This document shows, one piece after another, positions 1 to 64,000 of a stretch of DNA of 64,000 nucleotides. This stretch comes from Lepidodermella squamata (Eukaryota; Animalia; Gastrotricha). The notes beneath the pieces are model-generated. The model saw only the letters and a list, made by a program, of their open reading frames with translations, searched no databases and was not told where the DNA came from. A program made the position numbers and the translations under genes. The DNA is taken from contig JBLDXI010000001.1 of assembly GCA_047495785.1 (NCBI GenBank), positions 682,001 through 746,000 on the forward strand, read 5' to 3'. Positions within the stretch are counted from its first letter, which is position 1. Every line of letters starts with the position of its first letter.

Positions 1-743
1 CCAAAACGAGATTTTGTGACGCAGCAGCCGCAGCAGCAGCGAGCCTTAGCACCCCGCCGGCTACTGTCTTACGGGCGGTGGTGGTGGTATTGACTCAAGG
101 AGCTGATCGCCCGATTTCAGGCGTTAATCACGTTCTGTCAACTTGCATTGCGCACACACGAACAAAAGACACGCCGTTTGACAAATTGGCTTTATTTATT
201 TCCAACGAAATTTCGATAGACGCATTTTGCGACTGCATGGCATCAACAAGAAGACATTAATAAATTCCACAACAAGAAGAAAAATTTAAAATTATTATGC
301 GAGTGCGCAATAAAATTTTACTTGCGTGAGGAGAGTCGCAAAAATCATCAAATAATTTTCACTTTAAATAATAATATTCGTAAATAAATGAAATTCATTA
401 ATAGTAAGCAAGTAATTATCGTAACAAAAATCGGTGCATTCGAATAAGAATTCTGCGAATCACCGCTTCGAATTGAAAAATCTGTACACTAAGTTTGACA
501 ACTGTTTTCCTTTTGCACAGCATCGATAAGGCTTTTTCCATTCATCAAACGAAATCACACTGGAGTGTCTAATAATAACAACGGTTTTACACGCAGGGAC
601 GAAATAGTCATTCCGTTTTCGATTAATAGGTAATAAATATCGAAAGTGAGACTGTGTAAGTCAAAATATCACACAAGAGCAAGTTGATTTTTTCCAGTAT
701 AAATTAATCATGCAAAAACTGTCTCATTCACTCATTCCATTAG

Positions 744-3700
744 CTAGAAATGATGCGGATTGTTGAGAAGAACCTCCGTAACTGACATCGGGCCGCTACC
801 TCCGGTCGCACTGACATAGTCGTCAAGATCGATCGATTGGCAAGCGCTGATTGCGTAACGCAGTCGCGCTTCGAGCACGTCACGGCACGAATAGCGCGGC
901 AGCTTCAGCATGAAAAAACACGTCGAAGCCTCGGGCAAATAGGCATCGGCCGCGGGTGGTTCGCCAAACTTGTCCAGAGGTTGGATTACGAAATCTCGAC
1001 CTCGGAAATCACTCATTCGACGCGGCAGCCTCGATCGGCCCCAGACAAAGCGCAGCAATTGAGCTCTAAAAAGTAAAAAAATCGAAAAATTACTCACTTA
1101 AGAAAATTAAGGTGGATTGTTTACCTTTCTGAAGGCCTCAAATCTTCGACCACGTCCCAGAACCATCGAACAAGCGGCGAGTTGGCATCCAGACCGCCTC
1201 GATAAGAGGTGATCGAACGAAGAACATCAACCGAAACGTCAGGACTGCCGCATACCAGCCACTCGAGCTGCGCTGGGGTGAACAGCCGCAACAGTGGAAG
1301 CGGCACGACTCGGCCCAGACCATCAGCAATCCACTTGAGACACTCGTCGAATTCGTGTTGCCGGAATGCATATGCCGCGTTCAGGAATTGCTCGCGATTC
1401 GATGGGGTGATGACGGCGTTCTGACTGGCGTTCGTGTTGAGCAGTGGTACGAACTGGCCGAAAATATTCGGCACAGCCAGAGGCAGTTCCGACGCTCGCA
1501 GCAAATCGTCCGGCATTTGGGCGATTTCTCGCAGCGACGAGAACAGCGCCGGGTCGAGATCGCGCAGATCGCCCATAGACATGCCGTAGCTGGGCGAAGC
1601 AGTCAACAACCGCCACATCGCCGGCATTATCGAGACGGAGAGCGGGCTGCCGGTTCGAATGGCAATGCCCATTAAAACGCCGAGGAAGCGAAGGGATTCC
1701 GGTTTTCCGTCAGGTCGGAAAACGACGTGGTGAGGTGTATCTTCTCCACCCATGGCGACACCTAGTTGATTGTCTTCACTCGCGCATGGTGTATTGACCC
1801 CGCCGACGAGGTAAGCCGCACTGGTAAGACCAGCCTGAATTTCCTCACAAGCATCAGCGATGGAATCAGAAAAGCCGCCGCCACAATCGTCAACCGACTC
1901 GGCGACGAAACGAACTTTCCAGCAACGATTAGCCAGGAAAAGGCTGGATTCATTGAGGAGAGTCGGCAGCATCACAGCTAGCTGGTCGAAAACTGTTTGG
2001 CCATTTCCGGCTCGTCTTGCAACACGATCGATGCTAAGAACAGGGCCATGTTGGCGGTCTCTGATGGTCGTCAGAGAAACAACCCGCCTTAAAGTGGCTT
2101 CTTTATGAGGCAGTAGTAAAAACGGGGCGAGTTTTGAGGCGGACAGCGGCGTTACACACGGCGAGACCGGGAAATCGTCCGGCAATTCGCCGAATCTTAA
2201 CAGCGGAACTGACTGCCAGAAATTCTCGGAAAAGAGCTCGAAGACCAGAAGTCGATTTCTTAGCACCAGGCGGTCGATGCCGGTCAACGCTTGGCAATCG
2301 ACTGGTAATGTCCCGGTTGGGAAGCGAATCGTCGGTTTCGCGGCCATGCTCGACGTCGACAGCGATGGAACAGTCCACGCAAAAGAATGAGCTGACCCTG
2401 CTGCGATGTGAGTAATCGGCCTATTTCGCAGCACTGAAATCAACCGAGGCCGGGGCGCCGGTTGAGTTGATCCATCGCCAAGTTGGCCCTCGTCATTATC
2501 GCCAAAAGCATAAACTGAAGAATCAATAAATTGAAAATAAATTGTCAAATATTTCGAGAAATTACCTTCAGCGTCGGCTGTTAAAACAAGACAGTGAAGC
2601 GATCCAATGGCCATTTTGATGATTCGTTTGCCTAAAAGACCAGCAACTCGACGAGGTGTTCTGATGTGATCGGTGGTACCTTGGCCAAGCCGGAAGTACT
2701 CGCCTTTGCCCCATGTGTAAACTGCCCCTTGGCGAGTTAGGCAGGCTGAAAACTGAGAGCCACACGCCACCTGAATGACATCTTTATCGCTGAGACTCGG
2801 AATGATCATTGGAACGCGGCAGCCGTCACTACCACCACGGCCTAGTTTACCGTAATCACCATCGCCGAAGGACCAAACCGTACCATCGGCCGTCAGAGCC
2901 AGGGTCTGCGCGTCTCCTGAGCCACACGCCACATCGATTACAATGTGGTCTCTGAGCGCGGAAACTGCGACAGGTATCAGTTGGTCTTCACTGTCACCAT
3001 GCCCAAGACGGCCATAGCGACCCCGGCCCCATGTGAAAAGCTGACCATCGGCAGTGATAGCCGCGCTATGAGCCGACCCAGCAGCTACCCTCGTCACACT
3101 TTGACCCTTGAAAAATTCGATCAGCTTAGGCTGGTCTAAAACGACGCGGTTCCCGTGACCTAAAGCTCCGTCGCTATTGTCGCCCCAAGACCACACCTGG
3201 CCTTCGATCGAACGAGCGATGCAGTGTTTACCGCCGGCTGAAACCGCGACTTCAACGATTTGTGCGTCGTAAAGGCCGCGGATCAGCGTAGGCACGGCGA
3301 CGGAATCAGCGCCGCCGAGACCCAATCGACCACCTGCGCCGAAACCGAACGCGTAAACCCGGCCTTCTCGGGTGACCACGAAAGTCGACTGCTCCCCGCC
3401 AACAATCTGAATCGGCTCAAGCTGCTCGATTAAAGGAACAGAGCTGGGTGTCTTCACTTTAGGACCATCGGCTAGTGACAACTGGCCGCGGTGGTTATGG
3501 CCAAAAGCGAAAACCCTCCAGCCGGCCGCTTCAGACAGCGTCCAATCTTCAGGAGCCGAGTTGTACCAGGTAACTAGCTGCTCGTCCTGAGCTGACGTGA
3601 ACTTGGAATTATCTAAGAAATCATCCGACGCAGAGATGTCTTTATCGCGGTCTTTAGGCGCAGGGTTGGACGAGGCGATTCTGAAGTTCACAGCAGCTGT

Positions 3701-6700
3701 AAACCAGTCCGGCCATGCCTGGCGATCGACTAGCGCTCGTGAAATTGTCACGAACTGAACAAGCCGTTGAAACCAGGACGCCTGTTCGAAGGCTGGACAC
3801 AATCGGTCGAATCGAAGCGCCAGGGCCAGCGACACCAATTTTCGACAGAACGACGAAAAAACTAGGTGGCGGCCAGGTCGAACAACCGCTTCTTCGTAGT
3901 CGTACTGGAGAAGCAGAAGATTGGCCAGGTTGGCTAAAGGTCGCTCGATAAACATTTCGCACTTGTGGGCGAGGCAAATTTCCGCGCACATCGAAACAGC
4001 CCAACTGCGGTAATTGGGCGCGATACAACCGTTTTTAGCAATATCCGAAAGGGCATCGAGCAACAAGCTGATACTGTTATTCCGATCTTCGGCGGTATCG
4101 CTGTTGCTTCTATCCTCGTCATCAATGCTCAAAATAGGAGCGGCTGAGGGCAGGACCGATGTGATGACTTCAAGCGATGGCATTGCACATATTTTTCGAT
4201 CGGAAAGGCTCTGAACATGTTGAGAGCAATTCGAGAAAACGAAAAATCGGAAACCCCAACCAGCAGGTGACCCGGCCTCGGACTGAAACGTCCACGATAT
4301 GAAATCGCCCTCGACTAGCAATTCGTCACTAGGAGATGCCCAATCAGCTGCGTAATCACGTCCTGATTTCATGGAAACTACCCTACCAGCGTAGTCACAG
4401 ATTCGCAAGCAATCACGCCGCTTTTCAGTCGAGCATTGGCAATCGAAAACGATTCGCAAGCTGGTCGCTCCTGGTATTGATATATTGCCGTTTAGAACAG
4501 TTTTCTCAATGTAAGGATGTGGCGACTCTTGAACAACAGGTGGTAATGAGTCAAGGGGGCATGTTTTCGCCGAAACACCGCTAACACACGAAATTTCAGT
4601 CAGCTCGGGCAGATAGGTGTCCAATAAGCGCTTCGCATCGCAATTTTTCAGTGCTTGTTTCAAAGTGGCGATAAGCGGGGATGATTTCCGCGGAATTCGA
4701 GAGATCGCTCCTTCAAGGCCGTGGTCAGCGAAATAAGTCATACGACCAGCTAGACCCAGTTTAAGGAGGCGGGTGAAAGCTGACATGAGCGAAGAACCTT
4801 CTCCGCCGGTTGATCTACGCGCGAATTTTTCGAATGTTTCCGTAGCATCCGGCCGCTCCGAAATGTCGAGGACAACGGCTCTCAACCGATAGATGATGTG
4901 ACTGCGAAGTAAGTGAACGACATAGGCAGCGCTTGATCGGCATGCGCTGTTTGATTTCGTTTTATCGCTGCTGTTGCTCGAATTTTTACACAAAATTCGA
5001 TATGCAAGTGATTGCTTCATTTCATGACTAGCGCTATTTGGCGATGAAGAACCGGTTGTTGGAACAGTCGGCGGTGGTTCCCAACCGCCATTAGCATTTG
5101 GTAGAAGGCCGATAACAGTTTGACCCAACGGATCCAACGGAACAGCGAAAGGTAGCGGAGAAGGTTTTACGCCTGAAGAGTCGCTGCTCAGTGACCGCAG
5201 TCGAAGATTAGGCGTCGAAGGCGATGGACTAGTGCCAAATGATGGTTGCTTTTCACCAGCTGGTAGGCAGACAATACCCGTGTGACTGGAGCCGCAAGAC
5301 GCTGCGACGACCTTGTAGGTCTCTGGTAAGCCTTCGAGTAGTGTAGGCACCTTATTAGCCGCACTCTGGCCATTGCCCTGTTGGAAATGATCGCCATCTC
5401 CCCATAGGTAAACACGCCCAGAAGCGCAAATTGCGAGAGAATGAAGCGCTCCTACGGCTACGTCGACTACCTTTTCCTCACCCAGACCGCCACCAACAAC
5501 ACGTTGAGGACGTCGGAAGTGAGCTTCGGTGCCGTGACCCAGTCGGTAGTAATCGCCCTTACCGAAAGTGAACACTTTGCCGCATTTCGTTCGCACCAAA
5601 GAGAATTGAGCGCCACATTCAACCTGGCAAACGCCCAGCCCGGTAAGATCAGGGACGATTGTTGGAATCGAGCACGACTCGTTACCACCACGGCCTAATT
5701 TCCCGAAATCGCCGTCACCGAACGACCAAACGAGTTCGTCAGCAGTGAGAACCAGCGTTTGGGCATCTCTGCTACCGCAAGCGACTTGTATGACCTCGCG
5801 GCCTCGGAACGCTTCGACCAGTTTAGGCAGGAAATGATTAGTTGTATCGCCATGGCCAAGACGGCCAAATTCGCCGAGGCCCCACGTATACAAATCTCCA
5901 TTAGCTGCAATACAAGCCGAATGCGAACTGCCGGCCGAAATCGCTTTTACAGTGATCGACTGATCAGCGAGATGTTTGATCAAGCGCGGTTCGAGGCAGG
6001 TTATTTCATCACCATGGCCCAATTTGCCGTTTTCACCGTCACCCCAGGAGTAGACGCGACCATCGACTGATAGAGCCATCGCATGCCTACCGCCTGAATG
6101 GACGGATATCTTTGTAATGAAAGCATATGACAGCTCGCCGCCAAGTTCTCGAGGCGTGGCAACGGTGTCGGGAACATCACCAAGGCCAAGCCGGCCATTT
6201 GAAGCGTCCCCACAAGCGTAAACGTGGCCATTATGGGTCAGGAAAAAGCTGCACTTAGAGCCAAATGAAAGTGAAACAACGCCAACACCAGCAAATGGCA
6301 GCGGCTCTTCAATAAATGGCTGTTTGACCTTGAAGAAAAACAAACAAGTTTCAATAAATCAATGAGGCAATAATGAGTGAGTATAAGCTTACTTTGACTG
6401 GTCCTCGCCGTGCGAGCTGTTCCTTATCATTGAGACCCCAGCCATAAACAATCGTTGGTGGACTGTTTTGGGTAAATTGAGTAGTGCTTTGAGCACCTAC
6501 TGTGGTCGAAGAAGTCGTTCGCAGCATGTTACGTCGAATGATGGCTTGCGGCAAGTGGTCATCGCTATCCTCACCTTCCGAGGACGAGCTGAGGACTAAA
6601 ATTTCGTCTTCATCGGCGAGAGTGATCGATTTTTTAGAGTCGCTGCTTTCGTCGTCATCAACCATGCCTTGGTCGCCGTCAGCCGCTCCGAGAATCTGGT

Positions 6701-9700
6701 GGCGGGTGGGCATCATTCTCGGGGAAATCATCAAATTGCTGATTCTACACGGCGTATTGAGTCCACCACGAGTACCAGGAATTCGAATTTCCACACAGGC
6801 ATAGTACTTGTGAAGAGGTTTTGCAAGCATCTCGACAACAACGATGTCTGGCGCGACAGGGAAAGTTCGAACTGTCCGCAACCGGGTCGGAGACTGTCCG
6901 ATGCGAAGAACGAGTACGCTTGGTAACGAATCAGGACGATGTGATTCCAATTCGACGCAAATTGATTGTAACAAAACGCCAGGTTTGATAGATAGCTGAA
7001 TCCAATGAGGAGGATTTACGCCTGGTTGTGAGAACCAAGAAATCGGCGACCCTGGTTGCGCTTGTTTGAAAAGGTTGACATTCGAAGACGCTGCTACATG
7101 CGAAACACAGGCTGACCAAGTGTTACAGGGATTCGCTACTGCTGTTGAGCTCGAAGCTTTGAAAGTAGACGTTCCACTACGCTCGTCTCGCTTAGCGAAA
7201 ATAGGCCCGCGTGTCTTCACGAATGCAAAAAGACCGTGGACATGGCTGTTCTGCGACAAACGGCGCCGGCATGAGGCGCAAACGATGAAAAATTCCGGAG
7301 GTTTGCATTTCCGGCATCGATAATAAATAGTGTCAGATGAGACGTTGATATCATTCTCGCACTCTGAACAAATAACCATAGGTTCTGATGGAATAATTTC
7401 GAGCTCTTTGCGCAGCCCGGCCCAGCGATGTTGTTGCTGGAAGTTGACGTAGACAAGATCGTCCAACAAAGCGACGACAACACCGATCGAGCCATGAGTG
7501 ACTGAGCCCCATTTGTACCGTGGAACCGTCACAGAGTCGCGAACCTTGACTGAATCGCCAATTTCAATCTCACGCTTGGTTTCCCAAGGCCAGGAAACGA
7601 CTGACAAATCAGTCGAGCTAACCCATAGCCGCTGACCGCAAAGTCGCCAATAGACCAAGACATTTTTCGCTGACATGCCACCCTCAGCTTTATTGCTGCT
7701 GCGAGGTTCTTCCAACGAGCTACCAATCAAACGATTCAATGATCGGAACTGGGATGAAAATGAAGGCAGTCCAGCACGGGTGGTGGCCGCTTCAACCCCG
7801 ACTCGAAGGACGAATCCGGTCTCTCCAGCGATGACGCCGTCGATTCTTACTAGGCTCTTCACGATTTGACCAACGCTAACTTCTGAATTCGGAGTAAGTT
7901 CGCCCGCAACTTCAGCAGCCAAAACAGTTGGCGACCTAGAGGCTTGATCGCGGCGAACAGATCGGCCAAAAGCGGCAATAGGTGGCCTTAAACGGCTTCC
8001 TAGACCAGCCAAAGCCCCCTCGGCACGTTCCTCAGAACTGCTAGCTGCATTATCCTCACCCTCTTCGTTAGAAGTGGACGAAGAAGTCGCACCAAGCATG
8101 TTTAGTGACAATGTATCTTCTCCATCATCACCAACCAGGGTAGAGGATAGAAATCGACCAAGTGATCGGCGTAACAATGGCTGTCGGTCACGCCTATTTG
8201 CGCGGCGCGAGTTGTTCGAAGCTGCAGTGTTCGATTCTGCCGAGTCGTCGACTAACGGCGGGTTCTCGACCAGCCAATTCACGACAGCATCAAGACTCGG
8301 TGGGCGAGAATCCGCCTCAGGTAGTAGGGAAGCGTAAGCTTCGTATATATGAGATCGAGAGAATCCCATTTCGGTCAAACGCCTCACATCGCTGTCATCC
8401 TCGCCGATGGGCAGGCCAGGGGTCGGCTCCTCGTCCCAGGCAGTTGACGTGCCACCAGTTCCTGCGGCGATCAATTCGCCACATTCAATTGTTGTGACAG
8501 TGTCGTCTTCGCTCGTCGATAGATTCTCACCGTCCAGCTTGATTGAATGAGATTCCTCCTCGGAGTCGTCGATATTAGCGACACCGGATGCGGAATCGAA
8601 CCCACCACAAGCTTGGTCGAAGCCCGATGAAGCCGGATTGTTAGAGGACGTTTTCATGGAAGATTCAACCGATAGTGTTTGCAAAGACCCAGCTTCGTCA
8701 ATCGTCTCGATTTCTCCACCCGGGGTGCCGGATGGGTTGTGAACTAACGAGACTGATGATGAAGAGGGCGTCGAAGGGTAATGTCGGCAAACTTCGATAA
8801 GTGGCGTGAGCGCAGTTTGAATTGTCATTGGCGAATATTTCGGCCTGACATTCGTGCTTTTGCTAGCTGCTTTTACCAAGTGCACGAAATCGGCGACGTT
8901 TGTAAAATTCAACATTGAAGTCGACCTGCTACCAAGTGACGACGAAACGAATTGCATGAAAAGCTTGGCCGATTGGAATAGCATAGACTTCTTCGTGTTA
9001 TTCACAGCTGAGCTATCAACACCAGCTAGTAACAACTGCCGGTCAAGATAATCCAGAAGCGAAATATGCTTGAGAATCAGCGCGCTGATTGGTTCCTCCA
9101 AATTTTCATCGCCAGAATGCGTATGGACTAGTCGGAAAGGAAACAACGGCTTCAACTCGACCTTCGAAAGAGCTACATTCAAACTCTGAGGACCACTCGA
9201 ACGAGTCAGAACCAAAGCAGTAGCTTTTGGAACGATAAGTTGAATGTAACCAATACAGGGCGCCATAATCTCGGCCCCGCAGTAAGCCCGCCCCTCACAT
9301 TCGAGGCCCATCAGGGCGAGCAGTGGCAAAATTTCCAGAAATTCTTGCTCAGTGCTCTGCTTCGAATTTTTAGTCATCATAGATTCGAGCACGGTTGCGT
9401 ATGATACCATCGCAGTTTGAATCCGATGGTTGACGTTCTTCTGAACTTCATAGCAATTGATGTAGATTCGTCGAAGGCAATCGACCGCGTGAAGCATCAA
9501 AGTTTCAGGATAAGTTGCCGAATAAGGAACCTTCATATCATCGGTTCGGCTCAGCTCACTTGATGCAGTCAGAGAGGTGGTAAGGTATGCAGAAATCGAC
9601 GAGAAAAGCGACCATGCAACCTCGCCAAAACGTGTATCTTTACGCAACGTTTCAATATTTGAACGAAGCGAAAATAAACTTTTAACCACCACGAAAACGT

Positions 9701-12700
9701 GAATCGCAATGAAGAAATGCGGATGAGCGCGACATGCGGACTGCTCAATTTGTTTCAGCATTTTCACAAAAAGATTCAGCCAGTTCATGTCTTGTACCAT
9801 GGCTCGCGCGTAAATTGGATTTCCGGCTAGTTCGTGAAGTAGAGAAAAGCCATAGATGTCTCGGAAACAGACATCAGCCTCTGAAAGGGTGAGAGAAGCC
9901 ATCGTTTGCTCACCATCAGCCAGCTCATGCTGTTTCATCGACCAAAAGTGCTCATACAAATGCAACAGGAAGTCAAGAAATCGACGCGCGTTTGCATCTA
10001 ACGCAGAACCGCATTTCGCAACGCTTGATGATGAAATCAAATTTTGCAGAAATTTCTGGCCAGTCGATGTTAGCAACGAAATCAGCGGTATGTGGTGCTT
10101 CTTATCGCCGTGATCTCCCAACAAGTTTCCGTCAAAAACCGATTCAGCTCCACTTTCAATCGAATGAAACTCTTCATCGTCTTCTGGCTGATCGCCGTCA
10201 CTTGCGTTTCGCGCGTTTCTGTTACCCCCGTCGTCATTGTCAGACGCGCTGCCCATGTTATCAGTGGCTGAGTGATCATCTTGCCTAGCCAGACGAAGGT
10301 CGTACTTAGAATCACGTCCCATACGGTAATTATTCGTGATCCCATTCGGCCATTTAACCCGAACCCAGCCGTCTGCAACAGGTCTGAGGACAATACCGAC
10401 TGAACGGCCACCCTCAGCAACATCTTGATCACCCCAACACCAATGTGGGCCACGGACAACCTCGGAACCGGTTGTCAAACGTTTAGCCTCCTCATCCCAT
10501 CGAAAACGAGCTGATTTATCTCTCAACTTCCGCTCATAGATCAAACACTTCGGGTACGCAACCGTTTTCAGCCTCTCTCCGCCGTTTTGATCGACAGCGT
10601 TTGATAACACCCGTATCAGGCGAGCTAAGAAGCCCTGCATCAACAATAATGACGGCGATTCAGGACCCGAGAACTTGGTTGACAAGTACAATACAATCGG
10701 GCATAACAATGACAGCTGAAGATGGTCAGAGAAAAGCGGAGCAACCAAGCCCAGCGCGTCTACCAATTTGAGGGTGAATCGCTCCCAGGAGTCAACCAAG
10801 ATGTGCTCACTTTTGCGGCTCAAGATGTTTGAATATCGAGACAGTTTTGTCCTCGACGGTTCCGATTGTTGCAAGCTATTGATAGCCGCAAAAGAGAGAC
10901 CAGCCAAGAAAGAATCCAGCAAATGAGGAACGGCTTTGACATCTGTAATGCCAAGCTGCTCGAAATTCGGCAACGAAAATGCACCGAACACATCAGTCAA
11001 CATTTGCGTTGTTTCCGTTTGACACACGGCCAATTCGATATGCATTCTGAACCGCAATTTCAACTCGGTGATTTGTGAAATCTTTGCAAATTGAACAAAA
11101 CGAGTCAGCTTTGAACAAGCGACCAATCTGTCGCCGTCTAATAGGCCATAGCGCCACGTTTTGTACAAATTTCGGCAAATTGGATCACTTATCATCAAGA
11201 TAACGTCATTCCATTTCGCGAACGGATCTTGTTCGGTGTCCTTCTCTTTGCTGGCCACGTATTGAACAGCTCGTTTCCACCGATTTTTCTTCCGCAATTG
11301 CAACATGCGCTGGCAGATCTCAGAACTGAAATCGAAGGATTGATCGACAGAGTTCAGCAGAAAACGGAGAGCGAAAAACACAGGACTGCAGACTGACGAG
11401 TGGTCAACCGCAGGAGACACCTGGCTTTGAAATTGTTTGACAATGTGTTGCAAAATCGACGACACGGCGCGAAAAACATCCGAAACAATCGGCAATTTAA
11501 CGATTAAATCAGAACAATCGCCCGGCTTCATTAGAAAAGATTGAAGGGGCTCGATTAAATCCATGTGGCGAACAAATGCGGCTAATGAGTAACGCTTTAC
11601 TGCACGCAATGCCACGTTTTCATTAGCAGCAAGCTTGACAGCGGTTAAATTGTTGTTGGTCATATACAAGTCAAAAATCGCCAGTAATTTCTCGACTGAC
11701 TCAGCAAACGAAGCATGCGGGCGTTGACCTGATAGCGAAGAAACGAAATCGCCCACGGCCTGCAGCTGGGTTGTGTCGAAATCTGAGACTAGGGACGATC
11801 GGAAAATTCCAGAATGAACCAAATCGATCATGTCTTCTGGGAATTGAGAGACCGGTTCTTGCGCCAACACTTCCACGGAAAATAGTGAGATAGCGAACAA
11901 AACCGATTGAACAAGTTCGCGAAAGGGTGGTACATGGGGACCCTCGGCAAATGAAACCGGCGAGCTGTCGCCGTCAACTTCTTCCGCCATTCTACCCATA
12001 CCAAATCGAGTGATAAAGCATCGGATTTTCTGCTGAAGTTCACGAGATGGGCCGGTCCCAGTCATGAAAACAGGGGTCGCCTCTCGGCCTCGAATTGAAG
12101 ACAGGGCAACTTCTTTGTTCAAAAATTGCAAATCTTTAGCGGTAGCCTCGGAAATGTCTAATACGCAACCGTGGACGATAGTCATTGTATTTCGCATAGC
12201 ATTCGAGATCGAACCCAAGCTAAATCTTTGATGAAGCGTCCGCGCTGGTAGAGCAGACTGCCAGGACATGACGTAAGACTCGAGCCAATGCTCGAATCGA
12301 GCGAATGAGCCATCCATTTCAACGAGAGCCAGAGATATTGGCTGTAATGCACTGACAAGGAAAAGGCCAAGAGGCCGTCCGTTATCTGACCCGATGAAAT
12401 GATGCTTCGCATGTAAAAGAATTGCCATGAAGGCGTCGATAACTTCTGGCAGGCAAGTTGACATGATGCTGTCGCCGAAAAAACGCTGACAAGCGTGAAG
12501 CATGTACACTGGTGACATTTTGCCAATGCGAATAAGCGCTTGGAAAATTTCAGTGCATGATGAGCAGAAAAAGGTCATGAAGTCACGCGCGAGAGCGACT
12601 CCCCGGCAAATAGAGGTCGCTGGGCAGCCATCAGGCGACCCTGCGCACGAGCAAAACGCGATATGGGAGAAGAGGTGACGCATGAAATGCGAAACTAGCA

Positions 12701-15700
12701 GAGCGCTGTCATCTTTCTGCGATGCATCTGCATTGACATTTCGAAAGTCTTCGACTATTTTGTAAAAATTGTCAAACTCCATGCCGTTTTCAATTAGATT
12801 ACTAGCAAGGGCTAGAATGCGACGCCGGTCATTCAGCACGATTGTCGTAATAAGAAGTATCAGCTCATTCGGGCTGTCTTCCGCGAAAAAGTTCTTCTTA
12901 CGGCTTTCCTTATCGTTATCAAGCGATTTGCCCTTCTTGACATTGCTAGATGAGTCCGTGTTCGAAACTTCACCCGACATGAACGATTCCATTTCCAGCG
13001 AAGCGTTAATAGCCTCTGATTGTATTAAGCTGTTGGTGTATTTACCCAGATCGCCATTTCTGATGATGATTTCCGCAAGATTATGGAACAAAACCTTGGA
13101 GAGCGAAGTTCCACAGCCTTTGGTAAGTTTCAAAAGCAAATACATCCGATCTTCCGGCATCGCGTATAGCATTGGCCAACATTCGCTGATCAACAACTCG
13201 ACTGATTTTGATAGAACGGCCGTGTCTGGTGTAACATCGGCAAACGAGGCCGTGCAGAGTTTGAAAATGCAAGATTGAAATTTCAGCTTCTGCTCAGGAT
13301 TAAGCAGCGCGCGGCAAGAAGGAGCGGCGGAATGAGCGCGAAAAACGTCAATGACAAAAGCACACAAGTTAGACTCTTGTCGCTCAATTCCACGACAAAA
13401 CAACTCGAGCAGATTATCAATAGTTTTGCTCGTCGACGCAAAATTGTCAAAGCCTTGCTGAAAGCAGTTTGTCAGGGAGATGAAATTTTCCTGGCCGGGA
13501 TTTTGGCGGCGTATTGTCTTTTTCTCAGGTGTGATCAGAACAAAACCAGCCAATGGTGTACAAGCCGCCTTAACCTTTACAGACTCGTCAGACAGCGAGC
13601 AGTCTAGATTAGCCAAAATTCGAGGTTTGGTAGGGTCGTCCAAGAATGATGTCTCAGCATGGGCCGAAGACCTCGAGAAATCGCGGCCATACAACAAAAT
13701 TTTCCCAGATGTGGTAACAACTAGTAGCCGGTTGTTATTCTGCGACAAAGCTTTCACAGAGTCATTGGGGTTGAGAATATCGATTTCATGGGGCATTTGG
13801 TTATCGCCAAACACGCGGCCCCAAACTTCAAGCTTTCCGGCCTTGGTGACGGCAACCGTGAAATTCTCCCCCGCAAATACATTGACAATATTTTCGAGGG
13901 AAAGGATGCGCTGCGGGGCGAACGATGCACTGTGTCCCAGGCGCCAATAAGATCCGCCGCCCCAGGTGTAAACATGCCCTGAGTCAGTCACTGCCGCCGT
14001 ATAGCCGACAGTTGACGCGCTCAGCGAAACATCGACCCACTTTGAGCCTCGAATTGGGGCAATTTGAACAGGCATAGCTTCGTCCTGATGGGTACCAGTT
14101 CCCAATTGCCCATGCTGGTTTCTAAAAAAATTAACGAGACGTTGAATTCATCAGCATGAAAAATAGAAATATAACACAAACCTTCCCCAAATGTAAATGA
14201 AGCCATCACTGGACAGGGCAGCTTGATACATCAAACCAGCAGATATTTTGATGGCGAATATTTCAGGCAGGCTGACCAGTTCGACTTTGGGCGGTTCACG
14301 ATCGACAGCCGTTGCCTCCCAGAAAAACACCTGGCCATTGGAGGCCAAGGCGAGGCAGTTTGTGCTTGATGGACAAGCAGCGACGGCACTAAAAATAACG
14401 AAAAATTATTAAGAAGTTTCAGTCGAATCAGTCGAATTCGGTACATTATTTGGCTGTTTTGGTAGATGCACGTATCGCTCGAGCCGCCCGAGATCACAGT
14501 AGCCGCGATTTCAGGTGATAGGTCGCACATTGGCAGTTGGCACACGTGGCCATCTCGCATAAGAACAACAAGAAAGTATTGACTTGCCGTCATATCAACT
14601 ACATCCTCAGGTCTCGCACCGCCGAGGAGACCGCTCGGTAAATTAATAGTATGAGACCCAAATGAAATCAATTCAGAAATTCCCCAGCCTAGCATTTGCG
14701 TCTTTCCGATGATATTGCTGTCTCTCCCGGGTACCTCGGAAGTGGAAGGAGTTGACAACAGAGGTTGGACTAGGCAGTCTAGGGATGCCATGAGTAGCAT
14801 TGCAGACGTTTGCAGAGGGAAGTCTTCCTCGGATAATGATTCGAAAATTTCACTCTTTCTTATGGTTTCAGCGGCAGGCGATGCCGCTGTCAAATACTGC
14901 GGTTGAATTTGATTCACTAGTTTCAGAAGCGCTGGCTTAACCGGTGCAGTTTGAATACCAGAACTGTTATTGGCGAGTTCGAAAATCATTGAAACGACGT
15001 CGAGCAGGGACGTTAGACTGCCCTCGGCTATTGCAAAATACAGAAGTATGCATATAGCATATTGGCGATCAGCATCTGGGACAGCCGAAACGCCGGGAAG
15101 ACTGTTTTGTGCGACGTTTTTCAAAAATTCTCGCGCTCTCTTCAAAGTACTCGCGATTCCATGCGACATCGATTGCGAATGTAAGCTACCGGGCGGAAGC
15201 GAGCTAAGCGCTTCGACGCAATTCGCCAAAACGTCAGAGCAGACATCAATATTTGCTGGCGACGATCGCCAGCAGCTTTTCAGAAAAGAGACTGCGATTG
15301 TGAAGGCTGTTTGACAGCCGATGTCAGCAAGTGTTGGTGTAGGTTGGCTCATATTGAGCGTAAGAGGCTCATTTCGCTCTTTAACCGTCGAAAACGAGCT
15401 GTTGCTGTCATCTTTACTTGTTGCAAAGCTCGCATTCAAAACCGGAGTACTACTCGCAGAATGTTTTAAAGCTTTCCATATATTATTGAGCACACCGAGC
15501 CGAACTCGGGAGCTTTTCACAACTTGAGCGTTCAATAGAATAGAGGTTGAAGCAGTCACCATGGATTGGGTGACACTGCTGTTGGATAGAGCCGAGAGCA
15601 TCCAGAAATCGTTAACCTCAGGTTGTTGGTTGGATTTTCCAGAATTATTTACCACTCCGCCGAACAAAGCCGTTTTTCGCGCTGATTTTTGATTGAAAAC

Positions 15701-15971
15701 TATTTGAACAGTGAACATTACAAATTCATCTCAGTTGCATCATATAAAACTTACGCTTTGAAACCATTTGAACCAGATTCGTCATGTCCTCCGGTAAAGG
15801 AGTCGTTTCTTGCTGGTCATTTTTGTCCTGTTTTTGTTGTTGGTGTTTTGAGATCAAGAGTTGAGAGTAGACAAACTCCAGCGTCGAAAGCGACAACGGT
15901 TTCAGTTGCAGCGGAGCAACAACCTCATCGGACGAACTGCCCAGTATACTGGACACCAATTCGTGCATCAT
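744..15971 (-). CDS. HERC2: Giant HECT E3 ubiquitin ligase HERC2, ~4954 aa. Exons 15971-15755, 15681-14445, 14388-14182, 14121-6393, 6328-2566, 2514-1125, 1065-744
   Basis: HERC2 domain order: N-terminal '[15 protein letters not shown]', degenerate RCC1-like domain, cytochrome-b5-like segment, MIB/HERC2 ([21 protein letters not shown]), UBA-like (LTEMGF), CPH ([16 protein letters not shown]), ZZ zinc finger, DOC/APC10, two RCC1-like propellers, HECT with catalytic Cys ([17 protein letters not shown]). All six introns are GT-AG, 51-73 nt, frame-preserving. Start Met (MMHE) is inferred. Confidence 0.96.
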
Positions 15972-16201
15972 TTCTTCGTAAATAATGTCAAATTGGCATC
16001 TAAACAAAATTTGAATATATCTGTAACAACCAACTTCAATTTTGGTGAAAATCTCAGAGAGTTGAAAGCAACGGCAGCGGCAATCGCATTGCACCAATGA
16101 TGAATTTAAACAAAAAACAGGAACTAAACACACAACAATACAGTTGTTAAGCTAAACATACAAGACTAAAATGCTCTTGAAAGGCAATTATACTGAAAAC
16201 G

Positions 16202-18224
16202 TTAAAAGCCGTCGGCAAACGATTTCTTCCGGAAGTCAGAATTAGCAAGAATAGTGCCATTTTGTAATACTTGAATAGCCTGAGCAACAGACATAATACT
16301 GTCTTTAAATTTGTACTCAGTTTGATTAACATGGCCGCGTGCAAAAAGAGAGTCAAGGATAACTTTAGGCATTTGCGGCTCGTAATAAAGCTTCTCCGGA
16401 ATGAGTTGGTGATGCAGCCTGGTCGCATCGATTGCTTGCTTTGGGTTCTCTTGGAACCAAATAACTCGGGTGGCAACGTAGGCAGTACCGGATGTAATAC
16501 GAGATCCACCGGCGGCCCCGACAATAAGACTAGCATAGTAAGTATTAGGCTCAGTGGAGTTCACAACCTGTCGCAGGAATATCGACGGACACATTGAAGA
16601 CTGCGGCCGTTTACCAGGTTTTATAAAATTTTGCGGACTTGGCGGCAAATTGAAATAATTGGTCTTGTTTGGCGTCGAAAAATCATCCATTTCGTCATTA
16701 AAAATAATACCAGTCCGTTTTCCAATAATACCACTTCCGAAGTAAACATTGATAGTGGAAGTTACAGAAACCGCGTTGCCTTCCACGTCAATAACCGAAA
16801 TATGGGAAGTGCCGTGATTGCTGGCGTAAGTAGGGTCAGGTTTGTAGAACGCGGTCGGGTGAGTAAATTCATCGGAAATTCGCGATCGAAGAGCATCAGC
16901 GTATGGCTGTGATGTCAAATTCGCGATAAGTTCAGCCATGCCGGGGACAAAACTTTCATCGCCCAGCAATAATCGCCTGCCGTATCCGAACTTCAAGGCT
17001 TCGACAAATCGATGGTAAGTCGTCGTATTCTGGCTATCTTCTTTTGTTAAATTGTATCCCTAAATAAAGAAATTCGATAATACAAGAAATCGATCGCAGA
17101 AATTGACTCTTACCGAGAGGATATTCATAACTAACGCTAAAATTGCACCCGAACCAGGCGGAGGGACACTTAGCATTCTATACTGATTTTGAATAACCGT
17201 TTCAAGAGGCTTTCTCCAAATGACTTGATACGAGGCAAAATCGGAGGCACTGATCGGCGAGCCGATATCGTTTAAATCAGAAATTATGTCCTTTGCAATC
17301 GAGCCATTATAGAATGAGGCAGCGCCTTCTTTTGCGATGCGGGATAAAGTGGCAGCAAGAGCAGGGCATTTTATAACATCGCCTTGTCGCAGAGGTTTGC
17401 CCGAGGTGACGTTGGTAAGAAAATTTCTGCAAATAATCCAGAATTACATGAATATTAATCGCAAAAAGAATAATAGCTCACATTGTGTTCGCGTAAGGCC
17501 TTTTATCATCAGCAGCGTCAATTTTGCCCAGAATTTGGTCAATCGCCGACTCAAGGACTTCCGATATCTCAATTCCTTTGATACATAAATCAATCGTGGG
17601 CTGGAACAGGGTTTCCCAGGGAAGTTTTCCGAAACGCTGATGCGCCGCCCAGTAGCCGGCAACCTCGCTCGGGACGGCGATTGACAGAGGTCCCATAACC
17701 GATGAAATGTTGGCGAACATGTTTTCAGTCGCGAAAAGCGGAGCGATTTCTCTAGCGTCCAGTGCGTACGCGGTTTGTGTTTTCTGATGCCAGATTGTCA
17801 TGAGAAAACCACCACCGATGCCGGCATTGTGCATGTTGAAAGTAGAGCCGGAGCATACCATCGCAGCAATCGCCGCGTCAACCGCCGATCCGCCCATCGC
17901 CAGCATTTTTGTTCCGATTTGCGAACAAGGACCCGCATCTGCGGCAACAGATGCGAAGCGATAAACGCCGAGTGGAGAACTTGAAACCGGGAATACAATT
18001 CCATTGGATGCCGGTGCTGGTGCAGAATTTTGAGTCACATACATAACAATAACGACAGGAATACCGATAAGGAGGACTAACACTGCGATTGCTATCACAA
18101 GCTTCCAGTTCGGCTTAGCGTTTTTCCGACTAGAAAAATAAAATGTCCCCTTTTGGGGCGAATTCGAGTGGCCATTGGTCAGGTCGAGCCGATCGGTCTC
18201 CGTAGCCACAGCCGTCTGATCCAT
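16202..18224 (-). CDS. GGT: Gamma-glutamyltranspeptidase copy D (canonical, 637 aa, type II membrane). Exons 18224-17482, 17426-17114, 17059-16202
   Basis: N-terminal TM helix; GGSAVDAAIA; GIGGG; DARE; catalytic Thr in HGTSHISVID; TSTIN; NDEMDDF; PGKRPQSSM; GAAGGSRI; C-terminal SDFRK..DGF. Confidence 0.95.
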
Positions 18225-18553
18225 GTCCAAAGTTATATTAAATCCCTAGAATCAAAATAGCCACATGAAACACAATGAGGTTCACTTGCATTGATTGCCA
18301 GACTTTCCAGCAAAAATATGCTGGACATTAACAAAAGCCGTCGAAAAATAAAATAAACAAATAGATTCGGTGAAACAGATATCACAAATACACATAAGTT
18401 TGATAAAATGCTTCCAATTGATTCGGTAGACAACAAAGATTGTTAAATGCACAACGCATATAGTGAGATAGATCACGATAAAAATATTATGATTGAGACA
18501 CAGGCAGCATTGATCGTTATGAAGCAGTCTTATTATTTGATTCCCATATAATA

Positions 18554-20954
18554 TCAAAAACCATCAGCATACAAGCCCGGCTTTCGTTGGTCAGCAAAAC
18601 TTATGATTTTTCCATCATCGAGTCGCTGTATGCCCTGCGCAACAGTGCGTTGAAAGTAAAGGCTCTCAGTTAAATTAACATGGCCGTGGCTGCGCAAGAA
18701 ATCCAACAGCCCCTCCGGAACGCCTTTTTCGTACAAAATCCTCTCGGGAGAGCGTTGCGGGTGAAGACGCGGAGCTTCGATTGCCTATAGAACGCAATTG
18801 CTGACTCAATAATTTACTGTTTACAGCGCACCTAACGTACCTGCTTGATATTCTCCCCCATCAGTAAGACTCGCGCGGCTATCGAAGCGACCGCGGATGT
18901 GATGCGCGAGCCGCCTGCCGCGCCTATGACCATGCGCACGCTTTTGTCGCCGGCGCTTGAATTATTGATGAATATCGCAGGACACATGGCAGACAACGGA
19001 CGCTTTCCAGGCCTGTACAAATGAGTCGACAATAAAACACTTAAATTCAACAAAACCGCATCACTTTTAACTAGAAATGGCGACATGAGACAATAATGCT
19101 ATCTTGATATCAACAAAAGGGCGCGGCTGCTAAAGGCGCTCTTATCAAGCCACGGAGGTTTTGAGGTCGAAGAGATAACCCGCGATGAACTTTGATTCAT
19201 CCATATTACCGTCCGTGGGATAAGAACTTGGTTGCCCTCAATTTTCCTAGTTTTCTAAAAAAAGACATCACCGAAAAACTCACTGAATGAGGTTAGCCAT
19301 ATTAACAGGTCCTCCACTTCCGACACTCGACGGCGACGTAAAATCATCAAGTTCGTTGTTGAAAAATATTCCTGTTCGTTTACCCATAATGCCACTACCA
19401 AATCTAAGAAGAAAATGCATCGAAAATCAATGGTTGTCCGAAACTATAGCGCAGAATTTTTACATCATATTAATTGTTGAAGTGACCGATACAGCGGATC
19501 CATCGGCAGCAAGAACTGAAACATGCGCGGTGCCATAGTCTTTGGGTTTGTCAAAAACAGCAGGGTCATAGAAGGAGATCGGATGAGTTGATGAGTCATT
19601 GATCCACATTCGAGTTTTCTTGCCAATATCAGCTGAGGTCAATTCGGCTAACAATCGCTTGAGTGTGTCCTTGTCAGGCATAAAATCTTCGTCACCCATC
19701 AGCAGCTTCTTGCCGTTAGCAAATTTTACAGCCTCAATAATTCGATGAAAAGTGAGAGGCTGTTCGCCGTCAGATCGGCGGAAATCGAAGGCTTGTAATA
19801 TGTTCAAAACATAGCTAAGGAGAGCCCCAGCGCCTGGTGGGCGAGTTGTATACATTCTGAGGCCGCTTTTCAAATCATTCACCAGAGGAGCCCGCCAGAT
19901 CGGCTTGTAAGACGCCAAATCTTCCTTCGTTATCGGCGCGCCGAACTCTTGCAAATCAGCTACAATGTCGTCAGCTGAAAAAATATTTCTTAAAAAATTG
20001 TGTCTGTATTAAGAAGCGTAATTTACCCAAAGTTCCGTTATAAAAGTCTGAACTGCCATTAACAGCTATTCGCTCCAGCGTTTTACCAAGTTCAGGGCAG
20101 TATATTGTTTCCCCAGCCTGATAAAGGAGCCCAGTTTTCGGGTTGATAATATAACTTCGCAATCGATCGTAGAATGAGTCGGTATATCTGGCTAGGAATT
20201 GCCTTGACATTCCACCGATGCTTTCAGCAAACGCCGGCGTCGCTTTGAATCCATTGATACACATATCTATCGAAGGCTTGAACAATGAGTACCAAGACAA
20301 TCGGCCGAAACGTTTATGAGCCGCAAATAGACCAGCCACTTCGCCCGGAACGCCCACTGAAAAAGGTCCGCGGGTCAGTAGGCCCCCTTTTGAGGTCATC
20401 AATTCGATAGAGAAGCCCAGTGGAGCGGTTTCTCTTGCATCCAATGTGTAGGCCTGTTGAGAGGGAGCATCCCATATCACCATGTGAAAACCACCGCCGA
20501 TTCCAGCACTTTGCGGGTGGATAACAAAGCCGCAGATCAATGAAGAAATCGCGGCGTCAAGGGCAGAGCCTCCCCTAGCTAGAGTTGCTGTGCCGATTTC
20601 CGAACAGATTCCCCCATCAGCAGCAACTGAGGCAAAACGATATTTGACTGTTTCTGGCGACGTTGATTTGATGAGCAGAGGTGCTTTAGGTTTCGGAGCT
20701 GTTAAATACGAAATTAGCAGAGCCAGACCGAATATTATGGCCAAAAGGATAAGCCCGATCAGTGAGCGATAATCCGGCTTGTACCACGGCGTTTTATAGT
20801 GAACTGCCGCTTGCTTTTGAATACCCACAAAAGGCCGAGGGGATGAACCCTGCTCCGGCACGTGCAGGCGACTTCTATCAACACTTCCAGCAGTTCCACT
20901 CGCCCTAACTAGTAAATCGACGATGTCATCGTTCCGTTCAATGGCTTCAGCCAT
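18554..20954 (-). CDS. GGT: Gamma-glutamyltranspeptidase copy C (653 aa). Exons 20954-20027, 19974-19464, 19403-19284, 19012-18841, 18784-18554
   Basis: TM helix, DARETAP, YGTAHVSV (Thr kept), NNELDDF, PGKRPLSAM, GAAGGSRI, ADQRK..DGF. Four frame-preserving GT-AG introns. Confidence 0.93.
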
Positions 20955-21136
20955 AAATTGGCCTTAATAATAGTTAAGACCTATATTTGACAAAGAGAAA
21001 GATAGAAAGCTCTGCTAAAATTATTGAGCATAGAGTTTTGTAAAAAAAAACGGAGCTGAAAACGGAGACTAGGAGCAACTAGTAGGAAAGACGTGTTGAT
21101 TGGCTAGAAAATTAAAATAAAAAACTAAATGAACAG

Positions 21137-22329
21137 TTAAAATCCGTCAGGGCTGCCAGTGGACTTCCGGAAGTCGCATACAGCTAACAACGAACGATTT
21201 TCAAGACGCTGAATCGCTTGAACAACAGATCGACCGCGCCAGTCAATGATCGTTAAATTTTGCTGCTGAAACTGTGTATGGGCTCGAAGCCATCCCAACA
21301 ACCAGTCTGTTACTCCCCGCTCATAAAATAGGGTGCCCACGTGGAAATGAAGCCTGGCTTTATCGACAGCCTGTTTGAAAATATCATACAGTGTATTTAA
21401 AAATCAAAAGAAGTAAATACGAAATTTACCTCATTGAGTTTCTCTCCGAGCCATAAGTCAACGCTGAGTGGAGTTTCGTCAAGCACAGCCTGATATGACC
21501 TCAAGTCTTCCTCATTGATTGGAACGCCTAAATCTGCAAAATCTTGCAAGATCTGCTCGGCAATACTTCCACGGTAAAATTCTGGCGCACCGTTAGCAGC
21601 GATTTCCCTGAAAGTTGCGGCGAGTTGTTTACAAAAAAATTTATCTCTAGCTTTGTAATATCCATTAGATTGTCTATTTGTGAGCAACTCTTTTAAAGGA
21701 GTGAATTCAGAAGCATTCGTGGCGAAATTTTTGAAGAAATCGACGCCTTCCTCCAGTACCGAGCTGACCTCGAAGCCATTTTCGCACAAATCGATTGAAG
21801 GAGTAAACAAATCAGTCCAATTTAAACGACCGTACTTTCTGTGAGCTTCCCAGATTGCTGCCAGTGTTCCGGGAACACCGATTGAAAATGGTCCCATTTT
21901 AAGGTCGTTCGGATGATTCAATAAATCGGAGTTTGATCCACGTGGAGCTACGCTTTGTCCGTCAATTGAAACGGCTTTCTTAAGTTTATTGTCCCAGATG
22001 ATCATGAAGAGACCACCTCCAACGCCAGCGCTGTGCATGTTCAACACGCTCGAGCATAGCAGAGCAGCGATTCCCGCATCAACAGCCGAGCCGTTTCTCC
22101 GCAGCATATCGGTACCAATTTGTGAACATAAGGCCGAATCTGCAGCAACGGCAGCAGTCTTATACAGTCCGTGAGGCGATTGAGGCAGATATTCTGAAAC
22201 CGGCGAATATTCGGGTATCACGACGTAAAGGCTGAAAATTGCACCAGCAACAAAACATCCGAGAAAAAGCGTTAGGGCGGATGCTTGTTTCGCAAATCGA
22301 TTACCCGCAGTTTGACTTGAATCCGGCAT
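21137..22329 (-). CDS. GGT-like copy B, internally deleted (377 aa, catalytic core absent). Exons 22329-21430, 21370-21137
   Basis: Large-subunit motifs (GSAVDAGIA, GVGGG, VPGT, FYRG) run via 'TPLSVD/LWLGEKLNE|AVDKARLH' straight into the small-subunit C-terminus. No T-S/A-H catalytic motif, TIN, PGKRP or GG motif. ORF and 59-nt intron are intact. Confidence 0.85.
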
Positions 22330-22549
22330 AGCATAATACTTTAACGCCTCTAAACGATAAAAAATTAAGATGGACTAGTTATGGCGGTGTATAAATAAAA
22401 TCATCAAGCTTTCGTTGGAAGAAGCGGTTGAACAACAATTGCGAATCACAGTCGAAGCATTATTGCATTTTGCACCAACAAACGAATGTAAAAGACAAAA
22501 ATTAATCACCAAACAAAAGCTTCAGTGAGAGCATTGTATCTAGAGAATC

Positions 22550-24501
22550 TCAATAGCCAGCTGTGAAGCCACCTCCTTTACGAAAATCGGCTATGGCAAG
22601 TAAAGTGCCGTTATCAAGTCGTTGAATAGCCTGAGATATCGACGAGCGTGGTGTTGTATAAGCTTTTTGCGCAATGTGACCCTTTTGTTTCAGATATTCT
22701 AACATCCATTTTGGCCATGATGGTTCATAGTAGAGAATATCAGGAATTAAGGTCCCGCTAAATCTGAATGCATCGACAGCTTGTTTCACTGTTTCTTTGA
22801 ACCAAAGTGTTCGGTAGGCTACGTATGGCACTGTCGATACGATTCTATTACCACCACTTGCGCCAACAACGAGTCGAACAACGTCGTTTTCGACGAAAAG
22901 CATCGGCGAAATAGTGGTCATCGGTCTTTTACCCGGGCTTATAAAATTGTGAGGTGGCAATGGCAAAGCATCTGACGACGTTTTGTTTATAAAGAAATTC
23001 GACATCCCGTTATTGAAAATAATTCCAGTCCGTTTGCCCATGACAAAGGATCCAAAACTAGACGGCAAAATAACATAGTCTCCTAATCAAAAAAGGTAAC
23101 TCCAAAAACTCACTGTCCATTTATCGTAGATGTGAGCGAAACCGCGTTTCCTAGTTCGTCAATCACAGAAATATGAGAAGTACTGTGATGGATGTTTTTC
23201 TCCTCAAATAATGGTGGAGTTCCGTAGGTTCCATAATCCTCGATTGGAAGAACATAGGAATCATTTATTTTCTGCCGCACGTAGTTTCCCATTTCTGATG
23301 ACGTTATATTGGCAAGACGTTCGTCCAATTCAGTCTCGTTCAAGAAAGAAATATCTCCGAAATAAGACCACTGACCCCAAGCAAATTTCAACGCTTCGAG
23401 GTAACGATGGTAATTCAAAGGATCTTGACTAGATTTTGAGTCCCAATTATATCCGGCAAGAATATTGAGCAGAAAAGCTCCTGCAGCTCCACTGGAAGAC
23501 GGTTTCGGTGTCATCAGTTTCAGATTACCATTTACTCTCATTTCCACTGGCCTTCGGGAATGAACAACGTAAGAACTCAGGTCCGCTTTTGTAATTTTGA
23601 CGCCGACCTCCTCAAGATCGCTAATAATCAATTCAGCCAATTCTCCAGAATAAAAATCCTCCGGGCCATTATTAGCAATCATTTCCAGGGTTTTGGCCAA
23701 CTGCGGGCATTTGATATATTCGCCCTCCTTGTACCAAGTTCCGGTTTCCGGATTGGTAAGAAATTCGACTAAAATAGCCATTTCTGGCTGTTTAGTGGCA
23801 TTAGCCTTCTTCGCTACGAAAGCGATTCCCTCAATCAAAGCTGGCCCGGCTGAAAATCCATTTTTGCATATCTCGATAGACGGTGAAAATAAATCTCTCC
23901 AAGGAAGTTTTCCATATAGATTATGTAGCTCCCTGTAACCAGCTATCTCGCCAGGGACAAGAACAGATAAGGCCCCTAGCTCCAGAGCATTCGGGTTTTT
24001 GATAAATAAATCGTTCGACATAGCGCTGGGTGAAACTCCGTAAGCGTCGAAAGTGGTCGCGTTTGAGGAGGCATTGTTCCAAATAACGGCGAATACGCCC
24101 CCTCCTATTCCGAGATTGTGCATACTGATAATTCCGTTGCAAATCATAGCCGCAATCGCGGCGTCCACAGCTGATCCTCCTCGTCGAAGCATCTCGTTGC
24201 CAATAATTGAGCAGTTCCCGTTATCGCACGCAACAGCCGCTTTTTCATAAACACCAAGAGGTGAGTTCGAAACAGGAAAATTGATGCCTGGAAAATCAGG
24301 CTGTTTCGACGTCGAGCCGGTTAAGGTGACAATGAGAGCGATAGCAGAGACTATTATAATTAAAATAGCAATCGATGCAACGACAATAAGCCGAGGATAT
24401 TTATGCCAAATCATGTTTGAACGCCGGTACTTAGTCTCATCGAAACCAGGCTCATTCACGGCCATAAATTGTTCGCCGTCATCTTCCGACATTTTCAGCA
24501 T
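22550..24501 (-). CDS. GGT-like copy A (631 aa) with altered gamma-glutamyl pocket. Exons 24501-23114, 23057-22550
   Basis: TM helix, GGSAVDAAIA, HSTSHISVID (Thr kept), TSTIN, GASGG; but DAYG, NNGMSNF and PGKRPMTT replace DARE, NDEMDDF and PGKRPxSS. Confidence 0.92.
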
Positions 24502-24912
24502 GACCACTAGCTTCCTATTATTTGAACTGCATGAAAGCTTTCCGCTGAATAGTAATCATTTATATGGACATACCGTTGTTGTGTATGTCGAGTGCGTGCT
24601 GACCGCCACAGTTCAAATAAGAACGGCGCTGTGACCCTTGGTCGGGCGCGCGCGAAAACCGAGTTCAAGTAACACCCTATTTAAAACGACAAGCATAAAA
24701 TATAACCAAATCAACTCCTTTGCACAAAATAGTTTATAGCGCAAAAGAAAGCAGCCATTGCCACAAAAAATATTACCGATATCATGAACCACCGCGTATA
24801 TTAAAAGAAATCAGCGTAACCAGTGTCTTTGATTACAATCAATCACAAGATAAATATAAGTTCCGTAACTTTTCGTTAAAAGCTGGAATGAATGATGTTA
24901 TAAAAACCCGGT

Positions 24913-27900
24913 TCAAGTCGAACCACTCGATCCGTCATTGCAGAGAAGTTCAATTTCGCGCAGAAGAGCCGCGTGCCGTTCAACCGAGCAACGACTGGCG
25001 CACATCGATGCCTGTTTTCCGAGGCGGTGGTCGGCTAGCAAGCGCGCCAAAGCCGCGGTGGCAACTTCTAAAATTGGGTCTTTTATTCTTGTGTCATCAG
25101 TCGATGCGCTGTCATCATGCGGCTTTCTCTCAGCAGGCTCGGGACTGCTAGGGGTGGAATGCGAGTTGGCGAATGCGTCAAGACCGAAACGTTCGACAAT
25201 GGCTTCAGCTAAACGACCAGCCATGTCAGTCCATCTGAATTGAAGCAATAATTCAACAGCTGATCGATACTGCCCAACCGAAATCAGCAGCAGCACTGCA
25301 AACATGCGTTGCGACGTTGTTTGTGATATAGTGGACGAGGAAGCAACCAGATGTTGAACGAATTTTTTCACCACATCAGTCTGGTGGTGACCGGGTGTTA
25401 GCGTGCACTTCGCTAATCTGATCGAGTCGAGCCAAAATCCGGACGATTGCAAGTAGCGGCAGGCGTCGTAATGAAGCCCGACTAGACATAGCAGATGAAT
25501 ACCGTCAAAAATGTGCCCGTCTGCCAGTAAATTGGTCGCGACCAATTTCAGCGTAGCCGTTCTCGTGTTGTTCGCAGCCGATGCGTCAATAAGACACGCC
25601 CTATATGCAACGCAAAAAAGTCGGATTATTAATAATTTTTGACACGCGCAAGGTAATTAGGGCAAATGTAGGTGCGGAAAGAATGAAAACACCCTGCACT
25701 AAATGGCATGAGATTTAGTGGAGCGAGACCATTGGCAACATTATGGCGTTTTGTAGAATTATACTTCTGTGTGTCGCAATTGGCTTAATTTTGGCCGCAG
25801 AACTATCTATCAAGGAGTCTCGGGAATTGAGCGAATTGGCCAGGGCCCAGATCGACGGTTACATCATACAGAGAACCAGAAATCGGTAATAAAATATCCT
25901 AACCAACTCAGCATCAACTACTTTTTAGTCTCAGGCGACAAGCCAGCAGACCGCTGCCGTGTCACGTCGAGTATGTTACAATCAAGCTAAGCGAGTTGGA
26001 CGTGTTTCATAACCGGAAGCCCATCCCTGCTGAATTGCGAGTACCCTACTGCGCCGGGGCATGTTTACCAGGTAATAGCGTTAACTATATCTCGTATCAG
26101 ATCAGCTTCCATTTGTTTATTGTAACATTATTTTTGGCTGCAGCTTACGCTTTTGATCAACGATCGCATATTATACTACGCTTAGCCGTCGGTAATGGAG
26201 TTGGATGTGTACCTAACAGCGATACACTTCCGCCTCCTCTAAACCAAACCATTTTCAGCTTCAATTCCCTGAGCAGCTCGTTCGACAAGATTGTTATCGA
26301 CAAGTTGCTCATTACTAGCTGCAAATGTGTGGGCTAAAATAATACTGATCACGCTTATGAAGAGGTGGAGGTGGAAAATAAAACCGAATTTGTCTATGCC
26401 TTGGCTATTATTGTTCTATTCAATATCTGAGAGATAACTTACTTTAGCCAATCTTGAATAAATTTAGGGTCAGAAGGCTGAGTTGCCAATAGGGCCGATG
26501 CAGCAGATTCTTGATCGCCATAAGATCCCAAAACATCCGCCAGTCTTCGGCGATGCTGCGGGGTTTCAGCGGTAGAAATTTGTCGACGCAAGCAGTCCAA
26601 AGCATGATTCTTGAAGTCTGAATCATTGCAAGCAAGGCCCATTGACGAGGGTAGGGAGCCTTGCTTGTCTCCCAAATAATATTTCACGGCTAACCAAAAT
26701 CTGTACTCTAAGTCAGCACCCATAATTCGAGCAACCAAAGCGCATCGCTCGGCTTTGTTTTCAGTTTTTTGCAAAAACGGCCAATAAGGCACTAGCCAGG
26801 AAGCAGGCCAGTCGTTGGCGTTTTCATGCTCACTTTGAGCCATCAAGCGATGGGTTGTTGCTAATTTACCTCCATCAGCGACCAAGAAAGGCGAAAGAAG
26901 GTCAGGGCGGCGGATTCGGGCCGAAACGGGGCAGTTATCGAATTGAAAGTCAAAATTTAAAATTCGAATAGCACCAGAAGTCATGGCAAGAACCGGAATT
27001 CCTGGAGCCCAGAAATCGGCATCGATTGCTCGTGAAACAAGACCCCCAGTAGTCGAGGCTTCTGAACGCACTTTCAACGAATTAGTTATTTCGCCGGATT
27101 CAGCATTACACAAATCGCAAGATCCATCCGAATACAACGCTAGAAACATGTAATTTCGGCGACCCGGCGAGAAGACTAGACGCCGAATGGAATTGCCGGA
27201 ATATTTGTTCGTCGAAATGGAAATATAGCGCTTCTCGATTATGTTTTCAACAATTATTTTTCCGTCAAACTCAGCCGCCAAGATGTAGCGACCTTTCCAA
27301 GCCAACGCAGTGACAGCTGAGGAAACATGGACGTCGAAATTAAGTGACTTCTCTTGAGCACTTTTTCCGCTGAATACAAAGCGCAGCAAACGCCCGGATA
27401 CGCTTATGATGATCAGCTCATCGAAATGAGCCAATTGAGGCGGAGGTGCGAGGCTAGGGTCTGACATCGAGGGTGTCGGAGATGATCTAGGATCATCGTT
27501 ATCACTGGCAGAGCGATTTACTCGTCGGCGCGCCCATTGAGCAGATGAAGCCTGAACTGCAAGGGATCTAACAACGTGATGTGTATCCAAGTCCCAGATA
27601 TCAACAGCCCCGGATCCGTAAATGACAACTGCTAAATAGCCTGATGGTGAGCAGTTAATGCTAACAATCGGGCTGCCATCACTCCGAGAACTCTTCAACT
27701 GGTTAACTTTTCCTGATGGCAAAGAAATGACGTATAACTCGTTTTTGACGGTTGAAGTGTTTGTTCCCGGGTCGATAGATTGCGTCACCAAGCTAGGCCC
27801 TCCAATAACTCCGGCGCAAACAAGCCGCTTCGAACCGGCCCAGTCGATTGCAGTGACTGGAAGAGGCGAAACAGCGAAATCATTTTCAAGGCTACCGCTA

Positions 27901-29334
27901 GCTAAGTTTACAATCTGGACGCTTCCATTTTGACAACCAATAGCAACTAGGGGGCGATAGCCAGCCAAATCCCCAGATGCAAACCCAGGCACGATTCGCA
28001 TGCAGCAGATACCGCCACTGTGACCCGAATATAAGCCACTCAGAGCAAATCCAAGGTTGGTCGAATTGATGCGGTTTTGCAAACGCCATAAAAATAAACG
28101 GCCAGAACTCATCAAAACTGCATACTGTCTTTCCCCGACTGGCTCGGGGGCGGCGGCCAAGGGTTTAGCCTGTCTCGGCAACCTCAAGGCATCAGTTTGT
28201 GCAGCCAATACGTACCGAATATTGGAATAACTTTGCATAGTAATCATCTGTGAGGACTGCGACGTGCCGTCTTCGCTCGGGGTTACAGCTTGGCTGTTGT
28301 CTCCAACGACTGCGTTGATTTGCCTGAAGCTAAGTTGACCAGAATCGTGCACTGCAATGAATTCGTTTGCGTAAGTACTGAAGAAAACTTGGAAGAACGT
28401 TGATGCGATCTTTTCCAGCGAAATGCTGCAAACGCTGATGCCAATGTCAATGTCGAATATGAAAATATCGCGAGGGAAGACGAATATTGCGTGATCGCGA
28501 TAATGAGGGTGAAACGAAAACTGAATGCAGTCTTTCAGTGAGCACTGCTCCAAGTCAGCCGACTGTAAGCGTTCGTCTTTGGCAGGAATTAAATACTTTG
28601 GACGAAGAATTTCGCCCCTCTTCGAGTAAACAAAATAAGTAGAGCCAGAATCCTTGGGCTCGTTTTCCACGTCCAAGTTGAAGTAAATAAATAGCGAAGT
28701 AGACCCAATAACTAAAGAGAAAAAATATTCAGAAAATTAGGAGAAATAATAATATGATGCTTACCTGCCAGTTGCAGAGGATTAAGCGGATTTGGTGTGA
28801 CTGATTGAAGAACATCGTTGAATGGCTGTGTCCACAAAGGAGATGCTGTTCTGTCTTTGTAAGACCAGGCAGAAATAACATTGGTGTGAACAACCAATAA
28901 AATATCGTTCTGAGCTGACGGAGTAAGCCAGTGCAGGTCCTTCACACATTTTTTGGCGTCCTGAAAAGAAGCCAACATAGCCCCTTTTACCGCGTCCCAT
29001 ACGACTACAAGACCAGAGTTGTCCGCCGACGCTAGCCACAGATGAGGACGGTCGGATGTATTGTAAGTAACAGACGGTTGCTTCCATACTGTCTTTACGA
29101 CGACAGCTGAATGATTTTCCAAAGATTGCACCAGCTTTACTGATTGCACGTGAACGATATTGACGATGTTCTGACACCCAAAAGCAATAAATCCATGACT
29201 ACCCCTGTATTTCAATTTACCAAGAAAAGTGAATGGAAAAGTGGCAATTTCTCAAATAATTACCATGACAGCGAATTTTTATTGCCAGCTGTACAGTTGC
29301 TGCAAATCGACTTGGGGCTCAATATTGTTTCCAT
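24913..29334 (-). CDS. WDR11: WD repeat protein 11 (1155 aa). Exons 29334-29264, 29204-28765, 28711-26443, 25600-24913
   Basis: N-terminus 'NKNSLSWGSHGFIAFGC', LASAD, FHPHYRD, 'FSPGRRN', C-terminal 'LKACL..LKLVATNLLADG..GIHLLCLVGLHYDACRYLQS', all typical of WDR11. Confidence 0.93.
25743..26337 (+). CDS. Nested secreted TGF-beta/GDNF-superfamily cystine-knot ligand (159 aa). Exons 25743-25885, 25929-26071, 26144-26337
   Basis: Spliced product: MAFCRIILLCVAIGLILAA (signal) ..RTRNRLRR (furin site) QASRPLPCHVEYVTIKLSEL..PYCAGAC..SHIILRL..GCVP..ITSCKCVG*. GT-AG introns of 43 and 72 nt. AATAAA at 26377-26382. Confidence 0.88.
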
Positions 29335-29528
29335 TAAATTTTAATCTAAGAAAAGATGAAAATATATAAAATAAGCCATCAATATTTGGATCGTAAAGCT
29401 TGATTAATCACAATGAAAAGCTAAATGCGCGATTGTTGTGAGCGTAGTATCTGAAAACTTAAATCATAGCTGCGAAGCTTGCTGCAAAAAGTAGATTCAA
29501 GGTATCAAAGAATCACAAATCATGAAGG

Positions 29529-30549
29529 CTAACAGCACTTTGAATAGGAGAATGTCCGATCGTTACTGGTATTTTCAGTAGTGTTTTGCTCAACTCTGAT
29601 GGCTGAGCTTGACGTCTGTCTCGTTGTTTGTGACATAATAGTTGGATTTCGCAACAATGCGAAAGCTATGTCAGAAAACATTTTCTCAACGTTTTCACCA
29701 GACTTAGCAGAGCACTCAATGAACGGAATACCAAACTCGAGTGATAGCTGCTTTCCGCGTTCCTTAGTTATTTGCCTCTGCTCTTCCATGTCGATTTTAT
29801 TGCCAACTAAAACACGCTCTACCCCATCTTTCGCGTTTTGCAGAACTTGCCTCATCCAGTTGATGACATTTTCAAAGGACTCTCTGCGGGTGATGTCATA
29901 AACCAAAAGAATTCCGTGCGCATTACGATAGTAAGAAACAGTGATCGTATGAAATCTCTCCTGTCCAGCGGTATCCCTAAAATATATAAATTCTTAGAAC
30001 CCAATATTCAATAGAGAACCTGGCTCAAGCAGTAGCGCAACGGCTATACTTCTAACAAATAACCTAAGCTGATAATCACAATAGGCAAGCATAATAAGAT
30101 GTATAAATCGAGACCCGCATTCCAAGACGATCTTTGCCTCTCACCTCGCTTTCATTTCAAATTGAAATAAATAATTTTCGTGGATATCTAGCTTGCGATA
30201 ATGCAATATTAACCATTCCACCGAAAAGACTAACTTTATCGAAGCAGCAAGCAGCAGAAAAGTTCAATATTATGTGCAAGCCAGTGCACTATCAGCAAAC
30301 CATATTTGAAGGCGGATTTTCTTGCCCCCAATATCAACTGTTTTGATTTTGAAATCTATACCTACAATGAAAACCACCCGAGACTTAATAAAATTACGAA
30401 GTTCCAGGCATTAACGACGCACCGATTGTAGCGATGAATGACTGTCTAAAGGAATCATCGCAAAATCGAAATATGAGACAGGTCTTCCCAACACCTGAGT
30501 CGCCAATTAACAGCAGTTTGAACAAATGGTCGTAAGGTTTTTTTGCCAT
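29529..30549 (-). CDS. RAB10: Rab GTPase, Rab10-like (Rab8/10 group, 211 aa). Exons 30549-30423, 30361-30301, 29976-29529
   Basis: [57 protein letters not shown]-terminal SKCC. RFHTIT and SKCC are Rab10 signatures. Confidence 0.88.
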
Positions 30550-31501
30550 TTCTATTTGGAAAAGATGCAAAATGCTGTCTGAAAACATTGCATGGAGAGT
30601 AAAGATCATGAGTAGACAATAACTTTAAAAATTCCATGGAAGATGAATGTTACTCTTGCTTGTTCTTGCACATAAACAAGAATCCAATATTGGGAGAGAA
30701 GATTCCGCTCAAGGCCTAAGTAAAGCAAACCTCGAACCATACTCGACCCACTTCAAATAATCTAAACGATCCTGACATTAATTAAACATGGAAGAGTATC
30801 AACTGCTACAGGACTCTGCTGCGCTCGTAAGCGTCTCTCTTGCGTCTTGCGAGGGCAACGTAACCTGTCTCCAGCTTTTCAGCTATTTGGCAAGAAATAT
30901 TTGTCCGAGTATTCATTTGTCGCTTAACGCTTAGTAGCCCTCGATAAATATATATTTAATAAGTAGAAATAAAATTTCTTTATGTATAAAATGCCTTTAT
31001 GTGTTTTAAATTGTTATCTTGTTTATTTAATCAAAACTGCTTTCTGAAGGTTGTTTGAATACCCCGGTGAAACGGCGAACTTCGTTTCATTTTTGGCGGT
31101 TGTGGTGCAGAAAAGGTGACCCCTTGCCTTTGCAGTCTCGCGTCGGATATGATGTCGGCTGTCCCTCTGTGTCTCTAATGTCTGAATGTCTGATAGTGGC
31201 TGGTGGCTGTAATCAAAGTTGAACTGTTTACTGCCAGTTAACTACCATTTGGTAGACATTAATGCGTCAATTGCATACAAATGTTCATTGTTTTTGCAGT
31301 TAGGTTTAGATCACAGCTACCAATAACCCTAATCCCAAATCTCTAATAGCCTGACCCCTAACAAAACGAAATGCTCGATGCTCGCAATTATGCTCCTTCT
31401 CTGTGCCTGCGGAATCATTAGCATTTGTTATTAATTTCTAAAAAGTTGAACCGTTCTTCATAGTGTTTACAATTTTTCACTTGAAGTCATAATATTCAGC
31501 A
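30550..31501. promoter_or_regulatory. Putative bidirectional promoter region between Rab10 and WDPCP
   Basis: Head-to-head starts ~950 bp apart; central AT-rich tract ~30945-31030; probable Rab10 5'UTR intron (donor ~30730, acceptor 30552). Confidence 0.5.
31201..31322. repeat. Small inverted-repeat (MITE-like) element followed by degenerate telomere-like CCCTAA motifs
   Basis: TGGTGGCTGTAATCAAA at the left end is nearly the reverse complement of TTTAGATCACAGCTACCA at the right end; TAACCCTAATCCCAAATCTCTAA..CCCCTAAC follows. Confidence 0.4.
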
Positions 31502-33625
31502 ATGCTCCCATTCGAACTTAATTGGATGGAAACGGCTCCAAAACGATCGTTTCGCGAACGTTTCGATTCATCAAAGCGAGAAATTAACAAGGCTCTAATA
31601 GCTCTGTCGAAATCCCGAATCATTTCGGTTACCTGGCTAGGACCGAACAGAGCCAGATTCTTTTTATCGAATGGATCATTTATCGCTTTCGACATGTCAG
31701 ACGGGGCTACCCAATCTGGCGCTTCTGTCTACGGATTAATAGCCGCGGCCTCCTGTGACGATTTTCTCCAACAGCAACTGGAAGCATCTTTCCATGAAGT
31801 CATGGATGCCTACTTGACCAATGAGTATGCTATTCTAGTTTGTGGTACGACTCAGCAAGGCGCAACGTCTGCGAATGCAGATCTTGGTGGGAATTACCTT
31901 AATTTCGTTTATTTTGGTCGAAGGCATGTCGGTGAGTTCCTGTGAAAGTTATTGCTTCCGCTCTATTCAGCTTAATTTTTTACAGGTAAAGGATGCGAAC
32001 AGCCATCTCAATTGGACCCTCACGTTCAAACCCTCCCGTTGAGTAATCCAGCGGCTGCCTCGAAGCGAGACCGTAAATTGCCTCATCAAGTAGCCACCAC
32101 CAATGACGTTCGGCCATCTAAAAACGACCGACTCAGGCTGTCTATTAATTCATCGCAGGATATTTTTGCCGTTTGGTGGAGCAATTTCAATATCGTTGGC
32201 ATTGGAGCCACGGTGGATCAGCCTCCACAGGCTGACGATAGCATCAACGGATCTGCACGCTGCGGTGGAGCTTTACTGTTCCGTATTAATGTCGCGTTGT
32301 GCACATTGGTGCCACTGGCTGCGATTTCACCAGTTCAAGATCAAAAATTACTGCTGATTTCTTTCAGCAACACTGCTGCAAGTGAAATGGTTGTAGTCGA
32401 ATGGGGCCGGAAAGATCAAAATAAAGCGAACTATCTAGTTATTTCTACATCTACCTACCTCATTGACCAAGACGATCTCGTCAGGTTGAATTCTTCGCCG
32501 CTTCTCATCCCAGACAAGAATCGTCAAATGATTCCATCACTGGCCGCCATGTCACCTCGCGATGACAGACTAATTGTTGCACTCCAGAGCGGACATTTGT
32601 TTTTGATAAATATTCGTTCGAATGTAGTCGCAGCAAGTTCATCAAGGTTCAGTTCTGGAATTCTGTCTATTGCTTGGCATCCGACAGGCTCACTGTTTGC
32701 CGTGATGGATACCAATGGAAAGCTGCATTTAATGGATCTCGGTCTTACTGCTTTGAATCTATTCCAATTGAAAAACGAAGCCGCCGCATTATCACCATCG
32801 TCAAAGCCAGCTTCCTTCGTTGAATTGGGAGATTTTGAAGGTGGAGCTAGAAGTGGCATGTTTTACCCAATTTTGAGCTGGAATCCTGAAGCGCGTCAAA
32901 ACAGTCAGGAGCTTGATAAAACGCTGAGGAATATTAGCGACCAATCAACTGGCCATGGCAAGAACCACGGCACTCTTTTAATAACTTGGAACGGTCTTCG
33001 CGGCATTGGCGTTTTTCGCCTGATGTTACCTAAAGCTCCAACGTCGTCGTACCTTATTCGTCATTGGCTTTCTCTAGCAAACGCTAACGGTTATCCGGCG
33101 AATCAACGCGGGAAACATCGCGCCGACCCTGCTCTGACAGCTGCTGTTGCAATTGTTTCAGCTCTCGATTTTGATACGGATGGCGAGCAGGCTGTGCGAT
33201 GTGTCGCAATGACAGCTACTGCCCTGCTGCGGCAACGCCCGATGGATGCAATTATTGATGCGTTGTTGGAGAAATGTTTAGCTTCTTTTTGCAACCCAGT
33301 TGCTCCGATTAGCGATGTTACAAAACTTGAATTCGGACCTGCCATTGCTCAAATATTAAGGCGTAGAGCCCTTCATTTACTACGTCATGGTCGTCTTGAA
33401 GCTGCGTTCGATGTTGCAGCTAATCAGCTCCCGAAACCCGCCACGGATCTGCTGGCAGATACATTTTACGCGGCTTTGGAACGCGGTGAATTGGCCCTCG
33501 CAAAAGCTGCGTATTCTCGCGCGAGACAACAAGTGGCGCGGGCTTCTCTGGCTATCGAAACGCCTATTCTAGCTGGTCAGAATTTGGCGGATCAAAACGA
33601 CGAGGAAGAAGTCCATAGCTTTTAA
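31502..33625 (+). CDS. WDPCP: WD repeat planar cell polarity effector fritz (689 aa). Exons 31502-31931, 31986-33625
   Basis: 'RLRLSINSSQDIFAVWW', 'IAWHPTGSLFAV..G.LHLMDLGL', 'LEKCLASF..PVAPISD..LEF..RR..HLLR..AF', typical of the Frtz family. Confidence 0.88.
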
Positions 33626-33821
33626 AAATATAGCGTTTTCCATTTCTATGCAATGAGTATAATCATGTGATCTTTTTATATCTCGATCTCATTCCTCAAA
33701 TATACTTGTTTTTCTTGTGCTCAATTGTTGATGCTGGTCTGCAATAATATCGTTTGATATCCCATTTATTTATGACAATAAAATATTTCGCTGTTTAGAT
33801 TTTTATTGATTTATAAGGGAA

Positions 33822-34133
33822 ATGGGTGATCGCGGTCAGCAGAAGAAGAAAGAGACTATTCTCGACTTTTCGAAATATATTGATAAAACCATTCGCGTTA
33901 AATTTGCTGGCGGTCGCGAAGCTTCTGGCGTTTTGAAAGGATTCGACCAACTGTTGAATCTCGTCCTCGACAACTGCGTCGAGTACTTGCGTGACCCCGA
34001 TGATCCTTACAAGCTAACCGATGACACACGTTACCTGGGTCTAGTTGTTTGCCGCGGTCCTGCCATCACGCTGATCTGCCCAGCCGATTCGATGGAGTTG
34101 CTCCACGAAAACCCTTTCATTCAACACGATTAA
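33822..34133 (+). CDS. LSM7: U6 snRNA-associated Sm-like protein LSm7 (103 aa, intronless)
   Basis: KKETILDFSKYIDKTIRVKFAGGREASGVLKGFDQLLNLVLD..LGLVVCRG..NPF. Confidence 0.97.
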   Translation: MGDRGQQKKKETILDFSKYIDKTIRVKFAGGREASGVLKGFDQLLNLVLDNCVEYLRDPDDPYKLTDDTRYLGLVVCRGPAITLICPADSMELLHENPFIQHD

Positions 34134-34225
34134 TAAACTTGCTTTTTTCAAAGATTTCTTTCGTGAAAAATTTTGTGTTTAAGCGTATATTGTTTCTGTT
34201 GCTTATTAGGGGTTTTAAACTCGTC

Positions 34226-37200
34226 ATGGAAGCGGAGGAAGACGACCCAAACAACGAAGATGACGCCATGACGATCAGTGATGGTGATGATGAGGAGCCA
34301 CGGGCAGATCATTTACAGGATACCACTAACGCGCAGACTTTGAAAAGAAAACACGACTCTCCAACTGCGGCTGGTTCTAGTAAAATCAGCAATAAATTGA
34401 ATACGACAACCACAGACGACGACGAAGGCCAGTTATGTCCGATTTGTTTTGATACATGGACTTCAAGTGGATCTCATCGATTAGCAGCTCTTAAATGCGG
34501 TCATTTATTCGGTTACAGTTGTGTTAAACGATGGCTTAACACTCAGTTCCCGTACCGCTGTCCCACTTGTAACACCAAGGCGAAGAAATCGGACATTCGA
34601 TATATTTACGCAAGAAAATTAGTCGTTGTCGACAACAGTGAGATGGTCCGGCTAACGGAACAACTCGAGGCTGAACGAGAATTGAAGAGGCGGGCGGAAT
34701 TAGACACGGCCTCTGTTCGCTTGCTCTATCAACAAGTCGCGGACGATAATGAGCGGTTAAAAGCGCAGATTGAGGAAATCAAACGGACAATGGGCAGCAT
34801 GGCTGCGAATGGCGGTCACCAGACTCAAGCGTCAACCTCGTCACGTGCGACCTCAGGAAACGCACACTCTGACGAGCATGCGCTGCTCAATTTCGAGCGG
34901 AAGTTGAACATCTGCGATGTAAGCTTTACGTTTATTTTTCTCAGATTATAATATTTGATTGATGTGACGGCGAACAAATTTCAAGAAAATCCGTGCTGTA
35001 ATTTATTAACCCTTTAAGTACACTATAATGTGTATGCACAAACATTTCCTTTCATGTTGATTTGCGGTAGAGATAGCTAAGAAGAAGATTGGTTCAGAAA
35101 ATCTTGATCCTCATCGCTTGGGCCACCTGAGATGATTTTTTTTTGTGGTTGAAAGAAGAGAGTAATCATGTTTTATTTGAAAAACACTTATGACAGATAG
35201 ACCCTAACTGTTTGCCCTGAGACACATATAATTGAGTACTAACTAGAGCTATCTATCAATTTATTATATTTTTAAGGCGCATGAAGCGTCATATCTACTT
35301 ATTTCCATATATGTAAGTAGTAGTGGACAATCCGTCAGGAATCCTTAAGTACTGAAATTGAAATATCATCTTGCCAATTACAACCCTCGAGGTTTATCAT
35401 AGGCTTTTACAGGCGGGCCGCTTGGTTTGACCGGAGATTTCGCAACAAATCTTCCAGGGCCAATGAGGCTCGTAGCCGTCGCGAACGTAGAATCTATCAG
35501 GTTTGCTTTTATTCAGCCAGAACCACTGGCCCTCGCTCCAAGGTACCCATAATATCAATTTATTCAACTCGTCGCTGGATAGAGGAGTAATAAGTTGTTT
35601 ACAGTAACTTTTCTTAATATGAGAAACGAGACCGCCCAGTTGCGCGAACGTAATTTTGCACAGCTTGCAGGTAATTACACCCTATAATTGGAGTCTCGTT
35701 TTTTGGGCATAACGTAGCGCTCAACAACCACAGGTGTAAGGCCGAACAACAATTGATTGTGACCTGCCTTCCATTGCGACGCTTCAGCCTCACTGCTGAA
35801 CTGAACAACAAGCCATACGTCGGTCAACTCTTTACCGTTCGGCGCCAAATAGCGCCCCAGGACAAAAACGATTTGAGTCGAGAAATGTGTACGCAGCACG
35901 TCTTCCAGGTGTGCACGATTATTCGGTCTCAACCTCAATGAAAGCATCCGGAGCGAATTACAGGGTGTCCCGTACGTAACGCAAACAAACAAAATACGGG
36001 AAAAGGGATAAGAAACTCTAAAATGAGAGGTGAAAGTCATATCTCATGGCCAGAAAAATCATAAAATAATCTGAAATGCTATAAGAATATTGATCAGGTA
36101 TGTCTCTAGTGAATTAGATTAAAGAAATCCAAAGAAATGTGATCCAGCCAGGTAACAAAAACTGAAAATTAGCGAACCAGTTACCATCGGGATTTCAGGG
36201 ATTTCCCCGGTAAATTCTTAATTTCTTCGGTAAAATCGTGGATAAAGGATTGAAGATTCTCTCAGTGGGTTCAATTTCAAAAAATTAGTTCAATTTTCTT
36301 CAAATATTAGCAAAATTTCGAAATGCTTGCGCAAAATATTGGACACGTTGTATAATTGAGTACTAACTAGAGCTATATTGTTACAATGATTGTATTTTTT
36401 TAAGGCGCATTAACCATCAGATCACTTATTTCCATATAAGTGGTAGTGAACAATTCGACAGGAATCCGTAAGTACTGAAATTAAATTGTCATCAAGCGTA
36501 GACTTATTAGGATTAAGCTTTTGTTAAAGTTCGATGAGACTACGTGTTCACGGTTTACGGTGCCACGGGTTCCAACAAAAACGTCACTGACGTCGATAGA
36601 ATTCAATTTGTACACTTCAATCAGTTAAGGAACAGGTCAGGTAGTGCTCATGGTTGATCTTATCAGCGTCTTCCAACTGGGTCGGCGAAATTTCGATACG
36701 AGTTATCGGGTCAAGGATTATTCCCACTTACGTCTTCGGCTCTTTTAGAGTCGTATTCGTTATATAGTTGTTAGGATACTTTCCATATTCTTTCCAAAAA
36801 CTAGCTATTTTTTAATGTTATCTGGGCACGTGCGCTCCGATCCTTCAAAACCGCAGCAAAATGTACCGCATCAGGATGTATCGCAGCAGAATATTCCAAT
36901 AATTTGCCGAAATGTCTTTACGGACACTTTTTTTGCTTGCCTCTTCTTCTAGATGGCCAGGAGTTCACTGCACAAATGCATAAGTTGATTCAGAATGATG
37001 AATAGTATCTGCGGTTGTATCCGTTCTTAATGAATCGGAAGTTACATTCCTTGCTATAGCAATTAAAAGCGGTAAACATAATTACAGCTGTTCAAATTTT
37101 GTTATTTCTAGCAAGCTGGTCAAGCTCGTGTTTTTGCTTGGGAGTTCCGACTCGGTGTGGTGGCCATCGCAGTGCCATCTACGAATGACCTATTTCCCGG

Positions 37201-38590
37201 CTTTGGTATTCGCAAAGTCAGCACAGTCGACTGGCGACCGGGTCAATTTGTGCCCTTACACTCGAAAACTATCAAAGACATAGCGACCAAGCCGGCGCGA
37301 AACGCCGACGGCTATCTTCTCTCGGCTAGCATGGATGGCACCGTGAAGGTGACGTCTCTGAGTTGCAACCTAGCGGTCGTCAGCTACTCGGCGCAGAACG
37401 CGCAAGGTGGCCCGCTCGGCGCGTGGAGCTGCACGTGGCATTCGACCTCGCCGTTTTATTTCTACGCCGGTTACCAAAACGGTACGGTTCGATTATACGA
37501 CATACGCAAAAACGATCAATTTGTTCGTAAGTGAATCTCGCTTAATTAATTATTCAGCATTATGTTTTTACCCTTTATAGGTGAGATCCTTCCTATGGGA
37601 AGCACTGCTCCTGTGGTGACCTTGCAGCACGTAACACGAACCGGTGGCTCTAATGCCCTAAAGTTTGTTTAATTTAAGTTTTTCAATTGAATCTAATTAG
37701 TCGGTCCAAATTGTAATGAACTCATTTTTCGTGTGATGATGAAATATGTAATCATTTTAGATGGAGCTCGAAATTACCGTAGAACAAGGCAGATTTTAGA
37801 TTCTGATGATGATGCAATATTGCGTGCATCCCATGATTAATAAAAAAGGAGAAGTGATGCAATAATATTTCGTAGTAATCAATAACCGAGGAAATCATTG
37901 AAAAAATTTGCGTGAGAGCGAAACATGAAACGCCTATAAGTAAAGTGTTTGATATTTTGAAATGTAAGAAATGAAAATTATTTGGTGAGGAAGACAAGGG
38001 TTAAAAAATTCCACATCCTTTTAGTTTTTGTCTTCAACATTTTATTTTCCAGGGGTATTGTGGTCGGTCAACTCGATCGAATCAGCTTCCACGAAGAAAT
38101 AGGTGCGGAACCGAGCGGTGAAATTCTTTCTCACGTTCTCCAAATGGAGGGCGGTCTCGCTTCAGTTCATTTCGAGCCTATTACGGAGCATCTGCTCACT
38201 ACATTCCGCCCATCATCAAACTCAGCCACTGCTAATCGTATACGCCACAATATTTGCTCATTGGAAGTTTCTCATGTGGCTGGAACGCGAAGTGTATCTT
38301 TATCTGTCAAGCAAACGATTCTTGGCGGTCGGTCAATGAAGCTACTTTCTCGCAGCCGGCTGTTTCCAGTCGGCTCTTCTTTGTATCTGATTGCTGGTGA
38401 TGAAGAGGCAAAAGGTGTATGTGTTTGGGATGTCGGTGCCGATAAATTGCGGCAAAAGCTAGATCTTTCCTCGTCGATCTCCTGCGATTTGTTGCACATG
38501 GGCGGCCAGCAAGTTAACGACCCAGGCAAAATGCTCACCCTGGACGATGCTGGGAAGCTGTCTGTATTCCGCCTCGTAGCCTCGCAGTGA
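34226..38590 (+). CDS. RFWD3: RING finger and WD40 E3 ligase RFWD3 (575 aa). Exons 34226-34918, 37112-37526, 37581-37662, 38053-38590
   Basis: RING CPICFDTWTSSGSHRLAALKCGHLFGYSCVKRWL..CPTC, coiled coil, WD40 part (FPGFGIRK, PLHSKTIKD, WSCTW, LIAGDE). Splices preserve frame. Confidence 0.93.
35227..35378 (-). mobile_element. 3' remnant of an RLE-type (R2-superfamily-like) non-LTR retrotransposon, copy 1
   Basis: Translates WQDDISISVLKDS*RIVHYYL; shares ~135 nt including the 3'UTR with copy 2. Confidence 0.6.
35675..36040 (-). CDS. Intronic 121-aa ORF with an RRM-like pattern (possible element-derived fragment)
   Basis: HLEDVLRTHFS (helix), QIVFV, WLVVQFSSEAEASQW (RNP1-like plus helix), LFGLTPVVVERY (last strand). 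Confidence 0.35.
   Translation of the reverse strand: MTFTSHFRVSYPFSRILFVCVTYGTPCNSLRMLSLRLRPNNRAHLEDVLRTHFSTQIVFVLGRYLAPNGKELTDVWLVVQFSSEAEASQWKAGHNQLLFGLTPVVVERYVMPKKRDSNYRV
36351..36727 (-). mobile_element. Decayed RLE-type non-LTR retrotransposon 3' end, copy 2
   Basis: Frameshifted peptides VGIILDPITRIEISPTQLEDADK..HY / YKLNSIDVSDVFVGTRGT / ISVLTDSCRIVHYHLY*, resembling the restriction-like endonuclease C-terminus (GIILDPTIRFE..K..Y..GARG..). Confidence 0.65.
37733..37806 (+). ncRNA. Candidate intronic box C/D snoRNA in RFWD3 intron 3
   Basis: GTGATGA (C box) 37733-37739, CTGA (D box) 37803-37806, TTAGATGGAG complementary to conserved 28S CUCCAUCUAA. Confidence 0.3.
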
Positions 38591-39757
38591 TGAAGAACCA
38601 CGTGTGCTCTTTCATAAATCAATGTCTCGTCTTTTCAGCAATAAATATCAGGGTGTTTTATGCTTGTTTGCCGCGCCCACGCCGCTCGTTTTTTTGATAC
38701 GATAAAGCGGGAATTTTTGATAATAAAACAAACATCGACTTATCGCGCTTGTGTTTTTGTTTTTTGTTGATATGAGCGACATGATATGCAGGCCGAGAAA
38801 AGTTACCAATTTGAATTCAAAATTGTATCTGAAAAAGCACCGTCTGAAGCATCTTTATTGTAGCGCACAGCCCCTGTATTATTTAACAGCTTGAAAGAGT
38901 TGGTTCGTTTTTTGGCGTGCGTCTCATTATACTATCATGTCCTTTCAACCAATTCAATGCGTCTGATATGCCGCTGAGTCATACGTCAACATTTGAACAC
39001 TTGCCTACACTACTGAACTGGTTGTCATAATAAAGGTGATGTTAGTCTGCCATGCAACAGATCAACAGGTTAATCCACGCGAACACTATAAGGTGAAAGC
39101 GTTATAGTTGTCTGTAACCTCTTCGTCACGGAGAGTTATTACACTAAAGAGAAAATGACACGCAAGACGTCCAAAGCCGGCGATAATTGCCGCGGCTACT
39201 CCGGCAGCTGGAACTCAGCAAAAAGCTAGAACTTTGAAACACGGGGAAAATAAAAAGACAATGAATAATTATATTTTTAGATTTTTTATTTCACTTTTCC
39301 TCATCACATGCAACCCAAATACTTCACCATCACATAATTTCGAATAACACCTGCGCATCACTCTTACAGAGCAGAAGGAATAGACGCAAAAAGCAGCGAA
39401 TGTTGACTTTCGAAGTCTAATGAAAGCACTGTAGGAGCATGAACGACAGGCGCACGCGACCAACAATCCGAGACGAGAGCGAGATGAAAATATTCACCGA
39501 ATTTTTAATGCTATTACACTTTATACGAGCACAATTTTTGTCTAGATAGAGAGATACATCTCTTTTCGCCTAAAAAACTTTCTGTGACACCAATTGGCGG
39601 AGAAAAAGCGGCCACGACGGTATTCCGCCTTGGCGCGTTCCAAACATCCGCTCAATTTAAATATAATTATTTTAAAGTTTCTCAAGTGAAGTAATCGAGC
39701 CATACGACCGCCATTTACACCCACTACAGCGCCATCACTGAACTTGCCATGCTGCAT

Positions 39758-41306
<1,549 letters not shown>

Positions 41307-41514
41307 TTAGGAGCCGGATAGTAATTAGGGTATAATGAAAATAAATTACGCAATCAAGCAATTAAAATGTTACTATTGGATTATATCAATCAAAACACAC
41401 CTTTACCGGTAGTTGATATTTGCGTTAGACGCTGAAGAAGTGACTGAATACTAGGAGCGAACTTTGCAGAGTGAAGTAACCGTATTGCCGGCAACAAGGA
41501 TGTGAACAAATCGG

Positions 41515-41522
41515 TGACGTCA
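41515..41522. promoter_or_regulatory. Palindromic CRE-like site upstream of EF-1alpha
   Basis: TGACGTCA about 70 nt upstream of a TCAGT initiator-like motif (~41445) on the minus strand. Confidence 0.35.
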
Positions 41523-44459
41523 GGGGATTGCACGCCACGCCACGTGCACGCCGTTTTGCTACCCAAAAATTTGAAAACTTGGAAAAACCTAGCAATTTTG
41601 TAATTTGCAAAATTTGTTTATTAAAAATAAATTTCGATGAAAAATGCCGGCTTTGGCGCTAATTTCAAAAATCAGTAACCTCTCGCGACCACATTAGCTT
41701 GGCGCGCCCATCCTGGTCGATGGAAGACCGGCCAAGTGTGCCAATTCAACGTACACACATACCAAATGGAAATCCAGCAAACCACAAACCATGCTTGTCT
41801 CTCGTTTTAATCGAGACCTGCCGCCAGCTAAACTGGTTGTCTTGATCTGTGTGCTTTACCCGTACCAATATTACAAGTACTGATCACATAAACTCTCTTC
41901 AGCCTCTGATTCGTGCTGAGGTTCCACTAATTCTTTTCAAATGGATGATTATTCGCCGTAATCAAATCTTTCCTTTACCTGAAGATCCTCGGAGACTGAA
42001 AGCCGTGCTCGGAGACTGTAAAAGCGGAAAATGAAACATGAGGACGAATCCGTCTTCACCGAAGCAGAGGTCACTCACCACTTCGGCGCGCCTGTTGGAT
42101 GAAATACCACTCTATCAGTGAATCCGACTTACAAGTACTTACAAGCCGCCCCCTTGAAGGTATATGACATACTTTTGCTATCAGTAATTTCCTTACATCT
42201 AGCCTGTGGTCTGTGGCCATCTAGCTTCACCAGTGTAAGTGAAAAGCCACCGAACCATGGGTTCTGGAAAACAGTTAACATGCTGGTAGCAGCATTTGAA
42301 TTAGGTGGCAGATGTAGGAACCTCACAGGCAGTCGGCAATTCAGTTCTTGTTATTTCGTGAAGGTTTAGCCATTGGGCTCTTTTCCTCCAGGAAAAGGAA
42401 AAATCACGAATTTTCCGACATTTAATTGGGTCTCGTTTATGGGGGTAATTGATTTCATAACCGAGCAAGTTTGTAAGCAAGTTTTTGCAAATTGTAGTTG
42501 AATTTTCATTATATATACGAATTTCCCAGGGGCAATTTTATTTCGATTTGCTCGCGTTGGAGGCGAATGTAAATACTCGAACACAACATTTTCACGTCAT
42601 TTGTGAAAAAATTAACAATCGATCAAGCGGAGCAGTTAACTATGATTTTGTCTTGAAGAATTAAGGTTGTATCAGCGTGGCCACGTCATTAAATCAAACA
42701 ATTTGTTTCATTTGATGAATAGTTCCACAAATCTTGATTTTGCTATGTTTCTGCACAGGTCGGGCGAATAACATAGGTATCTCATCAAAGTTTATATTTC
42801 ATCGCAGGTTTTTCCCCATTAATGTTTTTTCCACAACCAGAAATGCTAAATGCTGTTTTCGATAGGTCCATATTTTAAGATTTTATTTATTCTGCTTGAT
42901 ATAGACTCCGGAGAGTCGATTCGACTTAGGCTAAAGATAGCGAAGTTCCTTTCCTGAAATGTGATTGACAGCCTATTCTATTAACTTACCTAATGACTTG
43001 GTTTTTCTTTTCGATGTTGATGATGTTAACAAATATTCTTCAATTATTTATTTATTCTCGTTTATAAAATTTATTCTCTCATTATTCTGGTACAATTGTT
43101 GACTTATGTACTCTCTGTCTTATTTTGCCTATCATTCATTTGAGTATATTTTGGCAAGGCATGTGTTTAGATGGCACCATTTTAAAATATGATGTGCGAA
43201 CTCTTCTGATTTCCCATGTTGTTTGGAGGTTGAAATAAATGACGATGTGATGATGGCCTGCTTGTATTATTCTGTTCCGACAAGCACTTTGGCGGAGGTA
43301 TCAACAGAACTCGTTGAAAAAGCTTTGCAATTTCAGGTAATTTCTATAGATCTATAGATAGGAAAACTGGCTATATTGGAATTCGTTGTTACCGCCCCTC
43401 TCCATTCGAAATTTGATTTTTATTCGCAACAATAATAGGTACTGAAGCTTACCTCGTTCCAAGTGTAAACTTCGTTAACATATTGAGGGGGCGAAAATAG
43501 CACAAGTGTAAGTGACGAGGAAAACTACTCGTAACGACTGGTAAATCATATCCACAGGTGGCGCCGATCCATCTGAAGATTTTAAGTGATCCGTTGAGAA
43601 AATATCGAATTGAAAGGTATGCTTACGCTATTCAGGGGCAATAACTAGTGTAGAGAAAGCCATGGTCATTTCGGAATTACTCGTCGATCGCTGCCTACCT
43701 GTCGCTTTAGACATCATTTAATCGCTGAAGACTGTGGAAGCAATGACGGAAGCGGCCTTCCGTATATTATTACTATTGTTAATGAGTGCACATGTACAAA
43801 ATTTCACTGCAGTGAAGATGAGGTCAGTATTAAATCACTGAATATACCAATTTCCACGATTTGAAGCTCTAATGCGCAAAAGAACATTTCGAAGGACTAG
43901 ACAATCAGGCACTTAAATAGGGCACATAAATTGAGCCAAAAAATGAATGCATTGATGAAGTCTGTGGCAGAGTGATTCGGCTCGCCCCTGTGTATTTCTA
44001 GCCACCAAGTCTATTGCTCGTTGTTGCCGACTACGCAGAGCGTGACCGAAGTATTACCATCTCATCCGAGTGATCACCTTTGTAGGTTAAACTCGGTATC
44101 ATTCGCTACGTAATGCGAGGCTGATACGAGTTCAACGTTAGGCAAAAGGCGAGAAAATGTTGTAGCAAACGCGCGAGTCATTGCCACATCATCATCCGAC
44201 ACTATCTCAAATTTTTAATCAAATCATTCGACTTTCGTTCGTTCGAGATGTAACTTACAAACAACTGAAAAAGATGGCTTCGATTTCGCCTCTTGTTTAT
44301 TCTTCATCTGATTGATCGCATTCGCGACCAAAGTCATGGCAGAGCGCGCTGAATAAACACAGTCCAAGGCGTTGCTGACGTTAGATTGAGCAAGTTCCCA
44401 AGACGGGGAGTTGGCTTCCGCCGGTTTCTCGATCGATATTTCGAGTAAACTTGAAACCG

Positions 44460-44625
44460 GCGCAAGACCGACTGATTTTCGAACGACACAGCTCGGTGTT
44501 AGTTTGTTGGTGCAAATCGTCATTGCTGATGATATCCGAGTACTTAATGTTGAGAAGATGCCTTAGCTGCCTACGGTGGTGAGCATGGAGTTTGTTCTGC
44601 ATGCCCTTGGTTAGTCCCTGGGTAC
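44460..44625 (-). mobile_element. Non-LTR retrotransposon (RTE/L2-like) post-RT fragment
   Basis: KLHAHHRRQLRHLLNIKYSDIISNDDLHQQT matches the 'L..F...LR.IL.I.W.D.ISN..L' motif. Confidence 0.65.
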
Positions 44626-46221
44626 AATATTCGTCCGGCAAAATGTGAAAGATATTGAAGTAGCAAATTAATTACATCTCAAAAGGTGACTGCATCCCTC
44701 TTGAATCAAATTCTTGATCAATCAAGCTTTCGGAAAATTTGAAAAAATCGTTATGTTCGATCAAAATGTTGTTTATTGAAATCAACGAGCTCATTAAAAG
44801 AAACGTCATGAAATAATTGAATTGATGTTCATTAAAGTTTTCAAAGGACGATTCGGAAAGATGGCAGAATCGGCGGGGCAGCGGTATCTCAATCTGAAAA
44901 AAATAAATATAAAATGTAGACAACTGAAGCGTCCTCCGTCCTTAGTTTCATGAAGAAGAGGACCATCAAAAAATTGGCTGATAATTTAGCTTTACGAGGA
45001 ACAAACGGCTACTTACTAGGAGAAGCAGTCGAAATCGATAAAAGAAAAGCAGAACTCACATAAAACAGTCAGCAGCATAATGTCGGCCAGTATGTCGTGA
45101 TTGAATGTGTCCGATTAAGTACCGCTTAGAGTTGCCAGCGACAGTCAGCGCCTGAAACACAAGTTCAACAGATTAAGACTTAAGCAACGATAGTTGAATT
45201 CGATAAGTATATAGAGAAAAATCAGACAGTGGTAACGCGGAAATATCTTCAAAAAAATCTGAGGTGTCCTAAAAATCATCATTACAAGATGAATAGCTGG
45301 CAACTGGCATTTCCATTTTACTCACTTTAGCATAGTTCAGGTCTCGGGTTCACTGGATGCTTGCACAAGTTGAAGACGTATGGCGCGAATTGAGAGTCAT
45401 CTCAAACAATGACTGGCATAACAGCGATACAGTTTCTGAAATATAGCTGAAATGAATCTTCCGAGTTTACGAGGAGAAAACGAGAAGCTAGTAAATTCAG
45501 TCTAAATTTGGGCCACAGATACAGAAACCGCGCAGTCACAGCTCACAGCAAAGTTAACGCGGTAGGGTTGTGGGCCACGCATGTCCAATTTAACTTCAAT
45601 AATTCCTTACCTAAGCGAGACGATGATTGATGGATATTAGAACGCAGCAGCCATCTTGCTGGTGGGCTGAATCTGAAAATTTTAATTGACATTAGAACAT
45701 TGTGCAATCAAGATACTACTTAAAGTGATCGATTTTTATCAGCAATCCAAAATGGAAATAACATCAATTTAGTCAGACAGGTTCAGACAAAACATCATTT
45801 GAACAAAACGAGATGAAGCGTTAATCATGAAGCGTTATGTGACGTACCATCGAAAAATGTCAGCTGTTAGCAGCATCTTGAAAACGGGTAAATCGAGAGC
45901 GTGCCTGCAGTGCACAACGAACCTCAAAAGTAATCTTAGGTCATAACGAGAACGGGCATAATGTAAGTAGCTACCAAATAGACTCAATGAGTACAGTGAG
46001 CAGATGGATAATTCAGGGAGCGTTCAATCTTCTTAAATAGACACCAAGTGTTGACGCGTGGTAACGCAGAAGCGTGGCGAACATGTGTTTTGGTCAAGGT
46101 CAACCAACAAAATTTAATTTTTATAATAAACATATTTATATTTTAATTGTATAAAATTAAAATGATTAACGGCGTAGAAAAATAGCAGTAGGATTTATAT
46201 CGGGAAATTTTGTCATCGTTT

Positions 46222-46257
46222 TCTCTAAGGTTTTCCCTAAGGTTTTCCCTAAGGTTT
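46222..46257. repeat. Three-copy 12-nt tandem repeat (CCCTAAGGTTTT) inside a ~250-bp inverted-repeat-bounded segment (46055-46304)
   Basis: Read directly; the flanks CGCGTGGTAACGCAG and CTGCTACCACGCG are imperfect inverted repeats. Confidence 0.45.
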
Positions 46258-47429
46258 GCCGATCGACAATTTTCCCTCAGTAACTACTAAGCTGCTACCA
46301 CGCGAGACATTAGCCTTGAAAAGTTTAAGGTTCTCCATCGGCTGAACTGAAATGATTCGCTGGCATTCACTGACGGACCATTTTGCGAGTAAAATGTTGG
46401 CTTTCATTTGATTTCGAAGCTAAAGCCCTTAATTTCGAAATAATTAATTACTGGTAAAAGCTCATCGCTTTTCATGGCCGTATAAGTTTGAAGTATTCAG
46501 TTCGACCTGAAGTATCTCGAGACCTCATCTGTGAATGCTCGGTTTTCAAATGAAACCGACCTTCGTCGCAATCTTGGAAGATGTGAATGATTTCATTATT
46601 GCTGCTGTTATCCGCCATACAAACGCTCATTCTGCGATCACCCGTACCCATAGCATTAGATGTGAATCGTGACCGAAAAGCTTATGGATTATCCAGGAAG
46701 GTGGGCTATTATACCTATTTGGTAGATAAATCATCATGTCGTAGTTATCGAAAAATATCCATTCAGTTAGATACCTACGCATGAAAACAAGCGTATGAAA
46801 AATAGATGTAAAAAGGTGTCGAAAATCTGTCGAAATTCTTTGCTTACAGGTATTTTCTCGAAAAGCATGGCAAGACTAGCAAAAATATATTATTCAGACG
46901 GCCGCAAACAGTGATCGCGCGATGTTTAGTACCAAGGTCTTGCTGCAGTTGCCCTCTAAAATTCCGCTTCAGGCATCGTTAGCGGCCTGATCGTTTTCAC
47001 GAAAGATGCGTTTGGGCTGTAAGCTGTAAGCCGATTGATATTGCAGTTTCCGACGCAGTTTTCCAGGGCATAATAAAAGACCCCTTCAAAGTATTCTACT
47101 TGGGCAAAGGCTTTCACAACATCGGCTTCAAAAGGTAGCGGCGGTTATGATTCACCGTAGTTTTGCCATTTACACTGGCTAACTTGCTCCGAAATTCTTG
47201 AGACTGAATCGTAGTCTTGGCTCTAAGTTTCATTTTTGATGATTTCATTGCCCTCATAGACATCTATGATTGCCCTCGATAGCTTAGACCGGTAATTTCT
47301 CAAGTAAATAACACCAGACGCACGATGCGTCGCTAGAATAAAGGTTCAAATTAACAAATGAATGAACAAATGAAAACGTTTTATTTTTTGTCCTCCTCGG
47401 CTGTAAAAAATGTGATGGCAATATATACA

Positions 47430-48640
47430 AGCCTTACCCGTGAGGGTTTAGGGGACGGCTGACGACGAGAGATCAGCTTCAGGAACGGTCGCGAACAATC
47501 TGCTTTTTCCCATGAATTCATAATTCTCTAAGCTGTTACATAATAGCTGCCATTCTTCCCGGTCTCTAGCTGTTATTTCCGCCAATTCTAAATCCGGAAT
47601 TTTGTGAATTTCGGTGCGTCGCGTCAAAAGGGTTGATTTACGGGGTCGCCCTCGTTTTTTGGGTTCATTAGGATCCCTGATACGTTTTTCATGTATACAG
47701 TGCACTTTCACTATAACGAAATTTACCGCGCCACCCAAATTCTTTCGCTATAGCGGTTTTTCGTTGAATTGGAAGTTGGATAAAAAATACATCAATTTGA
47801 ACTATTTCACCATTGTTTTTCATTATTCGAGTCGCCAAACGATATCATCATTACCGATGATTAGTTTGGGCACTGATAATGGCCTCCAAAGTTGCTTTTA
47901 TTGCCGAAAATCATCTGTTGGAACCCTTTATAACCCAAATAACTTATTTTTAAATAATAATTATGTCATGAATTGGAAATCGGAAAATATCGAGAAATAT
48001 TCTGAAAAATGTAACGCACGTGCTCACCCTACATGCGTTTTCGATTTAAAGACGTTTACATTCTCTCCCCTCACTCATCTCTCATATGCAATGCTTGAAT
48101 CTTGACTTCGTTATAGCCTACAAAATATTATGGATTTTTTTCTGAGAAAGCCACAAAATTCTTTCGAAATAGCGATTTTTCGCTATACGTATTTCGTTAT
48201 AGTGAAAGCTGTCCCCATGCAAAACATGCAGACGCTGGCCGAGCCACCAAGATCATTTCGATATAACGGTTTTTCGCTATATTGGTGTTCGCTATAGTGA
48301 AAGTGCACTGTATAAAAAATTCCAATTTTTAGCAGGCTTCTTCGGAGGCTGTCAGACCATCGGGTTGGCGGGCTGCCGCGAGGCAAGTACCAACTCGGGT
48401 CGACCGCTTTCCAGTAGTGCATAATACTCATGAGACTTTCAGGGTCGTATTCATCCTGCCGAATTATATGGCCAAAATATTTCAGACGAAATTTTTCAAT
48501 CAATTAACTCAATTCCATTACGTCGCAGATTAGTCTAATATCTACATTAGGAATATAGTCCGTTCTAAACAGACTCATAATTGTTCTAAGCCAGCGCATA
48601 AAAATTACATTTAGCCTTTGCTCTTGTTGGGTGGTAAAGG
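47430..48640 (-). mobile_element. RTE-clade non-LTR retrotransposon 3' portion, split by a MITE
   Basis: QRLNVIFMRWLRTIM..RTDYIPNVDIR..RLKYFGHIIR..PRGSPPTRWSDSL..ARDREEW; one internal stop. Confidence 0.8.
47698..48310. mobile_element. 613-bp MITE of Tc1/mariner/pogo type with TA target-site duplication
   Basis: TIRs CAGTGCACTTTCACTATAACGAA and TTCGCTATAGTGAAAGTGCACTG, flanked by TA on both sides; subterminal TTCGYTATAR repeats; no transposase ORF. Confidence 0.88.
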
Positions 48641-49779
48641 TTCAGTGAGATATTCTCATTTCAGCGCAGTTGAGTAGAGCATAGGGTTACATGTTGCAAT
48701 AATTTTGAATAGAAAAAACATTTATACCTATTCACCGGGCTGGTGTTCAGGTCTTATTGCAATCGTCAGAGGCCGTTGTTTGATATTTCTATGGATTACT
48801 GCATATATACTCATTGGAAATTTTGGGCCGATGAATTTAATTGCGTTGGATTTCATGTTAAGGGTGGTTCTTAAGAACATGTTTCTACATTTTTCTATTC
48901 ATTCAATTGCTTACTCATTGTAATGTGTCATCAATCATTACGCTACATCGATATTATAGGCTGTTGTAGGAGCGCCAGGAGCTTCATTAACCCTTGCTTC
49001 CTAAATCCTTATTAGGTATCTAACCTCGTCGGAAAAATTATTCGTTCATAGTTTACCAATATTATTACCGCCACCCTAATACAGGTAATAAATTCACCAA
49101 ATTAATTTTCGGATTTTCGGTGAACATCGAATTCAAAAATCAAACCGCAAGTTATATGCTGTTATGCTACATACTTATTTACAGCATTTCCACTGCAGGC
49201 ATTTTTTCAAGCTATTAATGGCTCTCCTACGACATATATGTTGCAGTATATTCTAATATCTTTTTCTTTCTCATAAAAACATCGCCGGTCTAGCGTATCC
49301 GGGGGATTTACTTTGAAGAATGTGCCACATTGACATCGCCTCTCACGCGTCCGCCTCTCTCGCGCACTCAGCGAGTCGACGACCGGAAGGGGCGGAGCAT
49401 AGCGCGGCACGTGATGCACATTTGTGTGTGTGCGCGTATACGGCTCGCACACAGCTGTGGGTAACCATTTGCGCCGACGATTTAGTTTACTGCGATGTCA
49501 TTTTAATGTTACTTTTCGTTTCCGCTCTGTATTTGCCTGATCAACTGCCGCTGTTTGTTGCAACCAGGTCTTGTAATTTTTTACCCCTGTTGCCTCATGA
49601 GCAATAAACCTTATCAGCAGGCGACAAGGGCCTAATGACGAAAGCCCTCTCTCGCTGTTTAGGTAATTGCGATACCTGGATATTCGAGGAGCGAAATAAA
49701 TCGCTTTGTTGTTATTTAAGCGCTGGCAATAATTAAAGTTTCATTATTTATTTAGAATCTTTGTTTTAACAAATAAACG

Positions 49780-52361
49780 ATGGATTTTTATTCGAACATT
49801 ATGATTCCGACAACTGCCACGTTTACGTGTGACGAGTTGATTCGATGCAAAGTCTGCTTCATCTGCCTGTTACTGTTACCTTCAACTCCACAACCTATGC
49901 CACTGCCACAAAAACAGCATATCCACTGGTCCCGCTCCTCGTAAGTTTTCTTATCGATTCACTTTTCAAGCCCGCGAGTTCATAGCATATTTCGGCTATT
50001 TTAATATTTATCTGCTGCGAAAGTTACCGTTCATGCGATTCCTTCATATATTTCGTATTCGTGTGGCTAAGAATTGATCAAGGCTGTCGTGGCTTGTTTA
50101 TTTTGCTCATTATTTTGAGATTTGACAGTCTTTTTGATTTCACATAGTATTTCTATTCCGGAAACAACCAGGCATTGCATTGCGCTACTCTTTTTTAAGC
50201 CGGAAAGCGCTTTCAGCGGATGTTGATAAGACATCTATAAAATTGCAATATTTTAGCAATCATTTTTTCACTTGGGTCGGCTTTATTGAAGGCTTAGCAA
50301 AATCAATAGCGCTTATGTTTGTCAATACGTCGGCTGAGTGAACGCAGAGTGGGCTTGGCGCCAGCTTTTTGCGCGCTCACCAGCAAAGCGCACTTGTCGC
50401 CGTCCGGCTCTCGCCTCCCGTTGCGTAACCCCGCCGGGGATTACACGGCATACCACATGACTGCAGTTGACGCCGGGTTTGCCCGATGCGATAACGTGGG
50501 CAACTTCCGGGGACACGACGGCCGGCAAGAGCCGACGGTCAACAAACCCCGGCGTGTTATATAAACATATAACCGAGCCCGGCACGGAATAGGGATCTAG
50601 GTCGTGATGATGATGATGACGACGATGAAGTTGGTAGGTGCGGGATGAGCAAATAGACGGCACGCCTCTACGCGCATTCCCATCCCGCTCTTCAAAGTCG
50701 CGATGTACGCGCGCCGGTTCGGTGTCTTCTTCGCGGGCGGCGGTGTCAAATGCAAACACGTGCATGTGACTAAGTGAATGATAATATTGTTTTATTTGCC
50801 CAACCTTGTTCGGCCCCTCTTTATGCAGATGTGCCGTGACCAATTCCCATGTCCGGTGAATTATATTATTTATTGTATACAAAACGACTCTCCGCACTTG
50901 ATATTTATCTAGTGGGCGCGGTTGTTGAATCACTCGGGTGTATAACCAAACACGGCATATTTTTAGATTTAGTCATCATCATCATCATCGACAACAATCG
51001 TCGAGGCGTTGTAAAAAATTGTTGTCGCTGTTGCCGATTGCGTGCTATGCGAACTAATTTGCGTTGTTTTGCTGTCCACTTATTGCTGTAGTGCGACAAA
51101 ATAAGCGACGAAATAATCACATCCGGACGCGACGCGCCGCTTTGTGCGCGCGGCCAACCGTCGCGCCTGGCACTTGGCAGCCGGGCGCCAATACACCCTA
51201 CCACTTAACAGCGACAAGTGAACGAAATGAATGAACAACGGCTGCGGCGACGACGCCCATGCGAATAATTTATGAGAGCCAACGATCGGCGGCGCGGTTG
51301 CTCATTTCGATAGACGACTGCTAACCTCACACAGTAGTAGTAGTTTGGCTCAATTTAAGTTTGTTATTGTTGCCGGGTCGATCGGCGGCCTGACCGGCGC
51401 AGGGCCAACAGCCGGAACTTTCGCTCGCGTGTTACGAACAATTTCAGTGTGCGAAGGTGATGAAAAGGAACTACTCTTTTGTAGACTCATTATCCGCTCC
51501 GTCGCCTCGCGTGAAGATATTGATGAACTCGTTCAGAAGCCTCTTGTCTTGTGCGCGTCATAAAGCGACCCGCAGAAGTGATAATTAAATTCTCAGGCAA
51601 TAAAATTAAATGAAAGAAAAACAAAAATAACATTTCTTCAATTATAAATTATTTAATCTTCCAGATTTCAACACGCCGTTCCATCTCCTCCCAATGGCCT
51701 CATCATCCCGCCGTCGCCTGTTGATCGCCACGTTTTCAAACCGATTGAAATAAAAGTCGCTATGGGTTCAGTCGTGCATTTCGTGTGCCCACCATTGGCG
51801 GCGAACGAGCACTATCTGATCTACAAGGTGTCTGCTAATGACTACGCGAAATGTTCGACCGAAGAAACGCGCCGGAAGCGTGCTACACCGTTTCTGCGCT
51901 GTTCCGGCTCCGCTGATTCCGGCGCCAGCCCGCATCGCCGCACATTCCAAATTTCTGAGCTGAACCCGTTCGGCCGTAGTTACAAGGCTGGTGAGGAGAT
52001 TCATTTCATTTCGACATCGTCTGGCTCGCCGCTCGGCATCGACAACATGCACGATGGCGTGTGCCAAAAGTTCCAGATGCGCGTAAAACTCACTGTTCAA
52101 AAAACCGAACATCCCGAGGAGCGGTATCGGTCCTGTTTGAAAATTCTCGGAGTTCAACCCGAATGTTGCGAACCGCGCAATCGGTTAGGCGATACTTGCT
52201 CCAGCGAATCGGCGACTACAACCACCCAAACAGCACCAGTTGCGGCTCATGCTGGGTTTTTCCTGAGCCATGGGCCGTCTTCTTCCGCCGCGCCCTCGAC
52301 TAGTTTTGCGTCTTCCTTAATATCTGTCGCGATATTGATAGCGCTCCACCGGCTATTATAA
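49780..52361 (+). CDS. Ephrin with predicted GPI-anchor tail (~285 aa). Exons 49780-49940, 51665-52361
   Basis: Exon 1 has a hydrophobic stretch and ends QHIHWSRSS| with the phase-2 intron typical of ephrins. Exon 2: FVCP..EHYLIYKV..YAKC..LRC..FQ..NPFG..YKAG..FISTSSG..GIDN..GVC..MRVKLTV, an S/T/A stalk, and a terminal hydrophobic tail with no cytoplasmic domain. Confidence 0.9.
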
Positions 52362-53219
52362 ATGATTGCGGCAGATATTAATATAATTATTGTTTTTCAA
52401 AGAATGCTACACGTTATTTTACAAGGAATTTCTTCCATTTCGCATTATTATCATATCGTTATTGTTTTACGATAATTATCGTGCTTTCTCCTATATCACT
52501 ATTATTTATATACGTGAGTCGTGGTTGTGTGAAAGATCTTCTTCCCCGAAAAATAATGTACATATTAACGAGTGAGGTATTCGAAAAAACTCTTCCGGTA
52601 TTTGAACTGATCGGCCGCGAAGACCAAAAACGATACTATGATGATGTTGAATTTAATGCTCATAAAACAAAACAAAAACACATTCGAGCAGAAATTACAG
52701 CCAACTGTGATAAAAGAAATCCATGAACTCTTCCTCGCTTGCTCTTATTGGTTTCGCAACGTTTTCGGAGCTTCGGCCGGTCTGTTGAACTTGTTGTTGT
52801 CTATATCATAAATTTTATAACCACACCGCAACTGTTGCATGGCGTTGTAATAAATTCTACCCCGTGTATAAATTTGTTCAGCCTTGCGTGAGGCGGTAGC
52901 TTTTTCGAAGATCAGAACCCGTGTATATGTTCCATGTCCTCTCGCATATTAATATATTGTGTATGGTCGTCGTTTTTTGAACAAAAAACGAACAGGTGGC
53001 GATGAACTCAGTTGTGAAAAGCATAGTAAAATTGAGAAAATAAAAGTGTTTTCGCACGCAAGGTTTCGTTTTATTGTCATTTTAGTTGAACTATAGACGA
53101 GGTTTCAGAGGCTTACATAATCACTAGGAATCGAAAGGAACTTGCAACGAAGATGTTTGTAAATTTCTTGGAAATTTAGTCAATAATTTGGTCAGCAGGT
53201 TAGTTCTAACCAGCGTAAT

Positions 53220-53603
53220 TTATTCCTTATCGGCCTTGACTTTGCTGATTTCAGCCATTTGCTTCTTGTGGCGCTCGATGGCTTCCTGGTGCAGACGGAT
53301 GTTCTGCTCATGCAGGCGAATTTCGTTTTCCATGTGATCTTTCATGGACTTCAGCTGCTCGTTTTGCTAAACAAGAGAAATAGATAAATTAAGGTGGAAT
53401 TTTTGTTTTCGCTAAATACTCACAATTTTACGGAAATATTGTTCCTCTTGCGCAGCTTCACGCTTGCCGAACGAGCCACCAGCATCGCGGATAGAACCGC
53501 CAGAACCGCCACCGTGGCCGGCACCCTCACCCCAAGTGCCAGACATAGCACGGACAGGGACAGAGCGCAAGACGCTCAGACGAGAACGGACAGCAGAGAG
53601 CAT
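53220..53603 (-). CDS. ATP5IF1: Mitochondrial ATP synthase inhibitor IF1 (108 aa). Exons 53603-53424, 53366-53220
   Basis: Arg/Ser-rich transit peptide, [35 protein letters not shown], His-containing coiled coil. Confidence 0.95.
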
Positions 53604-54753
53604 TTAAAATTCTCAAATTTAACTAAAATATTTAAAGAAAAAATATAACTAATTCACAAGACGCGTTCATGACTTTTTATTTCATGGAGCTCTACTTTTG
53701 ATATAATTAAACCGAATTTGACAATTTTCTTTCAGACGATAACGACTAATTAAATTAGAATTAATTATAGCTGCGCGCGTTTGATCTGATTTCAAAAAGT
53801 GGCACTACCTAAAAGCAGCAAGTGCCGGGGAGGGTGATAAATGCAGAGAAGAATAAGATTCACCAAGCAAAAAGCATTTTTTCAAGGATGTTCTACATTT
53901 TTCATCCAAGAGAAAAGATAGATCAATAATTCAAATAAAGCACTATAATCATTTCGCTACTTGTAATACCTGATACATCATGAGAAAGTTCAAAAATTGG
54001 GACGCATTGCAACAATAATAGCTTCACAACAACGCACGAGAAAGATTGCGGTTTCACATGTAGGTATATAATTGCCAATGATTGAAGAAAAAGAAGAAGA
54101 AAAGATAGAGAGAGAAAACGAATCACAGTTGGAGAATTCGCGCGTGGACAAGCTTTCAGTTTAGAATTTGAAGGTAGCGTAACGAAGTGAGATGTCCAAA
54201 CGCAGAATCAGTTTCATCGCAAACAAGCAGACGGAAGTGACAAGGAAATGAATAAAGAAGGGGAGAAATGTAGATTTCGCAACAAAATTGATCACTGAAG
54301 TTATTGTCTATGAAATGCGCTTGTGAATCTCACTGGAAACAGCCGCTGAAAAATTATCGTTTCAATCAAATAATGCATAATATTTGTCTCGTCTATCATC
54401 TTCATCGATTTCCGTTTCTTGGAAAAGGACGCTGGAATAAAAATGTTACCACGTTCAGTTCTAGAAGAGACATTTTATCACTGAGCTAAAACAGGGAGTT
54501 ACTAATTTTACAATTTTTTTCCACAATTTATCACTAGGAAATAGTAATACTCTAACAACACGAAACAGGAATTTTTGACAGAAAAATTAGATTAGTCTCT
54601 TTTTCAGTGTTATTTACATCGATAATTGCAATTTAAGACCATTACAAAAATATGAAATAAAACTTTTTTTTTTACATTTTCTATGATGGTACATTCGTTC
54701 TGAAGTTATAATATAATTTATTCATTTTTTCAGTGGTTGAAGCAGCGTGATAC

Positions 54754-57700
54754 TCAACTAAGGAGAGACGTCAAAGAGCGAACTCGGAATGATCCATCGG
54801 CGCCGCACGAATACAGCCGGTGTTCGGGGTCGATCGCCAACTGGGTGACGCCGACCGTCTGCGAGCCGACGAACCCGGAGGCGAGCCCACGCACCTTGTG
54901 TTCGGCCGGCATGTGAGCAATCAAGTGGATATCGGAGCCCATCGACCAGATTTTCACGTCGCCATCGGCCGCGCCCGTCGCAAAACACTTCTCCATCGGG
55001 TCGATGGCGATGCACTTGATCGACGACTGCTCGTGGGCCGCCAGCATGCACAGAGGTTCGGATTTTCGCAGGTCGAACAAGGCGACTTCGCCGCGCTTGC
55101 CAGCCGTCAGTAACACGTTGTAGCGCTTCGAAAACGCAACTGTATTGCAGCCACCGTCATGACACACGTAAGATTGCACGATTTGAGAATTCGGCGGCAG
55201 TAAGGTGTCCCACAGCCGCAGGTTATTGTTGTCATTGGAATTGCCTACTGTGGCTATCACCGAGGCCGAGTCGAGGAAGCAGAAGTCGGCCAGAGACTGA
55301 GAGTGGGCCTCGCGTTGAGCCCAGAACGGCCGGTTCGTTTTGCCAACATGGCTTAGACACAGCCGCATAGTTCCAGACTGCTCAGCCACGCCGAATTTAT
55401 TGCCGTAGTCGGACCATTTCAGGGCTGTTAAGTTGGATGTGGGTCGCGGGTCGAGGTCGTAGGTAACCACGGCTGACCAATGACCCCATTGCCAGCATGA
55501 AATCGTCCGATTTTGACAGCCAACCAGGACTGCAAAAACAATAAATTGTTGAAAATTCGAACAGCATTTCAATTATTTCAATAACTTACAAAATGGCTGA
55601 CTCGGATGTGATGACATATATCGCGCATGAGCCACGTTATTTTTGCATAGCTGAAAAAGAAGAAACAAAACCAATAATTTCATGCGAATGTTATGTCAAG
55701 AACACAAACGTTAGGAAAACGGAATGAAGCATTTCAGTGAACACAAAATATTCAAGGTCTGAACAATTTCAACGCCAAGACAACATTTAAGGAAATAGAA
55801 GCGCATGAATACTCAGATAGTAAGCGATGCGGGCGACGCCTGGACCAGCGTGATTATTCTTTGGCATTTCTCGACTTTTCAAACGAGTGAAAACACAACC
55901 CTTAAGGTCGCTTTCATGGTGTTATTAAAGCGCAATTTCTCACGATACCCATCCACCTCTTAACAAGCTACAAGAAACTTCGATATCTTCATTTAAAAAC
56001 CTGTCGATTGAAGCGATTCGGGAACTTGGCATAAACGAGCCCAGGGAATGGTTCATCCAAAACAGTACCAAACAACTGCTTATACGTGATGTTGATTATA
56101 TTTGAAATGATTGAACAAACGAAACAAAAAAGAGACAGACAAAGTAACACATGGCATAATGAAAGACGGGGAACTGAAATGAAAACATAGCGCTACACGA
56201 AGTAAGTAATCGCGGACCTGTTTCACTAGACGCCTGCTTCTGTCAAGAACTTGGAAGGGCGTCTGCAAGTTTTTAAGCTGGATTGGCAAATTTAGAATTT
56301 TCGAAAAACACAGTTAGTAAGGCAGAACTTGGCAGAAAAATCGCCTTGAACTTACCACATTAGCGCCATAGGCTGTGATTGCATTCGCTCCGGTCTGGTT
56401 GATCGCAGCTGGAATGACCCCCGGAGCTGAGGGCGGAAGAGTCGGCATGCTGGCAACCGCAGGCAAATGAGCGTGTGATGTGCTGCTCGACGGCGAATTC
56501 ATGCCCAAGGCACCTTGACGAGTATTTAGAACCGTAAACTGGTTACAACCATCAGCAGGTTGAGGGTTCAACATCGTTTCGATGTCATAATCCAAATCTG
56601 AATCAACCCAGGTCGGCGGGTGTAACATCGCCCCGATGTCTAACTGCAGGATTTCTTTCGACAACGCCAATGCCACGCAATTTAGGTTGTTCTGATTAAT
56701 GCAGAACGACCCGACTGGTTCCTGGTCTTTATGAATCATTTTCACCGCAAGGTCCGAGTTCGGGACCGGTTTCCCGACCAGAGTCGATTTTGAGGTGGAA
56801 TTTTCGTTATGATCTTGAGGTGACTCGGTGCGTCTTGATAGTGACATCATACTTACTGAGGGTGTCACCTTACTGCTCGCAACCTCTTGAGGAGCCGTTG
56901 CGGTAGTCGGGCCGAAAACGTGGCGAATAAACAGCGGCCTCAGTGTTTCCTGCCTGGCCAAATAGACCCATAAGCGACGGTGGAGGATCGTGCACGGGTC
57001 TTCAGCAAACGGAGTGTTGTCAGTTTTGATCAAACACGCATATTTATCAAAAGGCTTAGCCCCTTGAGCACCGGGCGTCGGCGTTGCCATTACCCCGACA
57101 GGTTCTGCCAAAACCGTGCGGTCAGGTACGAATTCCGGAGCAGGCGGAGGCGGGCCCAGCGTTTTCAAGTCGATCTGAAGCGTCTCGGACCACCTTCCCA
57201 TCGCCGCAATGAGGGCGTGAATCAATGGGAATAGCTGAACTAAATCCTGATGTTCGACGCCGAGACTTGGCAAAAATTGCCGATACATGTTAGAAACATG
57301 TTCGATCAACGCAATGCGAAGCAAAACCCACGCTCTCGAGTTTGGATTCGAATGCTCAGTGCTGTCCAAATCTTCGTCGTGATCAGCTTCACTTTCTAAC
57401 GTGTCATCCATGTTCAAAAGCTGAGCTGTATCATAGTCTAAATTCAGATTCGGCTCAGGTTTGCGAAGAAAGTAGCTCGCCAAGGTGGTGGTGGGTGCGA
57501 TGAATTCTTCGGTATAGACGATTTTATCCGCCTCACTCGATCTCCGCTGCTCTAAAACGCGTCGGTTTATCGCCGAGCGGTGTTTGTCCATCGCAGAGGT
57601 AGCCGGTGAGTTGCTCGAGCTGTTGTCTGAACTGCCAGCTGGAATTGACGGTGTGCCAGTCGTTTGTCCAGGCTGAGGCGGGACGGGCGGGGGTGGCTGG

Positions 57701-60700
57701 CTGGGTGCATGATGGCGCACCGGCATTCGCTTCGCCCCGCCGAAAACTCGATTCCACGCCGATAAATTCAACGGGTTAGCGATTAATCGGAACAAAGCCC
57801 GAGCGTCGCTGGTCGCAAGAGCGTATACGAAAACTCCCGAGTGACACGCGACGAGACACCGTGTTAGAAGAAGGTACAACTTAGGGCAGTCCGGGTCAGC
57901 GAATTGCTGGAGAAGACCCGACCATTGACTTACCCCAGGCCATTTCGTCGGTTCAGTCGTCACGACACGCAAGCGGCCTGGATCCAAGTCGCACCCGCAA
58001 AGGCTCTGGTACACGAGTGAAGACAATGTCAAGGCCAAATCTCGAACAGCTCGTAGTTTCGAAAGGAGTCTTGGAGATGGCGGCCACAACCGGTCCATAT
58101 TTGAGAGGAATAACAAAATATCTGAGGCCAAATTGAACAAAATAGAAACAACATTCTGGAAGCAGGCCCGAAGAGGTGACAAAGCTGCGAGAACGAGCGG
58201 CAGTGAAGTCGTTGTCGGTAATTTGCAAGTCAGCGAAGATCTCGGAGCGTAGAAATCTTGCGATAACTGGCAGAGCTCATTCAACGCAAGGGATAGCGGA
58301 GTCGAGGTCGGCGCTAGTAGCGACGCGAAGTTAAGCAGGCAATGCAACAAATGGCTGTTCTTTGCTAGCCAATTACGTCGTTCGTTCAAGCTTTCCAGCA
58401 ACTGATGAACATCGCCGTTATTGTCGAGAATCAACGGCAACGAGAGGGGTGGTAAGCCCTTGGAAGACGACCTCATCAGCGCCTTTTGATTGTCCGAAAT
58501 CATGTTAGAAACAAGGTGAAACTCATTCTGAAGCCAGCTGAATAACTGTTGATGTAGTTGAGAACTGGTCTGGCCACCGCAAAGAGCTGTCAGCTCATCA
58601 GCAAGCAGACGAAGGCAGCAAATGAATTTCAACTGCTCAGCAACACAGTTGGTTGTAAATTCGGGTGAAAAAGGCGAAATTGCACCAGGTTCGCTCTTCC
58701 TTGAATCAGTTGAAAAGGTCTTTCCAAGCGGCGTTTTCTCGTCTTGAACTGGGGTAACGACGAAACGAGGAGCGATAGGAGGGGCGAGTTCTTTAGGTTT
58801 TTCTTCCTCCTTCACAGCTTCTTCTTCCTCCTCACTCTTGTTATCTTCATCGCTCCAATCCAATACCAACTCGTCTTTTTCCCCTCCTGAAACCGGCTGA
58901 CTCCAGTCTAGATCAGAAGCTTTCGACACCGATATAGCCGGAGCTTGAGGCTGTTCTGGTTTTGAGCTGATTTTCGTTATAGAACCATTCATCTCGGCGT
59001 CACTTGCAGCGAGAGCCGGCATACGGCTCAGCACATTAAGGGCCAAAACCGGACAACCAGCCTTCAAGTAGCTATGAGCGGTCAGAAAATGCGTTCGCCG
59101 CTCGAGGTGGGATGACAGCAGTGAATCATCGTAATCATTCGAACGACCTGCGGTCAATTTTCGCATCAACGGGTGAGTTTTAAGGTGGCAATAAAACCCG
59201 AAAATCGCCGTCATATGAGCGAAATCGTCGGAATGTAACCCGCGGCTGCTGTCAAGCAAAACACTCAACGCCTCGTGATGTTCCCCAACCACCCAATGGG
59301 CGAGACTCAGCAAGAAGACGTCATTCGATTTCCGCTTTGATCCATTGCCGCCCAAAATTTCGGTTCTCATCAAATTCTGGTACGTTTGGCCACTTTCGTC
59401 GTGTAATCTCGCGATTACAAGAGCGAGTTGAAGATCGAAAAGCCGCGATACGCAGACTTCAATCGCATCTCTCAGCGAATCTGCCAGCAAAAAGAAGGCA
59501 ATTGCGTGTTCGAATCGTTGTTTTGCGAGCAAGTCGAACGCGTTTTTCAAGGCGGCTTTGCGCCACCGTTCTTCCGTGAAATCATTCTTGAAAAAATCGC
59601 GCATCCTCGTGTTCTCATGCGACTTGAACAGCACGGCAAGCACCGACTTTTTCTTCATCGCAAGGTAGTAGAGCGCGGAGTCCAGCGGCTCTTTCGTCTT
59701 CTGGAAGGCCGATCTCGCCAGTTGTTCACCGAGTTTTTTCAAGGCGGTGATATTTCTGAGCCAGAAGCCGACGCCATACGCTCTCAGCTCAACCCATTGG
59801 GGCTCGTTTTTCTGAACACTGGGTATTAGCGAGAGTAATTCGTCCTGGCTTTCTGAATGGAAGGCCCACAAGTAAGACGCACTCGATAAACCGCGTTGGA
59901 TGATTTTAGCACGGTGTGCGACAGGCAGAGTTTGGGCTAGGTAGTTGTGATGCCGCATATCGAGTAGGAACCGCGAGCCACATGCATCTAACGATTGCGA
60001 GTAGAGTTGAGTGCCTGGGTCGGACTGTTTACCTCGAGCTGAGACAAGACCAGCCAATGCAAGAAGGTACATCTGATCGAGGTTTGACAGGCCAGGAAGA
60101 CGGCTTCGCGACAAAAAGACTGAAAGAAGACGAGCCATCGTTTCGCTGAAGACAGGTTGAATGCCATTGCCACTCGACGAATTCGCTCGATTTCTGATAC
60201 TTTGAGGGGTCAACGTATCAGCAGAGTCGAAACTGCTAAAACTGAGCTGAGACATCAGCTTTTCGGCTGTTGAACCCGCTGATGATGGTAGGTGATGGGA
60301 ATGGTGATTGGGTGCACTTTGCGAAGAGCTGAGCATCGTCCAGATTTCGTGAAGAGGAATGGGACGAACAAACACGGTATTCAGTGATGACGAGCCGCCA
60401 GCTTCGTCTTGCCCATTCACAGGTGTCGCTTTCAGATCACCAACATTCGAAAAATGCTTCGTTGACGCCGAGAGGCGATCTACGGCCACATCTTCTGCAG
60501 CGTTTTCGTCCAATTCATCTCCCTGTAAGAGCAAAGAGAAAGATTAGAACCAGAAGAAAAATAAATAAAAATGTAGTGTTTGATCGAAAAGTTGATAGAA
60601 CTGAAATTCCTCCACTGAATACTGAATGAGAAAAAAGACTAGTGAAAAACAAAAACTTGGATTGAAGTGTCGTTCAAAAAAAGAAATACAGCTAAACTAT

Positions 60701-63700
60701 GTTTACGTACAGCGTACGATAGATGACGCCTAGTTTGGGGTTTCTTACAAAATTCAAGTTTAGTTTGAAAATTTGTATGAAACTACTCGCGTAAATGTAC
60801 CTGTTGATCACCATTGGCGCTCAGGCGGATATCCGGGAAAATGGATCGAACCACGTGCGCCAAAATAACGTCGACACAGTGAACTCGGCCCATTTTCAAC
60901 AGCTCCAACAAAAATTTAGGATGATATTGAGGAAGAACGGGATTAGTCGCTAGAGCCAACTCGTACAAACTAGCATCCTCCAGCACTCGAATAGCCGCTC
61001 GAGCTTGGTCGAGTGAACTTGTCCGTTGAATGGCAGGTTTTGTCGGTTGTGCATTGACGCTGCTTCGATGGTATTGATTAGGTGCCGTTGAATTAGACAG
61101 TGGGATTTCAGCCACAGTCGGCATAGCCTCAGCCCCGGTATGTTTTGCCAGCGACTGAAAACTCGCAGTTCGATGCATTTGCAGAAAGGAAGCAGAAGAA
61201 ACAGACAGCCAAACGTTGTCAGCAAGCGATCGAGCCTCGGGTGCCTGGGTCGAAGGCGAATTCAAGTTTGAGGCCATATTCGACGGTCTCCGACTTTCGA
61301 CTCCGTAATCTGTGGTCGCATGCAAACCGGATGGTACGGTTTGAGCCGCTGAACTCAGCTGCAATTGCTGCTGCTCATTGCCATGCCCATTTTGCAGGTT
61401 CGAGGTACTATTGTGTGAAGTTGCTTTCGAAGAGCCTTGCCATTGGCTGAAAATTTGAAGCTCTGAGCCGAGACCGACAACTAGTAGACCTGTTTGAAGC
61501 AAGCTGACGAACGTTGGAAGAACCGGACCCGAGCTCCACGCCGAGGCGGAATGAAGTTCGAAAACACGAACACGAACCCAGCAAACGCCGGAAGAGCGAT
61601 GGCTTGAAGGATTTTGCAGTGGCGAAGACGCACTTTGGCTTTGCCCAGCCATAAGTGGAGCATTCTGGAGCAAACCATGTCGACGATCGGTCATGTCCAA
61701 GCCACTGTTAGGGCCGTTTTGCTGGGGAGTTGAAGCCACAGATTCGTTTGCCTTTGCAGCCTAAAAGCATCAAGGAAACAGTCATTTTCTAGTTAATAAT
61801 CATGTTTCGTTATGGCCAACGGGCCTCGAGTAATTAACAAGTGATTAGACTTTATTCAAGTCCAACTCTAGCCTATGCTAAAATGTGTGTTTTGGGTAAC
61901 CGATGTACAATTGACACAAATTAGAACAATAACGACAATATTCAATAAATCAGGCGGGGTAAGTAAATTAGTTTAATATTATGACGGCTAATTCTGAGTT
62001 CATAATAAGTGAGACTAATCGACTCGACAATCAAGTTGAAGTACCTCCTGCGCAATCGCATCTTGCTTGCTCAATTGCTGTTAAAATCACACCAAAAGAT
62101 AAAATCAAACTCAAAATGATTGTGTTTAAAGGCTGATGTGTTGAAAAAATAATTTGTCATTCCAAAAAATAAATGTGGGCTTACCGATGCTATTTCTGTG
62201 GAAATTTGAGCGAAAACATAGACCCGATCAACAAGCAAAACAACAAGTAGATGGCTGCCGTCGTGAACGGGGCTCCAGCGAATTTTGACAGCGCTCAATG
62301 TGTCTAGCATCGCATTTGCTCCCATCAACTCCTGCATCACGCTCGAAGGTGCTTCGTTGCCTAAATCCAGAGTGTCCTCGACGTTCCATGTATAGCCACC
62401 AGTTGATTCGCATTCGTAAACCACGACTTGACACGAGAAGGGCGATGGCACTGCCGCCACAGAGCCGCGTTGAAGCAATCTCTTCCCGTTCATGCTATCG
62501 ATAGGGCTGACAGGTGGGCTGTTGAATGTAAACGGGGTCGCTACAACCGGGTTAGTTCGCCCACAAGCGACTGCAATTCGGCAAGAAAACGCGCATGACA
62601 CACCGATAATTTTCGCATTAGGACAATTTGAGAAAAATGGCGGCCGCAGTTGCGAAGATTCAGCGCCGTCTATTAAGAATGATTGCGGCCTATCGCCCGG
62701 CATTTTCCACTCTTGCCACGTTAAGTCGCATTTCGAAGTTCTGACGCCGGACCAAAATCGAACAGTCCCGTCTGTACAGCCGATGACGAGTTGGTAGGGT
62801 GAACAGAGGTTCGACAGGAAGGAAGAGCTCATTTGCGAAATCGCAGCATCTGCTTGGGCCAACCCGACCCCGAGCGGCAGAGGTAGCGCGATCGATGATA
62901 AAGGTTCTAGTGCTACCATCATCCTCGTTTCAGTTGCTATAGACAGAGACGACGATGACGGGTGCATTTGTGGTAGGCTCTCAGTGGGCGAGGCAATACC
63001 CTCCATACTCGCCGGTTTCGACATAGGCGAGGATACAGTGATGTGAAACGACTGAAGCGTAACCGAGCCATTCAACGAAACAACAAGTTGGATTGCGATG
63101 AATTCCGAAATTTCACTAGAGCTACCCGCCGCGCTGACGTCTGTGGCAGTATGCAGACCGGCGTTTGCCATCGGAAAGGCAGCGATAGGGAAGACGTGGA
63201 AAAAACGGCAGTCTGAATTCAAATTGTTTTCGTGTTGAAAATGCGATAACCGCAAAACGCAAGCAGGCCTCGAAGCTGATTGCTGACTAACAATGCCCAA
63301 TCGCTCGTCCACCTTACTCAACTGGCCTTTCTTTTTCAGGCGAGAGAAAAACGTGTAGGCATCTATGATAACTTGCATCGCTGTGAAGCCTTTCGACGAC
63401 CGTAGGAGGAAAACCGTAGACGGACTGACTCCACAGGGTGAAAAATGACCGGCAAAACTTGTCGGAATCCATGCGACTTGATGATGGTCTTTCTCAGGTA
63501 GAACAACGCGAGTTACCTCGGCGAAACCGCCTGATTGATGAAGTTGGGTTGTCGGGGTTACCTTCCAGAAAACTAGCTCGCCCGGCGACTGGGTGACCAC
63601 TATCGGAAGAACGGGATGAACGACAATGTTTTCCACAGAAGTTCGATGTCCGCAAATTCGTTGGCCGTGATACACGCTTACCAGGGTTGAGTGCTTAGCT

Positions 63701-64000
63701 TTCTCAGATAGTGATAGGCTCCAGCGATTAAGCGTGCCGTTATCGTGTACTGAGACCAGGGTGACGTGGCTGTGAGGGTCTGCGTATAAGAGGAGTGGCG
63801 ATGGCAGTAGGCTAGCGGCGTCGGAAGGCGGCAGGGTGCCCGGAAGACAGCTAGTGAAAGTGACGGTGGGTTGCACAAAGGACGCGCCATCGGCTTTGTC
63901 GAGGTGGTCGATGACCCAGAGCAGAAAGCTGCCGTCGGCGGGGCTGAACGATATCACCATATCGGGGCTGTGAATCCATTCGCGCCGCATTAACGCAAAC
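54754..64000 (-). CDS. DMXL: DmX-like / Rabconnectin-3 alpha, 5'-truncated by the window. Exons >64000-62185, (62077-62045), 61760-60801, 60522-56356, (56262-56218), 55650-55590, 55529-54754
   Basis: YECESTGG..W..ED, LPQYHP..L.ELL..G, Rav1p_C region (LDACGSRFLL..WAFHSESQDELL..WRKAALKNAF.LL.KQRF..AFFLL), C-terminal WD40s (LWDTLLP, FATGAADGDVKIW, LYSCGADG). Confidence 0.95.

What the first reader, a model, noticed from the sequence alone, without database searches (positions are those of the whole stretch)
22550..24501. GGT paralogue A keeps the catalytic Thr but has replaced the gamma-glutamyl recognition residues
Seen: the nucleophile (HS-T-SH), TIN and oxyanion GG are intact, but DARE becomes DAYG, NDEMDDF becomes NNGMSNF and SS becomes TT; neighbours C and D keep the canonical residues. 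Known: in human GGT1, R107, S451 and S452 bind the alpha-carboxylate and E420/D423 bind the alpha-amino group of glutamate. Inference: concerted loss in a full-length, self-cleavable membrane Ntn-hydrolase points to a new acyl substrate (an acylase/amidohydrolase) rather than decay.
Basis: partly seen in the sequence, partly recalled or inferred. Interest (0 to 1): 0.7.

Follow-up and report, generated by a model that had tools for sequence, protein, structure and literature searches.

The report
Expressed GGT paralogue with neutralised pocket
A small invertebrate carries an expressed, selectively maintained copy of the glutathione-cleaving enzyme GGT that keeps its catalytic machinery but has replaced all five charged residues around the glutamate-binding site with uncharged ones. 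It therefore probably cuts some other amide, though this has not been tested.

Summary
Gene A (minus strand, 22550-24501) is an intact two-exon, 631-codon type-II membrane GGT (PF01019). HMMER alignment to human GGT1 chains puts every cited residue at the equivalent position: R107>Y, E108>G, E420>G, D422>S, D423>N, S451/S452>T/T. T381, T399, N401 and G473/G474 are kept. Neighbours C and D are canonical and B is truncated.

The gene is not decaying:
- A transcript-type run contains a contig that skips exactly the predicted 56-nt intron.
- The listed variants give 15 synonymous to 9 non-synonymous changes (pN/pS about 0.18).
- A positional orthologue in a distant metagenomic animal (44% identity, same WDR11-GGT cluster, same intron site and phase) shares Y, G, S, G and N.
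- Of 73 near-invariant GGT columns, both orthologues depart at only six, four of them donor-pocket residues.

A new acyl substrate is the best reading but is untested. Laboratory D433N-type mutants of bacterial GGT gain glutaryl-amide acylase activity. A weak gamma-glutamyl hydrolase or a non-enzyme is not excluded.

An exhaustive protein search found no further members of this type. Independently remodelled GGT paralogues do exist in amphioxus, in a clam and in bacteria. The scan had already flagged another such paralogue elsewhere in this genome (s1-379859). I rate it a new variant of a known kind, of moderate interest.

The parts
22550..24501 (-). GGT paralogue A, whole CDS with its one intron (631 codons plus stop)
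   Evidence: ORFs and reading of the sequence; PF01019 on both exons; transcript contigs over about 22371-24520
23114..24501 (-). Exon 1: cytosolic tail, membrane anchor, large subunit and the first 22 residues of the small subunit (residues 1-462 plus two bases of codon 463)
23058..23113 (-). Intron, 56 nt, GT..AG, phase 2
   Evidence: Run X2 has a contig joint from 23057 to 23114 that skips 56 nt, with CT..AC ends on the + strand. The orthologue has an intron at the same site and in the same phase.
22550..23057 (-). Exon 2: rest of the small subunit (residues 463-631) and the stop codon
24322..24390 (-). Single N-terminal membrane anchor (about L38-L60), type II topology as in GGT1
   Evidence: The best Kyte-Doolittle 19-mer is residues 39-57, mean 3.25. 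It aligns with the human GGT1 anchor.
24037..24042 (-). Y154-G155, in place of R107-E108 (alpha-carboxylate-binding Arg)
   Evidence: the same Y-G is in the orthologue mA
23173..23184 (-). S440-T441-S442-H443: retained Ntn nucleophile Thr (human T381); G380 is replaced by S
23119..23127 (-). T459-I460-N461 (human T399-I-N401), retained
22994..23014 (-). N478-N-G480-M-S482-N483-F484: E420>G, D422>S, D423>N (alpha-amino-binding acids lost)
22913..22918 (-). T510-T511, in place of S451-S452
22850..22855 (-). G531-G532, the retained oxyanion-hole glycines (G473-G474)
21143..22329 (-). Paralogue B: truncated GGT (R107>Q, E108>S) lacking profile columns 285-507, which include the nucleophile
   Evidence: transcript contigs are present
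18557..20954 (-). Paralogue C: canonical pocket apart from S452A; five exons
   Evidence: four spliced joints in X2
16202..18230 (-). Paralogue D: fully canonical GGT
24913..29215 (-). WDR11-like gene directly upstream of A; it serves as the synteny anchor
   Evidence: Pfam WDR11 propeller and TPR domains; the same order is seen in L001 and L002

Best explanation
Gene A encodes a membrane-anchored, glycosylated ecto-protein of the GGT (MEROPS T03) Ntn-hydrolase family. It most likely still cleaves itself at Ser440|Thr441 and uses the new N-terminal Thr, Thr459 and the Gly531-Gly532 oxyanion hole to hydrolyse an amide bond.

Its donor pocket has been de-charged. All five charged residues that hold or frame the free alpha-amino-acid head of a gamma-glutamyl group (R107, E108, E420, D422, D423) are neutral in both orthologues. 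The hydroxyl or amide residues at positions 451 and 452 remain, and so does N401 in the window's copy.

The likeliest consequence is that the enzyme no longer binds glutathione-type gamma-glutamyl donors with normal affinity and has lost transpeptidation. It would act instead as an amidohydrolase or acylase on a substrate whose acyl part lacks the free alpha-ammonium group, such as a glutaryl-like or N-blocked gamma-glutamyl-like acyl group.

Shown here: gene structure, expression, splicing, residue equivalence, orthology, and constraint on the remodelled site. Inferred: autoprocessing, catalysis, and the nature of the substrate.
For: - Residue equivalence with human GGT1.
- The catalytic set T381, H383, T399, G473 and G474 is retained in wA and in its 44%-identical orthologue mA.
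- Orthology rests on four points. The two form a clade with SH-aLRT 95 on a tree built without the trait columns. Both are the first GGT next to WDR11. They share the intron site and phase. They share Y107, G108, S380, G420 and N423.
- Of 73 columns at least 90% conserved in 117 reference GGTs, both orthologues depart at only six: S82, R107, E108, G380, D423 and S451. The C pair departs at 1 and the D pair at 2.
- Residues within 5 positions of the pocket are 57% identical between the orthologues, against 42% elsewhere.
- A spliced transcript contig exists, and the listed variants give 15 synonymous to 9 non-synonymous changes, pN/pS about 0.18.
- Literature read (PMC8062742): class IV cephalosporin acylases carry Asn at Ec-D433 (human D423). 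EcGGT D433N loses transpeptidation, keeps 82% of hydrolysis and gains glutaryl-7-ACA acylase activity. BsGGT E423Y/E442Q/D445N, at the positions equivalent to human 401, 420 and 423 (equal chain offsets), raises that activity 963-fold.
- PMC6949936 gives the roles of R107, N401, E420, D423, S451 and S452 in human GGT1.
Against: - There is no biochemical or structural datum for this protein or for any animal GGT with such a pocket.
- Loss of the Arg is often crippling: EcGGT R114L and R114D have no detectable activity.
- A protein that needs only autoprocessing for maturation would also keep T381, T399 and the two glycines, so their retention does not prove turnover.
- N401, S451 and S452 are not held fixed between the two orthologues (N/S, T/N, T/S), so the new pocket is not sharply defined.
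- The variant list is partial: 40 differences were not shown.
- The RNA nature of run X2 is inferred from its five spliced joints, not from its record.
Confidence: 0.5

Rival explanations
1. A is still a gamma-glutamyl hydrolase (a glutathionase or leukotrienase type), only weaker or hydrolysis-only. It would bind the glutamyl head through N461, T510, T511, Y154 and backbone groups.
For: Single substitutions are tolerated in bacterial GGTs: BlGGT R109S keeps 85% activity, and EcGGT D433N keeps 82% of hydrolysis while losing transpeptidation. N401 and two hydroxyl residues at 451 and 452 remain in wA. E420 is the least conserved donor residue among reference GGTs, at 82 of 117.
Against: All five charged pocket residues are lost together in both orthologues. 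R114L and R114D are inactive, and BsGGT D445N loses 90% of its activity. The orthologue also lacks N401 and S451. Canonical paralogues C and D sit beside A and already cover that function.
Confidence: 0.2
2. A is a pseudoenzyme: a processed, membrane-bound GGT-fold protein kept for binding, scaffolding or partnering with active paralogues. On this reading its catalytic residues are retained only because they drive self-cleavage and folding.
For: Retention of T381, T399 and the GG pair is equally required for autoprocessing (review tables). Human GGT2, GGT6 and GGT7 still have no defined substrate (PMC9140057). The residues at 401, 451 and 452 drift between the orthologues. The neighbouring B lineage has lost catalytic parts.
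Against: The pocket neighbourhood is still the most conserved part of the protein. The new motifs (F-x-x-YG, FNNGMxNFxIN, STSHISV) are themselves conserved at 44% overall identity. The changes are conservative in shape (D>N, R>Y, S>T) rather than random.
Confidence: 0.22
3. A is a decaying duplicate (a young pseudogene) whose substitutions are neutral.
For: It lies in a tandem array that contains a truncated copy, B. A evolves faster than D: the end branch is 0.60 against 0.33.
Against: The frame is intact at 631 codons and the transcript is spliced. There is an excess of synonymous variants. The lineage predates the split of two species whose canonical D orthologues are only 58% identical. 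It keeps 63-64 of 73 near-invariant columns.
Confidence: 0.03

Closest known systems
Human and vertebrate GGT1 (glutathione hydrolase 1; PDB 4GDX, 4GG2)
   Same: It is the best solved match (E 6e-63 for the large part, 4e-22 for the small part). [quoted passage not shown]
   Different: R107, E108, E420, D422 and D423 are all neutralised, S451 and S452 become Thr, and G380 becomes Ser. A belongs to a lineage-specific clade, not to the vertebrate GGT1 clade.
Class IV cephalosporin (glutaryl-7-ACA) acylases and engineered GGT mutants (EcGGT D433N; BsGGT E423Y/E442Q/D445N)
   Same: Asn stands at the Asp433/Asp423 position and the E420-equivalent acid is lost. In the laboratory these changes shift a GGT from gamma-glutamyl to des-amino (glutaryl) amides and abolish transpeptidation (PMC8062742).
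   Different: Those are bacterial, soluble or periplasmic enzymes, and the Arg was not among the positions altered in the acylase-enhancing mutants. A is an animal membrane protein that has also lost the Arg. The solved bacterial acylase 2NLZ matches far less well than GGT1 (1.8e-24 against 6e-63).
Other GGT-fold enzymes with non-glutathione substrates: HpxW oxamate amidohydrolase, CapD
   Same: They show that the GGT scaffold and its Thr nucleophile can serve other amides, namely oxamate and poly-gamma-D-glutamate (PMC5270733; PMC8062742). Distant PDB matches 3G9K and 5HFT are present.
   Different: They are only remotely related (E 1e-15 to 1e-16), are prokaryotic, and have different pocket solutions.
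Uncharacterised animal GGT paralogues with remodelled pockets (amphioxus P0039 and P0045, clam P0036; human GGT6 and GGT7; paralogue g54b of this genome)
   Same: The phenomenon is the same: the Thr nucleophile is kept while several donor-site residues are replaced. P0039 and P0045 have 7 of 7 replaced and P0036 has 5 of 7. g54b has R107G, E108S and D423A (earlier finding s1-379859).
   Different: The replacements are different (Leu, His or Arg rather than Tyr, Gly or Asn) and of independent origin. None carries the Y-G and G-x-x-N signature. None has a known substrate either.

Membership tests
Gamma-glutamyltranspeptidase family (Pfam PF01019, MEROPS T03) | Sequence match to the family profile above the curated cut-off over the whole domain | tested here: met
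   Exon 1 scores 325 bits (profile 2-349) and exon 2 scores 133 bits (profile 352-512), against a cut-off of 27.
Gamma-glutamyltranspeptidase family (Pfam PF01019, MEROPS T03) | Ntn nucleophile Thr with T399 and the Gly-Gly oxyanion hole | tested here: met
   T441, T459 and G531-G532 align with T381, T399 and G473-G474.
Gamma-glutamyltranspeptidase family (Pfam PF01019, MEROPS T03) | Autocatalytic cleavage into a large and a small subunit | not testable with these tools
   Only the required residues can be seen; they are present.
Canonical glutathione hydrolase / gamma-glutamyl transferase (EC 3.4.19.13 / 2.3.2.2; GGT1/GGT5 type) | Gamma-glutamyl donor site: R107, N401, E420, D423, S451, S452 | tested here: not met
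   The residues are Y, N, G, N, T, T in wA and Y, S, G, N, N, S in the orthologue. Only N401 is kept, and only in wA.
Canonical glutathione hydrolase / gamma-glutamyl transferase (EC 3.4.19.13 / 2.3.2.2; GGT1/GGT5 type) | Turnover of glutathione or gamma-Glu-pNA | not testable with these tools
   This needs an enzyme assay.
Class IV cephalosporin / glutaryl-amide acylase | Asn in place of the alpha-amino-binding Asp (Ec D433, human D423) | tested here: met
   N483 in wA and Asn in mA; the criterion comes from PMC8062742.
Class IV cephalosporin / glutaryl-amide acylase | Common descent with the bacterial acylases | tested here: not met
   A nests within a clade of 16 genes from two animal genomes (SH-aLRT 97). 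2NLZ matches far less well than human GGT1. Any likeness is convergent.
Class IV cephalosporin / glutaryl-amide acylase | Glutaryl-amide hydrolysis | not testable with these tools
   This needs an enzyme assay.
Vertebrate GGT5 or GGT7 orthologue | Placement in that clade on a tree | tested here: not met
   The fish GGT5 sequences (P0052, P0091, P0046) form a separate clade with support 100. The genome's own long-branch GGT7-like gene (g7) is a different locus.

The most novel reading that the evidence does not exclude
The A lineage is the first animal GGT-fold ecto-amidase with a true non-gamma-glutamyl specificity, acting on a des-amino or N-blocked acyl amide. It would have evolved by neutralising the whole charged donor site, and it has been kept since before the split of two deeply diverged species of a poorly sampled invertebrate group. 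It would be a natural counterpart of the laboratory GGT-to-acylase conversions.
Probability: 0.35. Interest if true: 0.65.

Novelty: new variant of a known kind. Interest (0 to 1): 0.5.

Why it matters
GGT is a textbook enzyme whose donor site is almost invariant from bacteria to humans. Animal paralogues with rebuilt pockets, including human GGT6 and GGT7, still have no known substrate.

Here the rebuilt pocket is shown to be expressed, under purifying selection, and conserved across a deep species split. Canonical sister genes sit beside it as built-in controls. The changes match positions whose mutation is known to redirect specificity. That makes the gene a clean, cheaply testable entry point for finding a new animal amidase activity and for understanding how the GGT scaffold changes substrate.

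If it turns out to be inactive, it would be a well-documented case of a conserved GGT pseudoenzyme.

Tried and rejected
- **Joined protein.** Exons were searched separately by reference. Structure prediction, structural alignment and complex prediction of the full protein were therefore left out. Inside scripts the two exons were used together for two purposes only. One was numbering codons when classifying variants. The other was placing separately aligned pieces on common profile columns.
- **Close relatives.** The single-protein scan of JGI metagenome contigs found none.
- **Motif-based scan.** The scan with GI[IL]FNNGM brought two canonical eukaryote-like GGTs and 13 bacterial GGT-like loci, but no A-type gene.
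- **Exhaustive search.** The profile search of 1.84 billion representatives found no further Y-G / G-x-x-N protein among the best 150. The next hits after P0001 are canonical GGTs of molluscs, a brachiopod, an annelid, a sea urchin, a mosquito and a fish.
- **dN/dS between wA and mA.** Not attempted, because at 44% protein identity synonymous sites are saturated.
- **Literature.** A search for venom GGT-like proteins with substituted sites returned nothing. The HpxW structure paper is not held.
- **Organism.** Not identified here. Other agents' notes call the genome 'probably a rotifer'. I did not test this, and no named rotifer protein appeared among the named hits I looked at (ten of the top hits).
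- **Decay or pseudogene reading.** Rejected on the grounds given in the rival explanations.

Full report
**Gene model.**
The finding's coordinates are exactly one gene on the minus strand. The first ATG after an in-frame stop is at 24501. The frame runs to 23114, where a GTGAGT donor follows two bases of a codon. An acceptor TAG ends at 23058. The frame resumes at 23057 (CA|T = His463) and runs to the stop at 22552-22550. That gives 631 codons in two exons with one 56-nt phase-2 intron.

Both exons match Pfam PF01019: exon 1 covers profile positions 2-349 at 325 bits, and exon 2 covers 352-512 at 133 bits. Residues 38-60 form one very hydrophobic helix (mean Kyte-Doolittle 3.25). Nine N-x-S/T sequons follow it. 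This fits a type-II glycosylated ecto-protein like GGT1.

**Check of the observation.**
phmmer alignments of the two exons to the heavy and light chains of human GGT1 (4GDX, 4GG2) have no gaps at or next to any cited motif.

| Human GGT1 | Gene A (wA) |
|---|---|
| R107-E108 | Y154-G155 |
| G380-T381 | S440-T441 |
| T399 / N401 | T459 / N461 |
| E420 / D422 / D423 | G480 / S482 / N483 |
| S451 / S452 | T510 / T511 |
| G473 / G474 | G531 / G532 |

A second, independent mapping used a profile I built from 97 canonical eukaryotic GGTs, and it gives the same table. The window holds three more tandem copies. D (16202-18230) is fully canonical. C (18557-20954) is canonical apart from S452A. B (21143-22329) has R107Q and E108S and lacks profile columns 285-507, including the nucleophile.

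R107, S451, S452 and N401 hydrogen-bond the alpha-carboxyl and alpha-amino groups. E420 forms a salt bridge with the alpha-amino group. D423 pairs with R107 (PMC6949936).

**Is the gene alive?**
One of the public runs that hold this stretch (X2) behaves like a transcriptome. Its contigs skip exactly 23058-23113 in A and four GT..AG introns in C, whereas the DNA-like run X1 shows no joints. X2 contigs lie over about 22371-24520, with nothing in the last bin, 24521-24700. So A is transcribed and spliced as predicted.

The 24 differences that the tool listed inside the CDS are strain or allele differences in X1 and X2. They split into 15 synonymous and 9 non-synonymous changes. With 434 synonymous and 1459 non-synonymous sites, that gives pN/pS of about 0.18. 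The list was truncated by the tool, so this is a sample. It is not chosen by codon position.

**A deep orthologue.**
The best database match by far is P0001, at 41% identity over exon 1 and 325 bits, against 273 bits or less for everything else. It is a prokaryote-style gene call on two eukaryotic contigs from ENA metagenome assemblies (L001, L002).

- **Synteny.** The gene order there is Ras, WDR11, a TGF-beta-like ORF, then five GGT genes. P0001 is the first GGT after WDR11, just as A is in the window.
- **Intron.** Its translation reads through a 72-nt in-frame intron that sits at the same codon and in the same phase as A's intron.
- **Tree.** The tree covered 53 GGTs and left out all 18 tabulated active-site and motif columns. 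On it wA and mA form a clade (SH-aLRT 95), as do the B pair (99) and the C pair (99). All 16 non-GGT7-like genes of the two genomes form one lineage-specific clade (97).
- **Age of the split.** Positional orthologues are 44% (A), 43% (B), 50% (C) and 58% (D) identical. The two species are therefore old relatives, and A already existed in their common ancestor.
- **Shared substitutions.** mA carries Y107, G108, S380, G420 and N423 like wA. It has N at 422, N/S at 451/452 and S at 401.

**The changes are targeted.**
Among 73 profile columns that are at least 90% conserved in 117 reference GGTs, wA differs at 9 and mA at 10. They differ together at only six: S82, R107, E108, G380, D423 and S451. 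The C pair shares 1 such departure and the D pair 2. E420 is less conserved in the references (82 of 117), so it is not in that set. It is Gly in both A orthologues.

Residues within five positions of the pocket residues are 57% identical between wA and mA, against 42% for the rest. C shows the same gradient (71 against 47), and so does D (78 against 55). The new motifs are themselves conserved: F-[DN]-x-Y-G, S-T-S-H-I-S-V and G-I-[IL]-F-N-N-G-M-x-N-F-x-I-N. A evolves about as fast as C, which keeps a canonical pocket (end branches 0.60 and 0.65). General divergence therefore does not explain the pocket changes.

In plain terms, the fold and the catalytic centre are held, and all five charged residues around the glutamyl head group have been replaced by neutral ones in both species.

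**How it most likely works.**
The retained Thr441, Thr459, His443 and Gly531-Gly532 are the set needed both for self-cleavage and for acyl-enzyme catalysis in this family (PMC8062742; PMC9140057). Mutagenesis of bacterial GGTs shows what the replaced residues do (PMC8062742):

- The Arg recognises the alpha-carboxylate. EcGGT R114L and R114D are inactive, and BlGGT R109L and R109M keep about 5% of hydrolysis only.
- EcGGT D433N (human D423) abolishes transpeptidation, keeps 82% of hydrolysis and creates glutaryl-7-ACA acylase activity.
- Class IV cephalosporin acylases naturally carry Asn at that position.
- The BsGGT triple mutant E423Y/E442Q/D445N raises acylase activity 963-fold.

The human and B. 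subtilis small chains both align to exon 2 from chain residue 24. Those three Bs positions therefore correspond to human 401, 420 and 423. Two of them (420 and 423) are the ones A has neutralised.

My best reading (confidence 0.5) is a self-processing Thr-Ntn amidohydrolase that has given up the zwitterionic gamma-glutamyl head group. It would act on an acyl amide without a free alpha-ammonium group (glutaryl-like or N-blocked) and would have little or no transpeptidase activity. Which substrate it uses cannot be read from the sequence.

**Rivals.**
- **A weak or hydrolysis-only gamma-glutamyl hydrolase (0.2).** This is possible because single changes are tolerated, N461 remains, and Thr hydroxyls sit at 510 and 511. 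The concerted loss of all five charges argues against it, as do the further loss of N401 and S451 in mA and the presence of canonical C and D next door.
- **A processed pseudoenzyme (0.22).** This is not excluded. Autoprocessing alone would preserve the catalytic residues, positions 401, 451 and 452 drift between the orthologues, and human GGT2, GGT6 and GGT7 remain without substrates.
- **Neutral decay (0.03).** This is contradicted by expression, splicing, polymorphism, orthology and conservation.

**How new is it?**
An exhaustive profile search of 1.84 billion cluster representatives found 20,718 relatives. Among the best 150, no protein besides P0001 has the A signature. The next hits are canonical GGTs of diverse animals. 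A motif-based scan of JGI metagenomes found only bacterial GGT-like genes with FNNGM. In these, R107 becomes G, I or N, and D423 becomes W, Y or K.

The general phenomenon is not unique, however:
- Amphioxus P0039 and P0045 have all 7 donor positions replaced, and a clam protein (P0036) has 5 of 7.
- Further cases appear.
- This genome has about 13 GGT loci. These include g54b (R107G, E108S, D423A), g54d (E420Q) and a GGT7-like gene.
- g54b is evidently the paralogue already reported by this scan as s1-379859.
- Bacterial precedents for the GGT fold acting on other amides exist: CapD, HpxW and class IV acylases.

I therefore class A as a new variant of a known kind. It is a distinct, conserved, expressed pocket design in an animal GGT. 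Its function is unknown but testable.

**Limits.**
- The organism was not identified. Other agents' notes suggest a rotifer, which I did not test.
- The RNA nature of X2 rests on its spliced joints.
- The variant list is partial.
- The tree support is SH-aLRT from a quick search.
- No structure of the joined protein was computed.

Noticed in passing
window 21143-22329 (-): Paralogue B is a truncated GGT. It has R107Q and E108S, and profile columns 285-507 (nucleophile and most of the small subunit) are missing, with only about 65 nt between the two remaining parts. It is still covered by transcript-type contigs. Those contigs have loose ends at 21372, 21429, 21455 and 21491, so the other strain or species may carry a different, perhaps longer, B. 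The orthologue mB (L001 12151-13768) keeps S-T-x-H, T-T and GG but has E420A, D422G and D423K.
   Followed up: partly
L006:998-3144 (G000 contig C54, about 1570998-1573144): Another paralogue, the middle one of three neighbouring genes, has R107G, E108S and D423A with the rest canonical. This is evidently the gene of earlier finding s1-379859. Pocket remodelling has therefore happened more than once in this genome.
   Followed up: partly
G000: C1, C7, C17, C20, C24, C54 (L003-L010): The genome has about 13 GGT-family loci. Together with the five genes of the metagenomic relative, all but one (a long-branch GGT7-like gene, L009, with E420T, D422E and S452A) fall in one lineage-specific clade. 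L007 has E420Q. L010 holds only degenerate GGT fragments.
   Followed up: partly
L001:10001-11953 (protein P0001): The database protein P0001 is a prokaryote-style call on a eukaryotic metagenome contig. It reads through a 72-nt in-frame intron (GTATGA...TTCAG), which adds 24 spurious residues at the site where A has its intron.
   Followed up: yes
The window ORF 25996-26337 itself gave no Pfam hit at E<=0.001.
   Followed up: no
L013-L025 (JGI metagenome contigs): Bacterial GGT-like genes share the FNNGM motif (E420G) with other pocket solutions: R107 becomes G, I or N; D423 becomes W, Y or K; S451/S452 become S/N, A/N, F/V or N/N. The Thr nucleophile and GG are kept. L022 carries three such genes in tandem.
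   Followed up: no
P0039, P0045 (Branchiostoma floridae), P0036 (Mercenaria mercenaria), P0215, P0252: Other animal proteins auto-annotated as 'glutathione hydrolase 1 proenzyme-like' have 5-7 of 7 donor-site residues replaced while keeping the Thr nucleophile. They are independent cases of the same phenomenon and are likely mis-named as glutathione hydrolases.
   Followed up: no

Follow-up and report, generated by a model that had tools for sequence, protein, structure and literature searches.

The stretch of DNA analysed here, referred to as the window, is 64,000 nucleotides long and carries at 25743-26337 on the plus strand a real protein-coding gene, which lies wholly within intron 3 of the WDR11 gene and on the strand opposite to it. 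The nested gene is taken as real because it is intact and has been kept in a second, distant species within the same intron. Its product is probably a secreted precursor with a short pro-segment, a very divergent and lineage-restricted offshoot of the TGF-beta superfamily with a closer resemblance to BMP/GDF-type than to GDNF-type ligands.

The structure of the nested gene and of its host was read off the sequence. The features, numbered along the window, are given below.

24913..29334, minus strand: host gene WDR11, as far as mapped.
29334-29263, 29204-28765 and 28711-26443, minus strand: WDR11 exons 1, 2 and 3.
26442-25601, minus strand: WDR11 intron 3, 842 nt, with donor AAA gtaagt and acceptor catatag G; it encloses the entire nested unit.
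Starting at 25600, minus strand: WDR11 exon after intron 3, which carries the TPR_WDR11 part.
25743-25885, plus strand: nested exon 1, with an ATG start and a phase 2 end, followed by GT at 25886; it contains the signal-peptide-like hydrophobic segment and most of the pro-segment of about 33 residues.
25886-25928, plus strand: nested intron 1, 43 nt, GT..AG, GC 0.30.
25929-26071, plus strand: nested exon 2, finger 1, ending in phase 1.
25930-25938, plus strand: L-R-R of the basic site R-L-R-R in exon 2, the first R being the split codon; the mature part runs from 25939.
25960, 26050 and 26062, plus strand: exon 2 cysteines C1, C2 and C3, the last two within Y-C-x-G-x-C.
26072-26143, plus strand: nested intron 2, 72 nt, GT..AG, GC 0.33, in frame and stop-free.
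26144-26337, plus strand: nested exon 3, with a putative wrist-helix segment, G-C-V-P, an N-Q-T sequon, C-K-C-V-G and the stop TAA.
26206, 26320 and 26326, plus strand: exon 3 cysteines C4 (in G-C-V-P), C5 and C6.
26377-26382, plus strand: AATAAA, 40 nt 3' of the stop codon.

The host was identified as WDR11 from P0001, its sole retrieved relative, which has the Pfam WDR11 propeller families, together with a TPR_WDR11 ORF. Introns 1 and 2 of the host measure 58 and 53 nt, in accordance with the sequence-only reading, which had set short host introns of about 55 nt against the 842-nt third one. The same reading had placed a plus-strand gene of three exons antisense in this intron with an AATAAA downstream of it; the exons, GT-AG sites and phases were found as claimed, and the AATAAA is still within the host intron. 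The layout of the window is compact and intron-poor, which, like the host introns of 53-58 nt, led to its being taken as non-human; an Rfam scan gave no hit.

The nested gene is split into three exons by its two GT-AG introns (43 and 72 nt), and the exon-wise count of the product length was 47+1+47+1+63 = 159 codons, of which the mature part past the R-L-R-R site makes up 108 residues. The GC content of the exons is 0.44-0.55 as against 0.30-0.33 for the introns. Since no stop codon interrupts the frame across nested intron 2, the ORF at 25996-26337 reads through it. ATGs are also present upstream at 25605 and 25708, so that the 5' UTR must be very short, and this was counted against the gene model. 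No paralogue of the nested gene turned up in the fetched loci or elsewhere in the window.

The same WDR11 intron was inspected in relatives, as had been proposed together with the sequence-only reading, and the antisense gene was found there in one related species. This species is represented by metagenome contigs only, and its WDR11 is 61-66% identical to that of the window. It has the same antisense gene of three exons in the same WDR11 intron with matching intron phases, and the Ras-WDR11-GGT synteny is common to both. The host intron of the relative spans L002 12325-13106 (782 nt), and its exon 1 (L002 12944-12832) has the position and phase seen in the window. The first nested intron of the relative (61 nt) agrees in phase with that of the window, and the second (51 nt) is identical in position and phase and has an in-frame stop, so that splicing is needed there. 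A poly(A)-type signal, ATTAAA, is present at L002 12348-12343. The tblastn comparison of the two species gave 33% identity for exon 2 (E 2e-8) and 36-37% for exon 3 (E 3e-9 to 1e-8); the sequence of exon 1 was unconserved, with weak similarity at its 3' end (p about 0.04). The two other short introns of the host occur in only one of the two species.

The distribution of this conservation was compared with what would be expected if the nested unit were non-functional, that is, a decaying or unexpressed ORF, or a stretch conserved through constraint on the WDR11 intron rather than through a protein. In the tblastx comparison of the two host introns, the proposed sense frame gave E 4e-15 and every other frame or strand at least 0.078, and the alignment at the nucleotide level was limited to the YCxGxC and CKCVG-stop stretches. 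The conservation is thus restricted to the exons and to one frame of one strand, which argues against such a reading, although conservation is known from two species only and the in-frame, stop-free state that intron 2 happens to have in the window is in its favour. Neither species shows damage to the frame, the splice sites or any of the six cysteines, despite the WDR11 identity of about 60%, and the sole exon variant within the relative, a 6-nt indel, keeps the frame. A non-functional unit was considered highly improbable.

The precursor part was analysed in both species. Exon 1 contains a hydrophobic, signal-peptide-like segment at residues 6-17 with a mean Kyte-Doolittle value of 3.4, and the Pfam scan of this exon gave no match. 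The distance from the predicted signal peptide to the basic site is about 33 residues in the window and 26 in the relative. The window has R-L-R-R 7 residues ahead of C1; the relative has E-K-K-R, also 7 residues ahead of C1, a weaker site that is dibasic and without the P4 arginine of the furin consensus, and this was counted against the preferred reading. The earlier claim of a signal peptide and a short pro-region with a multibasic end was therefore upheld for the window in the form of a signal-peptide-like start, about 33 residues and R-L-R-R. Prodomains of the TGF-beta family are normally hundreds of residues long, and they chaperone folding and control latency. The long N-terminal prodomain of such precursors is missing in both species, and the pro-segment of about 30 residues is either the point of interest of this gene or a sign that its product is not a member of the TGF-beta family. 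The pro-segment was also considered as an amphipathic helix like helix 1 of the TGF-beta prodomain, and this received no consistent support, the hydrophobic moment being 0.71 in the window and 0.38 in the relative.

The short pro-segment could arise as an artefact of the gene model if the ATG at 25743 were a false start and an upstream exon outside the host intron encoded a long prodomain. Such a start would be in line with the unconserved sequence of exon 1; however, 43-61 nt before exon 2 both species have an ATG-initiated hydrophobic exon with a phase 2 end and a GT donor. The region upstream of the host intron is a host coding exon on the other strand followed by the GGT genes, and tblastx gave no significant conserved sense-strand block in the intron outside exons 2 and 3. 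An artefact of this kind was judged very improbable.

The cysteines of the window are at exon 2 residues 11, 41 and 45 and exon 3 residues 21, 59 and 61, and those of the relative are at exon 2 residues 9, 39 and 43 and exon 3 residues 22, 63 and 65, with no others in either species. All six are conserved between the two species, and the C1-C2 spacing is 30 residues in both. Their order fits the TGF-beta pattern C1-x(28-30)-C2-x-G-x-C3 ... C4 ... C5-x-C6 near the C-terminus. The framework C..YCxGxC..GC[VT]P..CKC, first noticed in the window alone, is therefore present in both species, and the same holds for the reported lack of the dimer-linking cysteine (GC for CC), as G-C stands at the TGF-beta C-C pair in both and glycine takes the place of the inter-chain cysteine. 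Ligands without this cysteine have been documented, including C. elegans TIG-2 and TIG-3 (PMC11210861). Since accepted members of the family also lack it (PMC11210861), its absence is compatible with TGF-beta membership. The N-Q-T sequon, also pointed out earlier, is present in the window and is not kept across the species, the relative having D-Q-T at this place and N-W-T elsewhere.

The TGF-beta membership was evaluated with profiles, structures and searches, which were run on single exons or on the genomic frame 25930-26334 (135 residues, intron 2 read through); the protein collection that was searched does not contain the window's own proteins, and exact look-ups of seven window ORFs were negative. 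The gathering score of Pfam TGF_beta (PF00019) is 27 bits. Exon 2 of the relative alone gave 26.8-26.9 bits (E 9e-6) over profile positions 2-35, and the exon 2-3 frame of the window gave 15.0 bits (E 0.043). The single exons of the window and the exon 3 pieces of both species were without any match, and the 27-bit cut-off was reached by no piece scanned from either species. The profiles of DAN, CTCK, glycoprotein hormone, PDGF/VEGF and NGF gave no report at E up to 10 with the pieces of both species. The Pfam comparison proposed by the earlier reader, made here on pieces, thus spoke for TGF_beta as the sole responding cystine-knot family, with scores that remained under the curated threshold.

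The best PDB alignments were those with BMP6 and BMP3, which were in register from C1 to CxGxC and non-significant (E 0.4-1.4). Exon 3, the putative second finger, matched no Pfam family or PDB sequence. The AlphaFold2 model of window 25930-26334 with P0004, based on a two-row alignment with intron 2 read through, had a pLDDT of 43 and a pTM of 0.32. Only the finger-1 hairpin was drawn, and the stretch encoded by the intron appeared as a helix. A pLDDT of 43 makes the model uninformative on the fold. The six-cysteine framework that had been read from the letters was supported, but the cystine-knot fold had been put too strongly, as it received no backing from the model or from exon 3.

These results were weighed against a secreted cystine-knot protein outside the TGF-beta family, either DAN/CTCK/glycoprotein-hormone-like or lineage-specific, which would share only the generic CxGxC/CxC ring. 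Such a protein would explain why exon 3 is similar to nothing detectable, why every TGF_beta score is under the curated cut-off and why the prodomain that defines TGF-beta is missing. However, the other cystine-knot families of Pfam are silent even at E up to 10, and the match of the relative's finger 1 to TGF_beta positions 2-35 at E 9e-6 covers hydrophobic positions, I-I-x-P and Y-C-x-G-x-C, and so extends beyond the cysteines alone. The C1-C2 spacing of 30 and G-C-[VT]-P also agree with the BMP pattern. A knot of another family is regarded as unlikely, and TGF-beta membership, as judged from the sequence comparisons, appears real but thin, resting on half of the domain.

Further homologues were sought with the 135-residue genomic frame in a word-seeded search of 5.8 billion clustered proteins, and none was found. 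The two-species profile search of protein clusters gave a single match, P0004, which is the relative's own ORF. The HMMER pass over 1.84 billion representatives gave no homologue, its matches P0002 and P0003 being rejected as repeat-protein artefacts whose scores add up from 5 and 14 short repeats. The Pfam list of P0003 includes a herpesvirus family name. The search for more relatives via the host gene found none in the JGI metagenome scans or in the GTDB genome scan. As no further homologues were found, the protein family rests on two species.

The sequence-only reading had also offered a GDNF-type neurotrophic ligand, signalling via Ret with a GFR-alpha co-receptor and having the short pro-segment as the hallmark of its family. 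GDNF, neurturin, artemin and persephin belong to the same Pfam family, PF00019; their precursors are small, have a pro-segment that is short and carry an RXXR-type site, and about 159 codons is the size class of the persephin and neurturin precursors. The nested gene resembles them in its precursor of about 159 codons, its short pro-segment and its basic site, and neurturin is listed among the PDB matches of the exon 2 profile. This match, however, is confined to the seven-residue YCxGxC stretch (query 39-45) at E 1.8-2.5 with no stretch passing alone, whereas the alignments with BMP3 and BMP6 take in all of finger 1 (positions 8-45), and all these matches are non-significant. The ligands of the GDNF family have the inter-chain cysteine; the corresponding position is glycine in both species here, with six cysteines and not seven. 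No Ret or GFR-alpha gene was found among the large ORFs of the window. The GDNF/Ret branch was not borne out and is held to be very unlikely. The same low probability is given to the wider form of this proposal, in which an invertebrate counterpart of the GDNF-type ligands, itself a small cystine-knot protein made with a short pro-segment, would use Ret and a GFR-like co-receptor for signalling. To our knowledge, no ligand of the Ret/GFR pair has been identified outside vertebrates.

For the preferred reading, that of a divergent TGF-beta offshoot, the following course is proposed. The signal peptide would be removed on secretion and the precursor would then be cut at the basic site (R-L-R-R in the window, K-K-R in the relative). 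Three intra-chain disulfides would build the knot. With glycine in place of the inter-chain cysteine, the mature protein may be a non-covalent homo- or heterodimer, or a monomer, as has been described for GDF9, BMP15 and C. elegans TIG-2/TIG-3. The ligand would either bind receptors of the TGF-beta type or act as a modulator of other ligands.

The comparison with known ligands gave both likeness and difference. The nested protein shares with GDF9, BMP15, GDF3 and TIG-2/TIG-3 a six-cysteine knot pattern in which the first C of the C-C pair is replaced, here by glycine. With BMP/GDF-type ligands it shares Y-C-x-G-x-C, C-x-C near the C-terminus and a basic site a few residues before C1, and in the PDB alignments its finger 1 keeps register with BMP6 and BMP3. 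Unlike these ligands, it has a pro-segment of about 26-33 residues instead of hundreds, lacks the conserved tryptophans of finger 1 and has a shorter C3-C4 stretch (23 residues in the window); its finger 2 is unrecognised by any profile, its scores are under the Pfam cut-off and it is known from two species only. It differs from the GDNF-family ligands in that nothing is alike beyond YCxGxC and the inter-chain cysteine is missing.

The locus resembles the antisense intron-nested genes of animal genomes, as the coding sequence and the poly(A) signal are in one host intron on the opposite strand and this intron greatly exceeds the neighbouring ones in length. Unlike antisense nested genes generally, this one has stayed nested in two species although their host proteins are only 61-66% identical. 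Genes like this one are easily missed by annotation because their exons are each shorter than 65 codons and their scores are under the profile cut-offs. The locus indicates that a small, putatively signalling gene can last in a host intron between species that are evolutionarily far apart, while the other introns of the host vary.

If the protein is a true TGF-beta member, it would represent the family in a naturally minimal form, with about 30 pro-residues and the inter-chain disulfide absent, and its small size would suit it to the question of what the prodomain is required for. The long prodomain is usually held necessary for the folding of TGF-beta ligands, and a ligand for which a pro-peptide of about 30 residues suffices for folding and secretion would, if true, bear on that view.

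The plus-strand unit at 25743-26337, which the sequence-only reading had described as a hidden antisense-nested gene, was confirmed as a real, conserved gene by the reading of its exons, by its counterpart in a related species and by the frame-specific conservation between the two. The setting also proved to be as claimed, since intron 3 of WDR11 contains the whole nested coding sequence together with its poly(A) signal. From its sequence the minus-strand host is WDR11: a 745-codon minus-strand ORF (26439-28676) showed 61-62% identity to P0001, the WDR11-like protein of the relative, in which Pfam WDR11 propeller families were found, and the next downstream ORF has a TPR_WDR11 domain.

Features of the nested gene, its host and the flanking genes in the window
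29532-29912: Ras-like gene, upstream of WDR11
29334, minus strand: WDR11 start codon
29262-29205, minus strand: WDR11 intron 1, 58 nt
28764-28712, minus strand: WDR11 intron 2, 53 nt
26442-25601, minus strand: WDR11 intron 3, 842 nt, good donor (AAA/gtaagt) and good acceptor
25743-25885, plus strand: nested exon 1, opening with ATG and then strongly hydrophobic, ending in phase 2 and followed by GT
between exons 1 and 2, plus strand: nested intron 1, 43 nt
25929-26071, plus strand: nested exon 2, starting with the remainder of R-L-R-R, then the first cysteine (C1) and Y-C-A-G-A-C, ending in phase 1
26072-26143, plus strand: nested intron 2, 72 nt
26144-26337, plus strand: nested exon 3, with G-C-V-P, an N-Q-T sequon, C-K-C-V-G and the stop codon
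26377-26382, plus strand: AATAAA, poly(A) signal 3' of nested exon 3
about 16200-24500, minus strand: gamma-glutamyl transpeptidase tandem array, directly downstream of WDR11

The exons have a GC content of 0.44-0.55 against 0.30 and 0.33 for nested introns 1 and 2, and the Kyte-Doolittle hydropathy of residues 6-17, in exon 1, averages 3.4. Counting exon by exon gave the same totals as the earlier reading, that is, a product of 159 codons with 108 past the basic site. Nested intron 2 is stop-free and in frame by chance in the window, due to which the ORF list contains a single 113-codon ORF (25996-26337) spanning it. Its retention would add 24 mostly hydrophobic residues immediately after the CxGxC motif. 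Short ATG-initiated ORFs at 25605-25718 and 25708-25788 lie just before and overlap the nested start codon, so either the 5' UTR is very short or these ORFs influence translation; in the relative, too, a short ORF precedes the nested gene and ends at its start codon.

The relative is known from three metagenome contigs, L001-L003, all of one species and all coding for P0001. On each, an ORF call of 96 residues that weakly matches TGF_beta separates the propeller and TPR ORFs of WDR11 and runs on the opposite strand, and direct reading of the DNA revealed a nested-gene architecture equal to that of the window. The nested region differs among the contigs by one intron base and by a 6-nt in-frame indel in exon 3. 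This indel, the sole coding difference, falls in a short D-L repeat (L002 12499-12504 vs L001).

Features of the relative's nested gene and flanking array on contig L002
12944-12832: exon 1, hydrophobic after the ATG, ending in phase 2
between exons 1 and 2: intron 1, 61 nt
12770-12634: exon 2, with K-K-R, C1 and Y-C-H-G-P-C, ending in phase 1
between exons 2 and 3: intron 2, 51 nt, with an in-frame stop
12582-12377: exon 3, with G-C-T-P and then C-K-C-V-G and stop, an ending identical to that of the window
14276-22370, plus strand: gamma-glutamyl transpeptidase tandem array, directly downstream of WDR11

In both species exon 2 ends in phase 1, two residues past the third cysteine (C3). The in-frame stop in the relative's intron 2 means that splicing is needed there, and retention of this intron is thus not a conserved option.

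The tblastn comparison of the window exons with the relative gave 33% identity for exon 2 (E 2e-8) and 36-37% for exon 3 (E 3e-9 to 1e-8), the alignment boundaries being the exon boundaries, while no conservation was found for exon 1. When the two complete host introns were compared by tblastx, the proposed sense frame formed a chain at E 4e-15 and all other frames and strands gave E 0.078 or worse. At the nucleotide level these introns align only at YCxGxC and at CKCVG-stop. Both species keep all six cysteines, with C1 and C2 30 residues apart, and neither has further ones. The two species share the Ras-WDR11-GGT synteny, and they are far apart, as their neighbouring proteins are only 43-66% identical. 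Because the nested gene is intact in both, it is very unlikely that these sequences reflect an ORF formed by chance or constraint on something other than coding. WDR11 introns 1 and 2 are missing in the relative, where the WDR11 ORF runs unbroken for 936 codons as far as the intron with the nested gene (L002 9560-12370); among the WDR11 introns compared, only the one bearing the nested gene is common to both.

The surrounding animal genome, judged not to be human, is compact and intron-poor, as HERC2 (1121-14105, minus strand) illustrates: it occupies two giant ORFs, one of 1740 codons and one of 2584, with only a few bases between them. Besides the giant exons of HERC2, the window has Fritz/WDPCP, a RING protein and a DMXL/Rav1-type gene. 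Two long ORFs, one of 314 codons on the plus strand (39749-40693) and one of 267 codons on the minus strand (39758-40561), overlap each other, and Pfam gave no match for the plus-strand one.

Every search and the structure prediction took single exons or the unspliced genomic frame as input. TGF_beta was the only cystine-knot Pfam family that responded. Exon 2 of the relative alone scored 26.8 bits (E 9e-6, profile positions 2-35), which falls 0.2 bits short of the curated cut-off and is drawn from a third of the domain; the window frame 25930-26334, in which intron 2 was left unspliced, scored 15.0 bits (E 0.043). Exon 3 had no Pfam match in either species. Against solved structures, the relative's exon 2 retrieved BMP6 chains only and the two-species exon-2 profile placed BMP3 at the top, both in register from C1 to CxGxC, with E values of 0.4-1.4 that make them leads and not proof; the exon-3 and whole profiles retrieved nothing. 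No further homologue at detectable distance was found among 5.8 billion clustered proteins or among 1.84 billion representatives, in searches that are blind to relatives as distant as ordinary BMPs. The sole matches in the full-library HMMER search, P0002 and P0003, are repeat proteins whose scores were summed over 5 and 14 short repeats, and were rejected as artefacts; the Pfam list of P0003 includes a herpesvirus family. AlphaFold2, run on the genomic frame including the 24 intron-encoded residues with one partial homologue, gave a pLDDT of 43, uninformative on the fold. Homology to the TGF-beta superfamily is likely: clear orthology carries the relative's profile match over to the window gene, and the cysteine framework, G-C-[VT]-P and C-x-C near the C-terminus add to it. 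These comparisons do not establish formal membership for the domain's second half; the family link is supported by half a domain, and two species are known to have the gene.

The long prodomain, a hallmark of the TGF-beta family, is clearly absent. The short pro-segment noted earlier was borne out by two independent signal-like first exons, one per species, which share a phase but hardly any sequence (p about 0.04 over the final ten residues). At the basic site the window has a full R-x-R-R, the relative only K-K-R. As described, exon 3 of the window contains an N-Q-T sequon, but its position is not conserved in the relative. The inter-chain cysteine was correctly read as missing, G-C being conserved in both species. 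The product shares this lack with the accepted members GDF9, BMP15, GDF3 and C. elegans TIG-2/TIG-3 (PMC11210861), so by itself the feature is not new. The alternative of a GDNF/Ret-type ligand found no positive support, neurturin appearing among the solved-structure matches through the seven-residue YCxGxC motif alone.

The product is therefore probably a divergent TGF-beta-like, six-cysteine, predicted-secreted protein with a minimal pro-segment and without the inter-chain cysteine. By analogy with the family, it would be secreted and its precursor cut by a convertase, and the ligand, as a non-covalent dimer or a monomer, may target TGF-beta-type receptors or other ligands.
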